Source of the DNA: a virus
Taxonomy: Duplodnaviria; Heunggongvirae; Uroviricota; Caudoviricetes
DNA length: 48,337 nucleotides
Reading direction: 5' to 3' (one strand)
Virus record (IMG/VR): IMGVR_UViG_3300042484_000872
Span: 1-48,337 of that record
The notes under the pieces were generated by a model, which saw nothing but the letters and a program-made list of their open reading frames with translations, searched no databases and had not been told where the DNA came from. Of the stretch, positions 1-48,337 are shown in pieces; positions within the stretch are counted from its first letter, which is position 1; the number at the start of each line of letters is the position of its first letter. Position numbers and translations under genes: made by a program.

Positions 1-8
1 TAAAATAG

Positions 9-431
9 ATGATGATGAAGTGTAAAACATGTGGAAAGAATTCTGATGGAGAATATTGTTTTCAACATAAAGCTAGAAAGCCCTTATCAACTGGTAAGGG
101 TTTTTCTACTAAAATGTCTGGTATTTCAAGCATAAAGTCCAAAAAAGCTGTTAATGACGGACATATCATACAAAGAGAATTCTTTTTATCTATATGGAAG
201 AAAAGAAAGCACCATTCAGAAGTGAGTGGAACCTATTTAGGATCTGAACCTATGAGTACATATTTTCACCATATACTAGCTAAAGAAAAATACCCAGAAG
301 CTTGTTTAGATGAAGAAAATATTATACTTTTGACACTTGAAGAGCATTCTAACGTAGAAAATGATATGTATAGGTATGATGAAGTTAATAAAAGACGTGA
401 TAGTCTCAATGAGAAGTATAATATACTTTGA
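9..431 (+). CDS. HNH-like nuclease-fold protein with N-terminal Cys/His zinc knuckle
   Basis: CKTC...YCFQH at the N-terminus; FHHILAK...ENIILLTLEEH resembles an HNH core. Confidence 0.55.
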   Translation: MMMKCKTCGKNSDGEYCFQHKARKPLSTGKGFSTKMSGISSIKSKKAVNDGHIIQREFFLSIWKKRKHHSEVSGTYLGSEPMSTYFHHILAKEKYPEACLDEENIILLTLEEHSNVENDMYRYDEVNKRRDSLNEKYNIL

Positions 432-534
432 TGCACTTAACGCTGTGATAGAACAAAATATCAAAGACAACAAAAAAGATGTAATTAAGTATACATCTAA
501 AACAACAATGAAATATAACAAGTGGAAAAAATGA
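409..534 (+). CDS. Small hypothetical protein (41 aa, MRSIIYFDALNAV...KWKK), not in the ORF track
   Basis: Manual translation; its TGA (532-534) overlaps the PhoH ATG (531) as ATGA and it fills the intergenic gap. Confidence 0.45.
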   Translation: MRSIIYFDALNAVIEQNIKDNKKDVIKYTSKTTMKYNKWKK

Positions 535-1178
535 AAGAACCTAATCGAGTTAGAAAATCAGACATTAAATATGCTGTAGTCTTAAATGAAGAACAGAAGC
601 TTGCTAAACAACTAATTATTGATAATCAAATAGTAATTGTTACTGGTAGAGCAGGAAGTGGTAAGTCATTAGTGTGTGCACAATCAGCTTTGGATTTCTT
701 AATGAAGAAACAATGTGCTCATGTGTATGTTACTAGAGCTACAGTTGAAGTGGGAGAATCATTAGGGTTTTTACCAGGAAGTCTTGAAGATAAATTTAAT
801 CCTTATTTGGAAGCATTTCAAGAGAACTTAGAAAAATGTTATGATAAAATCAAAATTCAAGAATTGGTTAAGGACAAGAAAATACTTGCTTATCCTATTC
901 AGTTTATACGTGGTAAGACTATTGATGATGTTTTGGTGGTGGAAGAAGCACAAAACCTGTCAAAAGGGGAAATGCTCGCCATACTAACTAGACTTGGTAA
1001 AACAGGTAAGATTATTATCAATGGTGATAATGAACAAAAAGATATCAAAGAATCATACACAGGTCTATCATATGCAATAGATATTTCAAAAAAAATAGAA
1101 GGTATAGAATGGATCAAACTTAAAGCTAATCACAGAAGTGATCTTGTAGGTAAAATATTAGATAACGAATACAATTAA
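531..1178 (+). CDS. phoH: PhoH-family ATPase
   Basis: Walker A GRAGSGKS, LGFLPGSLEDKF, FIRGKT, VVEEAQN, TRLG and GDNEQKD motifs. ATG 531 preferred over the track's GTG 522. Confidence 0.93.
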   Translation: MKEPNRVRKSDIKYAVVLNEEQKLAKQLIIDNQIVIVTGRAGSGKSLVCAQSALDFLMKKQCAHVYVTRATVEVGESLGFLPGSLEDKFNPYLEAFQENLEKCYDKIKIQELVKDKKILAYPIQFIRGKTIDDVLVVEEAQNLSKGEMLAILTRLGKTGKIIINGDNEQKDIKESYTGLSYAIDISKKIEGIEWIKLKANHRSDLVGKILDNEYN

Positions 1179-1184
1179 GAAACA

Positions 1185-1412
1185 ATGATTGCTTATACAA
1201 TATTTAATATTCTTCCTTCTAAAAACATCTGGAAGTTAGAAAGTATAGTTAGAGAAGAGAAGATTGATTCTATAATTTCTAATGACACCATTGCAATTAT
1301 TTATCCAGAGTTAAATTCAATGTGGTATAACATAGACTTATTACGTTTGTGCTATCCTAAAGAAGAATGTAAAGAAATCATTAAAGCAATTAAAACAAAT
1401 AATATATTATGA
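1185..1412 (+). CDS. Hypothetical protein
   Basis: 75-aa ORF; ATGA overlap with the thioredoxin gene. Confidence 0.6.
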   Translation: MIAYTIFNILPSKNIWKLESIVREEKIDSIISNDTIAIIYPELNSMWYNIDLLRLCYPKEECKEIIKAIKTNNIL

Positions 1413-1669
1413 GTATTGAAGTATTAAAATTTAGTGCCTCCTGGTGTGGCCCTTGTAGAGTGTTAGCTAACACATTAAAAGATGTTGATGGAATAACAAA
1501 CATTGACATAGAGAAAGATCAAGAAACAGCTAGAAAGTATGGAATAAGAAGTGTTCCTACAATGGTGTTTTTAAAGAATGGTGAAGAGGTACATAGAATC
1601 TCTGGATCTATGCCATTAGAAACATACAAACAAATCTTGAATGAGATTAATGACAGTAAAGAACTTTAA
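1409..1669 (+). CDS. trxA: Thioredoxin
   Basis: FSASWCGPC active site; YGIRSVPTMVFLKNG cis-Pro loop. Confidence 0.93.
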   Translation: MSIEVLKFSASWCGPCRVLANTLKDVDGITNIDIEKDQETARKYGIRSVPTMVFLKNGEEVHRISGSMPLETYKQILNEINDSKEL

Positions 1670-1672
1670 TAG

Positions 1673-1993
1673 GTGGAAGTATTTGATAAACATACTTTTG
1701 TACAAGTAGATAATAACACTTTTGAAAAAAATGCAGAAGCTTTTTCTACATTATTTAAAGACTGCAGATACTTTGTACATAAAACAGATAGCTATCCAAA
1801 TAATAAAAGAAAAATAGCTAAATTTGCTTCTGGTTATTTATTTGTTTACGTACCTGTTAAAAATCATCCTTTTTATAGTTTAAAAACAGGTCCAGGAAAA
1901 GAAATGAATGATGAAACATTAAACAAATATTGGAAAGAAATTTCAAGAAGAGATTTCTTTACATTAGAAGAATTACACGTAGTAACAAATTAA
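1673..1993 (+). CDS. Hypothetical protein
   Basis: 106-aa ORF with GTG start, in tandem with its neighbours; no recognised motif. Confidence 0.55.
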   Translation: MEVFDKHTFVQVDNNTFEKNAEAFSTLFKDCRYFVHKTDSYPNNKRKIAKFASGYLFVYVPVKNHPFYSLKTGPGKEMNDETLNKYWKEISRRDFFTLEELHVVTN

Positions 1994-2004
1994 AATCAAC
2001 AAAT

Positions 2005-2280
2005 ATGAACAATCAATTTATTTACACAGCTGTAATAGCTGACAAGGAGTTTAAAGCTTCTTTAAATCTTAACAAGGTTATTAGAACCTTAACTAATGAA
2101 GATGGATCTCTCATTGTAATCCTAGATGATTTCAATGAGAGAGTAACACAACAACCAGATATCGACATTAAGACTAACAAGATGAAAGGATATAAGAGTG
2201 TAAGAGAAACAGTTCAATCAGAAATCTTATTGAATGTAGAAGACGCAGCAAGATTTTTTAACTTAACAGAATACAAATAG
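2005..2280 (+). CDS. Hypothetical protein
   Basis: ATG 2005 (MNNQF) avoids overlap with the upstream gene; the track starts at 1930. Confidence 0.7.
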   Translation: MNNQFIYTAVIADKEFKASLNLNKVIRTLTNEDGSLIVILDDFNERVTQQPDIDIKTNKMKGYKSVRETVQSEILLNVEDAARFFNLTEYK

Positions 2281-2282
2281 CC

Positions 2283-2570
2283 ATGGCAAAATTATTAGGA
2301 AATCGTATCTATTTAGAGATACCAAAGAAAGAAGAAAGCAAACTTATTGTAGATGAAAATACAAAAGAAGCTTTAGAGAAAGAAATGATTAAGAAGATGT
2401 CTAAACTAACTATTCATAGTGTTGGTACAGCTAACATGGATGAATCATTAGTTGTAGGAGCTGTTGTTCTTGTAGATCCAGAAGCTTTATCAAAAGCTAG
2501 ATTGATTCCTTTATCAGAAGATGAAACTGTATTATTAGTTTCTCCTTTTGACATCATCCAAACCTGGTAA
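2283..2570 (+). CDS. GroES/Cpn10-like co-chaperonin
   Basis: KLLGNRIYL start, mobile-loop-like SKLIV, IHSVG, VVGAVVLV and C-terminal LLVSPFDII parallel the GroES pattern (KPLGDRVLV...VAVG...VGDKVL...DIL); 95 aa. Confidence 0.65.
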   Translation: MAKLLGNRIYLEIPKKEESKLIVDENTKEALEKEMIKKMSKLTIHSVGTANMDESLVVGAVVLVDPEALSKARLIPLSEDETVLLVSPFDIIQTW

Positions 2571-2571
2571 A

Positions 2572-3327
2572 ATGGACTATCCTTTCATATCTGCTAAATG
2601 CATCACTTATGGAAGAGTAGATACTCTTGAGGAAGCAATACAAAGCTTCCTCATTCAGGAGTATCCTGGTAAGAAAGAACTTATTATAGTTAATGATTAC
2701 CCTCTACAGAAGTTAGTGTATGATCATCCAGAAATAAAAATCTTTAATATGGATGAAACTTTCTCCACTATAGGAGAAAAAGAAAACTATGCTATAGAAA
2801 GATGTTCTGGAGAACTTATTGCTGTATGGGATGATGATGATGTAGCTTTGTCTAATCATCTATCTAATGTAGCTAAGTTTTGGAGACCAGATGCTAATCT
2901 TTTACACTGGCAAAATGGTGTGTTCTATAATGAGCCTAACATAACGCAATTAATGGCTCTTGGTAACTCAGGTATTGTATATAGCAAAAAAGCTTGGGAA
3001 GAAATTGGTAAGAGTCCAATAGAGAATGCAGGAGGAGATATGACATTAGTTGTAGCTATTCATAATTTAGGAAGAGATAAAGTGGTATTAGCTAATCCTC
3101 CTAATGAAGAATGTTCTTGGTTCTATATGTGGGGTGGTAGAGGATATCATCAATCAGGTATGGGAACAGACACTGCAGATAGACCTAATGTTATAAAAAG
3201 ACATAGCGATTATGTAGAAAATCTTAGAAGAAAAGGACAGATTCCTACAGGAGATGTTCATCTTATTCCTCATTGGAATAAGGATTATAAACAAATGTTA
3301 AAAGACTACATCAATGCAAATAAATAG
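2572..3327 (+). CDS. Glycosyltransferase, GT2 (GT-A fold)
   Basis: ISAKCITYGR...EAIQSFLIQEY...ELIIVND, N.AIERCSGELIAVWDDDD, GGD motifs; ATG 2572 directly follows the GroES-like stop. Confidence 0.88.
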   Translation: MDYPFISAKCITYGRVDTLEEAIQSFLIQEYPGKKELIIVNDYPLQKLVYDHPEIKIFNMDETFSTIGEKENYAIERCSGELIAVWDDDDVALSNHLSNVAKFWRPDANLLHWQNGVFYNEPNITQLMALGNSGIVYSKKAWEEIGKSPIENAGGDMTLVVAIHNLGRDKVVLANPPNEECSWFYMWGGRGYHQSGMGTDTADRPNVIKRHSDYVENLRRKGQIPTGDVHLIPHWNKDYKQMLKDYINANK

Positions 3328-3970
3328 TATATCAATAGATTCAACTAATTCTATTACAGAACTATGTCTTCTTGGAGTGAAATATCCAACAGATAAATCT
3401 CCATATAACACTGATAAGAATTTACATAAACATGCATATACATCTATATATAACCTATTATTCTCTAACATTAGATATAATAATCTACGTATAGGAGAAC
3501 TAGGTATATTAGAGAATCATTCTATGCTTTCCTGGAGAGAATTCTTTCCTAATTCTAAGTTATATGGATTTGAATGGTTTGATAGTAGATTAGATAAAGC
3601 TCTTGCTGATGGTATTGCAAATTGTGAATACACTAAGATGGATGTAACTAATCAATCATCTATTGAACAAGGATTATCTGCTGCAGGAAGTAATTTTGAT
3701 ATTCTAATGGATGATAGTACACATGTGTTTGAAGATCAAATTAAGTTTATTAATGTAGCATATAAACATTTAAAACCTGGAGGATTCCTAATCATAGAAG
3801 ATATATTTATTAGTGCTAAGGAAGAAGATTATTCAGAAGCAATAGATCATCTGTCAAGTTATTTCTCTTCTGCTACATTTATATTTGCTAATCATGATTT
3901 AAAACATTCTCCTGGATGGAACAATGATAAACTACTTGTATTACATAGAAACGATAAGCTATGTTCTTAA
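3314..3970 (+). CDS. Class I SAM-dependent methyltransferase, MycE/TylE-like sugar O-methyltransferase type
   Basis: TDK...HAY...Y, IGELGI, SMLSWREFFP, MDDSTH and LKPGGFLIIED motifs. Confidence 0.8.
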   Translation: MQINSISIDSTNSITELCLLGVKYPTDKSPYNTDKNLHKHAYTSIYNLLFSNIRYNNLRIGELGILENHSMLSWREFFPNSKLYGFEWFDSRLDKALADGIANCEYTKMDVTNQSSIEQGLSAAGSNFDILMDDSTHVFEDQIKFINVAYKHLKPGGFLIIEDIFISAKEEDYSEAIDHLSSYFSSATFIFANHDLKHSPGWNNDKLLVLHRNDKLCS

Positions 3971-4500
3971 ACATTATTACACCTTGCTCTAGACCAGAAA
4001 ACTTAGATGTTATATCTAAGAGTATAAATATTCCTAGAGATCAATATAGATGGATAGTGGTATTTGATTTATTAGAGAAACCAGGAAATATTCCTGATAA
4101 TTGTGAATGGTATGCTATCAAAGATGCTAATAGTACATCTGGCAATGCACAAAGAAACTTTGCTCTTGATTTAGTTACACATGGTCATATATATTTCAAT
4201 GATGATGATACTATTATGCAACCTAACTTATGGGATGAAATAAAAGATGAAGATGCTATAGATTTTATATCTTTTAAACAAGCAGAAAAAGATGGATCAT
4301 TAAGATTGGAAGGAAAGAATGTATCTGTAGGAAATATAGATAGTCATAACTTCATTGTCTCTGCAGAATGTGTAGGAAATACAAGATGGGTTCTTAATAG
4401 GTATGATGCTGATGGAGTATTTGCACGAGAGTGCTTTGAAAAAGCAAAAACTATATTGTATATATCCAAAATTCTTTCTGTATATAATTCTCTTAAATAA
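3961..4500 (+). CDS. Short GT2-like glycosyltransferase
   Basis: IITPCSRPENL, GNAQRNFAL, YFNDDD and YDADG motifs. Confidence 0.75.
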   Translation: MFLNIITPCSRPENLDVISKSINIPRDQYRWIVVFDLLEKPGNIPDNCEWYAIKDANSTSGNAQRNFALDLVTHGHIYFNDDDTIMQPNLWDEIKDEDAIDFISFKQAEKDGSLRLEGKNVSVGNIDSHNFIVSAECVGNTRWVLNRYDADGVFARECFEKAKTILYISKILSVYNSLK

Positions 4501-4501
4501 A

Positions 4502-4525
4502 AAAAGCCTCTTAATTGAGGCTTTT
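4502..4525. terminator. Bidirectional intrinsic terminator between the convergent gene blocks
   Basis: AAAAGCCTC-TTAATT-GAGGCTTTT hairpin with A/T tracts on both sides, between stops at 4500 (+) and 4527 (-). Confidence 0.85.
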
Positions 4526-4526
4526 A

Positions 4527-4688
4527 TTATTTTGATAATGATTTCTTTTTCATTGGTTGCTGAGCAGAAGTTCTTCGGATTTTATCATCCATAGACTTAT
4601 TCTCTGAGAAGGGTTTATCCTTTTTAGGAATCCCCACCTTTGGAGCCATTCTTGGTGCTCCAGATTTCTTAGCTTTACCAGCTGTCAT
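4527..4688 (-). CDS. Small basic protein (53 aa, MTAGKAKKSGAPRMAPKVG...KKKSLSK), not in the ORF track
   Basis: Manual translation; fills the gap between the 4693 stop and the terminator; Lys-rich like its neighbours. Confidence 0.75.
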   Translation of the reverse strand: MTAGKAKKSGAPRMAPKVGIPKKDKPFSENKSMDDKIRRTSAQQPMKKKSLSK

Positions 4689-4692
4689 AGAT

Positions 4693-5049
4693 TTACTTGC
4701 ACCCATACTTACACTTAGCTATTTTAGCACCTTTTTTAGCTATAACACCACGTCCTTTAAGAATGTCTGCTTTAGTAATCTTTCCATCTTTATTAAGATC
4801 AGGGAATGAACCACCAGTTTTAGCTTTCTTAATAGATCCACCAGATTTTTGTTTAGGCATGTTTTTAGCTTTTCTTCCTGGAAGTGGTAATACAGGAGAG
4901 TTTTTATCAAAAGGAGGTTTTTTTCCTTCTCCACCAACATTTACTGCTGGTTTACCTTTAGCATCTTTCATACCTTTGTATTCATCTGCAGGATTTTGTT
5001 TACTTTTATTTACTTTAGCTCCAGATTGAGCTTTTTTAATTGTTGCCAT
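4693..5049 (-). CDS. Lys-rich small protein with AxxG(G) repeats and an EF-hand-like loop; putative internal virion protein
   Basis: AQSG, QKSGG, AKTGG, AKKG; DLNKDGKITKAD. Confidence 0.75.
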   Translation of the reverse strand: MATIKKAQSGAKVNKSKQNPADEYKGMKDAKGKPAVNVGGEGKKPPFDKNSPVLPLPGRKAKNMPKQKSGGSIKKAKTGGSFPDLNKDGKITKADILKGRGVIAKKGAKIAKCKYGCK

Positions 5050-5068
5050 TATATATTGTTTTTAGTTG

Positions 5069-5314
5069 TTAACAGTTCCACTTGCGAAGAGCAAGAGTTT
5101 TTCTTGTAGGTTCACCATTTGGTTTCTTAGCAGGGCCTTTAACCCCTGACATTCTTGCACAGAATGATTTTTTTCTAGCACCACCTTGAGGTTGGGCTGG
5201 TTTTAAATTACTTCCTGTAGCTTTATTATATTTAGCTCTACCTTTAGCTGTAAGTCCTCCTGTTTTTGACTTTTCTCCTCTACCTATTGAGAGAGATACT
5301 GATTTCTTAGCCAT
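5069..5314 (-). CDS. Small basic phage protein, DUF6321-like
   Basis: GGLTAKGRAKYN..TGSNLK...RKKSFCARM...LALRKWNC, recalled as a conserved phage family. Confidence 0.65.
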   Translation of the reverse strand: MAKKSVSLSIGRGEKSKTGGLTAKGRAKYNKATGSNLKPAQPQGGARKKSFCARMSGVKGPAKKPNGEPTRKTLALRKWNC

Positions 5315-5745
5315 TATTTCTTAGCTTTAGCTTTAATTTTTTTCTCTTGAACTAATATAGCTTTTGTAGGTTTCTTACCAGATCCTTTATTCTTACGGAT
5401 ATTATCCCATAATCCACGTCTAGATGTACTACCATCAGCACGTTTAAGCATCTTACCATTCTTTACGACTGGTTTCATACCAGGCATTCCAAGAGCAGCT
5501 CCTCCAAGTTTACCACGAAGATCAGTGGTCTTTTTGTATATAGGATTATCCTTTCCTCCAGCCATTCCCATAATTGCTCCTAACATAGCTTTTTTAATCT
5601 TACCACCAGCTTTTAATGTGCTGCCTTTAAAGGGGCCTTTCTTCTTGATTAAAGGACCATTAGGAACAGGTGTTATCTTACCACCTTTACGTAATACACC
5701 AGGGCCTACATATGCTGTAGCTTTCTGAGGATTTAACTTAGACAT
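5314..5745 (-). CDS. Lys/Gly-rich basic protein
   Basis: 143 aa; LRKGG, LKAGG, AMLG motifs; TAATG-coupled on both sides. Confidence 0.75.
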   Translation of the reverse strand: MSKLNPQKATAYVGPGVLRKGGKITPVPNGPLIKKKGPFKGSTLKAGGKIKKAMLGAIMGMAGGKDNPIYKKTTDLRGKLGGAALGMPGMKPVVKNGKMLKRADGSTSRRGLWDNIRKNKGSGKKPTKAILVQEKKIKAKAKK

Positions 5746-5906
5746 TATTTCTTCTTATTAGATTTAGCAATTTTTTTGAATGTAAGAGCTAAAGTTTTAG
5801 CTTTTCCAGAACACCCCTTTTTTGTGATAGGTGTGCATTTCCCAGCAGTTCCTCTTTTTTTTATAGAGGCTGTTGCAGATTGAATCCACTTTTTATCAGT
5901 AGCCAT
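5745..5906 (-). CDS. Small basic protein (53 aa, MATDKKWIQSATASIKKRGTAGKCTPITKKGC...), not in the ORF track
   Basis: Manual translation; TAATG overlaps at both ends (5906 and 5745). Confidence 0.8.
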   Translation of the reverse strand: MATDKKWIQSATASIKKRGTAGKCTPITKKGCSGKAKTLALTFKKIAKSNKKK

Positions 5907-6343
5907 TATTTCTTAGACATTTTAGCTCCACACTTAGCCATCTTTGTAGCACCAAGTTGTTTATCTTTAGTAAGAGAAGCTTTTCCTTTAGCACCAGCTA
6001 ATGTTTTCTTTTGAACTTTTGTAAATGCTCCTTTAGGATCTACAGGACCAACTCTTTTGTTTGATGCTTTAAGTCCAGATAGACTTCCACCATTTTTCAT
6101 TTTCTTTTTAGGTGTAGATTTTTTAATTCTTTTACTAGCCTCATTATATCCTCTTATTTCAGGTCCTGAATTATTAGGTTCTTCGCCTTTAATTTTTTTA
6201 TCAAATCCTTTTTTGTAATCAGAACTATCTTTAGCTGTTGGAATGTTAAGATAATCAAAACCTCCAGCTCGAACATTACTGTAATTAGGTTTTAAAGTTT
6301 TTCCTTTCTGAGCTTTAGGAACTGCTTTTTTCATTGTTGCCAT
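5906..6343 (-). CDS. Lys-rich basic protein with AQKG/MKNGG/AKCG motifs
   Basis: 145-aa ORF; motifs shared with the cargo proteins. Confidence 0.75.
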   Translation of the reverse strand: MATMKKAVPKAQKGKTLKPNYSNVRAGGFDYLNIPTAKDSSDYKKGFDKKIKGEEPNNSGPEIRGYNEASKRIKKSTPKKKMKNGGSLSGLKASNKRVGPVDPKGAFTKVQKKTLAGAKGKASLTKDKQLGATKMAKCGAKMSKK

Positions 6344-6533
6344 AGCGTTTAAATGTTATATTAGGTTTAACGATTATATCTTTGTGAGTGTATTGCCACA
6401 TCTCACCTGTAGTATTAATAATAATTGTATAGATGGTGTCTGTTTCATGACCATAATCAGTCACAAAAAGTATTACCCCATCTCCCTTGGGTGTTGTAAC
6501 ATCTATTCTATTCTTTGGTTCGTATATTCTCAT
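6315..6533 (-). CDS. Hypothetical protein
   Basis: 72-aa ORF co-oriented within the operon. Confidence 0.65.
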   Translation of the reverse strand: MRIYEPKNRIDVTTPKGDGVILFVTDYGHETDTIYTIIINTTGEMWQYTHKDIIVKPNITFKRYGNNEKSSS

Positions 6534-6582
6534 AGAGAAGAGCTTTTGTTGCGGTGTTATTCATCTCCCAACACATAAGTTT

Positions 6583-6834
6583 TTAAAGATCTTTAGAATC
6601 TACTTCCTCTACAGGATTTTCATTCACTTCTTTAATGATATCAGCTTCTACACCAGCTATCATTAATTTTTCAATAACTTCGTTAGCTTTCATCATTAAT
6701 TGGAAGCGTGCTGCTTCTTCTGATGATAAATAAGCTCTAACTGTGTTAAGAATTAGACCGAAATCTTGTCCTGATAATGTGAATGTGTCTTCAGGAGTCC
6801 ATGTGTACTTGGAAGCAGGATTGTACTGTGCCAT
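6583..6834 (-). CDS. Hypothetical acidic protein
   Basis: 83-aa ORF downstream of a promoter-like site. Confidence 0.7.
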   Translation of the reverse strand: MAQYNPASKYTWTPEDTFTLSGQDFGLILNTVRAYLSSEEAARFQLMMKANEVIEKLMIAGVEADIIKEVNENPVEEVDSKDL

Positions 6835-6864
6835 AATTTAATTGGTTTTATTGTTTATAATCAG

Positions 6865-6896
6865 TAAAAGTAAATAATGTTTATGAATTATCCAAA
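6865..6896 (-). promoter_or_regulatory. Putative Bacteroidota housekeeping-sigma promoter (imperfect -7)
   Basis: On the - strand: TTTG, 20-nt spacer, TACTTTTA (one mismatch to TAnnTTTG), ~30 nt upstream of ATG 6834. Confidence 0.4.
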
Positions 6897-6900
6897 TTTA

Positions 6901-7059
6901 TTATTTATTTTTTAATTGCTGGATTTCCTCATAAACCTTTAGAAGTTCAACTTCTTTTTCAGCTAATAACTCTTCATCTGTTTGTACATCTTCTTCTGTA
7001 AAGAATACATCTATTAAACCAGAGTCATCATATACTTCGTGTCTTACTTGTGTTTTCAT
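6901..7059 (-). CDS. Small acidic protein (52 aa, MKTQVRHEVYDDSGLID...QQLKNK); possible fibre chaperone; not in the ORF track
   Basis: Manual translation; follows the fibre-like gene; acidic with a C-terminal heptad pattern. Confidence 0.65.
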   Translation of the reverse strand: MKTQVRHEVYDDSGLIDVFFTEEDVQTDEELLAEKEVELLKVYEEIQQLKNK

Positions 7060-7075
7060 ATCTATATTATTAGTA

Positions 7076-7786
7076 TTATTGTAACATTACCATTGGAACA
7101 GGCCCATTACTTAGAATTAGTAGCGTAGGATTTGCAGGAACTGGATCAGTATATAAATACACGGTATTAGAAAGAACAGTATATACGACACTAGCAGTTG
7201 CAGAATTACCTATTGACATTAAATTTCCAAGAGTTACACTTCTTATAGATTGAGTTGAATTTAAAATTGTTCCCATCCAATAAGTTTTACCAGCTTCAAA
7301 TGTATATACTGTGTTATATGTTTTTGTACCAAGAGTAGAGCAATCAAGATCTACAGATTCAATTAATAATCCATTTGGTCTACCGTTTACATCAGCATAA
7401 ACTAATATTTTTGCTAACGCTGAAGCAACACCAGTATTTACTTGAATTGAAACATTTGATATTGTTAAATCATTTGCTGGTATAAAAGGAGATAGGATCA
7501 TAAGATTTGAAACATACCCAGTACTACTTGGAGCGGTCCCTGTTAAAGCAACTGAATATTTTAATCCTGAAACTTGAGGAAGAAGCATATGAGCTCCACC
7601 TGTAGCAGTACTACTTACAGTGACATTACCTGTTGCTTGATCTACTGATACACCTGTTCCAGCTATAATACTAGTTACTCCTCCTCCTGAAGGAACTAAT
7701 GATGTAATTAATTCATCAAGGTTTAACCAATGATCAAATCCTTTTTTTCTTTTTTCCCAGAATCCTGGTTTTATAAATGTAGGCAT
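7076..7786 (-). CDS. Putative virion fibre/spike protein
   Basis: N-terminus shared with the collagen fibre; GVTSIIAGTGVSVDQATGNVTVSS fibre repeat; beta-rich C-terminal domain. Confidence 0.65.
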   Translation of the reverse strand: MPTFIKPGFWEKRKKGFDHWLNLDELITSLVPSGGGVTSIIAGTGVSVDQATGNVTVSSTATGGAHMLLPQVSGLKYSVALTGTAPSSTGYVSNLMILSPFIPANDLTISNVSIQVNTGVASALAKILVYADVNGRPNGLLIESVDLDCSTLGTKTYNTVYTFEAGKTYWMGTILNSTQSIRSVTLGNLMSIGNSATASVVYTVLSNTVYLYTDPVPANPTLLILSNGPVPMVMLQ

Positions 7787-7792
7787 AATGTT

Positions 7793-8077
7793 TTAATTTA
7801 AATTTATTTCAAATGTAATCACACTTGATGTTTTAATACTCTTACTCATATCAAGCCTTATTTGAAATATATTACAGAACTTCAATATCTCTTCTATGAG
7901 CATATTGTTATACTTAGGAAGACTTGTTGCTATTCTGAATCTATATGATTCTAAAGTTTTTGTTATCTCTAGACTACATAGTTCATCTACAGAAGAAATT
8001 ACACCCTCCAAATGTGCAAGAAAAACTTCATCGTTATCTTGCATCAATTTAGGAAAGTGTTTTCTGTTTATCTCCAT
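7793..8077 (-). CDS. Hypothetical protein
   Basis: 94 aa; TAATG-coupled to the upstream ferritin-like gene. Confidence 0.7.
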   Translation of the reverse strand: MEINRKHFPKLMQDNDEVFLAHLEGVISSVDELCSLEITKTLESYRFRIATSLPKYNNMLIEEILKFCNIFQIRLDMSKSIKTSSVITFEINLN

Positions 8078-8493
8078 TATGACAATGTTAATAGGTATTT
8101 TGTTTTAGCCGCTTCTCCAGATAAACTATCTGCAAGATTACATACATCGTGGAAAGAATTCTTCTCACCATATACTTTTAAATCTGATGCAAAAGACATA
8201 AGATCTGATACACATTGTTCAGGTTTGCAGTTGGTAAGAGGTTCAATCTTATAAATACCAGGTCTTTTTCCTGTATAGCCCATAATCTTTTCAACTACAC
8301 CATCTTTAAAATCATGTACATAATCATATAATCCACCAAGAGCTTGATGCTCTGCATAACTAGTAGTTTGCCAATGTAGCAGGTGTAATTGCTCATGAAA
8401 GTAAGTAAGCTTTGCAGCTATACTATCTAACGTTAAGCCTTCAGATGCTGATGATTTCATCATGTCATCTGGAAATAATGATTTTACTGCCAT
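8077..8493 (-). CDS. Ferritin-like/Dps-related protein (DUF5856-like)
   Basis: LHLLHWQTTSYAEHQALGGLYD...D..VE matches the Dps helix A/B pattern H(W)...H..L..LY...D...E; ends KYLLTL. Confidence 0.75.
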   Translation of the reverse strand: MAVKSLFPDDMMKSSASEGLTLDSIAAKLTYFHEQLHLLHWQTTSYAEHQALGGLYDYVHDFKDGVVEKIMGYTGKRPGIYKIEPLTNCKPEQCVSDLMSFASDLKVYGEKNSFHDVCNLADSLSGEAAKTKYLLTLS

Positions 8494-8498
8494 GATTA

Positions 8499-8768
8499 TT
8501 AAACTATTGTTGTAGTTGTAGTAGTCGTAGGAGCTACAGTTGTGGTTGTAGTTGTTGTAGGTGCTACAGTTGTACTAGTTGTAGTGGTAGGAGCAACTGT
8601 AGTAGTGGTTGTTGTTGTTGTATAATTACAACACTCCTTAGCATCTATCTCTTTCCAATTACCCACCTTCGGTTTAAATGCTTGTACAATTAAACTGCTT
8701 GATACTACACGTCCTGAACCATCAAAACGTACATAAGCTTTAAGCTTATTATTATTATTTCTAGCCAT
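8499..8768 (-). CDS. Small virion protein with mucin-like poly-Thr tail (LKAxVRxDG family, copy 1)
   Basis: LKAYVRFDGSGRVV...PKVGNWKEI...ECCNY followed by (T7-8 VAP)3 T7. Confidence 0.8.
   Translation of the reverse strand: MARNNNNKLKAYVRFDGSGRVVSSSLIVQAFKPKVGNWKEIDAKECCNYTTTTTTTTVAPTTTTSTTVAPTTTTTTTVAPTTTTTTTIV
8508..8621 (-). repeat. Thr-rich coding repeat, 10-aa unit TTTTTTTVAP, about 3.8 copies
   Basis: T8-VAP-TTTTSTT-VAP-T7-VAP-T7; mixed ACA/ACT/ACC/ACG codons. Confidence 0.9.
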
Positions 8769-8783
8769 GATTTATTTTTTAAA

Positions 8784-9203
8784 TTATACTGGACAAGGTC
8801 CTAATGATTCAATTGTTGGTGTAAATAAAACTGCAATTATTCCACCACCTGCAGCATTAGCATTTGCACAGAATTGTCTAAAATCTCCAGGATTAAGAAG
8901 TCCTTCATCTATTACTTCATTGTTACAATCTATATATGATAAATATCCTGGAGTAGCACCATTGTTAGTAACAAGATATTCAACACAATTTATACCTAGT
9001 GTTGTTGTTGTAGTAGTTGATGGTACTACAGTTGTGGTTGTAGTGGTGGTAGGAACGTAGTTACAGCATTCATATGCTAGAATTTCACGCCATTTACCAA
9101 CCTTTGGCTTATTTTTTCTAAGGACTAAGCTTCCTGCAACTATTCTGTGGCTACCATCGTAGCGAACAAAAGCCTTTAAAGGTCTTGAATTAATGCTTCC
9201 CAT
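8784..9203 (-). CDS. Small virion protein with poly-Thr linker and Cys-containing C-terminal domain (LKAxVRxDG family, copy 2)
   Basis: LKAFVRYDGSHRIV...PKVGKWREI...ECCNY-VP-T7-VVPS-T6, then a C.EY...SYIDC...FC module. Confidence 0.8.
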   Translation of the reverse strand: MGSINSRPLKAFVRYDGSHRIVAGSLVLRKNKPKVGKWREILAYECCNYVPTTTTTTTVVPSTTTTTTLGINCVEYLVTNNGATPGYLSYIDCNNEVIDEGLLNPGDFRQFCANANAAGGGIIAVLFTPTIESLGPCPV

Positions 9204-9220
9204 TTGTTTTAAATTTAGGG

Positions 9221-10237
9221 TTAATAGTTTAGGTTGTATTTTTGTTTTAGTTCATTTAATTTAGTTGCATAGAACCAAGTGCAATATTTTTTTGATTTTT
9301 CATCATTAAGGATAACATCTAAGTTAGGATCTTTTGTTGGATCTGATCCCATATGATATTTTCCTTTATAGAAAGCTGGGTAACCATTTCCTGTTTCAGA
9401 AACTATTCCTGCATTATGAAAGATTGTATGTGTGTCTAATTTGATAATTGGATCTGTAGCCCAAGCAAATGCTAATTCTGGAACCACTTTAGTTTCTCCA
9501 TCTCTTAACCATATGTTCCATAAAACTGCCCACATATCAGCACACCAACTTTGGTATCCAGAATTCTCATCTTTAAAGAACTCTCTATTTATCTTTTGTA
9601 AATATGTTCTTATAAGGATACAATCATTCATCACCTTGCTCCAGAAATCACCATCTATGTTCTTTAATAGATATTGTGCTCCTCCTGAATGATCATTATT
9701 AGCTTCACAGATTTCTCTGCTTATTCCTATAATACTAGCAAGTTCTCCAAGAATATCTCTGCTCTTGTATTCTTCTAGCTTTTCTGGTAACACTTGGTGT
9801 ATCTTACTATCAAAATACTTAGCGTTTATGTAGCTATTTGTATCAGATAGATAGTTGATGTCATCCTCTAAGAATTTATCTACATTAAAATCCTTCATGA
9901 ATAGAATATCACTATCACAATAGAAGATAGCTTTTTCTTTTAACTCTGGATGTTTTTTAAAATGTTTCCAAAGAACATATGGTCTTAGTACAGGAATGTA
10001 TATTCCTAATAACTGATTTAGGTTATCTTCATCTGCATAGTAATGAAACTCTGCTTCTGGATATAGATCTTCTATCTGTTTCCATTTATCTCTGTTCTCT
10101 CTCCCTTTAGGTGTAAAGATAACTGATATAGCTTTATCAGAATGTCCTATTTCTTTTAGACTCTCTAACCAAAGATTCACTTGCCATGTATAATAAATAT
10201 CGCTTGGACAAGCTTGTAAAAATTTTAAATCTTTCAT
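9221..10237 (-). CDS. GT-A fold glycosyltransferase; candidate protein O-glycosyltransferase
   Basis: DxD motif FYCDSDILF; YYTWQV, GGAQYLL, WCADMW and HNAG motifs. Confidence 0.72.
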   Translation of the reverse strand: MKDLKFLQACPSDIYYTWQVNLWLESLKEIGHSDKAISVIFTPKGRENRDKWKQIEDLYPEAEFHYYADEDNLNQLLGIYIPVLRPYVLWKHFKKHPELKEKAIFYCDSDILFMKDFNVDKFLEDDINYLSDTNSYINAKYFDSKIHQVLPEKLEEYKSRDILGELASIIGISREICEANNDHSGGAQYLLKNIDGDFWSKVMNDCILIRTYLQKINREFFKDENSGYQSWCADMWAVLWNIWLRDGETKVVPELAFAWATDPIIKLDTHTIFHNAGIVSETGNGYPAFYKGKYHMGSDPTKDPNLDVILNDEKSKKYCTWFYATKLNELKQKYNLNY

Positions 10238-10266
10238 AATGTAGTTGGTTTTAATTTTGGTTTTAT

Positions 10267-10653
10267 TTATTGATCAGCAGTTATTATTCCACCTGTTATT
10301 GTTAAGCAAACTCCATAACCTTTATTATAACTTCCATCAGGAAATGGTATTGTTGCTGCTTCATCTAACCATATTGCACATCCTATTTCTGGAAAGAAAA
10401 GTGCACAATTATATGTCATCCATACGTCAAAATAAACTTGTGGGTTTGGACATGCTTGAGGACATATTGCAGGACAATTAACAAATTTATTTGTACTATT
10501 AACTATAGTATCAGGTGATATAGTGCTAGTAGTAGTGGTTGTAGTAGGACATCCACCAGCTCTAACACAGATTAGTTGTTCTAACTGTTTAGAGATCTGC
10601 CAAAGAAGATTTGTTCTTGTACTTCCACCTATTTGTCTGTTTGGTATTGCCAT
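10267..10653 (-). CDS. AIPxRQIG-family small virion protein 3, with poly-Thr linker and Cys-rich head
   Basis: MAIPNRQIGG...NLLWQISKQLEQL.CV.AGGC-PTTTTTST. Confidence 0.8.
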   Translation of the reverse strand: MAIPNRQIGGSTRTNLLWQISKQLEQLICVRAGGCPTTTTTTSTISPDTIVNSTNKFVNCPAICPQACPNPQVYFDVWMTYNCALFFPEIGCAIWLDEAATIPFPDGSYNKGYGVCLTITGGIITADQ

Positions 10654-10663
10654 TGTTTATTTT

Positions 10664-11017
10664 TTATAATGCTGTTGTTGTAGTGGTAGTGGTGTGAGAA
10701 TCTATACAAGGTTGACACTCATTAAGAGTGGGCCATACATATGTAATAGTTCCAACATCTGCTGGGTTAGTTGTTTGATCAATTATAAACCAACATTCAG
10801 GTGTATCATTATTAACGATAGTACCTTCAGGTAATACACCTGTACCAGTGTAAGAAATAACATGGTATTCCATTCTCTCACATCCTGCTACATTATAATT
10901 AGTAGTTTGACCACAGCCACCAGCAGTTACACATGTCAGACGTTCTAATTGCTTAGATATCTGCCATAGTAAGTTAGCTTTAGTGCTCCATCCAATTTGT
11001 CGAGAAGGTATTGCCAT
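10664..11017 (-). CDS. AIPxRQIG-family small virion protein 2, with C-terminal poly-Thr
   Basis: MAIPSRQIGW...NLLWQISKQLERLTCVTAGGCG; ends HTTTTTTTAL. Confidence 0.8.
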   Translation of the reverse strand: MAIPSRQIGWSTKANLLWQISKQLERLTCVTAGGCGQTTNYNVAGCERMEYHVISYTGTGVLPEGTIVNNDTPECWFIIDQTTNPADVGTITYVWPTLNECQPCIDSHTTTTTTTAL

Positions 11018-11021
11018 AATA

Positions 11022-11492
11022 TTATAAAACTGTATAGTTATAAACTTTTATATCCACTCTAATATTTACTTGTTCTGCACTAATAACTTCTGGACAAGTT
11101 AAATATATTGCAGTTCCAGCATTTCTTACCAACCATGGAACATATATATCTTCACCATCTCCAGCAGAATAACAAAAACCTATCAATCCATAACTATCAA
11201 CTATAATATCTAAAAGTTCTATAACTATACTACCTAAATATGGACTACTACTAAAATTAACATTACCTAGCGTATTTTCAAATTCAGATTGAACAGTAAC
11301 TACACCCTCTATATCTTGACTTAATATAGCTGTATATACTTTATAAGAAGGTAAAATGGTTGTAGTGGTGGTAGTGGTAATAGCACCACAGCCACCAGCT
11401 GTTACGCATGTTAATCTCTCTAATTGCTTAGAGATTTGCCATAAGAGATTATCTTCTGTTCCCCAGCCTATTTGTCTTGATGGTATAGCCAT
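11022..11492 (-). CDS. AIPxRQIG-family small virion protein 1, with poly-Thr linker
   Basis: MAIPSRQIGW...NLLWQISKQLERLTCVTAGGCGAI-T7, then a YKVYTAILSQ...ENTLG beta domain. Confidence 0.8.
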   Translation of the reverse strand: MAIPSRQIGWGTEDNLLWQISKQLERLTCVTAGGCGAITTTTTTTILPSYKVYTAILSQDIEGVVTVQSEFENTLGNVNFSSSPYLGSIVIELLDIIVDSYGLIGFCYSAGDGEDIYVPWLVRNAGTAIYLTCPEVISAEQVNIRVDIKVYNYTVL

Positions 11493-11510
11493 TATATATA
11501 TTTTATTTTA

Positions 11511-12560
11511 TTAATAAATTTTTGTTAATGTAAAGTTTCTTGAAAGAATTGAGTTACCTGCATTAGTTGTATTCCATTGAACAGTGACTACAAGTGTATT
11601 ATCTATTGTTGTATTAAATGTCGTATTATTAACTGTGCTTAATACATATCCTTCAAAATTAGTTCCTGAATTTTTAATATAAGAAAACAATCCTCCTGAT
11701 GATATTGATGCAACACCTGCTCCTCCTAATGTTCTTATTGTAAAATATAAATTTATTAACCAAGACTTATTAGTTGTAGCATCCATAGAAATTATACCTG
11801 TATCAGCTAAAAGCACTCCAGCTAATGTTCTAACACGCACATGTAATGTTGCTGAACCTAAACAAGTGATTACACCATCTAATGCACAAGTGAAACTATC
11901 TCCTATTTGAAATCCATTAGCAGGAACAGTTAATGTACCTACACCTGGTCCTATTATTGTTGTTTCTACAATTGTAGCTGTTACAGGTCCTCCATCACCA
12001 GTTTGTGCAAATAAACCTGTAAGTCCTGAAGGACCTTGAGGACCTGTGTCTCCTTGTATTCCTTGAACACCTTGTAAACCTTGGTTACCTTGCAGTCCTT
12101 GTTCCCCTTGTATTCCCTGTGGACCAGTAGGTCCTTGATCTCCTTGTGGTCCTTTTATATCACCAGCATCAAACCAAGCTGTACCATTCCAAGTCATTAA
12201 AGACCCATCAGATAATAAAATCCATGCATCACCAATATTAGCTCCAGGTAAAGAGCCTGCACCAGCATTAAATGCTGCTAAGTCTGCATAAGAACCAAGA
12301 ATAGTTACAGAGTTACCTGCAGTTCCTTGAGGTCCTTGATCTCCAGTTACACCTTGTTCACCTTGTATTCCTTGAATTCCTTGATCTCCTTCTATACCTT
12401 GTTCACCTTGTACACCTTGTGGACCTTCAGGACCTATTGGACCAGGAACACCTGGACCAGCAATATCTGCTATAAGTTTATCAAGATTAAGCCAACCTTT
12501 GTACCCTAAACAAGGTTTACATAATTGATCCCAAAATCCTGCTTTAATAAATGTTGCCAT
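11511..12560 (-). CDS. Collagen-like fibre protein
   Basis: Two Gly-X-Y tracts; ATG 12560 (MATFIKAGFW) preferred because the track's TTG 12581 lies inside the promoter -7 box. Confidence 0.88.
   Translation of the reverse strand: MATFIKAGFWDQLCKPCLGYKGWLNLDKLIADIAGPGVPGPIGPEGPQGVQGEQGIEGDQGIQGIQGEQGVTGDQGPQGTAGNSVTILGSYADLAAFNAGAGSLPGANIGDAWILLSDGSLMTWNGTAWFDAGDIKGPQGDQGPTGPQGIQGEQGLQGNQGLQGVQGIQGDTGPQGPSGLTGLFAQTGDGGPVTATIVETTIIGPGVGTLTVPANGFQIGDSFTCALDGVITCLGSATLHVRVRTLAGVLLADTGIISMDATTNKSWLINLYFTIRTLGGAGVASISSGGLFSYIKNSGTNFEGYVLSTVNNTTFNTTIDNTLVVTVQWNTTNAGNSILSRNFTLTKIY
12018..12152 (-). repeat. Collagen Gly-X-Y tract 2 (15 triplets)
   Basis: GPQGDQGPTGPQGIQ...GPSGLT. Confidence 0.92.
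12309..12452 (-). repeat. Collagen Gly-X-Y tract 1 (16 triplets)
   Basis: GVPGPIGPEGPQ...GTAGNS. Confidence 0.92.
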
Positions 12561-12578
12561 GATTAATGTTGTAAGTGT

Positions 12579-12607
12579 CAAAGATATAAGTTTTATTTTA
12601 TATACAA
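12579..12607 (-). promoter_or_regulatory. Bacteroidota housekeeping-sigma promoter
   Basis: On the - strand: TTG, 18-nt spacer, TATCTTTG (perfect TAnnTTTG), 19 nt upstream of ATG 12560. Confidence 0.7.
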
Positions 12608-12672
12608 TAACTGATTTTTAAATTGTTATAATTAAACTAATTATAAATGTATATTTTTATAATTAAAATTGT

Positions 12673-13026
12673 TTATAATTCATTTCGTAATTCATTATAC
12701 TTAATTCTAATTTTATTACGTTGGCTCATTATTTCAATAGGTATTTCTATACCTGTATCTAATTTTCTTATAATATACCAATCTGTAATATAAAGTTCAT
12801 CATATTGAAGTTTGTTTAATTCTTCAATTCTTTGCTGTTTTCTAAATTGTACTTCTTGTTCAGTTATTCCTTCAATCCATCCTGTACCATTCCAAATAGG
12901 AACTAATAAATCTGAACTTGGTAAAATATCTGTTAAATTCCAATCAGCAATTTCACTTCCTTTAAAATCTAAAACTTCTTGTGTATATAAAATACATCTG
13001 CCTGTTTCTAATATTCTTGCTTTCAT
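12673..13026 (-). CDS. Tail fibre assembly chaperone-like protein
   Basis: WNGTGW followed by L...L..TDWYIIRKLDTG..IP.EI...R..IR, typical of phage tail assembly chaperones; follows a fibre gene. Confidence 0.7.
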   Translation of the reverse strand: MKARILETGRCILYTQEVLDFKGSEIADWNLTDILPSSDLLVPIWNGTGWIEGITEQEVQFRKQQRIEELNKLQYDELYITDWYIIRKLDTGIEIPIEIMSQRNKIRIKYNELRNEL

Positions 13027-13027
13027 A

Positions 13028-14086
13028 TTATACTTCTTCGATTTCTATTTGTATTGTAAAAGCTCCTCCTAAATTACCGCCACCGAATCCAGCTCTTCCA
13101 AAAGATATAAGAGGTATAATTCCGTGCCCTTTAGGTATTGTAACTCCGCCTGTAGTATCTTTAAAATTATATAATGTTCCACCTGGATTTAATGCAGTTG
13201 TTAAAACTTGAAAATCCTCACAAACTTGTACATTTGTTACAACTATATTAGTTGTTGAGTTTTGAGGAACTAAGTTCGAACCAATTACAATTCTTAATGG
13301 CTGTGCAAAATAACTACCACTATTAACCCTTGACTCAATAACAAAAGATTTAATTTTACAATTATACGGAGCAATCCCAATTGGCATTAATGTTATTATT
13401 CCTAATGCAGTTAAAGCAACACTAGTTCCTGAATTTACATTTGCAACAGATAATTCATAATTTGTAGAGCCAACCAAAACAAATGGGTTTGGAGATACAT
13501 TAGCTGGAAAAGTCCAAGCACTTCTATTGTTAAATACTTCTGTTCTTTTTTTATCATTTAGCTGATTTTGAATAGAACTAGTAACTCCTTTAACATAACT
13601 TAATTCAGTTAATGAAGGATATGTTGCAGTTGATAATGAGCCTATTGAATTTGTTCCACTCCAATATGTAAGTTCATTTGTAACTCCTGTACCTATAGAT
13701 GTTAAATATATATTATTATCTAATGTAAATGTTCCAGCAGCAGTCATTTTAACAAATGGTGTATTAGATACCCATGTAGGATAATTTAATGCTGCCCAAG
13801 TTCCTACAGTAGGAATAGTTGGAAAAGTTTGAAATGCCCCTGTACCATCTATATATTGAGATATTGTACCTGTAGGTAAAGGATAATACAATCCATTATA
13901 TACAATAGTACCATTGCTCCATGTAACAGAAGGATTGGGATAGGTTCCAGATAAATCACCACCAGCAGGTCCTGTAGGACTTCCACCTCCACCACCAAGT
14001 TTCTTTATCTGACCAAACTTATCAATAATAATAACTCTTCCATCATCAGTTGATGTATTACCATATTTATCTAATATCTGTATCAT
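13028..14086 (-). CDS. Tail fibre-like protein
   Basis: PTGPAGGDLSGTYPNP and YIDGTG motifs, ELSYVKGVTSSIQNQLN coiled segment, beta-rich C-terminus; adjacent to a chaperone gene. Confidence 0.7.
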   Translation of the reverse strand: MIQILDKYGNTSTDDGRVIIIDKFGQIKKLGGGGGSPTGPAGGDLSGTYPNPSVTWSNGTIVYNGLYYPLPTGTISQYIDGTGAFQTFPTIPTVGTWAALNYPTWVSNTPFVKMTAAGTFTLDNNIYLTSIGTGVTNELTYWSGTNSIGSLSTATYPSLTELSYVKGVTSSIQNQLNDKKRTEVFNNRSAWTFPANVSPNPFVLVGSTNYELSVANVNSGTSVALTALGIITLMPIGIAPYNCKIKSFVIESRVNSGSYFAQPLRIVIGSNLVPQNSTTNIVVTNVQVCEDFQVLTTALNPGGTLYNFKDTTGGVTIPKGHGIIPLISFGRAGFGGGNLGGAFTIQIEIEEV

Positions 14087-14385
14087 TGAGTTTGTGTAGC
14101 ACTAACATAATATGTTCCACCTGGAACATTAGTTGTTATTTGAAGATAGTTTCCTGGGTATAATGTATATGATTCATTATCTCTTACAGAATCACCAGCG
14201 CTAAGATCAAATCTATATATAGGAACAACTTGTGCTTCTGGTATACCTATATGTTTATATAGAATAACATGATAATCACTTGCTAAGTTATTTATAATAA
14301 TAGTGTTTACAACAAGTGTATCTGTTGTAGACTTTATTATTGTTGAACCATTAGTTGCTATTTGACCTTGAAAGATTATTTCCAT
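14083..14385 (-). CDS. Hypothetical beta-rich (virion) protein
   Basis: 100 aa; coupled on both sides (TAATG and ATGA). Confidence 0.7.
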   Translation of the reverse strand: MEIIFQGQIATNGSTIIKSTTDTLVVNTIIINNLASDYHVILYKHIGIPEAQVVPIYRFDLSAGDSVRDNESYTLYPGNYLQITTNVPGGTYYVSATQTQ

Positions 14386-14519
14386 TATCCTTGTGCGTTG
14401 TATCTTTTTTTGTAATTCTTAGAAGATTTAAGTTTAGATGTACTAGATTTAGCATGTACACCTGGTCTGCTAATTTTAATCTTTACTCTTTTCTCTGATG
14501 TGTTGGTTGCTTTTGCCAT
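14385..14519 (-). CDS. Small basic protein (44 aa, MAKATNTSEKRVKIKISRPGVHAKSSTSKLKSSKNYKKRYNAQG), not in the ORF track
   Basis: Manual translation; TAATAATG at the start and TAATG overlap at the end. Confidence 0.75.
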   Translation of the reverse strand: MAKATNTSEKRVKIKISRPGVHAKSSTSKLKSSKNYKKRYNAQG

Positions 14520-14521
14520 TA

Positions 14522-14998
14522 TTAAAAAACTTTATGTTCTATTACTATTCCCCATGTAGGAGGTAGATGTGTTTGTATTGTGTAATTAACTCCTGTTGAC
14601 CAGTTCTTATATTCAAACATTATATTTCCATATAATGAAGGAAGAACCTGTTGCAGCTTTATAGATTGTACACCAGCATATCCATGAATCTCTAATGGAT
14701 GTTTAGTTTTAATTATATCTTTTTGTATACCTATTAAACTTTTCTGATGAAATATGATTGAATCTTTTATATCTAGTTTGTTATTGAATTCAACTTCTTT
14801 CCTCTGATAGTTTTTGATTCTTATCTCTTGCTCTTTGAGAACATTCTTAGCAAAATCATAACGTACAAGATCAGAAACAACCTTCCTAGAAATAGTTTCA
14901 CTAAGGGTGACGACAGAATCATTTTTCTGAGTAACGATCTGTGAAGTACCTTTGAAGCCCACTAACAGGCAAACTATCAATAATCCTAATTTGTACAT
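14522..14998 (-). CDS. Signal-peptide protein with coiled coil; possible spanin partner
   Basis: MYKLGLLIVCLLVGFKGTSQ signal-like N-terminus; overlaps the 3' end of the TM protein in the lysis cluster. Confidence 0.5.
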   Translation of the reverse strand: MYKLGLLIVCLLVGFKGTSQIVTQKNDSVVTLSETISRKVVSDLVRYDFAKNVLKEQEIRIKNYQRKEVEFNNKLDIKDSIIFHQKSLIGIQKDIIKTKHPLEIHGYAGVQSIKLQQVLPSLYGNIMFEYKNWSTGVNYTIQTHLPPTWGIVIEHKVF

Positions 14999-15233
14999 AT
15001 TCTTTTTGTTTGATTATTTTAATTCTATTAACTATCACTGTATCCACTTTAGATAAACTATCTATTGTTTTACTAGACTCATGATCTTTTTGTTCAAGAA
15101 TGAGAATCTTGCTTTCTAATATCTTTGTTTGTTCTATTAGAATAGTATTCTTATTTTGTTCTGATAATGTAAAGAATACCAAAACAACGATGATAATCAC
15201 CGCTAAGTACTGATCTTTTAAATACTGTAACAT
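14919..15233 (-). CDS. N-terminal TM/coiled-coil protein; possible i-spanin
   Basis: YLAVIIIVVLVFFTL TM helix followed by heptads; directly after the endolysin candidate. Confidence 0.55.
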   Translation of the reverse strand: MLQYLKDQYLAVIIIVVLVFFTLSEQNKNTILIEQTKILESKILILEQKDHESSKTIDSLSKVDTVIVNRIKIIKQKEYVQIRIIDSLPVSGLQRYFTDRYSEK

Positions 15234-15628
15234 TACTCAGTGATGTTTATAAATATCTTCTCTGTCTTTCTTACAGCTTTTATCTTATCAAATAAAGCTT
15301 TATATGTCACTCTAGATTTACCAATAAAGTTTAATGATCTAGTACCACCTACAAGAATGCATCCTTCTGTATTAGCAGATGTATTACCAGAATGTATTCT
15401 GATTCCTTCAAATCCAGGAACATTAAGTAATAAAGGCATATATTGTTGAAAGCGATTAGAGAATGTAACTGCCACCTCATATTTCCCATAAGGAATAGCT
15501 GTAACATTTTGAATCTTCTTATCTCTCACTTTATCCTCTAATGTATAACAAACAAATTTTCCATCAATAGAAAGTTCTCCTATTGTGGAATCATCTGTAA
15601 ATATCTTTCTCTTTAATTCTAAGATCAT
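15233..15628 (-). CDS. DUF5675-like protein; candidate endolysin
   Basis: STIGEL..DG..VCYTLED...IP.G.Y...LLNVPGFEGIRIHSGNT..NTEGCILVG; located in the holin cluster. Confidence 0.75.
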   Translation of the reverse strand: MILELKRKIFTDDSTIGELSIDGKFVCYTLEDKVRDKKIQNVTAIPYGKYEVAVTFSNRFQQYMPLLLNVPGFEGIRIHSGNTSANTEGCILVGGTRSLNFIGKSRVTYKALFDKIKAVRKTEKIFINITE

Positions 15629-15828
15629 AATATACCTCCTTTAGCTTTCATTAATTTTTCTACAATAGTTGTTATTCCTTCTATAGTTATATATGCTGTT
15701 GCAATGATCACCCAATCAGATGATGTTAAGTTTCCAAGAAATAGACCAACAGAACCTACAACAAATACAGTAAGTTTTCTACTCACCCATTTGTTTAAAT
15801 AAAAATCTATCTTTTCTCTTGTACTCAT
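15625..15828 (-). CDS. Holin-like membrane protein
   Basis: 67 aa with two hydrophobic segments, SRKL motif and basic C-terminus. Confidence 0.6.
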   Translation of the reverse strand: MSTREKIDFYLNKWVSRKLTVFVVGSVGLFLGNLTSSDWVIIATAYITIEGITTIVEKLMKAKGGIL

Positions 15829-16145
15829 GCTTTAATGTTTTTATACAGCGTAGATAAATATTGTAATATAGCACCAATTGCTATTATTAATCCTACAGTC
15901 CATGTGAAGCGTTTCTTAAACTCTTCTTGTTTCTGTATTTTATCTTCTAAGTCTTTTATTTTGCCTTTAAGCTCAGTTAAATCAGCAACAAATCCCCCTG
16001 TCTTTGTTAATGCATTACCTAATATTGCGTCTACAACTTGTGTTAATTTAGTGTCTATAGAAGTCATCTTCTCCTCTAGATCATATAATCGTTGATCCAT
16101 GCTTTTCAGTTCTTTTTCTACTTGTTTTTCAAATGCGTTTTCCAT
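15825..16145 (-). CDS. Coiled-coil protein with C-terminal TM (XhlA-like/holin-associated)
   Basis: Heptad repeats followed by WTVGLIIAIGAILQYL. Confidence 0.55.
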   Translation of the reverse strand: MENAFEKQVEKELKSMDQRLYDLEEKMTSIDTKLTQVVDAILGNALTKTGGFVADLTELKGKIKDLEDKIQKQEEFKKRFTWTVGLIIAIGAILQYLSTLYKNIKA

Positions 16146-16203
16146 AAGGGGAGTGTGGATGTTATTATTACATAATGTAATGATTATACCAATTTATATA
16201 TAG

Positions 16204-16234
16204 CAAATATAAATCTTAATTATGTATTATGAAA
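16204..16234 (-). promoter_or_regulatory. Bacteroidota housekeeping-sigma promoter for the lysis/fibre genes
   Basis: On the - strand: TTTC (imperfect -33), 19-nt spacer, TATATTTG(C). Confidence 0.65.
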
Positions 16235-16272
16235 GGGTGTGTATTAAATATCTGATATAATATAGCTATTGA

Positions 16273-19200
16273 TTATCTCCTTGATTGAGTTGTAACTTTT
16301 ACCCCTTGTTCTTTAGCTAATTCTGGATATAAATAAGGAAGTATCTCACTTTGAATTTGTGAAGCTACAGGTATCATATTAAAAAAATATTTAGTTGGAT
16401 GAGATTTATCAATTAACTCTTGATCGTCTGTAGCCTCTCCATACATTTCTCTAGCAGTGTAATACAATACATCTGAAGCTTTTGTTAATAAATTCAAAGA
16501 TGGTAATACAGATCCTTTAGTCATACTTTCAAATGATAGAGGATTGTAATAGAATGTGATCTCATCAGAAACTTTATTAACAAGTTTAGCATACCATTTA
16601 TATCTATTTCTTTCTTCTTCTGTAGCATCATCTGGTGGCACAGAAGCTTTTGTCATAAGAATTAAAGACATTACACCAAATAATAGATATAATTCTTTCA
16701 TTTGATTAGCTATTTGTTCTCTTATAAGATCTTGGAATTCTTCTTCTGTTATTTCAAGAGTTTGTCCAGTCTTTTTAAAATAGTCTAATCTTTTAGCTTC
16801 AAGTATTTCATTAAGCATTTGTAGTCCTTCATCACTACCTGTTATGATAGCTCTCATTGATGATATGTTTTTAAATCCTACAGCTTGCCAAGTTTTAAAA
16901 AATGCTCTAGTTCTACCATACTCCCATTGGTTAAGTTCAACGTTCTTATTGATACCTAATGTATGTTCAGAAACTAATTTAGGTATCCAGTTTTTAAACA
17001 TCATGAATGATGTAAAGATAGCATCTCTTCTATATCCAGCTTTATTATCTTCATTCATCTGACCATTAAGCTTTCTACCATATTCAATAATAGATGTACG
17101 AAACTTTGCAAGTTCTATATCACTCACTCCTGGAATTACCATTTCGTCATTTTCAATAGTTGCTATCTTATCTAATGAAGAAGATTCTTTTAATTCTTTA
17201 GCTCTCTCATCAAATGATTTTTCTAAAGCTTTTCTATCACTTTCAGACATTCCTTTTCTAGTAATTCTATCTTGTTGTTTTAAGTATTGTCTTATATTAA
17301 CAATTTTACCATCTACCACTATTGAGTTATCAATAATACTTAATGCATTAGATAGTTGTAACTTTCTTTCAGGAAAAGAGTTAGTTGACATCATTACATC
17401 AGTAAATGACCAAGTAGATAGATATTTAATCAATCCTTGTTCTTTAGCCATTTTTCTTCTTTCTTCTGTAGCTATATCTTCATTTAATGGTACAAAAAGA
17501 TTCAATAGCCCTCTTTGTATTGTATTTAGATTGTTTCCTGTAACAATCTTAAGATTATTCTTTTGAAATTCTGAGAATGAATATAATTGTCCTGAATTAA
17601 CAAAAGATTGAAAATTATATCCCATAAAGTTAGCTATAGATATAAGAGGCTTAAGACCTACAGCAATAGATCTAGTTAATGTATCAGCATTGCTTAAAAG
17701 TTTTTTAGCATTAATTGCTTTAGCTTGCTTATCTTCTTCATCTTTGCCTAGTTTTTCTCCAAGAGCAGTTACACCAATATTTCCTATAGATCCAAGATCT
17801 TGTCCTAGTTTATATAGTCCATCATCAATTATAGTTTCTAATATAGCTGCATTTTTATTATCTTGTTCATTAACACTAAGCTCACCATCTGTAAACTGAA
17901 CTTGTCCATTTTCAAATATAAGACTTCCTTTAGCTTTTTCAACAGCATGTAATGTAAGAAGAGTATTCTCTAAGTTCTTAGAACTTTCATATTCTAATAA
18001 AGATTGAACCCATAATGCTCCAATCTTATTAAGATCAGTAGATAGCTGATTTGCAGTTTTATCTGTCTTAGTAAAATATTTAGGTATGGCTTTTTTAACT
18101 TTACCAGTTTCAGGATCAGTCTTAGACATTCCCTGAGTTTCATTTATTCTAGTTTGGTAGAAATCTGTCCATAAAGATTCTTTTGATTGAGCTAGTATAT
18201 CATCAGTTTGTGCAAACTTTTGAAGAATAGTAGCTTCCATTAATGGAAAGAATGAAGACCCTTGTTTATCAAGGTATCCCATTTGTTTAGCTTTAGTATT
18301 CAAATCAGTAAAGAAATTCCACACATCAAGAGCAGCTTTACTCTTACTCATTTGTTCATATTCTTTAGATAGATGTCCTTCTTCAATTAATGTTTCTTTA
18401 AACAATTGTTTGAATTTATAATCATCATATCCATCAAAGTTCTCACTATGAATATCTAAAGAATCTTTTAACTTAATTATTTTATATGAACGTTGAAATT
18501 GATCTTCTTCTGGATCAGATGCAAATGTAGTTTTATTTAATTCTTCTGTTCCTTTTTCAATAGCAACTTTAGATAATTTATCATATTGATCAACATTCAT
18601 ATTATCTAAGAAGAAAGCTTTATCTTTTTTCTCTCTAGCATCTACCATTTCTTTCCAGAATTCAGGATCAATTTTCTTAATAAGATTTAATCCTGTCTCA
18701 GACATTGTTCCAATTAAATCAAATGCTCTAACTCCTTTAGCCGAAGCTTCTTTCTCTAATGGAATAAGTATTTTCTCATACTGTTTTAGTTTTCTAGCAA
18801 GCTCTATATTAACAAGACTCTTTGCATTCATAATTAAATTAGATGCAAGTTTGATGATCTTAGCAGAAAGTTTTGACCCCTCTAAGAATGTCTTAGACAT
18901 GCCATCAATTTCTTTCTCAGCATTCAATATTGTTGTCTTAGTTTCATCTGTTGTTACTCCTTCTTTAAGACCTAAGTGTACAGCATATTGATTTTGTAAC
19001 TCAGAAATCTCATTTAACATCCTAGATGTCATAGAAGATATATGTTCTAACTCTTTCAATACTTTTTTATTTTCATCAGTCATTCCTTCTCTTGTATATT
19101 GAGAAAGAAATACCTGGTCCATAGTTGTAAACTTTGAAGCACTTACACCATATTCAATTAAATCTCCAAGTCGTTTATCTAATTCTTCTTTACTTATAGC

Positions 19201-21030
19201 ATCATAATCTACTTTAGCAAAGTCATCTAATGCATTTCTTGCATTAGTTAAAAAAGATTTACCTACATTTACAAGAGGTTCAAAATTTAACTTAACATGT
19301 AAGTTACGAATAGCAGCACTTAACTTATTAATTTCCAAGATTTTACCATATCTATCTTCAGAAGAAACAGGTTTTTTATATAATTTTTCCCACTGTTCCC
19401 TTAATGATTTAATAAGAGAATCAACTTTTAGATTACCTGTAGATTCAGAATTAATAGGAACTGGAAGTAAGTATAGATTAGTTTCCTCTAATGAATTAAG
19501 TTTACCTATCTCCATAGATGTAGGAGCAGAGAATCCACTTTCAGGTTGTCCTTCAACAACATAGTTGTAGTTCATTACAATAGGAATCATTCTAGCTTTT
19601 CTTAATTGAGCAGGTTGTAATCCATAGTTATAAAGTATCTTAGTATACTCTCCCATCTGAGCTTTCCAATCCTTCTGTTTAGCCCAATTGATATCTTCAT
19701 CTCTACTTTTATTAATAGAAGTAGTCTTCCAGTCAAGTATATCAACTTTTACATCTGGTGTACCATCTGCTTTCTCAGCAGGTTCAATAGCCATAAAGTC
19801 AATAGCAGATGCAAGTTTACCTTTTACATTTTGATTCACCACCATTGCTTCTAATATGAAACGTGTGCCAGGTTTATAAGAGTTAATTAATTCTGTTGAA
19901 AAATTTTGTAGTCTCTTTTGAACTTTAGGATCAAGTTTAGTTGATACAGCATTAGTTAACGCATCATCTCTTTTATATCCATCTTTATCAATAAGATTAT
20001 TAGTTATAAAGTTATATATGTAATCATGTATTTCTGTACCCCAATCTTTCTTTTGATCATCTAAGAATTTCTGAAGAGGAGTTCTATCAGGCATTGTTGT
20101 ACCTTTTTTAAGTTCAGCTGTAACAGAAGGAATCTGTTCAGCAAGACCATCAAGTGTGTAATGTCTTTTAACTATCTCTTTTCCAGTAGCATCATATACA
20201 GCATCATTTCTTTCTAATCTATTATTAAAATCTGATACAATATCAAAGATTTTATCTACAGCAGTATTTTTAACTTGGTAATATATATCACCACCAACAA
20301 TATCAGAAACAACTCCACCAACATTTGCACTCAGCACTTTACCAGCAGCTTGTTCAAATATATCTATGTTTGTTTTTGCATACACTCCTTTGATAAAATC
20401 AAGAATAGTGTTCCACCAGTTCTGAACCATTGATCTATTATTCTCTTGCATTAGCTCAGGGAACTGTGTAGAGCCCTCAGATTGATTGATAATAAGTTCA
20501 GCTATAAGTTTATCTACAGCTTCTTTTTTTATCTTTCTAATGTCTGGTTTACCATTAGATAATTGATATGCTTTCTTTCCTTTATATGCTTTAAGTGTAT
20601 CGTCATAGATCTTAAATCTATCTATCTTAGAAATCATTGCAGTGACAAGCTTTGGATTAGTCTGCTCAAGAATAGCTGTTGCTACATGGACAATCTCTTC
20701 TGTTAAAGCATAGTTTTCCATTCCTTGGGCAATAGCTATTGCTCCTTTAACAAGATCAGCTAGTCCATTAATTCCTTTAGTGCTTATTTCAGGATTACCT
20801 TTTGTATATTCAGCTAAAGATATAATGTCAATATCCATTTGTTTAGCCGCATTCTTCATTACAGCCACTGTCTCATCAGAAGCTTTAGAAACAGGCATTT
20901 CGGTTTCAGTATATTCTGATTGAGGAACTTCTCCTTCATGTAAATCCCACAAGTAATGAGCCATGTTTTCACCTCTGGAAGCTACTAATGACTTCCACTC
21001 TTCTGAACTAGTATTTATACAACTTATCAT
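16273..21030 (-). CDS. Large virion cargo/ejection protein with a PD-(D/E)xK nuclease domain and a zincin-like motif
   Basis: GTEIH...E...IDFM...ILDWKT...Q...Y; EEIVH; hydrophobic C-terminal helices; follows the RNAP gene. Confidence 0.75.
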   Translation of the reverse strand: MISCINTSSEEWKSLVASRGENMAHYLWDLHEGEVPQSEYTETEMPVSKASDETVAVMKNAAKQMDIDIISLAEYTKGNPEISTKGINGLADLVKGAIAIAQGMENYALTEEIVHVATAILEQTNPKLVTAMISKIDRFKIYDDTLKAYKGKKAYQLSNGKPDIRKIKKEAVDKLIAELIINQSEGSTQFPELMQENNRSMVQNWWNTILDFIKGVYAKTNIDIFEQAAGKVLSANVGGVVSDIVGGDIYYQVKNTAVDKIFDIVSDFNNRLERNDAVYDATGKEIVKRHYTLDGLAEQIPSVTAELKKGTTMPDRTPLQKFLDDQKKDWGTEIHDYIYNFITNNLIDKDGYKRDDALTNAVSTKLDPKVQKRLQNFSTELINSYKPGTRFILEAMVVNQNVKGKLASAIDFMAIEPAEKADGTPDVKVDILDWKTTSINKSRDEDINWAKQKDWKAQMGEYTKILYNYGLQPAQLRKARMIPIVMNYNYVVEGQPESGFSAPTSMEIGKLNSLEETNLYLLPVPINSESTGNLKVDSLIKSLREQWEKLYKKPVSSEDRYGKILEINKLSAAIRNLHVKLNFEPLVNVGKSFLTNARNALDDFAKVDYDAISKEELDKRLGDLIEYGVSASKFTTMDQVFLSQYTREGMTDENKKVLKELEHISSMTSRMLNEISELQNQYAVHLGLKEGVTTDETKTTILNAEKEIDGMSKTFLEGSKLSAKIIKLASNLIMNAKSLVNIELARKLKQYEKILIPLEKEASAKGVRAFDLIGTMSETGLNLIKKIDPEFWKEMVDAREKKDKAFFLDNMNVDQYDKLSKVAIEKGTEELNKTTFASDPEEDQFQRSYKIIKLKDSLDIHSENFDGYDDYKFKQLFKETLIEEGHLSKEYEQMSKSKAALDVWNFFTDLNTKAKQMGYLDKQGSSFFPLMEATILQKFAQTDDILAQSKESLWTDFYQTRINETQGMSKTDPETGKVKKAIPKYFTKTDKTANQLSTDLNKIGALWVQSLLEYESSKNLENTLLTLHAVEKAKGSLIFENGQVQFTDGELSVNEQDNKNAAILETIIDDGLYKLGQDLGSIGNIGVTALGEKLGKDEEDKQAKAINAKKLLSNADTLTRSIAVGLKPLISIANFMGYNFQSFVNSGQLYSFSEFQKNNLKIVTGNNLNTIQRGLLNLFVPLNEDIATEERRKMAKEQGLIKYLSTWSFTDVMMSTNSFPERKLQLSNALSIIDNSIVVDGKIVNIRQYLKQQDRITRKGMSESDRKALEKSFDERAKELKESSSLDKIATIENDEMVIPGVSDIELAKFRTSIIEYGRKLNGQMNEDNKAGYRRDAIFTSFMMFKNWIPKLVSEHTLGINKNVELNQWEYGRTRAFFKTWQAVGFKNISSMRAIITGSDEGLQMLNEILEAKRLDYFKKTGQTLEITEEEFQDLIREQIANQMKELYLLFGVMSLILMTKASVPPDDATEEERNRYKWYAKLVNKVSDEITFYYNPLSFESMTKGSVLPSLNLLTKASDVLYYTAREMYGEATDDQELIDKSHPTKYFFNMIPVASQIQSEILPYLYPELAKEQGVKVTTQSRR

Positions 21031-21031
21031 A

Positions 21032-24000
21032 TTAACAAATTTCTTTTCTTATTTCTTTTAATATCTCACCAACTTCACTTGGTGTATATCCCATTTTAAT
21101 TAGCATGCCTAATTTAATATCATCTATGTTGTAAGCATTACCATCTTTTAATATTCTTTCAATAGTAGATTTTTCTCTAGTCTCAGCTGCAGGAGCTTCT
21201 GCTTCTTCTTGTTGAATTATAGCAACATTTGGTGTTACTCCTGTAAGAGCTAACTCAATTGCACTATCTTCCACTTCATCTGGACTTAATTGTTGTTTTT
21301 CAGCATTTTCTGTATATTGAACTTTTATAAATCCATTATCTAATACAGAAGCTCTTGATACAGTTGATAGAGGATCTAGTGGGAATGTTTTACCATAAAA
21401 CTCTTGAGCTTTAAATGAATCACCCCAAGCATTCACAGCTTTGTATACATAATTGAAATAGAACTTACCTTGGTATTCAGATTCTTGAACTAAAGGAACT
21501 CTTTTTCCATCTTCATTTACCGTGTACACTTTCTTAAACAATCCTTTTTCAACATGAGATGTATCTCCTGTTCTTCTAGCTTTAATTCTTTGAGCTTTAG
21601 TAATCTTTCCTTCTGAACTATATACAACAAAATCATTAGAACCTTCTCTTGAAAACATAGAGAATACAATCATTGGAGGAAGTTCGCCACTAAGCATTTT
21701 CTTTTCTAACTTCTTACTTAAGAATTGTTTCTCTGGATAATACCAACTATTAGGATTCTTTTTACTTTGTTGTAAGCGTCCTTTTTTAAATGTTGTTATA
21801 TTAGCATTATTCCAATTGGATCTTTCCATTATATCTAACTGTCTAAAGTCTGCTAAGTTAGGTATATTTTCTAGATTGGACAATGTTTCATTATAGAATT
21901 CTCTAAAATCTTCATAAGGAAGAAGATTAGTAAAAGCTATTGGAGAGTTTGTAAGACCAGATTGTATTACAGCTAGTCTAACAAGCTTACCATACAAGTC
22001 TTTATTCTCATCACCAAGTTTCTCTTTCAACTCTTCAAATCCATATATGATTAAGTTTTGATCATACACTTTACCATCTCTTCCTTTAATAGAAAGATTA
22101 TCTACTTGAGGAATAATCATATTCATCATCTTTCTACTTTCTTTAGGACTATATCCTAATTTAACTAGTAAAGGAATATTTATGTTTTCTCTTTTGTATG
22201 TATTACCATCTCTCAACTCATACTCATCTAATACAATCTTCTTACCGCTTTCCAACTGGATTGATTTAAGAATTAAGTTATTAAATAAAGGATGGGTTTT
22301 ATCTTTCAACACTTTATCTCTGAATTCAATAATTTCTCTAGCAGCACTTTTTTCTGTTGCTGTTCCTAATAGAATTTTCTTAACAGAATTATTTAATTTT
22401 CTATTATTCTGTACAGCCCAATCAAAAAGATCATTCACTGCTTTCTGAGAGACTTTGATGAAGTCTCTATCATTTAATCCTATGTAAGGACGTAGTACTT
22501 CTTGCATCACCTTTCTGATATTCTTTCTATCAGATATAAGAATTTCAGCAAATGCATCACGCACACCATATATAACATTAGCAAGTGGACCAACAAAAGA
22601 GTTATCAAGAATACTATCTACTGCTGGTACAACTTTATTCTCATTATCTATAGAAGAGTATATTGTATTTCTAGCTTTAGCAAGTTGTTCTTGTTTCTTG
22701 AATACTAAATATGGATCATTGATTGTAGCAGTGTCAAAGTTAGAACCTTGTGTTACTTGGAATAAATGATTAGCCATCATAGCATATTTCAAGAACTCAT
22801 CTAATATGAATTGTTGTTGAGCTAGTTCTGTAGGATTCATATTTTCAGCAGACTTGCCAATCATATCACCTAATTCTTTCTCACTAGGAATAGATGTTAC
22901 TTCTACATCTTCTCCACCTATGTAATCATATTTTACATTGTCAACAAACTTATCAATAAATAACCATGAGTATCCATTGTTTTGAATTGTCTTCAAGTAC
23001 TCACGTATAACTGGTTGGTTCATAAAATATCCAACAGTGTTTATAGGTACACCAAGTTTAACTAATAACATCCATGTAGAAGCTACGTTTGGAGAAGCTC
23101 CCATCTCCATAATCCAAGGACCTTTAGAGATATCCACATATCCATCTATGAACTGTCCTATTGTATCAGATATAAATGTTTTGTTGTCAGCACTTTTAAT
23201 TTTAGATAAAGTGGCACGGTTTCTTCCATTAACCATAATTGAGTTATACTCTTGGAATTTAATTTCAGCATCACCTAACCATTTTTTATCTACTGGATCA
23301 ATTACTGTATCTAACTTATCTGTATCAATAAATATAGGACTACGTTGATTTTGAGCATGGTTAGTTTGATTCACCGCAGCAATACCAATAGCATACTTAC
23401 CTGTAACAAATGCATGTCTAAGACTAGTCATAAATCCTCTACTCAACATATTACCTACCGCACCATAGTCAATCTCAGTCTTACCAAGTTTATTGTTTAT
23501 ATCTTTTGATAATCCTTTAAGATCATCAGCAGAGTTAGGTTTAATTAAGTTATCAAAGTTTAAGTCATTAGATATTAATGCTTGCAATGAAGTGATATAT
23601 TCATTCTCTAATGATTGTCTGTAAAGATCATTAATTACATCTTCTCTCTGTAAAGAATACTCTTCAGGGAACATACTTTCAAACAATCTATCTTCAACTG
23701 ATCCTTGTGGAAGAGCATCTTTCTTAGATTTTAAATATTCATTGAATTCTCCATTATCATATAGCTCACCAAATTTATCAACAGCTTCCTGTCCAGTTCC
23801 CAAATAAGGAACTTGCTTAGGTTTACCATCCTTGCTAGGATAGATGTTTTTCAAATAGATTGATAACTTATCAATATCAAAATCCGATCCTGCTTTCTTA
23901 ACAAGTTCTGAAGGAATAACTACTGAATCTTTATATCCTTGTGGAAGGAACTTACCTATTTCGAATACATCAATAGAGTTTTGTTTCTGTGTAGGAATAC

Positions 24001-27000
24001 GGAATGCTACACCTGTAATAGCTGCAAACTCTTTCTTACCCTCTTCTGTGTTATTGAAATAATCCATAAGAGCTTCATCAGACATATCTGATTTAAACCA
24101 TTTGGCTATCATTATCTGACAAACGTTTATTGATTTACCATTCTCATTTCTAGTATAGAATCTAAGTAGGTCAGAACTATAAACATTTTTACCTTTAACT
24201 ATTTGTTTACCAGGTCTTTTTGATTCTAATAATGTACCAGGAACCTGTACCTTCATACCTCCAGATATCTTAGGAGATACAACATTCTTATCAGCTATAG
24301 AATATAATATGTTTCTAATTTGTTGATACGCAGGAGTAGCTTCAAGAACAGTATCACCTTTCTCAAATCCAGTAAGTGCATCCGTGATATTATAATTAAC
24401 TTCTCTCTTTAAGATTTCATCTCTTAATGTATCAGTTAATTTTTTAACATTAGATATTTCAAACCCTTTAGCTGTTTGTTTTAAGCCAAGCTTTTTAAGA
24501 AGAGATTTATATCCATACTCTATCTTAGCTTGTAACATCTCTTGATTATGTTTGATATCTTTATAAAGCTCAGATTGTTCTACTTTTTGATCTTCAGATA
24601 GTTTTATCCATTTAACAAATCTTGTATTAAAATCTTCTGTAGCAGAATCAAAATCAATTGGTACACCAGCTTCCATGAAATCTAATGTAGCAAGTTTTGT
24701 TATCTGAGATCCTTGTGTTACATAAGCAGCTTCTTTAGAAGGAACTTCTGCTTGTACACCCATTATACTAAATGGTATATTTGAAACTGCTTGTTTCTCA
24801 TATATATTCACTTCATCACCAGCTTCTTCAAATGGTGTCTCATCAAACTCACCTTCATCATTATATAAAGGAGATATCTTTTCTGTACCCACTTTACTTC
24901 CTGATGCATATACAGTGTAGTCAATATTCTCTCTTTGCATCTTGTTATATAACTTGATAGCATTTGATTCAGGATTTATCTTGTATAGAAGTCTGAATGA
25001 TAAAGGAAGTAATGCAAACTTATGCATCACTACATCATTGTAGTTTCTACCATTATCTTTACTTCCAGATACAATAGGTTTTCTAGGAGTGTATGTACTT
25101 GCTACATCAGGACTATTTCTATCAAATTTTTCTATCTCTTTTGCTGTTGCTCCAGATTTAACTAATTCTTCAAAAGCAACATCATGTCTATATTGAGCTT
25201 CATTGGCTGTAGTCCATTCTCCAGAACGTATTCCAAAAATACGATTAGCTTTTAATGAAATATATCCACCACCATCTGTCTCTTCATATGGGTCATATCC
25301 TTTAAGATCACTAGCACTCATAACATCGCCAAGAGTAATAGATCTAAAGAATTCATTATTCATATCAGTGTAACCAACATCACCAGGTTTGTATCCTTTA
25401 TTATAAACAGCATCAAGTGCAGAATTAATATCCTGAGATCCAGCCATAAGAGCTTGTCTAGGAGAGTTAAAGTTTTTGATACGTTTTAACTCATCTGAAT
25501 ACTGATAAGGATCAGAATATAATAATTTATGCATTTCAATGTTAGCAATCATATAGTTAATTGATAACACTTGAAGATTATCTTTTAAACTATCTTCAGT
25601 TAATTCCACTTTATCATCAAATGCTATATCATCAATGTTTAATCCTTCAGCACCGTAGTTAATAATACTATAGTCTCTAAGAAGAGTTTCTGTATCTAAT
25701 GCATCTTTTTTAATAAATGCATTTACAGCAGCATCTATTTCAGAAGCATATCCTTTAAATTTTTCTGAAGGTTTTCCTTCATATAATTCTAAAGCAGTGT
25801 ATTTATTGTTACTTTCTTTTGTGATTTTATCATTAAGTTCTTTACCTAATATAGCTTTGAAGAAACGAAGATCTGTTGATTTGTTTCCTTTACCTTCTAC
25901 AATAAAACGTCCATCTCTAGCTAGTTCCACTTCAGATATGAAATAATTTTTGAATATTTCAATATGAGCATCATCTGCATAACTATCACTATCGATAAAG
26001 TTAAGCATCTTAACAGCCCACTCAATAGAAGCATCTCCAGGTACAAGATTTAAAAAGAATCCATCTAAGTTAAGATTTATCTCTTGTACAATTCTTTCTT
26101 TAGCTGTAAGTTTAGAAGATTCTTTTTTCTTACCATTAGCTTGATTATCTGTACCATCAATGTAGTCAGATTTCATTAAGTCTTCTGTACCAAAAATACG
26201 TTTACCTGTTCCTTTAGTAGGATGTAGGTTAAACATATTTTGCAACATTACACTTCCTTTAGCAAATGCATCTGTACGTAAGTATTTATATTGACTGTAT
26301 GCGGGATTAGTTGATAACTCATCAATATTATTTAATTTAGAAAGAACATTATGTAGATTACTCAATGTATTTACACCAATATAAGTTTGTGTACGTTCTC
26401 CATTCATGTTAAAATATGTGCTCTCAAATCCTTTATTTTCAATAAGAGCTTTTGTAAGTCCTAGTTGGAATAAACGTCTTTCAATTCCTAATGCTCTAGG
26501 TGTTAATGATGCAATACCTCTAGCAATTTTTCCTTCAGCTTCATCAGCATCTATTTCTGCCTGTGTCTTAGCCTTACCTTTTTCATTTAATCTAATGAAT
26601 TCATTTTGAATACCTTCAACAGCATCTCTAAAGTTCTCTAATTGATTGTCATTTAATTTTTTCAATGCTTTAACATCAAATGTAATACCCAACTCTTTAA
26701 GTAGAGCAGTGTAGCTTTCCATTTTTGATCCATTTAATATCATTGATCTAATCTTATCTGTAGCAAAATATCTTCCTGTTTTAGGATCATAAGAAAAATA
26801 TATTGAATTAGATTTGATTTTATCAATCATTTCATTGGTCATATCACGTTTGGCTTGTTTAGCAGAACTAGTTAATGTTGAATCACTAATAACCACTTCT
26901 CCACCAGGTAGAATAAATACAGATATTGCATCTGCATTTTGACTCTTCATAGATTTCCAGAATGCAGAAATTAATTGTATTCCATTTTGATCTAATGCTT

Positions 27001-30000
27001 TGAAATTAATATCTTCACTAGGTCCTACCTTTGTAAGTCTTTTGTATAAATTCTCATAAGTAGGATCACCCTTAGCCATATCTTTAAGTCTAGAAAGCAT
27101 GTCATCAGGATCTACAGAATCATAAAGTTTATTCTTTAGTTTAATGAACACTTCATCAGCAGGCATAAGAATAGCACCACCAATAGATGAACGTGTATTT
27201 TTTAATTCTCTTTCTCCTTTTTCATTAACTCCTATATATGATACAGGAAGTGTACCTAACAATAATTTGATAGCACCATTTGATTTTCTGAATGAATCAA
27301 TCTTTCTAGCATCTTGCCAGTCTGATTTACCAGAAGCATCTTCATCTCCTAATATAAGTTCATCGTTCTCATCAAATTCTATATTAAACGTTTTAAGCTT
27401 TGCTTTATGTTCTTTGATAATATTATCCCATTGGTCATATACATTGTTGTATAGAGCCTCAATATCATTATATTGTTTTATAGAATCTTCTACAGATGTT
27501 GCACCACTAGCAACATTATCTTCTATAAGATCTGCTTGGTGACCAATAACATCTAAGATTCTAACTTGTAACATTTCATACAGCTCTTTCTGTCTAGGTT
27601 TAACTATATCAAATAAGCTTTCTTTTCTATCAATAAGATCTTTAAGTGTGATGAATGTCATCTCTTCTATAATCTCATGTAATTGAACAGCAGGAATATT
27701 CTTCACTCTAAGGTCAGAACTAGCATCAGCTGTAGCATTCTCTATATCTATTACACCACTATTAGCATATGCTAATTGTGAAACATAAGGATTGTATGTA
27801 GCATAATATCCATTACCAATTTTATTGAATAATTCTTTAGTATTACGTTGAGCATTCTCTCCTGTAAAGAAAGATTTAATGAAGTCAATCAATTGAGAGA
27901 ATAATCTACCTATCAAACTTTTTGAAGTTATTGGTTCTCCTAATTTATCTTTAAGAACAGCATCTCTAAACTCTTCAGCAAGTTCTTCTTTAATTTGATG
28001 AGGTACAGCATCTTTATATGCTACCGTGTTCCCTGTTTCTCTATCTACAAATGTTCCTGGTCTACTTGCAAATTCTTTAAGTACTGCTTCTTTTTCTTTT
28101 GCATCAGCAAACATTTTCCATACAGCTTCAAATACCTCGTGATACACAGTACCAATTTCAGCATTCTCATATACATAGATAGCACCTTTGTGCAGCATAC
28201 CCCAAGCTTGTTTACCATTGGTAGCTTGAATGATATTCTTCACTCTATATAAAGGAACATTAGGAAGCATCTTCTTAATACCTTCTTCTAACTTAGCCCA
28301 GTCTTCACCTTGGAACTTCTTAGCTTGGTTAGCTAAAGCAACACGCATAGATGAATCATCAGGTGTTTGTCCTCTTTGTCTATTAGCAAACTTACTTGCT
28401 CCAGCAGGTTTTTGTACAGCAGGTGCAATAGGAGCAGGTGTTATAACTTCAGCAACTACAGGAGCTTCTAATGCTTGACGTATTAAATTTTCTGCTTGAG
28501 CTACATTTGTAATTAATACTTCTCTAGCTTTAGCTCCTTTAAATTCTCCAATAATACCAAGTTTTTCAAGAGCTTCTATATATCTTGCTGCTTTATTATA
28601 TCCTAGTTTAAATCTTCTTTGTAATAAAGATGCACTTCCTTGACTTGTTTCAATAACAACATTGGCTGCTTGTATTAAATCATCTATAGCTTTTCCTCTA
28701 TCTTCTTCTATTACACTATACATAATTAATTCTTCTACTGTTTTTTCATCAGCAGCTTGTACGCTTGGTGTAAATGGTGTAGCAATTGGAGGAGCAACAG
28801 GAATCTTTAATGCTTCTAACTGTGTAGAAACTTTAGCATATATATTGTTACCAATCATCTGCTGTGCTTCTGCTTGTGTAATACCTTTATCAGCCATTAC
28901 ATTTCTTAATACTTCTTGATCGTATGAAGGGAATTGAATATTAAATCCTTCTCCAACTTCATTAAACTTTTTACCATCTAATGTAAATATGATTTTACCA
29001 TACTTACCTATCTGTATAGTGTTCTCTGCTAGTCCATCTAATACAAATGTAGTTTGTGGAGCATCAGCTGCAGGTACCTTTGATTTAGTTTGGAATGCAT
29101 CTAACTGTGGTCTTAGCTTATTTAATATTGCAAAATATACTTGGTCTTGAGCTTCTTTAACATCTTTAGGTTTACTAGGATCAAGACCTCTAGCATTCAT
29201 CAATGCTGTCATTGTATCTGCTTCAAATGTAATACTGAACCCTTCTTCTTCTTTTGTATCTATAAACTTTTGTGCATCTAATGTAAAAGGAACATTACCA
29301 TACTTACCTAATTTATAATCATTAGGCTCACCTTCTAAGTTATATACTTTTGCAATAGCTACAGCTGGTGTAGTAGCAGTTGGTACAGTTGTTTTATTTA
29401 ATATAGCTAGTTGCTCATCAATATATTTATTTAAAAGATATTTACTAACAATGTTCATCACCTTAGTATTATCACCTTTTACTGCCTCAAGACTTTCTCT
29501 TAAGTCATTTTCTAATTGTACTGGTTCTAAAGTCTCTTGCCAATTTGTATATTCATCTTCATTAATTACATTAAATATTCCATCCATTAATGGTTCAATG
29601 TTTTCTTCAGTGTTGATAGCTGCTTTGATTTTTTCTAATGATGTCTTCTTAATATTAGGATCAAGTTTAGCTGTAGCTTTAGGTGCAGCTGTAGCTACAA
29701 CTGGAGGAGCTGGAATTTGATAATCATCAGAAGTTGAGTCCAATGTAAAATAGATCCCTTTCTTATTAGGAATAGCAGGATCTGTTAATGGTCTGATTTG
29801 TGTAACCAAAGGAATTTCATCATTAGTTCTTCCTTCAGATGATAATAGATATGTTTGATAGTTATCCCATTCTTTTTTGATAGGTTGACCATTCTCATCT
29901 ATACCTACTATTTCAGTGTATTTCTTTTTGAATGAATCTATATTAACTTTAGTAGCATTTACATTGTTATACATTCCTTGAAGAATAGCAATGATCTCAG

Positions 30001-33000
30001 ATTTTTTATTCTCTAATCCAGTTGGTGTAAAATCAAACCCTTCAGTTTGTAATCCTGACATGTATAATTTAGTAGAAGACTTGTTACCTTCTGTAGTAGT
30101 CTCAAACCATACATTATTGTATCCAGGATCTTTTCTTTCACCTGTTTGTGTATTTTTAGCAATACCCCAGTAGACAATAGTTTTTAACCAATTGAATAAG
30201 TATTGTGTCTCTTTTGTTTTTACAGTGCCATCTTTTGAAACATTCTTAGTTACTTGATGCATAACATCAAATATAGTGTTAGCTTCTTTCTCAGTTAACT
30301 GTCTGTTTTTTAGTTTAACTAATCCACCAGGAACTTTTAAGAACACTCTACCTTTAGGAGTTTCAAATGTCACCTTACCATAACTAACAGATTCATTAGT
30401 TGTAGCAACTACCAACACTGGATCTTGAATCAATGCTCCTTCTTCTAATAGTCCTGTAGTTTCTACAGCCACTCTAGCATCATAATCTCTTACCTCTTTA
30501 CCTTTGTCATCTAGACGTGTTACATAATCAGGAATACCAAATGATGCAGATACATCTTGTGGAGCAGGAAGAGAATCTTCTTGCAAACGATCAGTTCTCC
30601 ATTTAGCATATTGTTCTTTTAATGACTTTTGTATATACTCAGGAGTAGCTTTTCTAAACATAGAACCTCTCTCTGTTTTACCTTCAGCATCTTTATAATT
30701 AGCTTCTAGTTCAGCACTAGGAAACACTTGATATATAGCATGGTTAACTGGATCAGCTAACTGTGCAGATGTAAATGGTACACCATTCTCATCAACTAAT
30801 GTCATAGTACCATCTTCATTATCTTGTACCATTACAAGAGTGACAATAGTATTAGGATTGATAGGTTTACCATCAGCACCGATAGCTCTTCCACCATCAG
30901 TTAGATTATCCATTAACCCAGGAATAATTGAGTCTTCTGTTTTAGCTGTAACTACAACACCACGTATAGAATTTTTATTTTCAAACTTGTGCATGTTGAA
31001 ACCAAAACGATTTGCTCTTACATGATGTTCTCTAATCTTCTCACCTGGTTTACCTTTGGTAACAGCAACTGTTGAGCTAACTAAATCAAGATCATCTTTC
31101 TTAGATGAAGCTTCATAGCTTTGTTTACCAAAGAAACTTTGTACAGATTCACTGTTAGTTCCTAGGTATTCAGCACGAAGAGCTTGATCATTTTGTAATC
31201 TTCTATCCTCAGCTAATTGTTGCTTATACTTGTCAGCTATATCTTTAAATTTATTTAATATAATTTCTTTTGCTTCAATCTCTCTTTGCACTTCATCCAT
31301 TGAATCTTGCATTATAGCTAAGTGCTCAGTAAGATCTTTCAGTCTTTCTTCATTAGGAGTTACCTCACCATCTTCCATATTAGAAATGATATCATCTATC
31401 ATCTGTAAGTCAGATCTGTAATTAGGTTTAACTTTAAGGAAGTTTGGATTATCTCTTAAGAAATCAACCCAGTCTTGTCCCATAAGTCTAGGGACATTTG
31501 GATACTTAGATTCAAATGAAGATATAAGTTTAGATAAATAATCAATAGTTGAGTCTAATGCAGCTTGCACATCTCTTGATAACTTAGATAAAACAGTAAT
31601 TTGTTTCTGAGTTGTTTCTTGTAACACTTCAAGGTCTAGGATTTCATCTTGTAACTCATCCATGAAGTCTTTAAAGTTGGTTGAATACTCATCTATATTA
31701 GAAGCCATATCTGTAATATAGCCAAGAGTGAATTCAATCTCTTGTGAGTCTGTCTTTAAATCTTCTATTTCTCTTTCTAATTGGTCTTGCATTCTAGATA
31801 GACGCATAGCATTATCAAGAGCTTTTGTTGTAGCAGCTTTAAATCTAACAGCCTTTGTACGTTTATCAAGTTGAGCTTCTTCTATTTCTTTTTCTAGAAG
31901 AGTATATTCTTCTTTAGCTTTGTTAAGTTCTTGTTGTTTCTGCTCAATAGTTTTATCAAGTCTCTCTTGTTTTCCAACTAATGTATCAAACAAATCATTT
32001 AATACAGCAAGACGTGCTTCACGTTTAGCATCTATACGTGGATCTTTCTCAGCAACATATTCAGATTTTGCTTTTTGTTGAACAGCAGTTAACTCACCAA
32101 TTTCTGTAATCATAGGTTGTGTAAACCCTTTCTTTTTATTTGCTTCAGTTAATTTAAATTGATCTCCTGTAACCTCAATCTCTTTACGTTCTCCTTTTTT
32201 GTTTTTATAAACAAAAAGCATAACATCATTTTCAGGATCATATTCAATTCTACCTTTTTGTTTACCTCCAGTTTTTGCACCAAAGTTAAACTCATAGACA
32301 GTATTCCAATGTTCCATATAGAACTTGGCTTTTTTATTTTTTAATGTAGATTCTACTTTTCCAAGATTATATTTCTCTAATGTAGATTCTTTTATATCAT
32401 GTATAACACCATCTGAATCTTGCACCTTAATTGTACCATCTTCATTTCTACCTAATACAATCATTCTAGGAGCACGATATACATCTTTACCCTCTTTACT
32501 TTTACCTACCACTCTTCCTAAGAAGTATTCAGTTCCTATCTCAATATCTCTCTCACCTTTTTTAGTTTTGATAGTGATAGTTTCTTTAAGTCCTTCTATA
32601 GTTTCTTTAAAGTCTCTTCTTTCTTGAGTATAAGTTTCTGGATTAGAAATAATATCATTATAATTTTTAAGATATTCTTTTCTTCTTAATGTTAATTCAA
32701 CAGTATCTTTTAAATTTTGTTTAACTTCTGCTGTATTTATTTCAGGGTTTATATCAAGCTCAGCTAATTTATCAGCAAGTGCTGTAGATTCTGGATTAGT
32801 TAATTCTTCATTAACAATAGATTGTACATCAATACCTTGACCAACAGGAAGAGCTGACACTTGAGGAATTCTTACATCATAGTTAGCCACTTTACTAGCA
32901 GCATAAATCATTTGTTCTATAGATGCATCAGAATATTTTCTTATCTGTTCTCCTTTAGCATTCAATACAGGTTTACCATCTTTATCTTTTAATATTTCAC

Positions 33001-34939
33001 CACTATATATTAAATTAGTAGACTTATATATTTGTTCTGTATTCTTAGCTGTAGTTTCAAAGTTTGCAAGTCTAGCATTAAATGTGGCAGCTGTATCATT
33101 CTCATTAGCAAGTCCTAATTGTTTAAGAGATGCAAGTCCTTCAGTTGTCATAGAAGTTTCTCTCATATCAGAGATATCATCCATAACCATATCCATTCTA
33201 CCGTATTTAATACGTGGAGATAAATAGTTATGCATCATATCAGAATTAATATCTTTTGCTTCTAATTCATCACCTTGTAAAATTGCAGCTTCTTGTTCTT
33301 CTTGAAGTGCTACACCTCTATTTACAGCATCTAATTTATATTGGAACGCTTCTTTATATGTAGGTGCATTATTAAGTTGTTCTAAAAATTTAGTAGTGTT
33401 TGTCTTAGTTGTTTTACCCATTAGGTAATTACCCTTAATTTGCATTGCTGCTCCAGTAAGTCCACCAATAAGACCTCCTTCAAGTCCTTCTTTAGATACC
33501 AATGCTCCAACATCTTTACCAGATTCATCTGTACCAAATAATCCATAAAGTACACCATCAACCATTACATCTGCTTCTTTTCCTTGATATGCTTTATTGT
33601 AATAGTTTTGTGTTCCTACTTGTACAGCATACTGACCTATCTCCTGACCCATCTCTTTAGGATCAAATATATACTTACCTACACCTTTTGTTTTATTATA
33701 TAATTTACCAAATTTTGTTGTAGCTTCTTTAGCAACATATTGACCATTTTTTAATACAACATTATCTACCGCACCAGCTAAACTATTTGCTGCTTGTCTT
33801 TCTGCAGCATATGAACTTCCCATTAATTTAGGAAGCTGCACATATTCTGTAGCAGTTAGTAATGCCATATTAGCAAGAAAAGATGTTTTACCTACCTTCT
33901 CTGTCTGAGCATCTATCTTCTTTAACTCTTCAGCATTTGGTGCTATTCCAAAGTTACCTCTTTTATGTTGTTCAATTAATTGATTTCTAAATTCATTAGA
34001 TGTTTGCAATCCTTCAAATGCAGATTCACCACCTTGAGAATATGTAGCTATACCTATTCTTTTACCTACATCATTTATCTTTGCAAATTGATTTGTTTGT
34101 TTTGCAATTTGTGCCATTTTAGATGTTCTCTCAGCAACATCTGCTATAGAAGAAATTTCTCCTTTTAATAAAGCAGCAGCCTCAGCATTCTTACCAACAG
34201 AGAAAGCTCTTGCTGTATTTTTTAATAATGGAGCAAATGCTTTAAATGATTGTGATGCTTCCATAGTTAATGCTCTAGCTGCAGCAGCTTCACCAATAGC
34301 TGTACCTGCTACACCAAGTACTTTACTAGCCATGTTACCAGATATAACAGCACCAACAGCAAATCCACTATTTTTGATTACTTTATCAAATAGAAAGTTT
34401 GCAGTCATCCAGTTATCTCTAGAATACCAATCAGCATTCTTTTCAGTATCTGTATAATAGTTAGGTAGATATTCTTGATCCACTTTTTCATTCCATTTAT
34501 CAATTCCTTGCATGACAGGGTTATCCCATATATCTGCAAGTCTTCCTGTAAACATAGCTGATACAGCTCCACCCACTGTAGCAAATCCACCAACAACTGT
34601 TGTTGCTGCAAGATTGGTTCCTTTTAGTATACCATTTACACCTTTTGATAATGTTGATTGTTGTGCTCCCCAAGCATCTTCGTTATTAGCTCCATAGACA
34701 ACTGTATCATATCTACCTGTTAAATCTCCTGCAACATCAGATAAATAAGTTTTACCTGGTTTTAGATCATTAGGATTTATTTGACTATTCATCATATTAA
34801 TCCTATCATCTTGTGATAATGCTTTTCCTGATCTTAACCCAGGAAATCCTGTAGTTAAAGGAGTTGTGTCTATAGAACCAACGTTAGGTGTAATTGGACC
34901 TCTTACATAAGGTTGTCCTGCTTTATTAGGCTGTAGCAT
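21032..34939 (-). CDS. Giant virion-packaged DNA-dependent RNA polymerase polyprotein (crAss-like, phi14:2 gp66-type core)
   Basis: AGSDFDIDKL catalytic motif at 23867-23884 (residue 3686); upstream FRIPTQ..NS double-psi-barrel motif; 4635 aa. Confidence 0.9.
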   Translation of the reverse strand: MLQPNKAGQPYVRGPITPNVGSIDTTPLTTGFPGLRSGKALSQDDRINMMNSQINPNDLKPGKTYLSDVAGDLTGRYDTVVYGANNEDAWGAQQSTLSKGVNGILKGTNLAATTVVGGFATVGGAVSAMFTGRLADIWDNPVMQGIDKWNEKVDQEYLPNYYTDTEKNADWYSRDNWMTANFLFDKVIKNSGFAVGAVISGNMASKVLGVAGTAIGEAAAARALTMEASQSFKAFAPLLKNTARAFSVGKNAEAAALLKGEISSIADVAERTSKMAQIAKQTNQFAKINDVGKRIGIATYSQGGESAFEGLQTSNEFRNQLIEQHKRGNFGIAPNAEELKKIDAQTEKVGKTSFLANMALLTATEYVQLPKLMGSSYAAERQAANSLAGAVDNVVLKNGQYVAKEATTKFGKLYNKTKGVGKYIFDPKEMGQEIGQYAVQVGTQNYYNKAYQGKEADVMVDGVLYGLFGTDESGKDVGALVSKEGLEGGLIGGLTGAAMQIKGNYLMGKTTKTNTTKFLEQLNNAPTYKEAFQYKLDAVNRGVALQEEQEAAILQGDELEAKDINSDMMHNYLSPRIKYGRMDMVMDDISDMRETSMTTEGLASLKQLGLANENDTAATFNARLANFETTAKNTEQIYKSTNLIYSGEILKDKDGKPVLNAKGEQIRKYSDASIEQMIYAASKVANYDVRIPQVSALPVGQGIDVQSIVNEELTNPESTALADKLAELDINPEINTAEVKQNLKDTVELTLRRKEYLKNYNDIISNPETYTQERRDFKETIEGLKETITIKTKKGERDIEIGTEYFLGRVVGKSKEGKDVYRAPRMIVLGRNEDGTIKVQDSDGVIHDIKESTLEKYNLGKVESTLKNKKAKFYMEHWNTVYEFNFGAKTGGKQKGRIEYDPENDVMLFVYKNKKGERKEIEVTGDQFKLTEANKKKGFTQPMITEIGELTAVQQKAKSEYVAEKDPRIDAKREARLAVLNDLFDTLVGKQERLDKTIEQKQQELNKAKEEYTLLEKEIEEAQLDKRTKAVRFKAATTKALDNAMRLSRMQDQLEREIEDLKTDSQEIEFTLGYITDMASNIDEYSTNFKDFMDELQDEILDLEVLQETTQKQITVLSKLSRDVQAALDSTIDYLSKLISSFESKYPNVPRLMGQDWVDFLRDNPNFLKVKPNYRSDLQMIDDIISNMEDGEVTPNEERLKDLTEHLAIMQDSMDEVQREIEAKEIILNKFKDIADKYKQQLAEDRRLQNDQALRAEYLGTNSESVQSFFGKQSYEASSKKDDLDLVSSTVAVTKGKPGEKIREHHVRANRFGFNMHKFENKNSIRGVVVTAKTEDSIIPGLMDNLTDGGRAIGADGKPINPNTIVTLVMVQDNEDGTMTLVDENGVPFTSAQLADPVNHAIYQVFPSAELEANYKDAEGKTERGSMFRKATPEYIQKSLKEQYAKWRTDRLQEDSLPAPQDVSASFGIPDYVTRLDDKGKEVRDYDARVAVETTGLLEEGALIQDPVLVVATTNESVSYGKVTFETPKGRVFLKVPGGLVKLKNRQLTEKEANTIFDVMHQVTKNVSKDGTVKTKETQYLFNWLKTIVYWGIAKNTQTGERKDPGYNNVWFETTTEGNKSSTKLYMSGLQTEGFDFTPTGLENKKSEIIAILQGMYNNVNATKVNIDSFKKKYTEIVGIDENGQPIKKEWDNYQTYLLSSEGRTNDEIPLVTQIRPLTDPAIPNKKGIYFTLDSTSDDYQIPAPPVVATAAPKATAKLDPNIKKTSLEKIKAAINTEENIEPLMDGIFNVINEDEYTNWQETLEPVQLENDLRESLEAVKGDNTKVMNIVSKYLLNKYIDEQLAILNKTTVPTATTPAVAIAKVYNLEGEPNDYKLGKYGNVPFTLDAQKFIDTKEEEGFSITFEADTMTALMNARGLDPSKPKDVKEAQDQVYFAILNKLRPQLDAFQTKSKVPAADAPQTTFVLDGLAENTIQIGKYGKIIFTLDGKKFNEVGEGFNIQFPSYDQEVLRNVMADKGITQAEAQQMIGNNIYAKVSTQLEALKIPVAPPIATPFTPSVQAADEKTVEELIMYSVIEEDRGKAIDDLIQAANVVIETSQGSASLLQRRFKLGYNKAARYIEALEKLGIIGEFKGAKAREVLITNVAQAENLIRQALEAPVVAEVITPAPIAPAVQKPAGASKFANRQRGQTPDDSSMRVALANQAKKFQGEDWAKLEEGIKKMLPNVPLYRVKNIIQATNGKQAWGMLHKGAIYVYENAEIGTVYHEVFEAVWKMFADAKEKEAVLKEFASRPGTFVDRETGNTVAYKDAVPHQIKEELAEEFRDAVLKDKLGEPITSKSLIGRLFSQLIDFIKSFFTGENAQRNTKELFNKIGNGYYATYNPYVSQLAYANSGVIDIENATADASSDLRVKNIPAVQLHEIIEEMTFITLKDLIDRKESLFDIVKPRQKELYEMLQVRILDVIGHQADLIEDNVASGATSVEDSIKQYNDIEALYNNVYDQWDNIIKEHKAKLKTFNIEFDENDELILGDEDASGKSDWQDARKIDSFRKSNGAIKLLLGTLPVSYIGVNEKGERELKNTRSSIGGAILMPADEVFIKLKNKLYDSVDPDDMLSRLKDMAKGDPTYENLYKRLTKVGPSEDINFKALDQNGIQLISAFWKSMKSQNADAISVFILPGGEVVISDSTLTSSAKQAKRDMTNEMIDKIKSNSIYFSYDPKTGRYFATDKIRSMILNGSKMESYTALLKELGITFDVKALKKLNDNQLENFRDAVEGIQNEFIRLNEKGKAKTQAEIDADEAEGKIARGIASLTPRALGIERRLFQLGLTKALIENKGFESTYFNMNGERTQTYIGVNTLSNLHNVLSKLNNIDELSTNPAYSQYKYLRTDAFAKGSVMLQNMFNLHPTKGTGKRIFGTEDLMKSDYIDGTDNQANGKKKESSKLTAKERIVQEINLNLDGFFLNLVPGDASIEWAVKMLNFIDSDSYADDAHIEIFKNYFISEVELARDGRFIVEGKGNKSTDLRFFKAILGKELNDKITKESNNKYTALELYEGKPSEKFKGYASEIDAAVNAFIKKDALDTETLLRDYSIINYGAEGLNIDDIAFDDKVELTEDSLKDNLQVLSINYMIANIEMHKLLYSDPYQYSDELKRIKNFNSPRQALMAGSQDINSALDAVYNKGYKPGDVGYTDMNNEFFRSITLGDVMSASDLKGYDPYEETDGGGYISLKANRIFGIRSGEWTTANEAQYRHDVAFEELVKSGATAKEIEKFDRNSPDVASTYTPRKPIVSGSKDNGRNYNDVVMHKFALLPLSFRLLYKINPESNAIKLYNKMQRENIDYTVYASGSKVGTEKISPLYNDEGEFDETPFEEAGDEVNIYEKQAVSNIPFSIMGVQAEVPSKEAAYVTQGSQITKLATLDFMEAGVPIDFDSATEDFNTRFVKWIKLSEDQKVEQSELYKDIKHNQEMLQAKIEYGYKSLLKKLGLKQTAKGFEISNVKKLTDTLRDEILKREVNYNITDALTGFEKGDTVLEATPAYQQIRNILYSIADKNVVSPKISGGMKVQVPGTLLESKRPGKQIVKGKNVYSSDLLRFYTRNENGKSINVCQIMIAKWFKSDMSDEALMDYFNNTEEGKKEFAAITGVAFRIPTQKQNSIDVFEIGKFLPQGYKDSVVIPSELVKKAGSDFDIDKLSIYLKNIYPSKDGKPKQVPYLGTGQEAVDKFGELYDNGEFNEYLKSKKDALPQGSVEDRLFESMFPEEYSLQREDVINDLYRQSLENEYITSLQALISNDLNFDNLIKPNSADDLKGLSKDINNKLGKTEIDYGAVGNMLSRGFMTSLRHAFVTGKYAIGIAAVNQTNHAQNQRSPIFIDTDKLDTVIDPVDKKWLGDAEIKFQEYNSIMVNGRNRATLSKIKSADNKTFISDTIGQFIDGYVDISKGPWIMEMGASPNVASTWMLLVKLGVPINTVGYFMNQPVIREYLKTIQNNGYSWLFIDKFVDNVKYDYIGGEDVEVTSIPSEKELGDMIGKSAENMNPTELAQQQFILDEFLKYAMMANHLFQVTQGSNFDTATINDPYLVFKKQEQLAKARNTIYSSIDNENKVVPAVDSILDNSFVGPLANVIYGVRDAFAEILISDRKNIRKVMQEVLRPYIGLNDRDFIKVSQKAVNDLFDWAVQNNRKLNNSVKKILLGTATEKSAAREIIEFRDKVLKDKTHPLFNNLILKSIQLESGKKIVLDEYELRDGNTYKRENINIPLLVKLGYSPKESRKMMNMIIPQVDNLSIKGRDGKVYDQNLIIYGFEELKEKLGDENKDLYGKLVRLAVIQSGLTNSPIAFTNLLPYEDFREFYNETLSNLENIPNLADFRQLDIMERSNWNNANITTFKKGRLQQSKKNPNSWYYPEKQFLSKKLEKKMLSGELPPMIVFSMFSREGSNDFVVYSSEGKITKAQRIKARRTGDTSHVEKGLFKKVYTVNEDGKRVPLVQESEYQGKFYFNYVYKAVNAWGDSFKAQEFYGKTFPLDPLSTVSRASVLDNGFIKVQYTENAEKQQLSPDEVEDSAIELALTGVTPNVAIIQQEEAEAPAAETREKSTIERILKDGNAYNIDDIKLGMLIKMGYTPSEVGEILKEIRKEIC

Positions 34940-34945
34940 ACTCTT

Positions 34946-37645
34946 TTATTTATTTTGAGTTTGGTTTTGTAAATATATCATATACAAATTTTCTAAATCT
35001 TTTGGTGAGGTTGTTTTGAATATAGTATCTATCATACCTTCTTCTTTAGCAATTGCACCACCATACATAGTAATCCAACGATTTTCTCCTGGAGGTTTAA
35101 CATAATTAACAAGTCTATATCCTCCCGATGATTTTACAGCATCTGCACGATATCCCCAACCTGCTCTAGTCACTTCTGGATTAACTTCATTTGCTTGGAA
35201 ATAAGAAGTAGTCCATGCTTTAGGTGAACTAGGTCCATATATAGAATTAGTAGATTTTGTTTTGTCATTCATGTTAATTAAATCTTGAACAGGCTTCTCT
35301 TCATAACTTGTAAGGTTTAAACCTGTAAACTGTTGCAATTCATCATGATTAACATTAGTGATAGTATGTTTAACTCCTTTTGCATCTTTTACAATTATAC
35401 TTCCAGTCCATTCCTCTTTAGCATTAGTAGGTTTTTTACCTGTCCATGATATAGATGTTGGATTAGCCAAAGCAGCTTGAACAGTTTCTTCTGTATCTCC
35501 TTTTCCATAACTTCTCATACCAACACTTAAATATGAAGATACATTAGCTACAGATGCTTTAATTTGATCTGCAGTAAACATAGGAAGACTTCCACCTTTC
35601 ACATCTGTAACACCAACTATCTTACTTAATTTTTCATTAAATAATTCATTAGCTTTTGATAATGTAGCAGCATGTTTAGTTCTATCATCATCACCTTTAT
35701 CATAATTATAAGTTTCTCTATATATAGAACTTGTCATACCTGGAGGTAAATTATGCCAATTCTGAATTATCTTTAATTGATTAGGTGTAAGATTATCTCT
35801 TAATTCAGTATCTGGAAAATTAGGATTTGCTAATGCTTGATGTGTTAATGCCCATTGTATTTTATCAGCTGTAAAACTTACCATATCTTTTGGTTCTAAA
35901 ACAAGTTTAGTCCCATTAACATTAAAGTTTAAAGTCTTTTTACCATTTAATAATTTAGTCAATGATTCATCTACTCCAGCTTCTTTATCAGCAGCTATTT
36001 CTGCAGCCTTACTCATTGTCATTTTATTCTTTAGAGTTTTAGAAGTGGTAGTATATTCATTCAATTCATCTTCTAAATTAGGAGGTGGTTTTAATCCAAG
36101 CTCAGCATATTTATTTTTTATATTAACAGCCCATCTATCTAAATATTGTTCAGGAGTTATTCCTTGTTTAGTAGCATAATTTTTTACATTTGCTAATATA
36201 GATTCATCTGTAAGATTATAATCATTTTTATTTGCTCTAATAAGATCAGCATACATTGTAAATGCAATATCTCCTTTTGCACTAGTTAATGTAGATATAT
36301 CTTCTTTCATCATATTAACTGCAGAAACTTTATCTCCAGGAACATTTCCTGCAAATAAAGGAGCATTAGCATCTATTGTACCTACTTTCTTTTTAGTTGT
36401 TGTTGTATCTTTTTTATAAATTTCACCTGTAACAGGATCTACACCATAATTACCTTCAAATTCCATCCAAGCTCTTTTATCTCCAGACTTAGCAATAGCT
36501 AGTGTTTGATTTTGATAAGCTATTTTATTTTTTTCTTGTAAGGTATTAAATGCCATTGTGTCTCTCCAATTCTGTTGTTGCAAAGCTTCGTTAGTACCAT
36601 ATTCACGTGACTTAGTTTCTTTAACAAATTGATTTATCAAGTTTTGTTTTACATCTTTTGCATAGAAGTTTTGTTTAAATTCTTCAGGACTACCTTGAGC
36701 TTGTTCTGTTAATGATGTAAATGTATTATTATTACTTAATATAGATGCTTCTATCTCAGTACTTGCTTTTGTATAAGCTTCTCTTTGTTCTGGTGATAAA
36801 TTTGTAGCAGTTAATAAAGATGAAATTTCTAATGATTGAGATTGTAATCTTTCATTCTCTTCATCATATTGTGTTTTTAAAGGTTCTAGTAATGTTGTAG
36901 CTTCTGTATCTTTATATCTAGCCCAACCATCAATTCCTAATTGTTGTCTAACATCACCTTGGCTCATTACATTATTTATAGCAGCTAATACAGCTGGTTT
37001 GTTTGTAACAAGTTTATCAATAGTTTTTGCATCAGCATATGTATATTTTCCATTAGTAATAACTGGTTTACCATCATCACCAGTAACAAATATTTCTTGT
37101 GCTACATTAGCACTTTCTCCTGCACCTACAAGAGCTTCTTGTAACTTCTTAACAATGTTTGTGTATGGAACATAATCAGCACTGAACTTAGCTTTTACAT
37201 TTTTATCATTAATATATTCTGAAGCAAACTTATCATAATAGTCATCATTGTTTTTATCTGTTAATCCCTTTTTTGATAACTCTTCTCTCTTCTTATACCC
37301 TGCTCTTAATTTAGATGTAGAACTCACTGCATTTATAACGTCTTCATCTTTAACTATTTGCTTAGTCATTCCATTAACAGAATTAACTAAAGAGAAATCT
37401 GAGAAATCTCCAGCAGCTACAAATTTTAGATTATTACCAAGAGTGTTAAGTTTAGATTGTAGATACTTCTGTTGAACAGGATTAGCAATATCTAGTCCTG
37501 CAACATTATCTATATTTGTTTGTATTCTTTGTACTCCTTCTTCGTACTTCTGTTGTTTGTACATACCAACCTTCAACATAGCTTCTACAGGAAGTTGTTG
37601 TACGTAAGGATTAAAGGTTGGGATTTTGTCTGTATATGAAGCCAT
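34946..37645 (-). CDS. Virion cargo/ejection protein
   Basis: 899 aa, helical; directly upstream of the RNAP as in crAss-like ejection-protein clusters. Confidence 0.65.
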   Translation of the reverse strand: MASYTDKIPTFNPYVQQLPVEAMLKVGMYKQQKYEEGVQRIQTNIDNVAGLDIANPVQQKYLQSKLNTLGNNLKFVAAGDFSDFSLVNSVNGMTKQIVKDEDVINAVSSTSKLRAGYKKREELSKKGLTDKNNDDYYDKFASEYINDKNVKAKFSADYVPYTNIVKKLQEALVGAGESANVAQEIFVTGDDGKPVITNGKYTYADAKTIDKLVTNKPAVLAAINNVMSQGDVRQQLGIDGWARYKDTEATTLLEPLKTQYDEENERLQSQSLEISSLLTATNLSPEQREAYTKASTEIEASILSNNNTFTSLTEQAQGSPEEFKQNFYAKDVKQNLINQFVKETKSREYGTNEALQQQNWRDTMAFNTLQEKNKIAYQNQTLAIAKSGDKRAWMEFEGNYGVDPVTGEIYKKDTTTTKKKVGTIDANAPLFAGNVPGDKVSAVNMMKEDISTLTSAKGDIAFTMYADLIRANKNDYNLTDESILANVKNYATKQGITPEQYLDRWAVNIKNKYAELGLKPPPNLEDELNEYTTTSKTLKNKMTMSKAAEIAADKEAGVDESLTKLLNGKKTLNFNVNGTKLVLEPKDMVSFTADKIQWALTHQALANPNFPDTELRDNLTPNQLKIIQNWHNLPPGMTSSIYRETYNYDKGDDDRTKHAATLSKANELFNEKLSKIVGVTDVKGGSLPMFTADQIKASVANVSSYLSVGMRSYGKGDTEETVQAALANPTSISWTGKKPTNAKEEWTGSIIVKDAKGVKHTITNVNHDELQQFTGLNLTSYEEKPVQDLINMNDKTKSTNSIYGPSSPKAWTTSYFQANEVNPEVTRAGWGYRADAVKSSGGYRLVNYVKPPGENRWITMYGGAIAKEEGMIDTIFKTTSPKDLENLYMIYLQNQTQNK

Positions 37646-37660
37646 AGTGTATTAGTTAAG

Positions 37661-37691
37661 CAAATATAATATGAATTATTAGATTATACAA
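37661..37691 (-). promoter_or_regulatory. Bacteroidota housekeeping-sigma promoter for the cargo/RNAP operon
   Basis: On the - strand: TTG, 20-nt spacer, TATATTTG(C), 16 nt upstream of ATG 37645. Confidence 0.72.
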
Positions 37692-37733
37692 TGTTGTATA
37701 ATAAGTTTTGTTAATTCTTTATAATTAAATTAG

Positions 37734-40700
37734 TTATAAATTTTTGTATGCTCTTACGACAGAGCTATTCTTGTGATTCTTTTTAATAGAAGATCCATTT
37801 TTATTTTTGATTCCTCCAACTGCTTCTAATGCATCATCTGATGAATCATCTGATTTATCTGTAGCTTTTTTCCAAGCAATTGGTGTACCATTTTTATCCC
37901 AACGTGTAGCTTCAAGTCCTGCTATATCTTGATTACCTTTTGCTTTAGCTCCACCTGCTTCTGTATCAAAGAATTGAAGAGGGTTCCAGTTATCAGCTCT
38001 ATTATCTTTACCAAATCTATAGTTGTACATATTTTCATATATACCTAATGTTTTGTTTTCAAGTTTGTTCTTAGCATATTTATCAGAGATAGAATTAAGA
38101 GCAGCTTGTGTTGTAGCTTTTGTATTAGATAAAGCTTCTGCTTGTCTTCCATATTGTCTATCAAATATTTCAAGGTTTTTAAGTTTAGAATCATTTAGAA
38201 TGTTTCTATTCTCTCCATACACTTTATCCTTCATAGCTTGATTAGCTCTGAACTGTTCTCCTAACACTCCTTGGTTAGCTTGATATTTCTGAGCATTCAA
38301 TTGTGCTTGGGCTGCTGGATTATATCCTACCATTCTTTGTGTTGCTCTATAATCTGCTTGGTTAGCATTTAATTGATCTTGGAATGATATATCATAAGGA
38401 ATACTAAGATCAGGTTGGAATCCTTGTGCAGGCACAGGTTCTAATTGATTAGTAGCAAGAGCATACATCTCTGGATAAAGTTGAGCAGCATCTAATTCTT
38501 CTTGATCAGAAGGTCTTAAATATTTCATTGCTTGATTAGCATACCCCATCCACCAAGGATATTTATTTTTTGTTTCTACTGAAGATGTTTCAGCGGCAGG
38601 AACAATTGCTGTTAACTCTTCTTCAGTTTGAATAGGTTCTGATTGTTTAGCTAAGTTTAATCTAGCACTTACAGTTTGTTCTCCAAAATCACTATCAGGT
38701 TTTACATAAGCTGATGAACCTACTTCTTTGGCTTTAGCATTAAACGCTTCTTGATATCTTTTTACATCAGCTTTATTTTTAGGATCAAATCCAGACCAAT
38801 TAAACCAAGAGTTAGCTTTCTTAGTTTCTTCAAATGCTTGTGGTGTAACTTTACCATGTAAACCTGTTGAAGGATCATATTTTTGACCTTTTGGAATTTC
38901 TTTTAATGCCTCTGCAGATTTTTGCTCAGATTCTTTATTAGAAAACTTTTTTATAGTTCTTTTATACTCTTTAGTCTTACCATCAGCTAAATATTTACCA
39001 GTCCATTTATATCCTTTTGCAATAGCATCAGCATCACTTGTAAATGATGTTGGAGGACTAGTTGTATCTGTTGTAACTGTTTTACCTTCTGCAGCTTTAC
39101 TTATTGCATCACCCCATCGTGCTTCTCTTGTTTGCATAGCTTCTTTATCTATTTTTACTTTACCTCTTGCAAGATCATCTGCAACTAAACCATTTTCTTC
39201 TGCTGTATCATTGATAGCATTTTGAAGAGAAGCTGCGTTTATCTTTTTATCAGCTATATCTTTAAGTTTCATATTAGCTCCTTGTATGTTAGCTTGTAAT
39301 GCTGTCATTTTAAGTTTATCAAATGATGTCAATGGTGTAAATCCATTTAACTCATTAGTTGATTTCTCTATAAGTTTATTTTGCTTAGCTTCTGTTTTAG
39401 AAAGATCAGCTACATAGTTTTTAAACTTCTTACCCTTAGCAGATTTATCTCCTAGCATATCTATATATTGATTAGGTATTTTTAAGTTACCAAATACTAC
39501 ACCAGACTTTTGTACTTCTCCTGTTTGAGGATCCACTGTACCACCTTCTTCTAATTCAACCATAGGTTCTCCTCTTTCAACTTCTACTGGATTACCACCA
39601 TAAGTTACACCAATACCTGTTTCTCCATTAGGAGATCTCTCTTCATGACTCTTACCTCTAAACATAACTGTTTCTCCTGTACCTGGTAGGTAAGGATTAT
39701 GTGAAAGAGTTTCAGCTCCTCCACCCCAATGTGTTTGTAACTCTCCACCTAATCCATATGATTTAATTCCTCCACCATCTTCATAAGTTTCCATAGCTCT
39801 TTCACTTGGAGGATTGTATGATTTTAAATGTCCACCAGCTCTGTATTGATCTTTATGTGCATAATCAGCAAAGTCTTGAGAATCATGATCTCCAAACATT
39901 GTAATCACTTGTGGGTTATATTCAGGATTCATGTATCCACCATCTTTCATATATGATTGATTCTGTCCTTGTAATCCTTTTGCAGCACTTCCCAATGACA
40001 TTGCTATAATATTACGTTGTGTAGCTTCTTGAGCCTTCTTCATTTTTTTACTATTTGTATCTAAGGCATTACCTATCATACCTCCAGCAAACTGTCCAAT
40101 CATTCCTCCAACAGGACCACCAATAGCTGTTCCTGCAGTTTGTCCAATTGTACCTCCTATTTGACCACCAGCATTTTGACCACCCATAAATGATTGTCCT
40201 AATCCTGTAGCTGTACTTCCAATTTGCCCATACATATCTGGAGACATTCCACCACCATCTTGCATGTTATGTAATCTACCACCATGATAAAAAGACTTAA
40301 CTTGATTTGGATTAGTTAATGGTTCATATCCACCATCTGTGTATATGTCATATCCATTACTATATGTATTTTGTATCTCTGTTGGATTACCACCTATACC
40401 TCCACCATCTTGTAATCTAACACCATTTCTAGCAAGAACATTTGTTCCAACACCATATACAGGAAAGAATGCAGAACCAGAATTTATATTATCTTCTGGA
40501 CGCATGTATTTTCTTTGTGTATTTTTATCTACATCTTCTGTTTCAGATGCTTGTCTTGTTACATTACTTATAGCCAAGTTTTGTTCAGCTGCTTTTCTAG
40601 CTCTTCGTTCTCCTCTTAATGCTTGATATCCACTTGCTAAATTACCAACAGGACCTGCATATTTTCCTACAGCATCCATAAATCCTCCACCACCACCTTG

Positions 40701-41288
40701 TTTACCTCCAGTGTTAGGTCCACCTTGAAAAGCATAACCATCATATTGACCTCCTTGATTTTGTAATTGGTCATCATTTAATGATATAGTACCAGGAGTA
40801 TATCCTTCTTGTGGAATACCTGGTTGATTAAACATACTTCCTTGCCATGATCCACCTTGTTGTGCTCTAGGAATATTAGTTCCATATCTAGCACCTCCTA
40901 AAGAAGAAAGCATTCCGCTCATTTCTCCTCCACCTTCACTACCACCTTCACCACCACCACCTAACATACTCATTATGGAACTAAGTCCACCTCCTTCACT
41001 ACCACTTGCTTCACTTTGTTGAGGAGCATTTTCTTGTTGTGCTAATTGTATAGCTCGTCTTTCAGCATCTGTTGATCCTGTAATTAACTTATCGCTATCA
41101 TCAATATACTCTTGTAGATTTATTGGATTAAATGAATTAATGTTTCCTGCATTATTTAAAGATGCACCTATCTGAGCTTTCTTAAACTCTTTACCATGCA
41201 CCTTCATGAATGCTTCTTCTGATGGATATTTTTTGTAAAAGCTTTTCTCATCTTTTACTTTTGCTATTTTTAAAATCTCTGCTTTCAT
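37734..41288 (-). CDS. Virion cargo protein with many xxxGG motifs and a glycine zipper
   Basis: 1184 aa; GKSHE...EVERGE motif, GGQIGGTIGQTAGTAIGGPVGG zipper, Gln-rich C-terminal half. Confidence 0.7.
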   Translation of the reverse strand: MKAEILKIAKVKDEKSFYKKYPSEEAFMKVHGKEFKKAQIGASLNNAGNINSFNPINLQEYIDDSDKLITGSTDAERRAIQLAQQENAPQQSEASGSEGGGLSSIMSMLGGGGEGGSEGGGEMSGMLSSLGGARYGTNIPRAQQGGSWQGSMFNQPGIPQEGYTPGTISLNDDQLQNQGGQYDGYAFQGGPNTGGKQGGGGGFMDAVGKYAGPVGNLASGYQALRGERRARKAAEQNLAISNVTRQASETEDVDKNTQRKYMRPEDNINSGSAFFPVYGVGTNVLARNGVRLQDGGGIGGNPTEIQNTYSNGYDIYTDGGYEPLTNPNQVKSFYHGGRLHNMQDGGGMSPDMYGQIGSTATGLGQSFMGGQNAGGQIGGTIGQTAGTAIGGPVGGMIGQFAGGMIGNALDTNSKKMKKAQEATQRNIIAMSLGSAAKGLQGQNQSYMKDGGYMNPEYNPQVITMFGDHDSQDFADYAHKDQYRAGGHLKSYNPPSERAMETYEDGGGIKSYGLGGELQTHWGGGAETLSHNPYLPGTGETVMFRGKSHEERSPNGETGIGVTYGGNPVEVERGEPMVELEEGGTVDPQTGEVQKSGVVFGNLKIPNQYIDMLGDKSAKGKKFKNYVADLSKTEAKQNKLIEKSTNELNGFTPLTSFDKLKMTALQANIQGANMKLKDIADKKINAASLQNAINDTAEENGLVADDLARGKVKIDKEAMQTREARWGDAISKAAEGKTVTTDTTSPPTSFTSDADAIAKGYKWTGKYLADGKTKEYKRTIKKFSNKESEQKSAEALKEIPKGQKYDPSTGLHGKVTPQAFEETKKANSWFNWSGFDPKNKADVKRYQEAFNAKAKEVGSSAYVKPDSDFGEQTVSARLNLAKQSEPIQTEEELTAIVPAAETSSVETKNKYPWWMGYANQAMKYLRPSDQEELDAAQLYPEMYALATNQLEPVPAQGFQPDLSIPYDISFQDQLNANQADYRATQRMVGYNPAAQAQLNAQKYQANQGVLGEQFRANQAMKDKVYGENRNILNDSKLKNLEIFDRQYGRQAEALSNTKATTQAALNSISDKYAKNKLENKTLGIYENMYNYRFGKDNRADNWNPLQFFDTEAGGAKAKGNQDIAGLEATRWDKNGTPIAWKKATDKSDDSSDDALEAVGGIKNKNGSSIKKNHKNSSVVRAYKNL

Positions 41289-41289
41289 A

Positions 41290-42849
41290 TTAATTATATT
41301 TGTTTAACCATCCACCGACAGTTGGTTTATTGTAATTGGTAAAGTTAGTTAGATTATCTAGATTCTGCAAACCTTTCTGTTCTTGTCTTAATCCATTCTT
41401 AGCCATAGGATATTCAGTTACCTTCTTTCCTTTGAACTTATAGTTCTTTCCTGGTTTCATCATTTTTACATCTCCTGTATCTGATACACCAAGGACATCA
41501 TAAGGAACTCCTTCCATTGTAATGTCATTAGAATTGATTTCTGTTATCTCTCCTGGATGATCCCATTGTCCTCTATCATCTTTAATAACTTCTTTATCTT
41601 CATATTTAGATAACCAAGATCCATTCTTACTAATAGTCTTAGGTTGATAATCTAATCCATTCTGATAGTATTGCATCTCTTTACCATTCTGTGCACTAGC
41701 CATTGTTTTCTTTGCATACTTCCCATTACTAGGAGCAGCTCTTTGTGTACGTGCATATGAGAAACCTACAGCTCCTGGAATAGAAGCACCCATTGCTGCT
41801 TCAGGAACATAATTAACTGGATAAACAGATCCACCCATTTGATAGTGTGGAGTTATCTTTCTTGTATTATTAGGACTTTGTTCTTCTAAAGAAGATAAGT
41901 CAGATGTTCTATAATTAGTTTGATTACCAATATAGTTTGCTGAACCTTGTGTATAATCTTCTACATCATAATATTTTGGTTGTCTTACTTGTTGTCTAAT
42001 TTGTGGAAGTTCTGCTTCTATATCTAAATTACCATGTACTAATCCTTCTGGTTGTAGATTATTTTGTATTCCTTTTATAAGTTTTCTTTGTATAGGTTCA
42101 AATCTTCCTTCTCCTTCTCCTGTATGTATAGTTTTATATTGAGGAGCATTTTGATCTTTTACTATTACTTGTTGTTGTGGTTTTTTATAAAAAAAGTTAG
42201 GTTTTTTAAAATCTTCATATGTACTTCTTTCTTTTGAATATGTATCTGGAGAAAAAAAATGACTTTCTTTATATCTAGGTCCTTCTCCGTGATAGTCCTC
42301 ATATTTATAAGGTTTTATATTAGGGTTTATTGAGTTTTTAATACGCTGATCTTCTGCATTTTTTTCATCAAGAAATAATTGATTATAAGTTTTTGTTTTT
42401 GTTATTTTTTTAATTAACTTAGGGTCAACATTTTTTTCTGAATCTTTCCATTTTCCTTCAATAGGTAGATCATGTAAAAGTTTTGATATATCTTTAGTTC
42501 CTTCATACAATGAAACACTATCCTGATAAGCTTTATATCTAGGATCATTTTTTGATTCTACATATATAGGTTTAACTTTCTTTCCTTTTTGAGCATTAGG
42601 AATTTCTCCTCCTTCTTCAAACTGTCCTCCCCATGCAGGAGACTCCCATTGGGGACCATTGAAAGTTCCTTCACCAACAAACCCTGGGGGTAAACTTACT
42701 TTAGAATCATTATAATTATCTAACCATCCTCCGTTCTTCATGTTGTTAGAATTATCTCTACCACATTCATGACATATGTACATATCCTTCTTACTAGAAT
42801 CAGATTTGTCCCATGACCATCCACATGTGCATTTTACTTTACTAGCCAT
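41290..42849 (-). CDS. Virion (internal head) protein with N-terminal Zn ribbon and repeated GxWLxxY motifs
   Basis: CTC...CHEC; MKNGGWLDNY, SKNGSWLSKY, VGGWLNKY. Confidence 0.65.
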   Translation of the reverse strand: MASKVKCTCGWSWDKSDSSKKDMYICHECGRDNSNNMKNGGWLDNYNDSKVSLPPGFVGEGTFNGPQWESPAWGGQFEEGGEIPNAQKGKKVKPIYVESKNDPRYKAYQDSVSLYEGTKDISKLLHDLPIEGKWKDSEKNVDPKLIKKITKTKTYNQLFLDEKNAEDQRIKNSINPNIKPYKYEDYHGEGPRYKESHFFSPDTYSKERSTYEDFKKPNFFYKKPQQQVIVKDQNAPQYKTIHTGEGEGRFEPIQRKLIKGIQNNLQPEGLVHGNLDIEAELPQIRQQVRQPKYYDVEDYTQGSANYIGNQTNYRTSDLSSLEEQSPNNTRKITPHYQMGGSVYPVNYVPEAAMGASIPGAVGFSYARTQRAAPSNGKYAKKTMASAQNGKEMQYYQNGLDYQPKTISKNGSWLSKYEDKEVIKDDRGQWDHPGEITEINSNDITMEGVPYDVLGVSDTGDVKMMKPGKNYKFKGKKVTEYPMAKNGLRQEQKGLQNLDNLTNFTNYNKPTVGGWLNKYN

Positions 42850-42852
42850 TAC

Positions 42853-43374
42853 TTATAATGTTACGTGTTTCCAATTTCTATTTTTTATAACATGTCCAAT
42901 TAATCCAAAGCTTACATTGTATTCTTCTGCTAATTTTTGTAAAGTATATTTTCTTGGTATATACTTTTCTCGTATCTCAACTACTTGTTCTTCAGTTAGT
43001 TTAGAAAGATAATGTTTACTACCTTTAGATTTATTACCTCTACCATCTTTTATCATTTGTTGAGAGTTCATTTTTAATGTTCCCCATTGTAAATTATCTG
43101 CTTTGTTATTTCTTCTGTTATTATCTAAATGCATTACAATTGGATAATTTTCAGGATTTTCACAAAATACTTCAGCTACAAGTCTATGTATTCTCTTCAT
43201 CCATTTTTTATTATGTATATGAACTTCTACAAAATTATAATTAATATCTGCAGGAGAGTCAATGTATTCTCTTAATATTTTACCTTTATTTCTAATACCT
43301 GCAGATCTAATCTTACCAAGATTACTTGCTTCATATAAATTATTTAAACTAGGTATTGGTTTCCAATTTTCCAT
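42853..43374 (-). mobile_element. Free-standing NUMOD4-HNH homing endonuclease with C-terminal HTH
   Basis: WKPIP..NNLYEASNLGKIRS (NUMOD4); HRLVAEVF...HLDNNRRNNKADNLQW (HNH_3); SKLTEEQVVEIR...LAEEYNVS (HTH). Confidence 0.9.
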
Positions 43375-43381
43375 AAGTATT

Positions 43382-44254
43382 TTATTTATAACTTATCATA
43401 GCAGGAGTTAATATGAATTGACTTACTAGATGCGTTGTATTACTGTTGTCTAAGATATGACGAATTTTAAGCTCCTTGGCTCTTAGCGTAGCTTTCTTGA
43501 AGCTTCTAGGACCATAATCCATATTAGCTTGATTCACCACCTTATCTATAGAAAGACTTTCACAAGAATTTCTAAATAAAGGAATTTGAGAACTTATCTC
43601 TGCAGCCCAGAATGTATTGTACTGATAGAAGTTATCACTCTTAGTGTAAGTGATAGTTTTACTTTCAGTATTAAGAATAGGGTATTGCATATACGCTTGC
43701 ATGTTGTGAAGAGGTTTAGCTACAAGTTCTAATATCCCTGAACTCTGTTGTCCATTATATAGAACAGCTTTGTTAAACCATTTGTTATTTGTTTCTATTC
43801 TTGTATTGTAATTAAATACACCATCTAATATAGGAAGATATTCATATGCTTTTGTATAATCTTTTACATTCTGAAGAATCTCATCTTGGAATTGATACGC
43901 AAAAGGATATTCAATTATATATGGTTCTATGTTCCCATAGAAATAATTATATAATCTTATATTAGTTAAATGTCTCCACAGACAAGCTGTTACAGATTGT
44001 GTAAATGTTGAGTCTACAAATTGGGTTTGACTAAATGTTTCTAAAGAAAATGTTCTTATTGTATTACATTTTCCTGTAGATGTTAAAGTTAACAATTTAA
44101 CATTGTTATTCACTATATAACTTATACCACGTATCAGAGTTTTCTTAGATACATCTACAGCAATAACATCTCCATACTCAGTGGTGATAGTAAATGGACC
44201 AGCATTAGGTCCAGCCTTTGTTAATTTTATTGTTATAACTTTTGTCTTTGCCAT
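43382..44254 (-). CDS. Tail structural protein (C-terminal-part homologue of crAss-like tail stabilisation/muzzle proteins)
   Basis: LWRH...YNYFYGNIEPYIIE, FNKAVLYNGQQSSG and YQYNTFW motifs; follows the large tail gene. Confidence 0.6.
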   Translation of the reverse strand: MAKTKVITIKLTKAGPNAGPFTITTEYGDVIAVDVSKKTLIRGISYIVNNNVKLLTLTSTGKCNTIRTFSLETFSQTQFVDSTFTQSVTACLWRHLTNIRLYNYFYGNIEPYIIEYPFAYQFQDEILQNVKDYTKAYEYLPILDGVFNYNTRIETNNKWFNKAVLYNGQQSSGILELVAKPLHNMQAYMQYPILNTESKTITYTKSDNFYQYNTFWAAEISSQIPLFRNSCESLSIDKVVNQANMDYGPRSFKKATLRAKELKIRHILDNSNTTHLVSQFILTPAMISYK

Positions 44255-44258
44255 AATA

Positions 44259-47200
44259 TTAAATAGTGGTTGTAGTAGTGGTGGTAGTTATATTATCATT
44301 ATCAGTAATAGAACTTGGTACACAACTTCCAATTTGTGTTGCAGAATTAGTAATTATTCCTAAATTAGTTATAGCAATTAAATTATAAGGACTTATTCTA
44401 TTCACTGTATATGAATCTCCTAATGCATCTGTAAAAGATATGTTACAATCACATTCATAAATTGATGTAGCATTAATTGAACCAATGTTTAAATCTAATT
44501 CAATTGTAGATGTAAGATAATCATATTGTGTTATATAATAATCTGAAGATATTGAGTCTTGATTTATTACAAGAAGTTTTCCTCCTGTAGTATATAATAA
44601 ATTACCATAAGCAGCTCTATCTAATTGTAATGTAAAGATAGTAGTAGAAGATGCAGTTAATGTAGTGATGTCTAATTCTACAACTTCCTGTAAAGACGGT
44701 GTATCATTTATAGCAATTAATGTTGTAGTGTTTAAAGCAACAATTCCAGATGAAGTAGTAAATCCTACAGGTAGAGTTATTGTTCTATTATAGAATGCAC
44801 TGAATGGACTTAATGTAATATCCCACTCTATGATATCTGTATTGATAGACCACAACTTAGTTGATGTCATAGCTATACCAAGTGAGGCAGTGTAGCCTGG
44901 AACTGATAATAATGTCATATCGCTAATTCCTATATTATTTGAATAAATGTAATCTCCTGAACTAAATAAAATTCCACAACATTCTTCAATGATTGATACA
45001 ATAGTAGTAGTGCTACTTGTAGTTCCACAATCACAACTTCCTATTTCAGTTATCACTCCATCTAAAATGTAATAAGCAATGTTATCGTAAGCACTTTCAT
45101 CTGTATAATACCAACCATCAGGAACTAAATCACAACTTGTACTATATATATTATCATACATAATTTGACCTAATTCAAGACTATTTCCATTTGCAGTGAT
45201 AAGTGTTGGAACAAAGTCTAATAATACATCATTGTATATAGATATTGCTGCACATGCATCTGTTATACTTAATGTTGAATCTACAATAGGATCTGTACCA
45301 ATTTGATATCCTGATACAAATGTATATGAATTAAATGTAAATGGTCTTTGACAAATAGTAGTAGTAGTTGTAGGAGGTACAGTAATTAATCCTGTTCCAT
45401 CCAATATACAATCTGTAAATATACCTACACCTTCTAATGTACAGTCTATACCAATTGTGGTAGTACTAGTTGTTGTCATAGGAGTTTTTGTAGTGGTTGA
45501 TGCACTTGTATCAAACTTACCTGTGTTCTCACCAATAAGCATTGTGAAATCACCTTCAATATCTGTACAACATCCATTGATACCAGAATAGAAAAAGTTA
45601 TTCTCTCCAATATACCAATTAGGAATATAACTATGAAAACTTACCCACGTCTTAGTATTAAAATTAAATGATATTGTCCAAGATTTATTACAGAAATATT
45701 CAGGATCATTAAGATATACTTGTGTTCTGAACAATGTATTATTACTTAAATATTCTACATAGAACTCTTTAGTAACTGAATCATATTTAACATCTTTATC
45801 AATAGGTATATAATCTAATTTAGTAAGAATAACTCTATCAAACTTACTATCATATACACCATGTAAACCAATACCATTGAAATTATTATCTGTATCAACA
45901 CCTGGTATACTTACTAATTGTCCATCTACCATAATTTGTGTAGTTGGAAAATATCTTAATATTTCAAATGCTAAATGATCTGTAAAAAATCTATTCATAC
46001 CAGAACCAAATGCAGAAAGATCTACAGCTTCAGTTCCTGAAATTAAGAACACTTGTCCTCTCTTAGCATCTACAGTGATTTGTCCTTGAGGAATTTTTAA
46101 TAACATTCTATTCTGACTTCCTACATATCCAAGATCTGTTTCAGCAAAATCAATAGGAGGTGCTCCTGCAAACAATGAAGGATTACCCAAATAAGCTGCT
46201 TGAGGATTACTTGTATTCACTGTAAGTAAATTATTATACAACAATGACTTATTTTCAAACCTAGCTAATACAGCTTTATTCTGAATACCATCTAATGATA
46301 TAAGTGATCCATAGTTTTGAGGAAAATCATATAATGAAACTGGTTTATATGTTAACCAGTTATTTACTCTTACATCTGCATTAGTTATTTGTGGATCAGA
46401 ATATATTGCTCTAAATGGAAAGTATGTAAAGCAAAGTTGTTGTGTCCAATCAGGTGGTAAATATGTAAATGTATTTTCTTTATTCTGTTTAGAGAATGTT
46501 ACATTATAATAATATGTATTATCTTGAGCAATAGGAACAAAAGTTTCTTGTACCCAATCATCAGGAATACTTGTACTAACATGAGGCCAGAAATCTCCTT
46601 CTTTATTATTAAACGCTTGTCTAAGATCTACATTGTAAGAACTCTCACAATAGAAGTTAGGAATACCATATGCAAACAAATAGAAGTATCCATCATAGAA
46701 TGTTCTATTAGGATTAACATCTGGTGGTCCTGGTTCTTGATCATTAGGACAATCAAAGTTATGAGCTTTATATGAAATTATATTAGCAAGAATACCAGTT
46801 TCTTGTACTGCATAATTTTTAAGAATCGATCTAGCAGAGTGCCAATATTTTGGATAAGCTATGTTACCAATCTCATCATAAAATATATCTGAATCATTTG
46901 GAGCATTAACTCTATTATCTATAAAGAAAGGGAGTTTTGTTTTAAATGCAAATCTACTAATGAATGTATCTCCACCAAAAAGTGTAGCAGAACCAAGAAC
47001 ATTACCAGGAGTAATCATTCTTTGGAATCCTGTATCTACTGTTTCATATGAATACACTTGTCCCCATTGATTATCAAATATATTTTTTATTGAAGCATAA
47101 TATGAAACAACACTTATATCTTGTTCTTGAGCAGGTTTAGAACAAACTCCACTATCCGAAATAGTTATTCTTGATTTATCAGTTACAATAGATTCAGTTC

Positions 47201-48337
47201 CATATAACATATTAGGACTTTGATCTGGTAGAGGTAACGAAATTGTTGAACCATCTTTAGAACCAATTGTTCTTAAATAAACAGAAGATTCTCTTCTGTA
47301 GTTATTTACATTAAGTGTATCTCCAACAGATTGAACTCCTGGTATTAAATATAAAGATATATCAAGAGGTCTTTGTTTTACTTGTTCTCCATTAGGAATT
47401 GCTACACTATAATCATAACTAGCTATAGAGTTGAATGAATAAGCATAATTCTTTCTTGTTATACCATTAATGTATATAGAAAGATATGCTTGATATACAG
47501 TGAACATTCCTGTTGCATTAAATCCAACAGACATACTTCCTATTAATTCTGAAGCAGCAAGAGCATCTCTCTGAGCTTCTTCTGTAAGTAATCTATATTT
47601 AGCATTGTCTCTCACCTCAACAAAATGAGCTTTACCACCACCAAACATTACACTTTCTAATTTAAGTGTATCTGCTAAAAATGGTTGACCAAATGATGTA
47701 TCAGGTGAATTAAATATTTGTCTATATGCTAATGATGCATTTTCAGTAATAGTATCAGTAGGAGTTTCAATGTCACATCCTGAATCTACTCTATATTCAG
47801 TTGGTCCATCTATATGTTTTCCACAATGTCCACATCCTTCAGTACATACTGGGCGAGGTGATCCTGCTGGTACTCTAACAGAATATGCTCTATTAGCATC
47901 AAGGCTTCCCCAACCTCCAATCCATGTATTTTTACGACCTGCAATATAATCTATCCATTCTACTCTCCATCCTCTACATAGTCCTGTAGAAGAAATTCTA
48001 TATTCATCATAGTTACTATATGCAACATAATTAGATAAATTAGTTTGAAAAGGAAATACACCTGTAGTTTTTGTAGGTAATCCTAACATTATAGGTTTAC
48101 TAGTAGAACATTGAGGGAAAGTTCCTATTTCTGTAAATTTTCTTTTATCTGCTTTATTTGTATTACAATCTGTATATGATATTTCTGTATAAGGTAATCC
48201 TCCTTCAGGATCATCATTTAAAAACTGAATAGTAATAGTGTATGCATCGCAAAGTTGTGTCCATGCATTATTATTTTTATTTAAAAATGGATCTTTATTT
48301 ACATCATTATATGGGTAATTAGGGAAGTAAAAACTTT
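44259..48337 (-). CDS. Large tail protein (crAss-like stabilisation/muzzle type), 5' partial, with a Thr-rich C-terminal extension
   Basis: Frame stays open from the track's 48089 to the window edge (SFYFPNYPYNDVNKDPF...); FGGDTFI, YYYNVTFSKQN, DAKRGQVF and WVSFHSYIP motifs. Confidence 0.75.
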   Translation of the reverse strand, partial: SFYFPNYPYNDVNKDPFLNKNNNAWTQLCDAYTITIQFLNDDPEGGLPYTEISYTDCNTNKADKRKFTEIGTFPQCSTSKPIMLGLPTKTTGVFPFQTNLSNYVAYSNYDEYRISSTGLCRGWRVEWIDYIAGRKNTWIGGWGSLDANRAYSVRVPAGSPRPVCTEGCGHCGKHIDGPTEYRVDSGCDIETPTDTITENASLAYRQIFNSPDTSFGQPFLADTLKLESVMFGGGKAHFVEVRDNAKYRLLTEEAQRDALAASELIGSMSVGFNATGMFTVYQAYLSIYINGITRKNYAYSFNSIASYDYSVAIPNGEQVKQRPLDISLYLIPGVQSVGDTLNVNNYRRESSVYLRTIGSKDGSTISLPLPDQSPNMLYGTESIVTDKSRITISDSGVCSKPAQEQDISVVSYYASIKNIFDNQWGQVYSYETVDTGFQRMITPGNVLGSATLFGGDTFISRFAFKTKLPFFIDNRVNAPNDSDIFYDEIGNIAYPKYWHSARSILKNYAVQETGILANIISYKAHNFDCPNDQEPGPPDVNPNRTFYDGYFYLFAYGIPNFYCESSYNVDLRQAFNNKEGDFWPHVSTSIPDDWVQETFVPIAQDNTYYYNVTFSKQNKENTFTYLPPDWTQQLCFTYFPFRAIYSDPQITNADVRVNNWLTYKPVSLYDFPQNYGSLISLDGIQNKAVLARFENKSLLYNNLLTVNTSNPQAAYLGNPSLFAGAPPIDFAETDLGYVGSQNRMLLKIPQGQITVDAKRGQVFLISGTEAVDLSAFGSGMNRFFTDHLAFEILRYFPTTQIMVDGQLVSIPGVDTDNNFNGIGLHGVYDSKFDRVILTKLDYIPIDKDVKYDSVTKEFYVEYLSNNTLFRTQVYLNDPEYFCNKSWTISFNFNTKTWVSFHSYIPNWYIGENNFFYSGINGCCTDIEGDFTMLIGENTGKFDTSASTTTKTPMTTTSTTTIGIDCTLEGVGIFTDCILDGTGLITVPPTTTTTICQRPFTFNSYTFVSGYQIGTDPIVDSTLSITDACAAISIYNDVLLDFVPTLITANGNSLELGQIMYDNIYSTSCDLVPDGWYYTDESAYDNIAYYILDGVITEIGSCDCGTTSSTTTIVSIIEECCGILFSSGDYIYSNNIGISDMTLLSVPGYTASLGIAMTSTKLWSINTDIIEWDITLSPFSAFYNRTITLPVGFTTSSGIVALNTTTLIAINDTPSLQEVVELDITTLTASSTTIFTLQLDRAAYGNLLYTTGGKLLVINQDSISSDYYITQYDYLTSTIELDLNIGSINATSIYECDCNISFTDALGDSYTVNRISPYNLIAITNLGIITNSATQIGSCVPSSITDNDNITTTTTTTTI

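Follow-up and report, generated by a model that had tools for sequence, protein, structure and literature searches.

Does the glycosyltransferase-like enzyme encoded beside the fibre genes of this phage attach sugars to the threonine runs of the phage's own proteins? The stretch of viral DNA analyzed here (the window) is 48,337 nucleotides long. Phage-encoded O-glycosylation of poly-Thr stalks and tails by a 338-aa enzyme is regarded as the probable answer; no member of the enzyme family has been assayed and, with no glycan seen and no sugar demonstrated on these proteins, the answer is an inferred one. To our knowledge, experimental self-glycosylation of phage particles is restricted to some mycobacteriophages, and virion glycosylation of Che8, Corndog and Myrna was reportedly described by Freeman and colleagues in 2023 (Cell Host Microbe 31:1216, as cited in PMC12619734). 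A literature search returned no paper on the 338-aa enzyme family or on poly-Thr glycosylation in phages, and one review (PMC9863714) mentions host glycosylation only.

Layout of the locus

8499..8768, minus strand: 89-aa 'stalk-only' paralogue of the 139-aa protein, with an LKAYVRFDG...ECCNY N-module and four Thr runs with VAP spacers, without a distal domain
8784..9203, minus strand: 139-aa protein with a 48-aa basic LKAxVRxDG...ECCN N-module, T7 and ST6 runs and a Cys-containing distal module of ~70 aa (from an alignment of homologues)
9221..10237, minus strand: 338-aa soluble GT-A glycosyltransferase of the phrog_4417 family, proposed polypeptide Thr O-glycosyltransferase (activity and acceptor inferred)
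10267..10653, minus strand: 128-aa paralogue of the 156-aa protein, with an AIPNRQIG...AGGCP N-module, T6ST (residues 37–44) and a Cys-rich distal domain
10664..11017, minus strand: 117-aa paralogue of the 156-aa protein, with an AIPxRQIG N-module, a Cys-containing domain and a T7 tail at the C terminus
11022..11492, minus strand: 156-aa fibre-like protein with a 35-aa AIPxRQIG N-module (helix 13–30), a T7 stalk (39–45) and a β-sandwich head (50–155) in the AF2 model
11511..12581, minus strand: 356-aa collagen-repeat tail-fibre protein, directly upstream and not itself poly-Thr (Collagen PF01391, E 2.7e-16; tail-fibre PHROGs)

The six ORFs reported in the original prediction (the enzyme and five flanking genes, all five with Thr runs) were confirmed, all on the minus strand. 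They are separated by intergenic gaps of 4–29 nt with no terminator-like site between them, and co-transcription of the enzyme with the small proteins is inferred. The six-gene set lies between the collagen-like gene and other fibre genes.

Judged from sequence matches, the genome is crAss-like (Crassvirales), as it encodes a Crass_capsid protein (PF23898, E 1.8e-27; 520-aa ORF, genome positions 62750–64312) and a muzzle-protein homologue. The phage is marine and has not been cultured. The record is only ~62% complete (CheckV), so other relevant genes are possibly missing. Megablast of the region against isolated phages and tblastn of the 519-aa and 397-aa proteins gave no match. A thioredoxin gene lies nearby at 1409–1669.

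Fold of the 338-aa enzyme

The 338-aa protein was matched by the phrog_4417 profile ("unknown function"; E 9.6e-55, residues 5–320 on profile positions 2–286 of 293). No Pfam family was found at E ≤1, Glyco_transf_8 (PF01501) included, and comparison with PDB sequences gave chance-level matches only, none below E 0.2. The AF2 model (pLDDT 96.8) is a single Rossmann-like α/β/α domain with a GT-A fold. VIA Z scores were 14.5 for glycogenin (rmsd 3.6, 226 residues), 14.3 for LgtC, 13.9 for the Skp1 α-galactosyltransferase and 13.1 for GlyE, with 12.6–14.5 across 210–250 residues for many GT-A enzymes, and Foldseek returned 261 PDB chains at E ≤0.001. The top Swiss-Prot/AFDB models were the peptidyl-serine α-galactosyltransferase SGT1 (E 9.4e-11, TM 0.61) and then the hydroxyproline O-arabinosyltransferases HPAT1-3. 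A DSD motif occupies residues 108–110, directly after the strand 103–107, and Y80, D108, D110, Y136, F257, H274 and K291 are invariant across 61 homologues (30–50% identity). The earlier assignment of this ORF as a DxD glycosyltransferase is confirmed by the structure; sequence libraries gave no confirmation. According to the model, the protein has a GT-A fold with a conserved catalytic motif, while transfer activity and the donor have not been shown.

The best solved-structure matches, glycogenin, LgtC and GlyE (GT8, retaining GT-A; Z 13–14.5), share the DxD and a later His, and of these glycogenin attaches sugar to the side chain of a protein, and GlyE modifies serine-rich repeat adhesins. 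Unlike GT8 enzymes, the 338-aa protein is without a Glyco_transf_8 match, is ~80 residues longer and has extra helices; the similarity is structural only. The best reviewed structural matches, the plant and algal SGT1/SERGT1 (GT96) and HPAT/RDN (GT95), extend over the whole enzyme (E 9.4e-11 to 5e-7, TM 0.55–0.61) and initiate glycans on structural proteins that are repetitive, extended and rich in hydroxy amino acids (extensins). However, their sequence identity to the 338-aa enzyme is 11–14%, with no evolutionary link shown, and these plant enzymes are located in the Golgi membrane and act on Ser or Hyp, whereas the phage enzyme is soluble and its proposed acceptor is Thr.

The fold bears on whether the tracts are unmodified flexible linkers and the enzyme acts elsewhere, on polysaccharide of the host envelope (to exclude superinfection or mask receptors) or on phage DNA, which is considered unlikely. 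Modification of DNA and O-antigen is the best-known role of phage glycosyltransferases, as PMC12619734 also states. Against this reading, no membrane segment or signal peptide is visible in the enzyme sequence, the genome (record incomplete) is without a thymidylate-synthase or dCMP-hydroxymethylase homologue to supply a base for the sugar, and the closest folds are those of protein-directed enzymes.

Architecture of the flanking proteins

The five flanking ORFs form two families, each with a conserved N-module, Thr runs (usually T7, often with x-A-P spacers) and a variable distal domain. The 156-aa protein reads AIPSRQIG...AGGCGAI followed by T7, and a T/S run was present at about residues 36–52 in 119 of the 120 best-listed of 867 homologues. 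The relative P0346 carries the same domain as the 117-aa paralogue, with a T run placed after AGGC. For the 139-aa protein the order is LKAFVRYDG...ECCNYVP, then T7 and ST6, and Thr runs followed ECCN in all of the 120 best-listed of 590 homologues. Pfam gave only a weak Mucin (PF01456) similarity, below cut-off, for the 89-aa protein and no match for the other four small flanking proteins. An Atlas feature search linked the 156-aa protein to unnamed viral clusters only and returned nothing for the 139-aa protein.

In BFVD, the head of the 156-aa protein matched tail-fibre and structural proteins from phages of Flavobacterium and Olleya (E 9e-5 and 2e-4). Foldseek of the model against the PDB returned nothing at E ≤0.001; the weak rows were TNF-like heads, reovirus sigma1 heads and the TP901-1 receptor-binding protein, which are leads only. 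A homotrimer model scored 0.91, against 0.14 for the best control, with runs agreeing in at least 82% of contacts and partner pLDDT of at least 79. In the calibration, 20 of 30 solved pairs of one chain reached this mark, as did 1 of 23 single chains; these runs were made with two copies instead of three, and on alignments separate from those used for the 156-aa protein. The protein is predicted, from models only, to form a homotrimer with a tail-fibre-tip-like head. In keeping with a fibre nature, the relative P0282 carries the head of the 156-aa protein on the N-module of the collagen-repeat fibre protein, which there takes the place of AIPxRQIG. Virion location of both families is inferred from context and fold, without proteomics.

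Short conserved modules at the N terminus, together with C-terminal parts that are hypervariable and contain paired Cys, would also suit glycopeptides that are secreted or released (glycocin- or RiPP-like, with a conserved leader and a variable core) and tailored by the enzyme, rather than virion parts, and the thioredoxin gene could be read in the same way. This is held to be very improbable: the distal parts are folded domains of 60–200 aa, not short cores, one head resembles tail-fibre tips with a trimer predicted, the same tags occur on capsid, tail-tube and muzzle proteins of this and other phages, and no leader peptidase or exporter was seen in the region in a search that was not systematic.

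Poly-Thr tracts across the genome

44259..48337, minus strand: C-terminal part of a 1950-aa muzzle-like virion protein (homologue annotated as muzzle protein in phage csAssE-Sib); the ORF extends to genome position 50111 and ends in a T8 tail encoded at 44266–44288

The count of five poly-Thr proteins given earlier proved too low, as this muzzle-like protein is a sixth in the window and a further five lie 5–12 kb past its end. Altogether the genome encodes at least six poly-Thr virion proteins beyond the five flanking ORFs, the muzzle-like one included, and a second cluster of poly-Thr genes is found 45 kb away from the enzyme gene. The pattern (ACN)5AC occurs at 18 sites in the window, all on the minus strand, compared with 0.00 expected (100 shuffles). 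Among genome ORFs of at least 80 aa, homopolymer runs of at least 5 number 25 for Thr and no more than 2 for any other residue.

Thr codons within the runs are mixed (ACC 12/59, compared with 5% genome-wide), and run length peaks sharply at 7 (182 of ~300 runs). Because the codons are mixed and run length is sharply fixed at 7–8, an origin of the tracts by replication slippage was ruled out, which bears out the original view, made on mixed codons, that slippage was unlikely. With position also kept in homologues, the putative acceptor tracts are, on sequence evidence, conserved at the protein level.

Co-occurrence of the enzyme with poly-Thr proteins

In ten independent lineages of phages (Chryseobacterium, Enterococcus (two), Lactobacillus, Levilactobacillus, Staphylococcus, Arcanobacterium and Clostridium phages, and two metagenomic), Thr-rich virion proteins are encoded immediately next to a homologue of the enzyme, and poly-Thr ORFs within 3 kb were kept in 78 of 80 close relatives. 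Culturable carriers of the enzyme include Enterococcus phage phiFL1A, Lactobacillus phage Semele and Chryseobacterium phage MA9V-3. Because the pairing of enzyme and poly-Thr recurs in unrelated phages, these phages very probably glycosylate parts of their own particles, though without experimental proof for this enzyme family. ENFP1, considered as an exception for want of a T5 run, was ruled out as one, since both genes directly upstream end in (TTVAP)n repeats. Five enzyme-positive genomes contained 15, 5, 10, 14 and 2 (ACN)6 sites, compared with 0 in each of five enzyme-negative genomes, four of these crAss-like or related, and 0 for the reversed-pattern control. Homologous enzyme-negative genomes have no poly-Thr tract. 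The comparison is small (5 versus 5), and the genomes without the enzyme are not sister taxa of those with it.

The reading in which unmodified linkers are paired with an enzyme acting on another target is weakened by these results, since the enzyme gene lies inside a late fibre operon and directly follows a Thr-rich virion gene in ten lineages, and none of the five enzyme-negative genomes has poly-Thr tracts. It retains some support from 80 arbitrarily sampled viral loci that encode T8, of which only 4 had a phrog_4417-type enzyme within the stretch examined, so that poly-Thr tracts also exist without the enzyme nearby, although loci of this sample were short and, in the present genome itself, the second poly-Thr cluster is far from the enzyme gene. 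A linker role alone is also plausible because the relative P0282 has a Pro-rich linker instead of poly-Thr.

The original prediction held that the enzyme glycosylates the Thr tracts to build a glycan shield or adhesive coat. Glycosylation of the tracts is supported by the fold, the ten-lineage adjacency and the presence of tracts in 5/5 versus 0/5 genomes, with all computational tests agreeing in direction and no sugar shown; instead of a continuous coat, the putative acceptors resemble the stalks and tails of fibre-like appendages.

Candidate glycan-extending genes

2548..3327, plus strand: 259-aa GT2-family glycosyltransferase (PF00535, E 1e-9), candidate glycan extender, variable among relatives
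3314..3970, plus strand: 218-aa methyltransferase-like protein (Methyltransf_24, E 3.7e-5, just under the Pfam cut-off), candidate sugar O-methyltransferase
3961..4500, plus strand: 179-aa protein of uncertain function (faint GT43 similarity, E 0.008, below cut-off), doubtful member of the system

The GT2 and methyltransferase-like genes probably form a cassette that elaborates the glycan. Homologues of phrog_4417 were found fused to GT6, GT2, PF11397 GlcNAc-transferase with O-FucT, and methyltransferase domains. One such natural fusion, P0215, joins GT2, methyltransferase and phrog_4417 parts, and its GT2 domain shares 29% identity with the 259-aa protein (E 4e-10). Methyltransf_24 domains are fused to homologues of the 338-aa enzyme elsewhere; compared pairwise with the methyltransferase portions of the fusions P0142 and P0176, the 218-aa protein showed no significant similarity, and the link is at Pfam family level only. 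Among 50 related loci, the 259-aa, 218-aa and 179-aa proteins were found in 41 (27–98% identity), 11 and 8, respectively.

It is conceivable, with little probability attached, that the tracts are glycosylated and the 338-aa enzyme merely extends a first sugar that a host enzyme or the GT2 has put in place, as GT8-type GlyE does in the streptococcal serine-rich-repeat pathway. GlyE and other glycan-extending GT8 enzymes are among its structural neighbours, a GT2 is encoded 6 kb away, and fusions with other glycosyltransferase domains exist. However, all of its top neighbours (SGT1, HPAT and glycogenin) transfer sugar straight to amino-acid side chains, and the GT2 is absent from 9 of 50 close relatives and highly divergent in others, whereas the 338-aa enzyme is 66–96% identical among related loci. 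No GT2 was found in the other enzyme-positive, poly-Thr-positive phage genomes (n = 5); judged by gene content, the 338-aa enzyme is the constant partner of poly-Thr.

Proposed mechanism and relation to known systems

In the proposed O-glycosylation, a soluble, cytoplasmic, metal-dependent GT-A enzyme, made together with the late tail and fibre genes, would move sugar from a nucleotide-sugar donor to the Thr hydroxyls within poly-Thr tags that virion proteins of the same phage carry; acceptor, donor and glycan are all inferred. The tags (usually seven Thr, often x-A-P separated) would form the stalk between an N-terminal module, which probably anchors or oligomerises, and a variable head in the two mini-fibre families, and the C-terminal tail of the muzzle-like protein. 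Dense O-glycans would make the tracts stiff, extended, hydrophilic, protease-resistant rods, like mucins, extensins and cellulase linkers, that keep the heads off the particle and could shield it or stick it to surfaces. The GT2 and methyltransferase-like genes (2548–3970) would probably extend and methylate the first sugar and, as they vary between close relatives, would give differing glycan types.

Glycosylation stiffens and protects tracts of the mucin, adhesin and cellulase-linker type. Mucins, serine-rich repeat adhesins of Gram-positive bacteria, cellulase linkers and streptococcal Ser/Thr-rich regions resemble the present tracts in being low-complexity, hydroxy-amino-acid-rich and set between folded domains with Pro-containing spacers; the phage tracts differ in being almost pure Thr, quantised at ~7 and virus-encoded, and in requiring cytoplasmic modification. 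Streptococcal Ser/Thr-rich disordered regions are O-glycosylated (PMC12041528).

The mycobacteriophage system is similar in that phage-encoded glycosyltransferases have been proposed, or shown, to modify structural proteins of the phage itself, in the association of a glycosyltransferase with structural genes (here the enzyme gene lies inside the fibre operon) and in a methyltransferase-like gene, also present here. In contrast, the profile of the present family finds nothing in the Che8 genome at E ≤1, no Mycobacterium phage was among 77 tblastn-positive records for the enzyme, the Che8 capsid and tail-tube proteins are without a poly-Thr tract, the tags in the window are mostly internal stalks of fibre-like proteins, and host phylum and phage order (Crassvirales here) differ.

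Poly-Thr tags sit on capsid, tail-tube and muzzle proteins across the present phage and others. More tentatively, and as a possibility held open rather than a probable outcome, a single soluble, unclassified GT-A family, nearest in structure to plant extensin glycosyltransferases, may recognise a portable tag of ~7 Thr (often then x-A-P), with which phages of Bacteroidota, Bacillota and Actinomycetota would glycosylate any tagged capsid, tail tube, muzzle or fibre stalk, while a swappable GT2/methyltransferase cassette diversifies glycan 'serotypes' in the crAss-like lineage.

If O-glycosylation of the tags is true, the enzyme would offer a simple means of producing glycoproteins, being soluble and able to modify a seven-residue tag inside the bacterial cytoplasm. 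The enzyme-plus-tag system would be different from that of mycobacteriophages and much more widespread, in crAss-like phages and many phages of Enterococcus, Lactobacillus, Staphylococcus and Clostridium, and would bear on survival of particles exposed to proteases, sticking to mucus or polysaccharide, antibody evasion in phage therapy and presentation of receptor-binding heads.

Gene block and threonine tracts

Six minus-strand open reading frames (ORFs) bearing the predicted motifs were recovered at the predicted positions, with the 338-aa ORF, which has DSD at residues 108–110, located between two families of small proteins:

8499–8768, minus strand, 89-aa protein, LKAxVRxDG family
8784–9203, minus strand, 139-aa protein, LKAxVRxDG family
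9221–10237, minus strand, 338-aa candidate GT-A glycosyltransferase
10267–10653, minus strand, 128-aa protein, AIPxRQIG family
10664–11017, minus strand, 117-aa protein, AIPxRQIG family
11022–11492, minus strand, 156-aa protein, AIPxRQIG family

Intergenic spacing was 4–29 nt, and no terminator-like site was found within the six-gene block. The 156-, 117- and 128-aa proteins have in common an AIP(S/N)RQIG start and AGGC at about residue 35, and the 139- and 89-aa proteins open with the basic N-module LKA(F/Y)VR(Y/F)DG...ECCNY. All five carry Thr runs, of 6–8 residues, and the codons inside the runs are mixed, both as anticipated; the rare codon ACC was enriched (12/59 versus 5% genome-wide). 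The pattern (ACN)5AC occurred at 18 sites in the window, 18/18 on the coding strand, where 100 dinucleotide-preserving shuffles gave an expectation of none. Thr accounted for 25 homopolymer runs of ≥5 across the whole 112-kb genome (ORFs of ≥80 aa), and no other residue accounted for more than 2. Immediately downstream of the poly-Thr genes is a DUF5856 protein (8077–8493, minus strand) of phrog_858, whose annotation is that of a starvation-inducible, Dps-like regulator.

The source record, of which the window is bases 1–48337, is an IMG/VR virus sequence of 112,337 bp (CheckV completeness ∼62%). A 520-aa ORF past the window end matched the crAss-type major capsid protein (PF23898, E = 1.8e-27), and a 1950-aa ORF ending at 44259 had homologues among Cellulophaga phage structural proteins and in the csAssE-Sib phage protein annotated as "muzzle protein"; the guess that the phage is crAss-like was therefore right. 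Two giant minus-strand ORFs of 4635 aa (21032–34939) and 1585 aa (16273–21030) are of a kind typical of crAss-like phages and are probably virion RNA polymerase or cargo proteins. An HNH endonuclease gene (42853–43374, minus strand) is inserted amid the large virion-protein genes.

The enzyme

Neither Pfam nor a PDB sequence search returned a match for the 338-aa enzyme, whose sole sequence-library match was phrog_4417 ("unknown function", E = 9.6e-55). The family has 2818 relatives in a clustered protein collection (764 representatives at 50% identity) and one copy in the source genome; Y80, D108, D110, Y136, F257, H274 and K291 were invariant when 61 diverse members were aligned. Neither a signal peptide nor a membrane segment was visible in the sequence. 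The glycosyltransferase label was upheld by structure: the AlphaFold2 model was confident (pLDDT 96.8), and its best solved-structure matches, glycogenin first (Z = 14.5, rmsd 3.6 over 226 residues), then LgtC, Skp1 alpha-galactosyltransferase, the UGGT catalytic domain and GlyE, were all GT-A enzymes from the GT8-like group. The top match in the reviewed proteins was plant peptidyl-serine alpha-galactosyltransferase (E = 9.4e-11, TM 0.61), followed by hydroxyproline O-arabinosyltransferases and glycogenins; protein side chains are the direct substrate of several of these structural neighbors. In longer homologues the enzyme domain is joined to GT6, GT2, PF11397 GlcNAc-transferase with O-FucT, and methyltransferase domains, fusions that place it in glycan synthesis. 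Modification of DNA by the enzyme is unlikely, given that its gene stands in a structural context and that no thymidylate-synthase/hydroxymethylase homologue was found in the record, itself ∼62% complete.

Co-occurrence with poly-Thr proteins

When co-occurrence and synteny of the glycosyltransferase with poly-Thr ORFs were followed across phages, as the original prediction had proposed, the pairing recurred in close relatives and in independent lineages, the latter being the stronger evidence. At least one same-strand ORF with T5 or longer lay within 3 kb of the enzyme in 78/80 close relatives, the two exceptions being cut by contig ends. In Enterococcus phage phiFL1A, the homologue directly follows a major tail protein with a long terminal T/S tail, and the capsid protein C-terminus reads T5-KP-T5-KP-T7. 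The homologue is preceded by two small Thr-repeat-tailed proteins in Lactobacillus phage Semele and by two proteins that carry long T/S runs internally in Chryseobacterium phage MA9V-3. Thr tails were also present in Staphylococcus phage DH5, Enterococcus phage EfKM29, Arcanobacterium phage TPWB06 and Clostridium phage phiCTP1, on tail-tube, protease or scaffold-region, and small head-proximal proteins, and two metagenomic lineages likewise paired Thr-rich proteins with the homologue. Levilactobacillus phage ENFP1 was considered as an exception and rejected, as the two genes directly upstream carry (TTVAP)n tails. In Semele, the profile match to the enzyme (4001–4885 of the fetched stretch L003; record 76986–77870) contains two stop codons, a TAG and a TAA, although the CDS is annotated as intact in the record; the match probably extends past the ends of the gene.

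Whole-genome counts of (ACN)6 were 15 in MA9V-3, 5 in phiFL1A, 10 in Semele, 14 in DH5 and 2 in phiCTP1, all enzyme-positive, and 0 in enzyme-negative Lbo-JY46, csAssE-Sib, Cellulophaga phi17:2, crAss001 and Cellulophaga phi14:2; the reversed-pattern control gave 0 in every genome counted. Modification of the host envelope does not explain this strict pairing of enzyme and Thr tract. The reverse implication, from tract to enzyme, is weak: the enzyme family was found in only 4/80 arbitrary viral T8 loci (within the fetched stretch), and the remainder must be put down to other enzymes, to placement at a distance or to tracts that stay unmodified.

Thr runs are separated by the same spacer, V-A-P, in phages whose hosts are unrelated: (TTVAP)n in ENFP1 (fetched stretch L086:3643–4979), T5-VAP-T4 in phiCTP1 (fetched stretch L090) and T7-VAP-T7 at window 8499–8768. 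As a sequence pattern, this hints that an acceptor syntax may be common to these phages.

Proposed acceptors

There are 867 relatives in the AIPxRQIG family. In 119 of the 120 best-listed, a T/S run of 7–16 residues occupies positions 36–52, directly abutting the conserved 35-residue module, and C-terminal domains are highly variable. The LKAxVRxDG family has 590 relatives, with Thr runs after ECCN in 120/120 of the best-listed; the typical repeat consists of T7 units and three-residue spacers ending in Pro, and some members are N-module plus Thr repeats only. Over 1708 distinct ORFs from 80 related loci, Thr run length peaked sharply at 7 (182 runs), then 8 (53), most commonly flanked by VAP and AAP.

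The 156-aa protein was modeled with a helix (13–30), a Thr tract of low confidence and, at 50–155, a beta-sandwich similar to the terminal parts of a Flavobacterium phage structural protein (E = 9e-5) and an Olleya phage tail fiber (E = 2e-4). Its three-copy model scored 0.91 (best control, 0.14), with contact agreement of at least 82% between runs and partner pLDDT of at least 79. In calibration, the score mark was reached by 20/30 proteins solved as same-chain pairs and by 1/23 single chains; the trimer job differed in using three copies and its own alignment. The model supports, without proving, predicted trimerization via helix and head. We read the small proteins as short fibers in which a Thr stalk connects an anchor to a head. 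Folded, fiber-like heads and predicted trimers contradict a reading of them as glycocin-like peptides.

A 236-aa protein (7076–7786) and a 356-aa collagen-repeat fiber (11511–12581), both on the minus strand, have a common N-terminal module, M(A/P)TFIK(A/P)GFW...WLNLD(E/K)LI. P0282, the one exception among the 120 best-listed AIPxRQIG relatives, has the head of the 156-aa protein joined by a Pro-rich linker to this N-module of the neighboring collagen-like fiber. It follows that fiber genes exchange N-modules, linkers (collagen, Pro-rich or poly-Thr) and heads.

The five flanking proteins stood as proposed acceptors, and they are not the only candidates; the genome encodes more poly-Thr proteins:

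44266–44288, within the window, C-terminal T8 tail of the muzzle-like protein
genome 53708–60672 (5708–12672 of L085, a fetched part of the source genome), beyond the window end, second cluster of five poly-T/S proteins with multiple runs; its members include proteins of 97, 459, 304 and 334 aa, those of 459 and 304 aa with lectin-like Fib_succ_major domains
fifth member of that cluster, near the capsid gene, 397 aa, Thr-rich tail at the C-terminus

The second-cluster proteins are very Cys-rich.

Candidate GT2/methyltransferase cassette

A second, putative glycan cassette of three genes lies on the plus strand of the window:

2548–3327, plus strand, GT2 (PF00535, E = 1e-9)
3314–3970, plus strand, methyltransferase-like protein (Methyltransf_24, just under cut-off)
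plus strand, 179-aa protein with faint GT43 similarity only

A PhoH-like ATPase (522–1178, plus strand, E = 1e-48) and a thioredoxin (1409–1669, plus strand, PF00085, E = 1e-15) lie just upstream; the latter might be related to the abundance of Cys-rich fiber domains.

The GT2 and the corresponding domain of P0215 shared 29% identity (E = 4e-10). P0215 is a relative of the enzyme and a natural fusion of GT2, methyltransferase and phrog_4417 domains; on contigs encoding P0215, a protein with long T/S runs is directly upstream. Among 50 related loci reaching far enough, GT2 was present in 41 (27–98% identity), the methyltransferase gene in 11 and the 179-aa gene in 8; the main enzyme was 66–96% identical across related loci. 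These data fit a constant initiating enzyme with a variable elaboration set, the link being inferred. The enzyme could possibly extend rather than initiate the glycan, a role weakened by other carriers without any GT2: none was found in five other enzyme-positive genomes, and the phrog_4417-type enzyme is therefore the constant partner of Thr tracts.

Relation to known systems

The predicted O-glycosylation by the enzyme of the phage's own poly-Thr proteins is thus supported by comparative and structural evidence; the acceptor is inferred, and there is no biochemistry. Phage virion glycosylation is experimentally established in mycobacteriophages (Freeman et al. 2023, cited in PMC12619734); no other experimentally established case was traced in the literature. 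In mycobacteriophage Che8, the enzyme-family profile matched nothing and the capsid and tail-tube proteins are without poly-Thr, unlike the poly-Thr proteins of the window phage; judged by sequence, the mycobacteriophage system is not the same one. No publication on the phrog_4417-type family was found. Phage self-glycosylation itself is already known; what would be new here, and is unproven biochemically, is self-glycosylation by a different enzyme family together with a distinctive poly-Thr tag.

Follow-up and report, generated by a model that had tools for sequence, protein, structure and literature searches.

An FtsK gamma domain is embedded in the giant RNA polymerase (RNAP) polyprotein of an uncultured crAss-like phage. 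It forms a cassette that can be present, absent, or exchanged for others within a slot of a hypervariable linker, rather than being a constant element of the enzyme. The DNA analyzed here, referred to as the window, is the stretch of 48,337 nucleotides at positions 1 to 48,337 of the IMG/VR record IMGVR_UViG_3300042484_000872. In gut and aquatic habitats, crAss-like phages rank with the most abundant viruses. We predict that the gamma cassette serves the ejected polyprotein as an optional accessory for binding dsDNA, a reading to which we assign a probability of about 0.55 and which bears on how the ejected crAss-like RNAP finds and opens its template.

A gamma winged helix inside a giant open reading frame

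Translation of window positions 28514-28684 on the minus strand yields exactly the 57 residues quoted in the earlier note, which had identified them as an FtsK gamma domain; these residues (2086-2142) lie within a single unbroken ORF of 4,635 aa (Table 1). The Pfam family FtsK_gamma (PF09397) matches residues 2090-2144 with an E-value of 6.8e-21 and a score of 74.2 bits, compared with the curated gathering threshold of 30.6 bits, and a six-frame search of the genome places the match at 28508-28672 with 81.8 bits. The similarity is far above the chance level. Among the PDB sequences, phmmer retrieved FtsK gamma chains only (2ve8, 2j5o, 2j5p, and 5dcf; E 7e-8 to 5e-6). Furthermore, when the AlphaFold2 model of residues 2060-2185 (core pLDDT ~85) was compared with the PDB using Foldseek, the top 13 matches were all FtsK gamma domains (rmsd 0.9-1.4 A over 56-58 columns, target TM 0.71-0.88, probability 1.00), followed by MarR/ArsR winged helices as the next-best fold matches. 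By profile similarity and predicted structure, residues 2090-2144 are a true FtsK gamma winged helix with an intact core, the model superposing on the solved domains at ~1 A, in agreement with the proposal of the earlier note; the Pro/Ala-rich flanks described there are also real, as seen in the protein alignments. The window copy retains the equivalents of N1296, R1300, and E1303 of Escherichia coli FtsK (GYNKAARYIE in the HMMER alignment to 2j5p), the residues that contact KOPS (PMC2533119). The Pfam model ends at REVL, and beyond its end lies an extra helix that is conserved in six of the seven phage copies of the module and divergent in one (P0035).

The domain is internal, not C-terminal as in the FtsK/SpoIIIE translocase architecture. 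No FtsK_SpoIIIE or other motor domain was detected in the 4,635-aa protein with Pfam, and the six-frame search of the 112-kb record yielded a single gamma match and no translocase.

Table 1. Features of the polyprotein gene and of the gamma cassette (window coordinates)
Feature	Position	Strand	Basis
Giant ORF, 4,635 aa: crAss-like virion RNAP polyprotein, fusion of phi14:2 gp67-like and gp66-like parts	21032..34939	-	ORF list, translation, tblastn/BLASTP to phi14:2 g066 and crAss001 RNAP genes
N-terminal region, residues 128-447, homologous to crAss001 'putative RNA-polymerase subunit'	33599..34558	-	tblastn, E 5e-12 to 3e-15
Tandem pair of ~95-aa modules (KYGN/KYGK...FTLD...KF) immediately before the slot, residues ~1866-2050	28790..29344	-	Self-overlapping BLAST matches, alignment
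Entire gamma cassette, residues 2062-2172: N-terminal helix, wHTH, extra C-terminal helix, part of Pro/Ala linker	28424..28756	-	DNA alignment with L084, protein alignments, translation check
FtsK_gamma winged-helix core, residues 2090-2144	28508..28672	-	Pfam, genome search, PDB sequence and fold matches
Extra helix after REVL (ITNVAQAENLIRQAL), residues 2145-2158	28466..28507	-	Alignment of seven phage copies; model helix H87-99
HEVFE within YHEVFEAVW motif, residue 2267	28127..28141	-	Conserved in nearly all ~120 fetched relatives
Two-barrel RNAP core, homologous to phi14:2 gp66 residues 661-1656	23000..26047	-	BLASTP, E 3e-24; tblastn to crAss001 and phi14:2 RNAP genes
Catalytic motif DFDID, residues 3686-3690	23870..23884	-	Aligns with gp66 1361-DFDID-1365

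The carrier is a crAss-like RNA polymerase polyprotein

The earlier note described the carrier as a virion RNA polymerase, and this assignment holds, with the enzyme being of the crAss-like type. The polyprotein is similar to gp66 of phage phi14:2 over ~1,000 residues, the catalytic DFDID motifs of the two proteins are aligned (Table 1), and tblastn links it to the 'putative RNA polymerase' of crAss001 (E 1e-11). Given that phmmer with the C-terminal 2,486 aa found no match among the PDB sequences, the RNAP identity is taken from these tblastn and BLASTP comparisons with phi14:2 and crAss001. In the phage collection, megablast with a 5-kb segment surrounding the site produced no matches. As judged from sequence similarity, a gp67-like N-terminal half is fused to a second half that contains the gp66-type two-barrel RNAP together with a zincin-like motif. 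Fusion of gp65, gp66, and gp67 into a 'huge polyprotein' has been reported for some crAss-like phages (Drobysheva et al., bioRxiv 10.1101/2020.03.07.982082).

The virion proteins of phi14:2 have been identified by MS/MS, homologs of parts of the polyprotein being among them, and the giant ORF sits in a block of giant virion/cargo genes. By analogy with phi14:2, and from the position in this gene block, we predict that the polyprotein is packaged in the virion, delivered with it and involved in early transcription. The combination of an RNAP and a wHTH domain within one ORF in a late/virion context is that of a polyvalent protein; members of the family, which number at least 555, additionally carry DUF7831, NADAR/DUF1768, or 2OG-Fe(II) oxygenase domains.

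The motif YHEVFEAVW, located 122 residues past the gamma core, is nearly invariant among the relatives, with minor variants such as HEIFE. The canonical HExxH is absent from the entire 4,635-aa protein, whereas in a distant relative (P0006) the homologous domain reads HEAFH (hmmsearch E 4e-8). The HEVFE domain has no Pfam match, a profile search against the PDB returned nothing, the Foldseek matches of its low-confidence AlphaFold2 model (pLDDT 57) to lethal factor, ArdC, and PPEP-3 are insignificant (E >= 1), and there is no detectable homology to the zincin of phi14:2 gp65. This zincin-like domain is a candidate peptidase, which we regard as a lead only.

The gamma domain occupies a slot with rapid cassette turnover

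The gamma cassette is located at the junction where the gp67-like part meets the remainder of the protein, which combines the zincin-like motif with the RNAP. Lake metagenomes are among the sources of the relatives. In relatives that are ~80-98% identical, this slot contains at least six unrelated cassettes or none, in some cases two modules in tandem, and its length varies from 0 to 250 aa among 69 relatives. In the closest relative (L084), the flanking DNA is 85-95% identical to that of the window, and between the flanks there is a clean replacement, with ~45 nt of unrelated linker where the gamma cassette stands here. Presence of the domain among homologous phage RNAPs, which the earlier note had proposed to check, is borne out for ~5% of the relatives and fails for the ~95% that lack gamma; the optional, swappable nature of the cassette was missing from that note. 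The carriers are scattered on the backbone tree: among 38 proteins, the six gamma carriers require six changes, and one of them (P0022) adjoins a protein with a different cassette (P0026), the respective branch lengths being 0.004 and 0.012.

Across all seven gamma carriers, the domain is found 110-199 residues before YHExx[H/E], including P0006, the backbone of which is otherwise detectably similar only in a short stretch of the RNAP. The synonymous divergence of the gamma module is lower than that of the backbone (dS 0.13-0.45 vs 0.35-0.73), which fits recent exchange. The junction linker is a recombination hot spot that takes up small autonomous modules. The other cassettes found in the slot have no Pfam family, no match to any DNA-binding family, and no usable Atlas neighbors.

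Could the module be a functionless passenger that is tolerated in a permissive linker while entering or leaving the gene? The patchy distribution (~5% of relatives), the rapid turnover, and omega values that reach 0.9 in some pairs would fit such a scenario. Nevertheless, omega is below 1 in every pair of gamma modules, the fold is intact and the frame open in every phage copy, and 20 columns, including the functional surface, are invariant in the alignment of the seven copies at 39-65% identity; moreover, P0006 carries the same module in the same architectural position despite its nearly unalignable backbone. We consider a functionless module improbable.

Simple purifying selection was rejected as an argument for function because omega of the module (0.3-0.9) exceeds that of the backbone (0.16-0.29), i.e., the module evolves faster. 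The excess of nonsynonymous over synonymous change is modest (p 0.005-0.06 for cross-subtype pairs, uncorrected and with non-independent pairs).

Possible functions of the gamma cassette

In vitro, the only templates that gp66 of phi14:2 transcribes are single-stranded or denatured DNA, and no motif for an early promoter has been found. Both observations bear on how a crAss-like virion RNAP engages duplex DNA. The slot in this phage holds a cassette of ~110 residues, with the FtsK gamma core followed by a phage-specific extra helix, and we propose that this module would act without an FtsK motor, as a dsDNA-binding accessory. After ejection, it could keep the polyprotein, or a processed fragment bearing the module, on duplex DNA, most likely the incoming phage genome, and might thus help to start early transcription. 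The nearest relatives lack gamma, so that the cassette would be an adaptive addition outside the core mechanism. A single KOPS site is read by three gamma domains (PMC5052618); with one gamma per polyprotein chain, specificity and affinity may be low.

Several observations run against the accessory reading, namely the substitution of the R1300 equivalent in some copies (see below), the faster evolution of the module, the ~95% of relatives without gamma, and the other cassettes that match no DNA-binding family.

The conservation pattern among the phage copies also brings up a host-directed function. In none of the seven copies do the Q-R and G-Y-N positions vary, whereas the equivalent of R1300, the base-contacting residue, is replaced by Gly or Ala in three of the seven. 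In E. coli, the nine-residue peptide RQFRIGYNR (1289-1297), when tethered, activates XerD, with R1289 being critical (PMC5052618); the phage sequence at the aligned positions is RRFKLGYNK. The gamma domain might therefore mimic the surface through which the host FtsK contacts XerD, and activate or tie up XerCD or a related host recombinase without regard to cell division, with the effect that resolution of chromosome dimers would be disturbed or the host recombinase would be recruited to phage DNA. Host-directed effectors are common in polyvalent proteins (PMC5512222), and faster evolution of the module compared with the backbone would fit a host interaction. However, the invariant Q-R...G-Y-N surface binds DNA as well as XerD, so conservation cannot separate these two activities; activation of XerD by gamma is partly species-specific; delivery would be limited to a few copies per virion; and no tyrosine recombinase that could serve as a phage-side Xer partner was found in the 112-kb record (CheckV completeness 62%). 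We consider this mimicry unlikely.

A broader proposal is that the junction linker is a dedicated 'payload slot', loaded by recombination with interchangeable modules that reach the host among the first phage proteins, gamma being a host-interaction device that either hijacks XerCD/FtsK or targets the polymerase to duplex DNA. This is a speculative scenario to which we give limited credence; if true, it would offer a handle on how the genome is engaged by crAss-like virion RNAPs, which use only single-stranded templates in vitro and for which no promoter is known.

The domain could also act before ejection, by binding the packaged genome within the capsid and setting the polyprotein next to the DNA for ordered exit. 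The carrier is, by homology, a virion-packaged cargo protein, and the gamma fold is a dsDNA-binding fold, but the cassette is dispensable in the closest relatives, which have the same virion genes, and nothing ties the domain to a genome end. A role as an anchor inside the virion appears improbable to us.

A function proposed in the earlier note was sequence-directed loading of the RNAP or pull-in of the genome, which would have the domain recognize a strand-polarized 8-mer in the manner of KOPS. The window copy does keep all three residues equivalent to the KOPS contacts of E. coli FtsK, but neither the protein nor the genome contains an FtsK alpha/beta motor, each chain has one gamma instead of the three needed for KOPS, the R1300 equivalent is not retained across the family, and the phage record of 112 kb contains no word with a consistent skew on one absolute strand. 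The only 7- and 8-mers with strong skew (AAGAAGAA, AAAAGAAA, and similar ones) are purine-rich words of the coding strand, and they change strand with the orientation of the genes in the two divergent arms. We consider directional reading of this kind highly unlikely, and these comparisons lend no support to the suggestion of the earlier note. A KOPS-like motif as such finds no support in the k-mer skew scan, which covered the phage genome.

Compared with these alternatives, we favor the dsDNA-binding accessory. The gamma cassette provides a natural comparison for experiments because nearly identical phages differ in whether the slot holds gamma, another cassette, or neither.

Origin of the gamma module

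The closest relatives of the gamma module are copies of it, in the same extended form, that other giant proteins of phages carry. The best cellular match, which is the sole locus from the genome scan, is 65% identical over 49 aa and belongs to an FtsK/SpoIIIE-type gene of a Bacilli MAG. A search of 1.84 billion representatives yielded 12,548 matches with a best identity of 59%, most of them small proteins or proteins with 2-3 tandem gammas, and all of them metagenomic singletons. Neither search revealed a close cellular donor, and the GC content of the module equals that of the phage; the view of the earlier note that the domain is a captured cellular module is weakened accordingly.

Comparison with known systems

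Earlier work had described, each on its own, the domain, the polyprotein, and the occurrence of the domain in giant proteins that are injected, and in this respect the finding is modest. The earlier note was not aware of a description of this fusion. Already in 2017, Iyer, Burroughs, Anand, de Souza, and Aravind (J Bacteriol, PMC5512222) had included the FtsK wHTH, with predicted binding to dsDNA, among the rare domains of polyvalent proteins that are injected, so the claim fails for such proteins in general; it stands for crAss-like RNAPs, for which FtsK gamma is not listed there and no record was found in the literature. What is added is that module shuffling of the polyvalent style extends to the crAss-type polymerase polyprotein, where at least six unrelated modules swap among backbones that are ~98-99% identical by tree branch length.

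The phage domain shares with the FtsK/SpoIIIE gamma domains (PF09397; 2j5p, 2j5o, 2ve8, 2ve9, 5dcf) the family, the fold, and, in the window copy, the N/R/E residues of the KOPS contact and the R-x-F-x-x-G-Y-N surface for XerD and DNA. Unlike these domains, it is internal to a motorless 4,635-aa protein instead of C-terminal to an alpha/beta translocase, is present in a single copy in a presumably non-hexameric context, and has an extra conserved C-terminal helix, with the R1300 equivalent lost in sister copies.

The polyprotein resembles the polyvalent proteins in being a giant multi-domain protein encoded in a virion gene block and predicted to enter with the DNA, and fusions of virion RNAPs to metallopeptidase and accessory domains have been described for that class (PMC5512222). 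That work, however, treats the N4-type (T7-like) virion RNAPs and not the crAss-like two-barrel RNAP, 'crAss' being absent from its text; here, neither a peptidase with the canonical HExxH nor an LPD domain of Pfam is detected, and gamma resides in one defined slot that alternately holds unrelated cassettes. An independent polyvalent case is a protein of 3,993 aa (L028) that combines ART-PolyVal, MuF_C, LPD3, and gamma.

With gp66/gp65/gp67 of phi14:2, the polyprotein shares the aligned DFDID, the extended RNAP homology and the same place in the virion gene block. In phi14:2, however, there are three separate genes and no FtsK gamma domain, and HEIMH, the zincin motif of that phage, belongs to gp65, which follows the RNAP, whereas here the only zincin-like motif, HEVFE, precedes the RNAP part. 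Among the Crassvirales records of the phage collection, none has a match to the gamma domain.

Across IMG/VR, 173 confirmed FtsK gamma loci were found, in ORFs from 75 to ~4,000 aa. The FtsK-like translocases of actinophages and the gamma-containing small terminase subunits of Bacillus phages reuse the same small wHTH as a DNA-binding module that moves between proteins; their roles lie in replication, segregation, or packaging inside the infected cell, whereas here the domain is found on an RNA polymerase predicted to be delivered by the virion.

An FtsK gamma domain in a crAss-type virion RNA polymerase polyprotein

The window spans the first 48 kb of a viral record of 112 kb; it is AT-rich (~31% GC) and contains giant virion genes grouped in a block. 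The gamma domain described in the earlier note, which lies within a 4,635-aa protein of this window, is borne out by Pfam, PDB sequence matches and the predicted fold. The respective segment translates to exactly the 57 residues that had been quoted, and the FtsK_gamma family (PF09397) yields a strong match to residues 2090-2144 (E 6.8e-21; 74.2 bits, with the curated cut-off at 30.6); no other Pfam family is significant anywhere in the protein. In a six-frame search of the 112-kb record, the domain scored 81.8 bits and no second gamma copy was found. A PDB sequence search with the domain returned FtsK gamma chains only (2ve8/2ve9, 2j5o, 2j5p, and the XerD-gamma fusion 5dcf). The AlphaFold2 model of residues 2060-2185, for which seven phage gamma copies were the input, is a predicted winged helix with a core pLDDT of ~85; its top PDB matches are 13 FtsK gamma chains (rmsd 0.9-1.4 A over 56-58 columns), followed by MarR/ArsR-type winged helices. 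Neither of the two outcomes that would have spoken against the note's identification, lack of a significant HMM match or a fold other than a winged helix, was observed. In six of the seven phage copies, an extra helix (consensus ITDxAQAESLIRQ) follows the REVL motif, and the module thus exceeds the length of the Pfam domain.

The carrier was also correctly labeled as a virion RNA polymerase (RNAP) polyprotein, given its homology to crAss RNAPs and the aligned DFDID motif. In tblastn searches against Crassvirales RNAP genes, the C-terminal half matches the "catalytic RNA polymerase subunit" of phage phi14:2 (g066, E 6e-15) and the "putative RNA polymerase" of crAss001 (E 1e-11). With BLASTP, residues 661-1656 of phi14:2 gp66 align with residues 2965-3980 (E 3e-24), such that the catalytic 1361-DFDID-1365 of gp66 falls exactly on DFDID 3686-3690. 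Residues 128-447 match the "putative RNA-polymerase subunit" of crAss001, and a weak match links the N-terminus to phi14:2 gp67 (E 0.004). The related giant protein P0004 (4,532 aa) contains two DFDID motifs (residues 3326 and 3584), which may reflect a local duplication; other relatives have one.

Elsewhere in the window, an HNH endonuclease gene (phrog_59, E 4e-38) lies between two ORFs with matches to adjoining stretches of a single virion-protein family (phrog_15100, positions 1537-1587 and then 1589-1778). This layout suggests a large structural gene that was interrupted by, or at the site of, a homing-endonuclease insertion.

Features of the window discussed in the text
Feature	Window position	Strand	Residues	Remarks
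Giant ORF	21032-34939	minus		single open frame, 4,635 codons
FtsK gamma domain	28514-28684	minus	2086-2142 (the 57 quoted)	
Six-frame FtsK_gamma match	28508-28672			
Gamma cassette	28424-28756	minus	2062-2172	333 nt, bounded by DNA alignment with viral locus L084
HEVFE	28127-28141	minus	2267-2271	inside YHEVFEAVW, 122 residues after gamma
Two tandem ~95-aa modules	28790-29344	minus	~1866-2050	directly upstream of the slot
HNH endonuclease ORF	42853-43374	minus		
ORF beside HNH ORF	43382-44254			
ORF beside HNH ORF	44259-48335			

A cassette slot with rapid turnover

With the conserved stretch downstream of gamma as the query, 555 giant relatives were identified; among the matches listed, PF09397 is present in 6 of 120. 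Relatives that are 78-93% identical to the window protein just past the slot, i.e., the linker between the gp67-like half and the half with the zincin-like motif and RNAP, align well on both sides of gamma, but their sequence differs completely between "...LEALKIPVAPPIATPFTPS" and "SKFA(N/S)RQRG...". The slot varies in length from 0 to ~250 residues (69 relatives), and in the 31 closest relatives it is empty, is filled with coiled coil, or holds one or two modules out of at least six that are unrelated to one another (the helical EYDNFIDNG, QEGVDW, the small beta NIGKEITAV, SDINSAIDRR, one more unique insert, and gamma). In DNA alignments, the flanks are 85-95% identical to those of the nearest relative, L084, in which ~45 nt of unrelated sequence replace the cassette. 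The cassette itself has Pro/Ala linkers, in which cleavage might release it.

A maximum-likelihood tree was built from 1,200 backbone residues of 38 proteins. Six of these carry gamma, and their distribution requires six changes, all forced by well-supported branches; for example, P0022, which carries gamma, adjoins P0026, which carries a different cassette (branch lengths 0.004 and 0.012). In all seven carriers, gamma is located 110-199 residues upstream of YHExx[H/E] and ~1,500-1,700 residues upstream of DFDID. One of the seven is P0006, a protein whose remaining backbone can hardly be aligned with that of the window protein.

The tandem modules upstream of the slot (KYGxxxFTLDxxKF...) are separated by Pro/Ala/Thr linkers and belong to no Pfam family; to judge from overlapping BLAST matches, relatives appear to differ in how many they have.

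The YHEVFEAVW motif is nearly invariant (with minor variants, e.g., HEIFE) in ~120 relatives among the matches listed, and a profile of this region matches P0006 (E 4e-8), which has the canonical HExxH there (YHEAFHGVF). These sequences suggest a zincin-derived domain in which the second metal-ligand His may have been replaced by Glu in the window lineage. No support for a zincin fold or family in this region came from Pfam, from a profile searched against the PDB or from a model of low confidence, and no link to the zincin of phi14:2 gp65 was detectable.

Origin and exchange of the module

Among 1.84 billion representatives, 12,548 matches were found, none above 59% identity, the top ones being small or medium proteins from metagenomic contigs, many with two or three tandem gammas. 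Scanning 185,579 species genomes left a single confirmed locus, which belongs to a Bacilli MAG, is a gene of the FtsK/SpoIIIE type and shows 65% identity over 49 residues. Thus, neither search found a close cellular donor, and no nearest bacterial FtsK donor is identifiable. The GC content of the module equals that of the phage, and viral contigs hold 173 confirmed gamma loci in ORFs of 75 to ~4,000 residues. The proposal that this is a captured cellular module is therefore not supported; the module is better regarded as a member of a pool shared by phages and mobile elements than as a recent capture from a host FtsK.

For the same phage pairs, dS is 0.13-0.45 in the module versus 0.35-0.73 in the backbone, indicating an exchange of the module between lineages that postdates the divergence of the backbones. 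The omega values are 0.3-0.9 versus 0.16-0.29, with modest significance; between the window and P0004, dS is 0.14 in the cassette and 0.63 in the backbone, and omega is 0.90 and 0.16, respectively. In the comparison with the loci L085-L088, the cassette has lower synonymous and higher non-synonymous divergence than the surrounding backbone. Such faster protein-level evolution fits an accessory or host-interaction module, and the elevated omega weakens arguments from strict conservation.

Possible functions of gamma

Since ~95% of the relatives among the matches listed lack gamma, it is not essential to the polymerase. The window copy has N, R and E at the positions of E. coli N1296, R1300 and E1303, the triple mutation of which abolishes recognition of the polar chromosome motif KOPS by E. 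coli FtsK (PMC2533119); judging from the model and the alignment, neither the fold nor the DNA-contact surface is disrupted. The sequence-directed, KOPS-type mechanism put forward in the earlier note is not supported. The translocase is absent, and each chain carries a single gamma, whereas it takes three to read a KOPS site (PMC5052618). Three of the seven phage copies have Gly or Ala in place of R1300, and strand-skewed k-mers in the genome follow the coding strand.

Mimicry of the host FtsK gamma surface that contacts the XerD recombinase is a real rival. Residues 1289-1297 of E. coli FtsK (RQFRIGYNR) are enough to activate XerD (PMC5052618); the phage reads RRFKLGYNK in their place, and among the phage copies it is the Q-R and G-Y-N positions that never vary, but the activating peptide uses the same surface as DNA binding. 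The simplest reading is that the motor-less gamma would serve as a dsDNA-binding accessory on the ejected polyprotein. This role fits the problem of genome engagement by gp66-type enzymes, which in vitro accept no templates other than single-stranded or denatured ones and for which no early promoter motif was seen.

Relationship with polyvalent proteins

No Crassvirales were present among 304 phage records with a gamma match, and a literature search found no paper combining crAss with the FtsK gamma domain. The term polyvalent proteins refers to giant proteins that combine many domains and are injected along with phage or plasmid DNA; the paper that defined them (Iyer et al., 2017; PMC5512222), which does not mention crAss, lists "the FtsK wHTH domain" among the rare domains "predicted to bind dsDNA". 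The novelty suggested in the earlier note is thus not supported, since gamma had already been listed for injected giant proteins, although we found no earlier description of gamma on a crAss-type two-barrel RNAP. The same work describes N4-type virion RNAPs fused to a metallopeptidase and accessory domains.

A textbook polyvalent protein with gamma is encoded in a 40-kb IMG/VR contig (L028:184-12162; 3,993 aa), where the domain is joined by ART-PolyVal, MuF_C, LPD3 and a weak DUF3990 match. Another viral locus, L017, has gamma (residue 932) and a DFDDD motif (~residue 2165) in an ORF of 2,990 aa or more.

Among the listed relatives of the window protein, DUF7831 (PF25176; near the C-terminus, residues 4548-4656, in P0010), NADAR/DUF1768 (PF08719) and 2OG-Fe(II) oxygenase (PF13532) domains were detected (P0010, P0019, P0029, P0033, P0036, P0043, P0082 and P0100). 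Because the family carries these other accessory domains, it is polyvalent-protein-like at more than one position. Gamma itself is a polyvalent-style accessory wHTH on a crAss-type virion RNAP polyprotein, located in a newly documented cassette slot.

Follow-up and report, generated by a model that had tools for sequence, protein, structure and literature searches.

A nine-residue peptide unit, Phi-x-x-G-(G)-x-Phi-x-x, occurs singly or in pairs exactly nine residues apart in proteins of a marine crAss-like phage, whose 48,337-nucleotide record (the window, in full) we have analysed. The tag is placed at the termini, and where modules meet, in one subset of probable ejection proteins: a candidate distant homolog of the crassvirus cargo protein C1 (crAss001 gp45), a 519-aa mosaic protein (a putative effector carrier), and small basic proteins. 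We propose that the tag serves as a docking or beta-hairpin handle by which ejection proteins are loaded and put in order, a reading to which we assign a probability of about 0.45. We found no published description of this motif.

The six proteins studied (1184, 519, 118, 81, 143 and 145 aa; Table 1) are all encoded on the minus strand and contain 9-16% Gly. Homology and gene position suggest that they are probably packed into the particle and injected. The muzzle-like gene (1950 aa) is followed in order by a 290-aa gene, HNH, P0002, P0001, an 899-aa gene and the gene for the 4635-aa virion RNA polymerase (vRNAP). CheckV estimates the completeness of the record at 62%, and it may be incomplete; a large share of the genes in the late operon is without assigned function.

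Table 1. Tagged proteins and tag sites, with positions in the window and residue numbers in brackets.
Feature	Position	Strand	Basis
P0001, 1184-aa cargo protein, candidate distant homolog of crassvirus cargo protein C1 (crAss001 gp45)	37734..41288	-	gene position, Gly-zipper, BLASTP, hhalign
P0001: N-terminal helical head ending in tag KKAQIG (36-41)	41166..41288	-	conserved
P0001: tag AQQGGSW (142-148)	40845..40865	-	phased pair with ARYG (133-136), nine residues upstream
P0001: tag LQDGGGI (292-298)	40395..40415	-	
P0001: tandem pair FYHGGRLHN / MQDGGGM (333-348), 9 residues apart	40245..40292	-	
P0001: tag array upstream of CARG1-like core, MKDGGYM (447), YRAGGHL (482), YEDGGGIKS/YGLGGEL (502-517)	39738..39950	-	
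P0001: CARG1-like core (538-585), ending in tandem nonapeptides VTYGGNPVE / VERGEPMVE / LEEGGTVDP	39534..39677	-	BLASTP to gp45, phased pairs
P0002, 519-aa mosaic ("polyvalent"-type) protein: Zn ribbon, three folded modules, tag-bearing linkers	41290..42849	-	
P0002: Zn ribbon	42760-42831	-	
P0002: tag MKNGGWLDNY (37-46), immediately after Zn ribbon	42712..42741	-	
P0002: composite junction FEEGGEIPNAQKG (77-89), two units 9 residues apart	42583..42621	-	
P0002: linker with YQMGGSV (336), AQNGKEMQYYQNG (386-398), KNGSWLSKY (408-416)	41602..41844	-	conserved columns
P0002: C-terminal linker, AKNG (483-486) and terminal tag TVGGWLNKYN-stop (510-519)	41293..41403	-	
Cluster of four small basic proteins (118, 81, 143, 145 aa)	4693-6343	-	pI 10.3-11.2
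118-aa protein: leader MATIKKAQSG, tag AKTGGSF (76-82), AKKG (104-107)	4693..5049	-	
81-aa protein, Pfam DUF6321 (E 1e-23), one degenerate copy SKTGGL only	5069..5314	-	
143-aa protein: LRKGGKITPVPNG (18-30) and LKAGGKIKKAMLG (44-56), each a 9-spaced pair	5314..5745	-	
145-aa protein: leader MATMKKAVPKAQKG, tag MKNGGSL (82-88) opening conserved C-terminal module, AKCG (136-139)	5906..6343	-	

The first-pass annotation had proposed a shared hydrophobic-x-x-G(G) motif, and every instance that it listed is present in the translations. Composition-preserving shuffles, global and in local 40-residue blocks, show that the proposal holds for a tighter pattern than the one it named. Loose Phi-x-x-G is not in excess in the six proteins (85 against 80-82 expected), whereas Phi-x-x-G-G (23 against 10-12), A-[QK]-x-G (10 against 3.4-3.9) and [AMLFY]-[QKER]-x-G-G (14 against 1.9; z about 9, local shuffles included) all are. 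A second hydrophobic residue, two positions past the GG, had been overlooked; the full Phi-x-x-G-G-x-Phi unit has 16 copies in five of the six proteins (1184 aa, 519 aa and three small basic ones) against about 2.3 expected. The 81-aa protein showed no motif enrichment in the shuffle test. The enrichment of the tight unit is confined to these proteins: the remaining 32,845 residues of the proteome hold 19 copies against 15.9 expected, which is no excess. Counts in the homolog families are 767 against 123 and 371 against 35 expected. In this marine lineage the tag takes three dialects: Phi-[QKE]-x-GG-x-Phi, (P/K)-x-A-Q-x-G and GG-W-L-x-K-Y.

Spacing provides a measure that uses no tuned pattern. 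Ten pairs of loose Phi-x-x-G units lie exactly nine residues apart in the six proteins, against 1.64 expected, a number reached in none of 5000 shuffles (p about 2e-4). The homolog families show the same phasing (185 against 51 and 703 against 130 expected; at 18 residues, 329 against 134). Because of this period, most single-Gly instances, such as AQKG and YQNG, can be read as the second halves of tandem pairs. Geometry this regular is what a structural or binding element would show. A chance origin of the motif from Gly-rich, low-complexity composition might be argued from the Gly content of these proteins and the lack of excess of the loose pattern, but local shuffles preserve regional composition, the phasing exceeds every shuffle, and columns are invariant across families; the shuffle enrichment, the proteome contrast and the phasing together rule this reading out.

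P0001 has more than 1900 homologs. Its head is conserved (K36, K37 and G41 are invariant in 62 homologs), and in the AlphaFold2 model pLDDT falls below 50 from residue 38 onward. All nine tag sites fall where pLDDT is below 50, and the GG is still invariant in 86 homologs, as it is in the FYHGGRLHN / MQDGGGM pair; in the tag array, likewise of pLDDT below 50, the invariant positions are 450-451, 485-486 and 514-515. Longer homologs carry a module of about 280 aa inserted directly after LQDGGGI and ending in YEDGGSI, so that the insert is flanked by tag copies on both sides. Such conservation within predicted disorder typifies segments that acquire their fold when bound.

In P0002 the tag likewise follows module boundaries. 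This family (1392 homologs) swaps its modules, and some members carry ART-PolyVal (PF18760) or DUF6973. Within 536 large indels of the family, a tag copy lies no more than three residues away in 36% (8% for random positions) and no more than six away in 53% (14.5% random). At MKNGGWLDNY, where G41, W42 and L43 are nearly invariant, a second copy brackets insertions in homologs, and at the extreme C-terminus G512, G513, W514 and L515 vary little or not at all. Nearly all P0002 tag sites have pLDDT below 50, among them those in the 340-424 region of the AlphaFold2 model. P0002 resembles the polyvalent proteins of phages and conjugative elements (PMC5512222) in being a mosaic of swappable modules encoded among virion genes, and it has the several unrelated domains and rapid domain shuffling by which that class is recognised. 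Unlike them, it shows no recognisable effector enzyme or other conflict-type domain (ART, MPTase, nucleases and others): P0002 gave no match in Pfam or PHROG, and no MPTase-PolyVal was found in the genome. Iyer et al. (2017) name no junction peptide, and the words "linker" and "glycine" are absent from their text (PMC5512222). We considered P0002 as a C2 (gp46) homolog and rejected this on comparison.

The small basic proteins carry the tag in a further setting. Homology among 28 loci related to the 145-aa protein begins at the tag (residues ~79-81), and the middle of the protein is hypervariable. The leader MATIKKAQxG, or a close variant, opens 39 distinct small ORFs and occurs at 26 of the 28 related loci; two copies are in this genome. 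T4 internal proteins bear a capsid targeting sequence (CTS) that is cleaved by gp21. Like the CTS, the leader is a short conserved N-terminal sequence on small, basic, otherwise unrelated, co-encoded proteins, and its short motif recurs in larger, putatively packaged proteins. It differs in that the consensus is unrelated, no S77-type protease was found (PF03420, no match), and copies of the tag also occur inside proteins, at C-termini and in tandem at a period of nine residues.

Several comparisons suggest that P0001 is a distant, if weakly supported, homolog of C1/gp45. The P0001 core (538-574) matches the gp45 CARG1 core by BLASTP (46% identity over 37 residues, E 0.003), and hhalign aligns P0001 991-1029 with gp45 688-729 at 59% probability. 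PF25725 (crAss_CARG1) scores P0001 537-575 at E 0.53 and 10.8 bits, below its cut-off of 27, and gp45 itself at 2e-66. The Gly-zipper at P0001 367-438 gives weak DUF456, MccV and C19orf12 matches, as does that of gp45. P0001 also shares with crassvirus C1 a gene position after the muzzle gene, an N-proximal Gly-zipper membrane segment, a helical C-terminal part and a putative G-x-SHEE...VE-x-GE core. The marine lineage differs from crAss001 in its extra A-Q-x-G and GG-W-L-x-K-Y dialects and in bearing the tag on the mosaic 519-aa and small basic proteins as well, which crAss001 lacks.

The tag itself is present in gp45, at FAEGGGL (260), AKDGGDI (370), YCGGKV (388) and AFGGWL (427). Together with six further gut C1 proteins, gp45 carries Phi-x-x-GG-x-Phi units near both ends and internally; in gut C1 proteins a copy falls among the first 25 residues and one among the last 20. 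To the eye, YGLGGELQTHWGG in the P0001 tag array looks like gp45 AFGGWLNTQGG; the alignment of YGLGGEL with AFGGWL is likewise by eye. In the mature crAss001 virion, gp45 425-552 is modelled as a continuous chain on the portal wing, and 214-245 lies in the tail barrel, with the connector proposed to thread through the portal (PMC10172136). [quoted passage not shown] In their account of this structure, Bayfield et al. (2023) never apply "motif" to gp45 and do not mention cleavage or a protease (PMC10172136).

The first-pass annotation had also suggested that one recognition code is shared by cargo and small proteins that are otherwise unrelated and mostly disordered. We find no other kinship among them, and specificity, conservation in homologs, placement at disordered termini and joints, and presence in crAss001 C1 all support a shared code. 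Its reach within the cargo is narrower than supposed: P0001, P0002 and small proteins carry the tag, but no copy is present in the 4635-aa vRNAP or in the proteins of 899 and 1585 aa. Because this largest cargo is without it, the tag cannot be a general packaging signal.

A Gly-Gly motif also invites the interpretation that the units are cleavage sites, at which a phage or host protease frees modules and removes a leader of about 10 residues, on the model of T4 gp21 and its CTS or of the processing at Gly-Gly in adenovirus and ASFV. Proteases commonly recognise Gly-Gly: adenovirus AVP cuts after the GG of (M/I/L)-x-G-G-x, ASFV pS273R after that of G-G-x, and double-glycine leaders are matched with C39 peptidases. 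The tag shares with such sites a hydrophobic residue upstream of Gly-Gly and an occurrence in small basic and polyprotein-like virion proteins. Copies at the module boundaries of polyvalent-type proteins, a conserved leader resembling a cleaved targeting peptide on many small proteins, and a possibly incomplete record whose late operon is largely unassigned would all accommodate processing, and Iyer et al. (2017) argue that polyvalent proteins must be processed (PMC5512222). Nevertheless, six-frame searches of the genome found no Peptidase_S78, S77 (PF03420), ClpP, C5 (PF00770), C48 (PF02902), C39 (PF03412) or MPTase-PolyVal (for PF00770, PF02902 and PF03412, no match at E<=1), and neither a clan CE nor a C39 protease was found; PHROG and Pfam scans found no protease family in late genes, and the cargo proteins contain no HExxH. 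The hydrophobic residue sits at P5, three before the GG, and not at P4 as for adenain, DUB/PLpro and double-glycine/C39 enzymes; the residue before GG and the Q position vary. Pairs phased at exactly nine residues, and copies 5-10 residues from C-termini (GGWLNKYN-stop), have no obvious use to a protease. In crAss001, gp45 425-552, AFGGWL included, is modelled uncut, and peptides from 79-320 are found in virions (PMC10172136). The earlier proposal of a prohead-protease site is weakened accordingly, and we regard cleavage as unlikely.

Partner-less structural joints, in the form of small beta-hairpin or turn elements or homotypic "stickers" with no dedicated receptor, would cap insertable modules with an easily unfolding, flexible linker or glue the cargo into a condensed mass. 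The nine-residue phasing, the use of tag-type units in the beta-rich CARG1-like core, the multivalency (nine copies in P0001), the predicted disorder, the Gly-, Tyr-, Asn- and Gln-rich context, and copies that run contiguously across junctions, as one module's C-cap and then the next module's N-cap, are all consistent with such joints. A generic linker, however, needs neither near-invariant W-L-x-K-Y and A-Q-x-G nor free-terminus copies and a conserved N-terminal leader, and AlphaFold2 did not fold the pairs into hairpins, although this is weak evidence; we consider the joints doubtful. RTX nonapeptide repeats (GGxGxDxUx) form a calcium-binding beta-roll, and the tag resembles them in its nine-residue period, Gly-Gly turn, hydrophobic position and secondary 18-residue peak. 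It lacks G at position 4 and the conserved Asp at 6, its hydrophobics are elsewhere, and its runs of 1-3 units fall short of what a beta-roll needs. Modules are clearly exchanged at tag points, as they would be if the tag were a conserved nucleotide stretch for DNA-level recombination, like the His boxes and Gly islands of T-even tail fibres. Yet the copies share no nucleotide stretch beyond their Gly codons, flanking codons differ, and conservation lies in the amino acids, chemically similar substitutions included, across hundreds of homologs, leaving recombination linkers very improbable.

The docking or beta-hairpin handle that we favour would be disordered alone and structured only against a repeated site, for which the portal wing, the portal-tail conduit or another cargo protein are candidates. 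During assembly it would anchor swappable modules in the cargo zone, and it would leave the chain able to thread for N-to-C ejection. The CARG1-like core is partly made of tag-type units, and its crAss001 counterpart binds the portal; the linker copies may bind in their turn, to a putative partner. The docking motif suggested earlier, inside the capsid, fits better than a protease site. As a wider and rather improbable extension, the nonapeptide could be a general Crassvirales address code, in which a few residues suffice to load a protein and to fix where it sits along the capsid-portal-tail conduit and therefore when it is ejected. Such a code would explain the free swapping of modules and small proteins that keep the tag.

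Crassviruses are the most abundant human gut phages and are common in the sea, and they carry about 5 MDa of protein cargo. To our knowledge, the literature describes no crassvirus scaffold, protease or packaging signal. A phased tag on swappable ejection proteins, common to marine phages and crAss001, offers a mutable handle, and the idea is open to direct testing, since both crAss001 and DAC15 have been cultured and a near-atomic map of crAss001 is available. The tag accounts for the mosaic evolution of these genes and provides a simple rule for spotting candidate injected proteins in metagenomes, unannotated small basic ones included. If the address code is true, any tagged protein could be packaged and injected by a crassvirus.

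The first-pass annotation reported a glycine motif in cargo and small basic proteins. Six proteins are concerned: the 1184-aa protein P0001, a putative distant homolog of the crAss001 cargo protein C1 (gp45), the 519-aa mosaic protein P0002, and four small basic proteins. All instances listed in the annotation are present in the translations. Measured against global shuffles and 40-residue local shuffles, enrichment over composition varies with the definition of the motif. The loose form, Phi-x-x-G (Phi, hydrophobic residue), is not enriched in the six proteins (85 observed versus 80-82 expected). Enrichment is strong for [AMLFY]-[QKER]-x-G-G (14 versus 1.9) and moderate for A-[QK]-x-G (10 versus 3.4-3.9). 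A logo built from homologs revealed a second hydrophobic position two residues past GG. The resulting form, Phi-x-x-G-G-x-Phi, has 16 copies in five of the six proteins (~2.3 expected) and 19 in the other 32,845 residues of the proteome (15.9 expected), where the matches also lack the polar second position. No excess was found in the muzzle-like, 899-aa, 4635-aa or 1585-aa proteins.

Pairs of Phi-x-x-G spaced exactly nine residues apart number 10 against 1.64 expected, with 10 or more in 0 of 5000 shuffles; examples are FYHGGRLHN/MQDGG, FEEGGEIPN/AQKG and AQNGKEMQY/YQNG. The same spacing is found 185 times in the P0002 family (51 expected) and 703 times in the P0001 family (130 expected), which has a second peak at 18 residues. 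The spacing thus defines the true unit as a nonapeptide, Phi-x-x-G-(G)-x-Phi-x-x, and most AQxG instances with a single Gly turn out to be the second member of a pair. In the extended copies, the first Gly of GG is encoded by GGT in 14 of 16 cases, although the genome as a whole uses GGA as often as GGT; this bias may come from selection against strings resembling GGAGG or from codon pairing.

In AlphaFold2 models of P0002 and P0001 (input alignments of 68 and 62 sequences, respectively), nearly all tag stretches have pLDDT <50. The P0002 model has three folded modules (residues ~90-130, 220-335 and 425-485); in the P0001 model, it is the helical parts that fold. Five P0001 sites nevertheless keep GG without exception across 86 homologs, and residues 435-600 rank among the best-conserved stretches of this protein. 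The P0002 family (1392 matches) has highly mosaic architectures, in which tag copies bracket inserted modules. At large indels in this family (n=536), a copy lies within three residues of the boundary in 36% of cases versus 8% at random, and within six residues in 53% versus 14.5%. This indel-based test replaced a first breakpoint test on BLAST HSP ends (3486), which were too noisy and had no association with the motif. Long P0001 homologs carry an insert of ~280 residues straight after LQDGGG(I/V), and the end of the insert is YEDGGSI. The C-terminus of P0002, GGWLNKYN-stop, is kept across its family. At its N-terminus is a CxC...CxxC zinc ribbon (42760-42831, minus strand) that only part of the family possesses; some homologs without it start right at the MKNGGWL tag. 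A Foldseek search of the PDB with the P0002 model gave nothing at E<=0.001, and the profiles of the two families had no significant match among PDB sequences. A weak profile likeness of P0002 to ribosomal protein bL27 (E 0.17) was dismissed, with no Pfam support at E<=10.

The record is a single contig of 112,337 nt (~30% GC), and the window covers its positions 1 to 48,337. Genes for the large terminase, portal and major head protein, identified by PHROG matches, lie on the minus strand outside the window; the portal is ~25% identical to portals of gut crAss-like phages. Transcription enters the window through the muzzle-like gene and proceeds through the 290-aa ORF, the HNH endonuclease, P0002 and P0001 to an 899-aa protein, a 4635-aa protein with an FtsK-gamma domain (virion RNA polymerase polyprotein, vRNAP) and a 1585-aa protein. 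This matches the muzzle-cargo-RNAP gene order of crAss001, where muzzle gp44 is followed by cargo C1 gp45, C2 gp46 and the RNAP proteins (PMC10172136). The 1950-aa ORF matches phrog_15100 to profile position ~1587 and continues into a Thr/Cys-rich extension, and the 290-aa ORF matches profile positions 1589-1778 of 1783. Judging from this division, the muzzle-like gene looks split, with the ancestral protein's C-terminal piece now in an ORF of its own. The HNH/NUMOD4 gene interrupts the otherwise conserved muzzle-cargo block. We found no deposited phage close at the DNA level, and tblastn of P0002 against 50,697 phage records gave 0 matches.

The four small proteins (4693-6343) form the end of the same late operon and are very basic (pI 10.3-11.2; Lys+Arg 26%). 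Relatives of the 145-aa member occur in 28 IMG/VR loci; all start with MATIKKAQxG or a close variant, and homology resumes exactly at KKMKNGGSL. This leader heads 39 distinct small ORFs across the 28 loci, in three classes by C-terminal module. The small basic proteins form a cassette family, in which the conserved leader is followed by a hypervariable middle unrelated between phages and then by a conserved, Lys-rich C-terminal module of three kinds; two of the three kinds terminate in tails with Cys (e.g. KCKYGCK). The 81-aa protein lies inside the leader-bearing cluster and itself lacks the leader; a suspected relationship to gp45 373-425 was dropped when BLASTP gave no alignment. The region of the calcium-loop motif has weak Pfam matches to Dockerin_1 (E 0.01) and EF-hand_5 (E 0.06).

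Features of the late genes in and at the edge of the window
Feature	Position	Strand	Remarks
Muzzle-like 1950-aa ORF	44259-50111	-	gene extends past window end
Separate 290-aa ORF	43382-44254	-	downstream of muzzle-like gene
HNH/NUMOD4 homing endonuclease gene	42853-43374	-	between 290-aa ORF and P0002 gene
Late-operon ORF	15825-16145	-	phrog_937 'hemolysin', E 6.5e-6
Late-operon ORF	8077-8493	-	phrog_858 'starvation-inducible transcriptional regulator', E 1e-13; contains HEQLH
81-aa basic protein	5069-5314	-	Pfam DUF6321, E 1e-23
EF-hand or dockerin-like calcium-loop motif DLNKDGKITKAD	4693-5049, residues 84-95	-	directly after AKTGGSF tag

Residues 538-574 of P0001 are 46% identical to the gp45 core (BLASTP, E 0.003), and the C-terminal helices of the two proteins align by hhalign. 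PF25725 (crAss_CARG1), the Pfam family of this core, matches P0001 only faintly and spans residues 424-555 of gp45, a domain seen on the portal wing in the virion (PMC10172136). Units occur in gp45 at positions 260, 370, 388 and 427 (AFGGWL) and near each terminus. The copies at 260-388 lie in a 179-residue connector proposed to thread through the portal (PMC10172136), and the copy at 427-432 falls within the stretch of chain built into the mature-virion model (PMC10172136). A search for gp45 homologs gave only proteins 96-100% identical, and our C1 comparison set was drawn from deposited genomes. Copies number 2-8 per protein (~1 expected) in six further C1 proteins from gut Steigviridae. Typical forms are F/Y-x-[DE]-GGGIHIK, an N-terminal copy among residues 1-25 and K-S-K-G-G-K-L at the C-terminal end. 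The presence of units in gut and marine C1 proteins alike points to a tag that is ancestral to C1 across Crassvirales. By homology to gp45, the CARG1-like core of P0001 would dock on the portal; it ends in three phased units, VTYGGNPVE/VERGEPMVE/LEEGGTVDP, and thus the same unit type builds part of this putative portal-docking domain. Two proteins of Cellulophaga phage phi4:1, gp040 and gp041, are virion proteins by MS and have an 80-residue block in common with P0001 (798-877; 51% identity). They contain a few similar units (MLKSGGEL, FQSGGSF and LKEGGEV), so the tag may reach beyond Crassvirales.

We tentatively read the tag as a putative docking handle (probability roughly 0.45). A structural or docking role is favored over a cutting site by the fixed nine-residue spacing, the copies at termini, conservation without autonomous folding, and the one gp45 copy that is resolved and uncut. 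That the units are cleavage sites is unlikely. Adenain, DUB and C39-type sites have their hydrophobic residue one position nearer GG, and in this phage's tag it is too far away by that position. The annotation had advised looking for a phage protease elsewhere in the genome, and six-frame, PHROG and Pfam searches detected none. Six-frame searches for Peptidase_S78, S77, ClpP, C5, C48, C39 and MPTase-PolyVal gave nothing at E<=1, PHROG and Pfam scans found no protease in the late genes, and HExxH is absent from the cargo proteins; the 'zincin-like EEIVH' in the 1585-aa protein does not fit the HExxH pattern. The record is linear with a CheckV completeness of 62%; little is probably missing from it, since relatives measure 110-117 kb. 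The crAss001 structure paper has no mention of protease, scaffold or cleavage (PMC10172136), and we found nothing relevant in the literature on a Crassvirales prohead protease or scaffold. MALDI mass lists of crAss001 gel bands 1-10 (PMC6235969 supplement 14) contain no clear gp45 peptides when compared with predicted tryptic masses, and are therefore uninformative on gp45 size in virions. Despite the null searches, a protease of the host, or of an unrecognised kind, is conceivable.

Alternatively, the units could be joints or stickers that have no partner, which we consider doubtful. A DNA-level recombination linker is very improbable, as the codons are not the same between copies, and chance recurrence of the motif is scarcely credible. 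A universal packaging signal is excluded, since the tag is missing from three giant proteins, the RNA polymerase among them.

We found no published description of the tag in the crassvirus structure or polyvalent-protein literature, and the paper on polyvalent proteins is silent on any junction peptide (PMC5512222). New here are the proper nonapeptide unit and its nine-residue phasing, its specificity across the proteome, its quantified tie to module boundaries, the leader family of small proteins and the lack of a detected protease. Besides the C1 lineage, the tag marks the small or mosaic proteins whose evolution proceeds by swapping modules, and its extension to crAss001 and gut C1 proteins brings the docking-handle idea to proteins in which it is testable.
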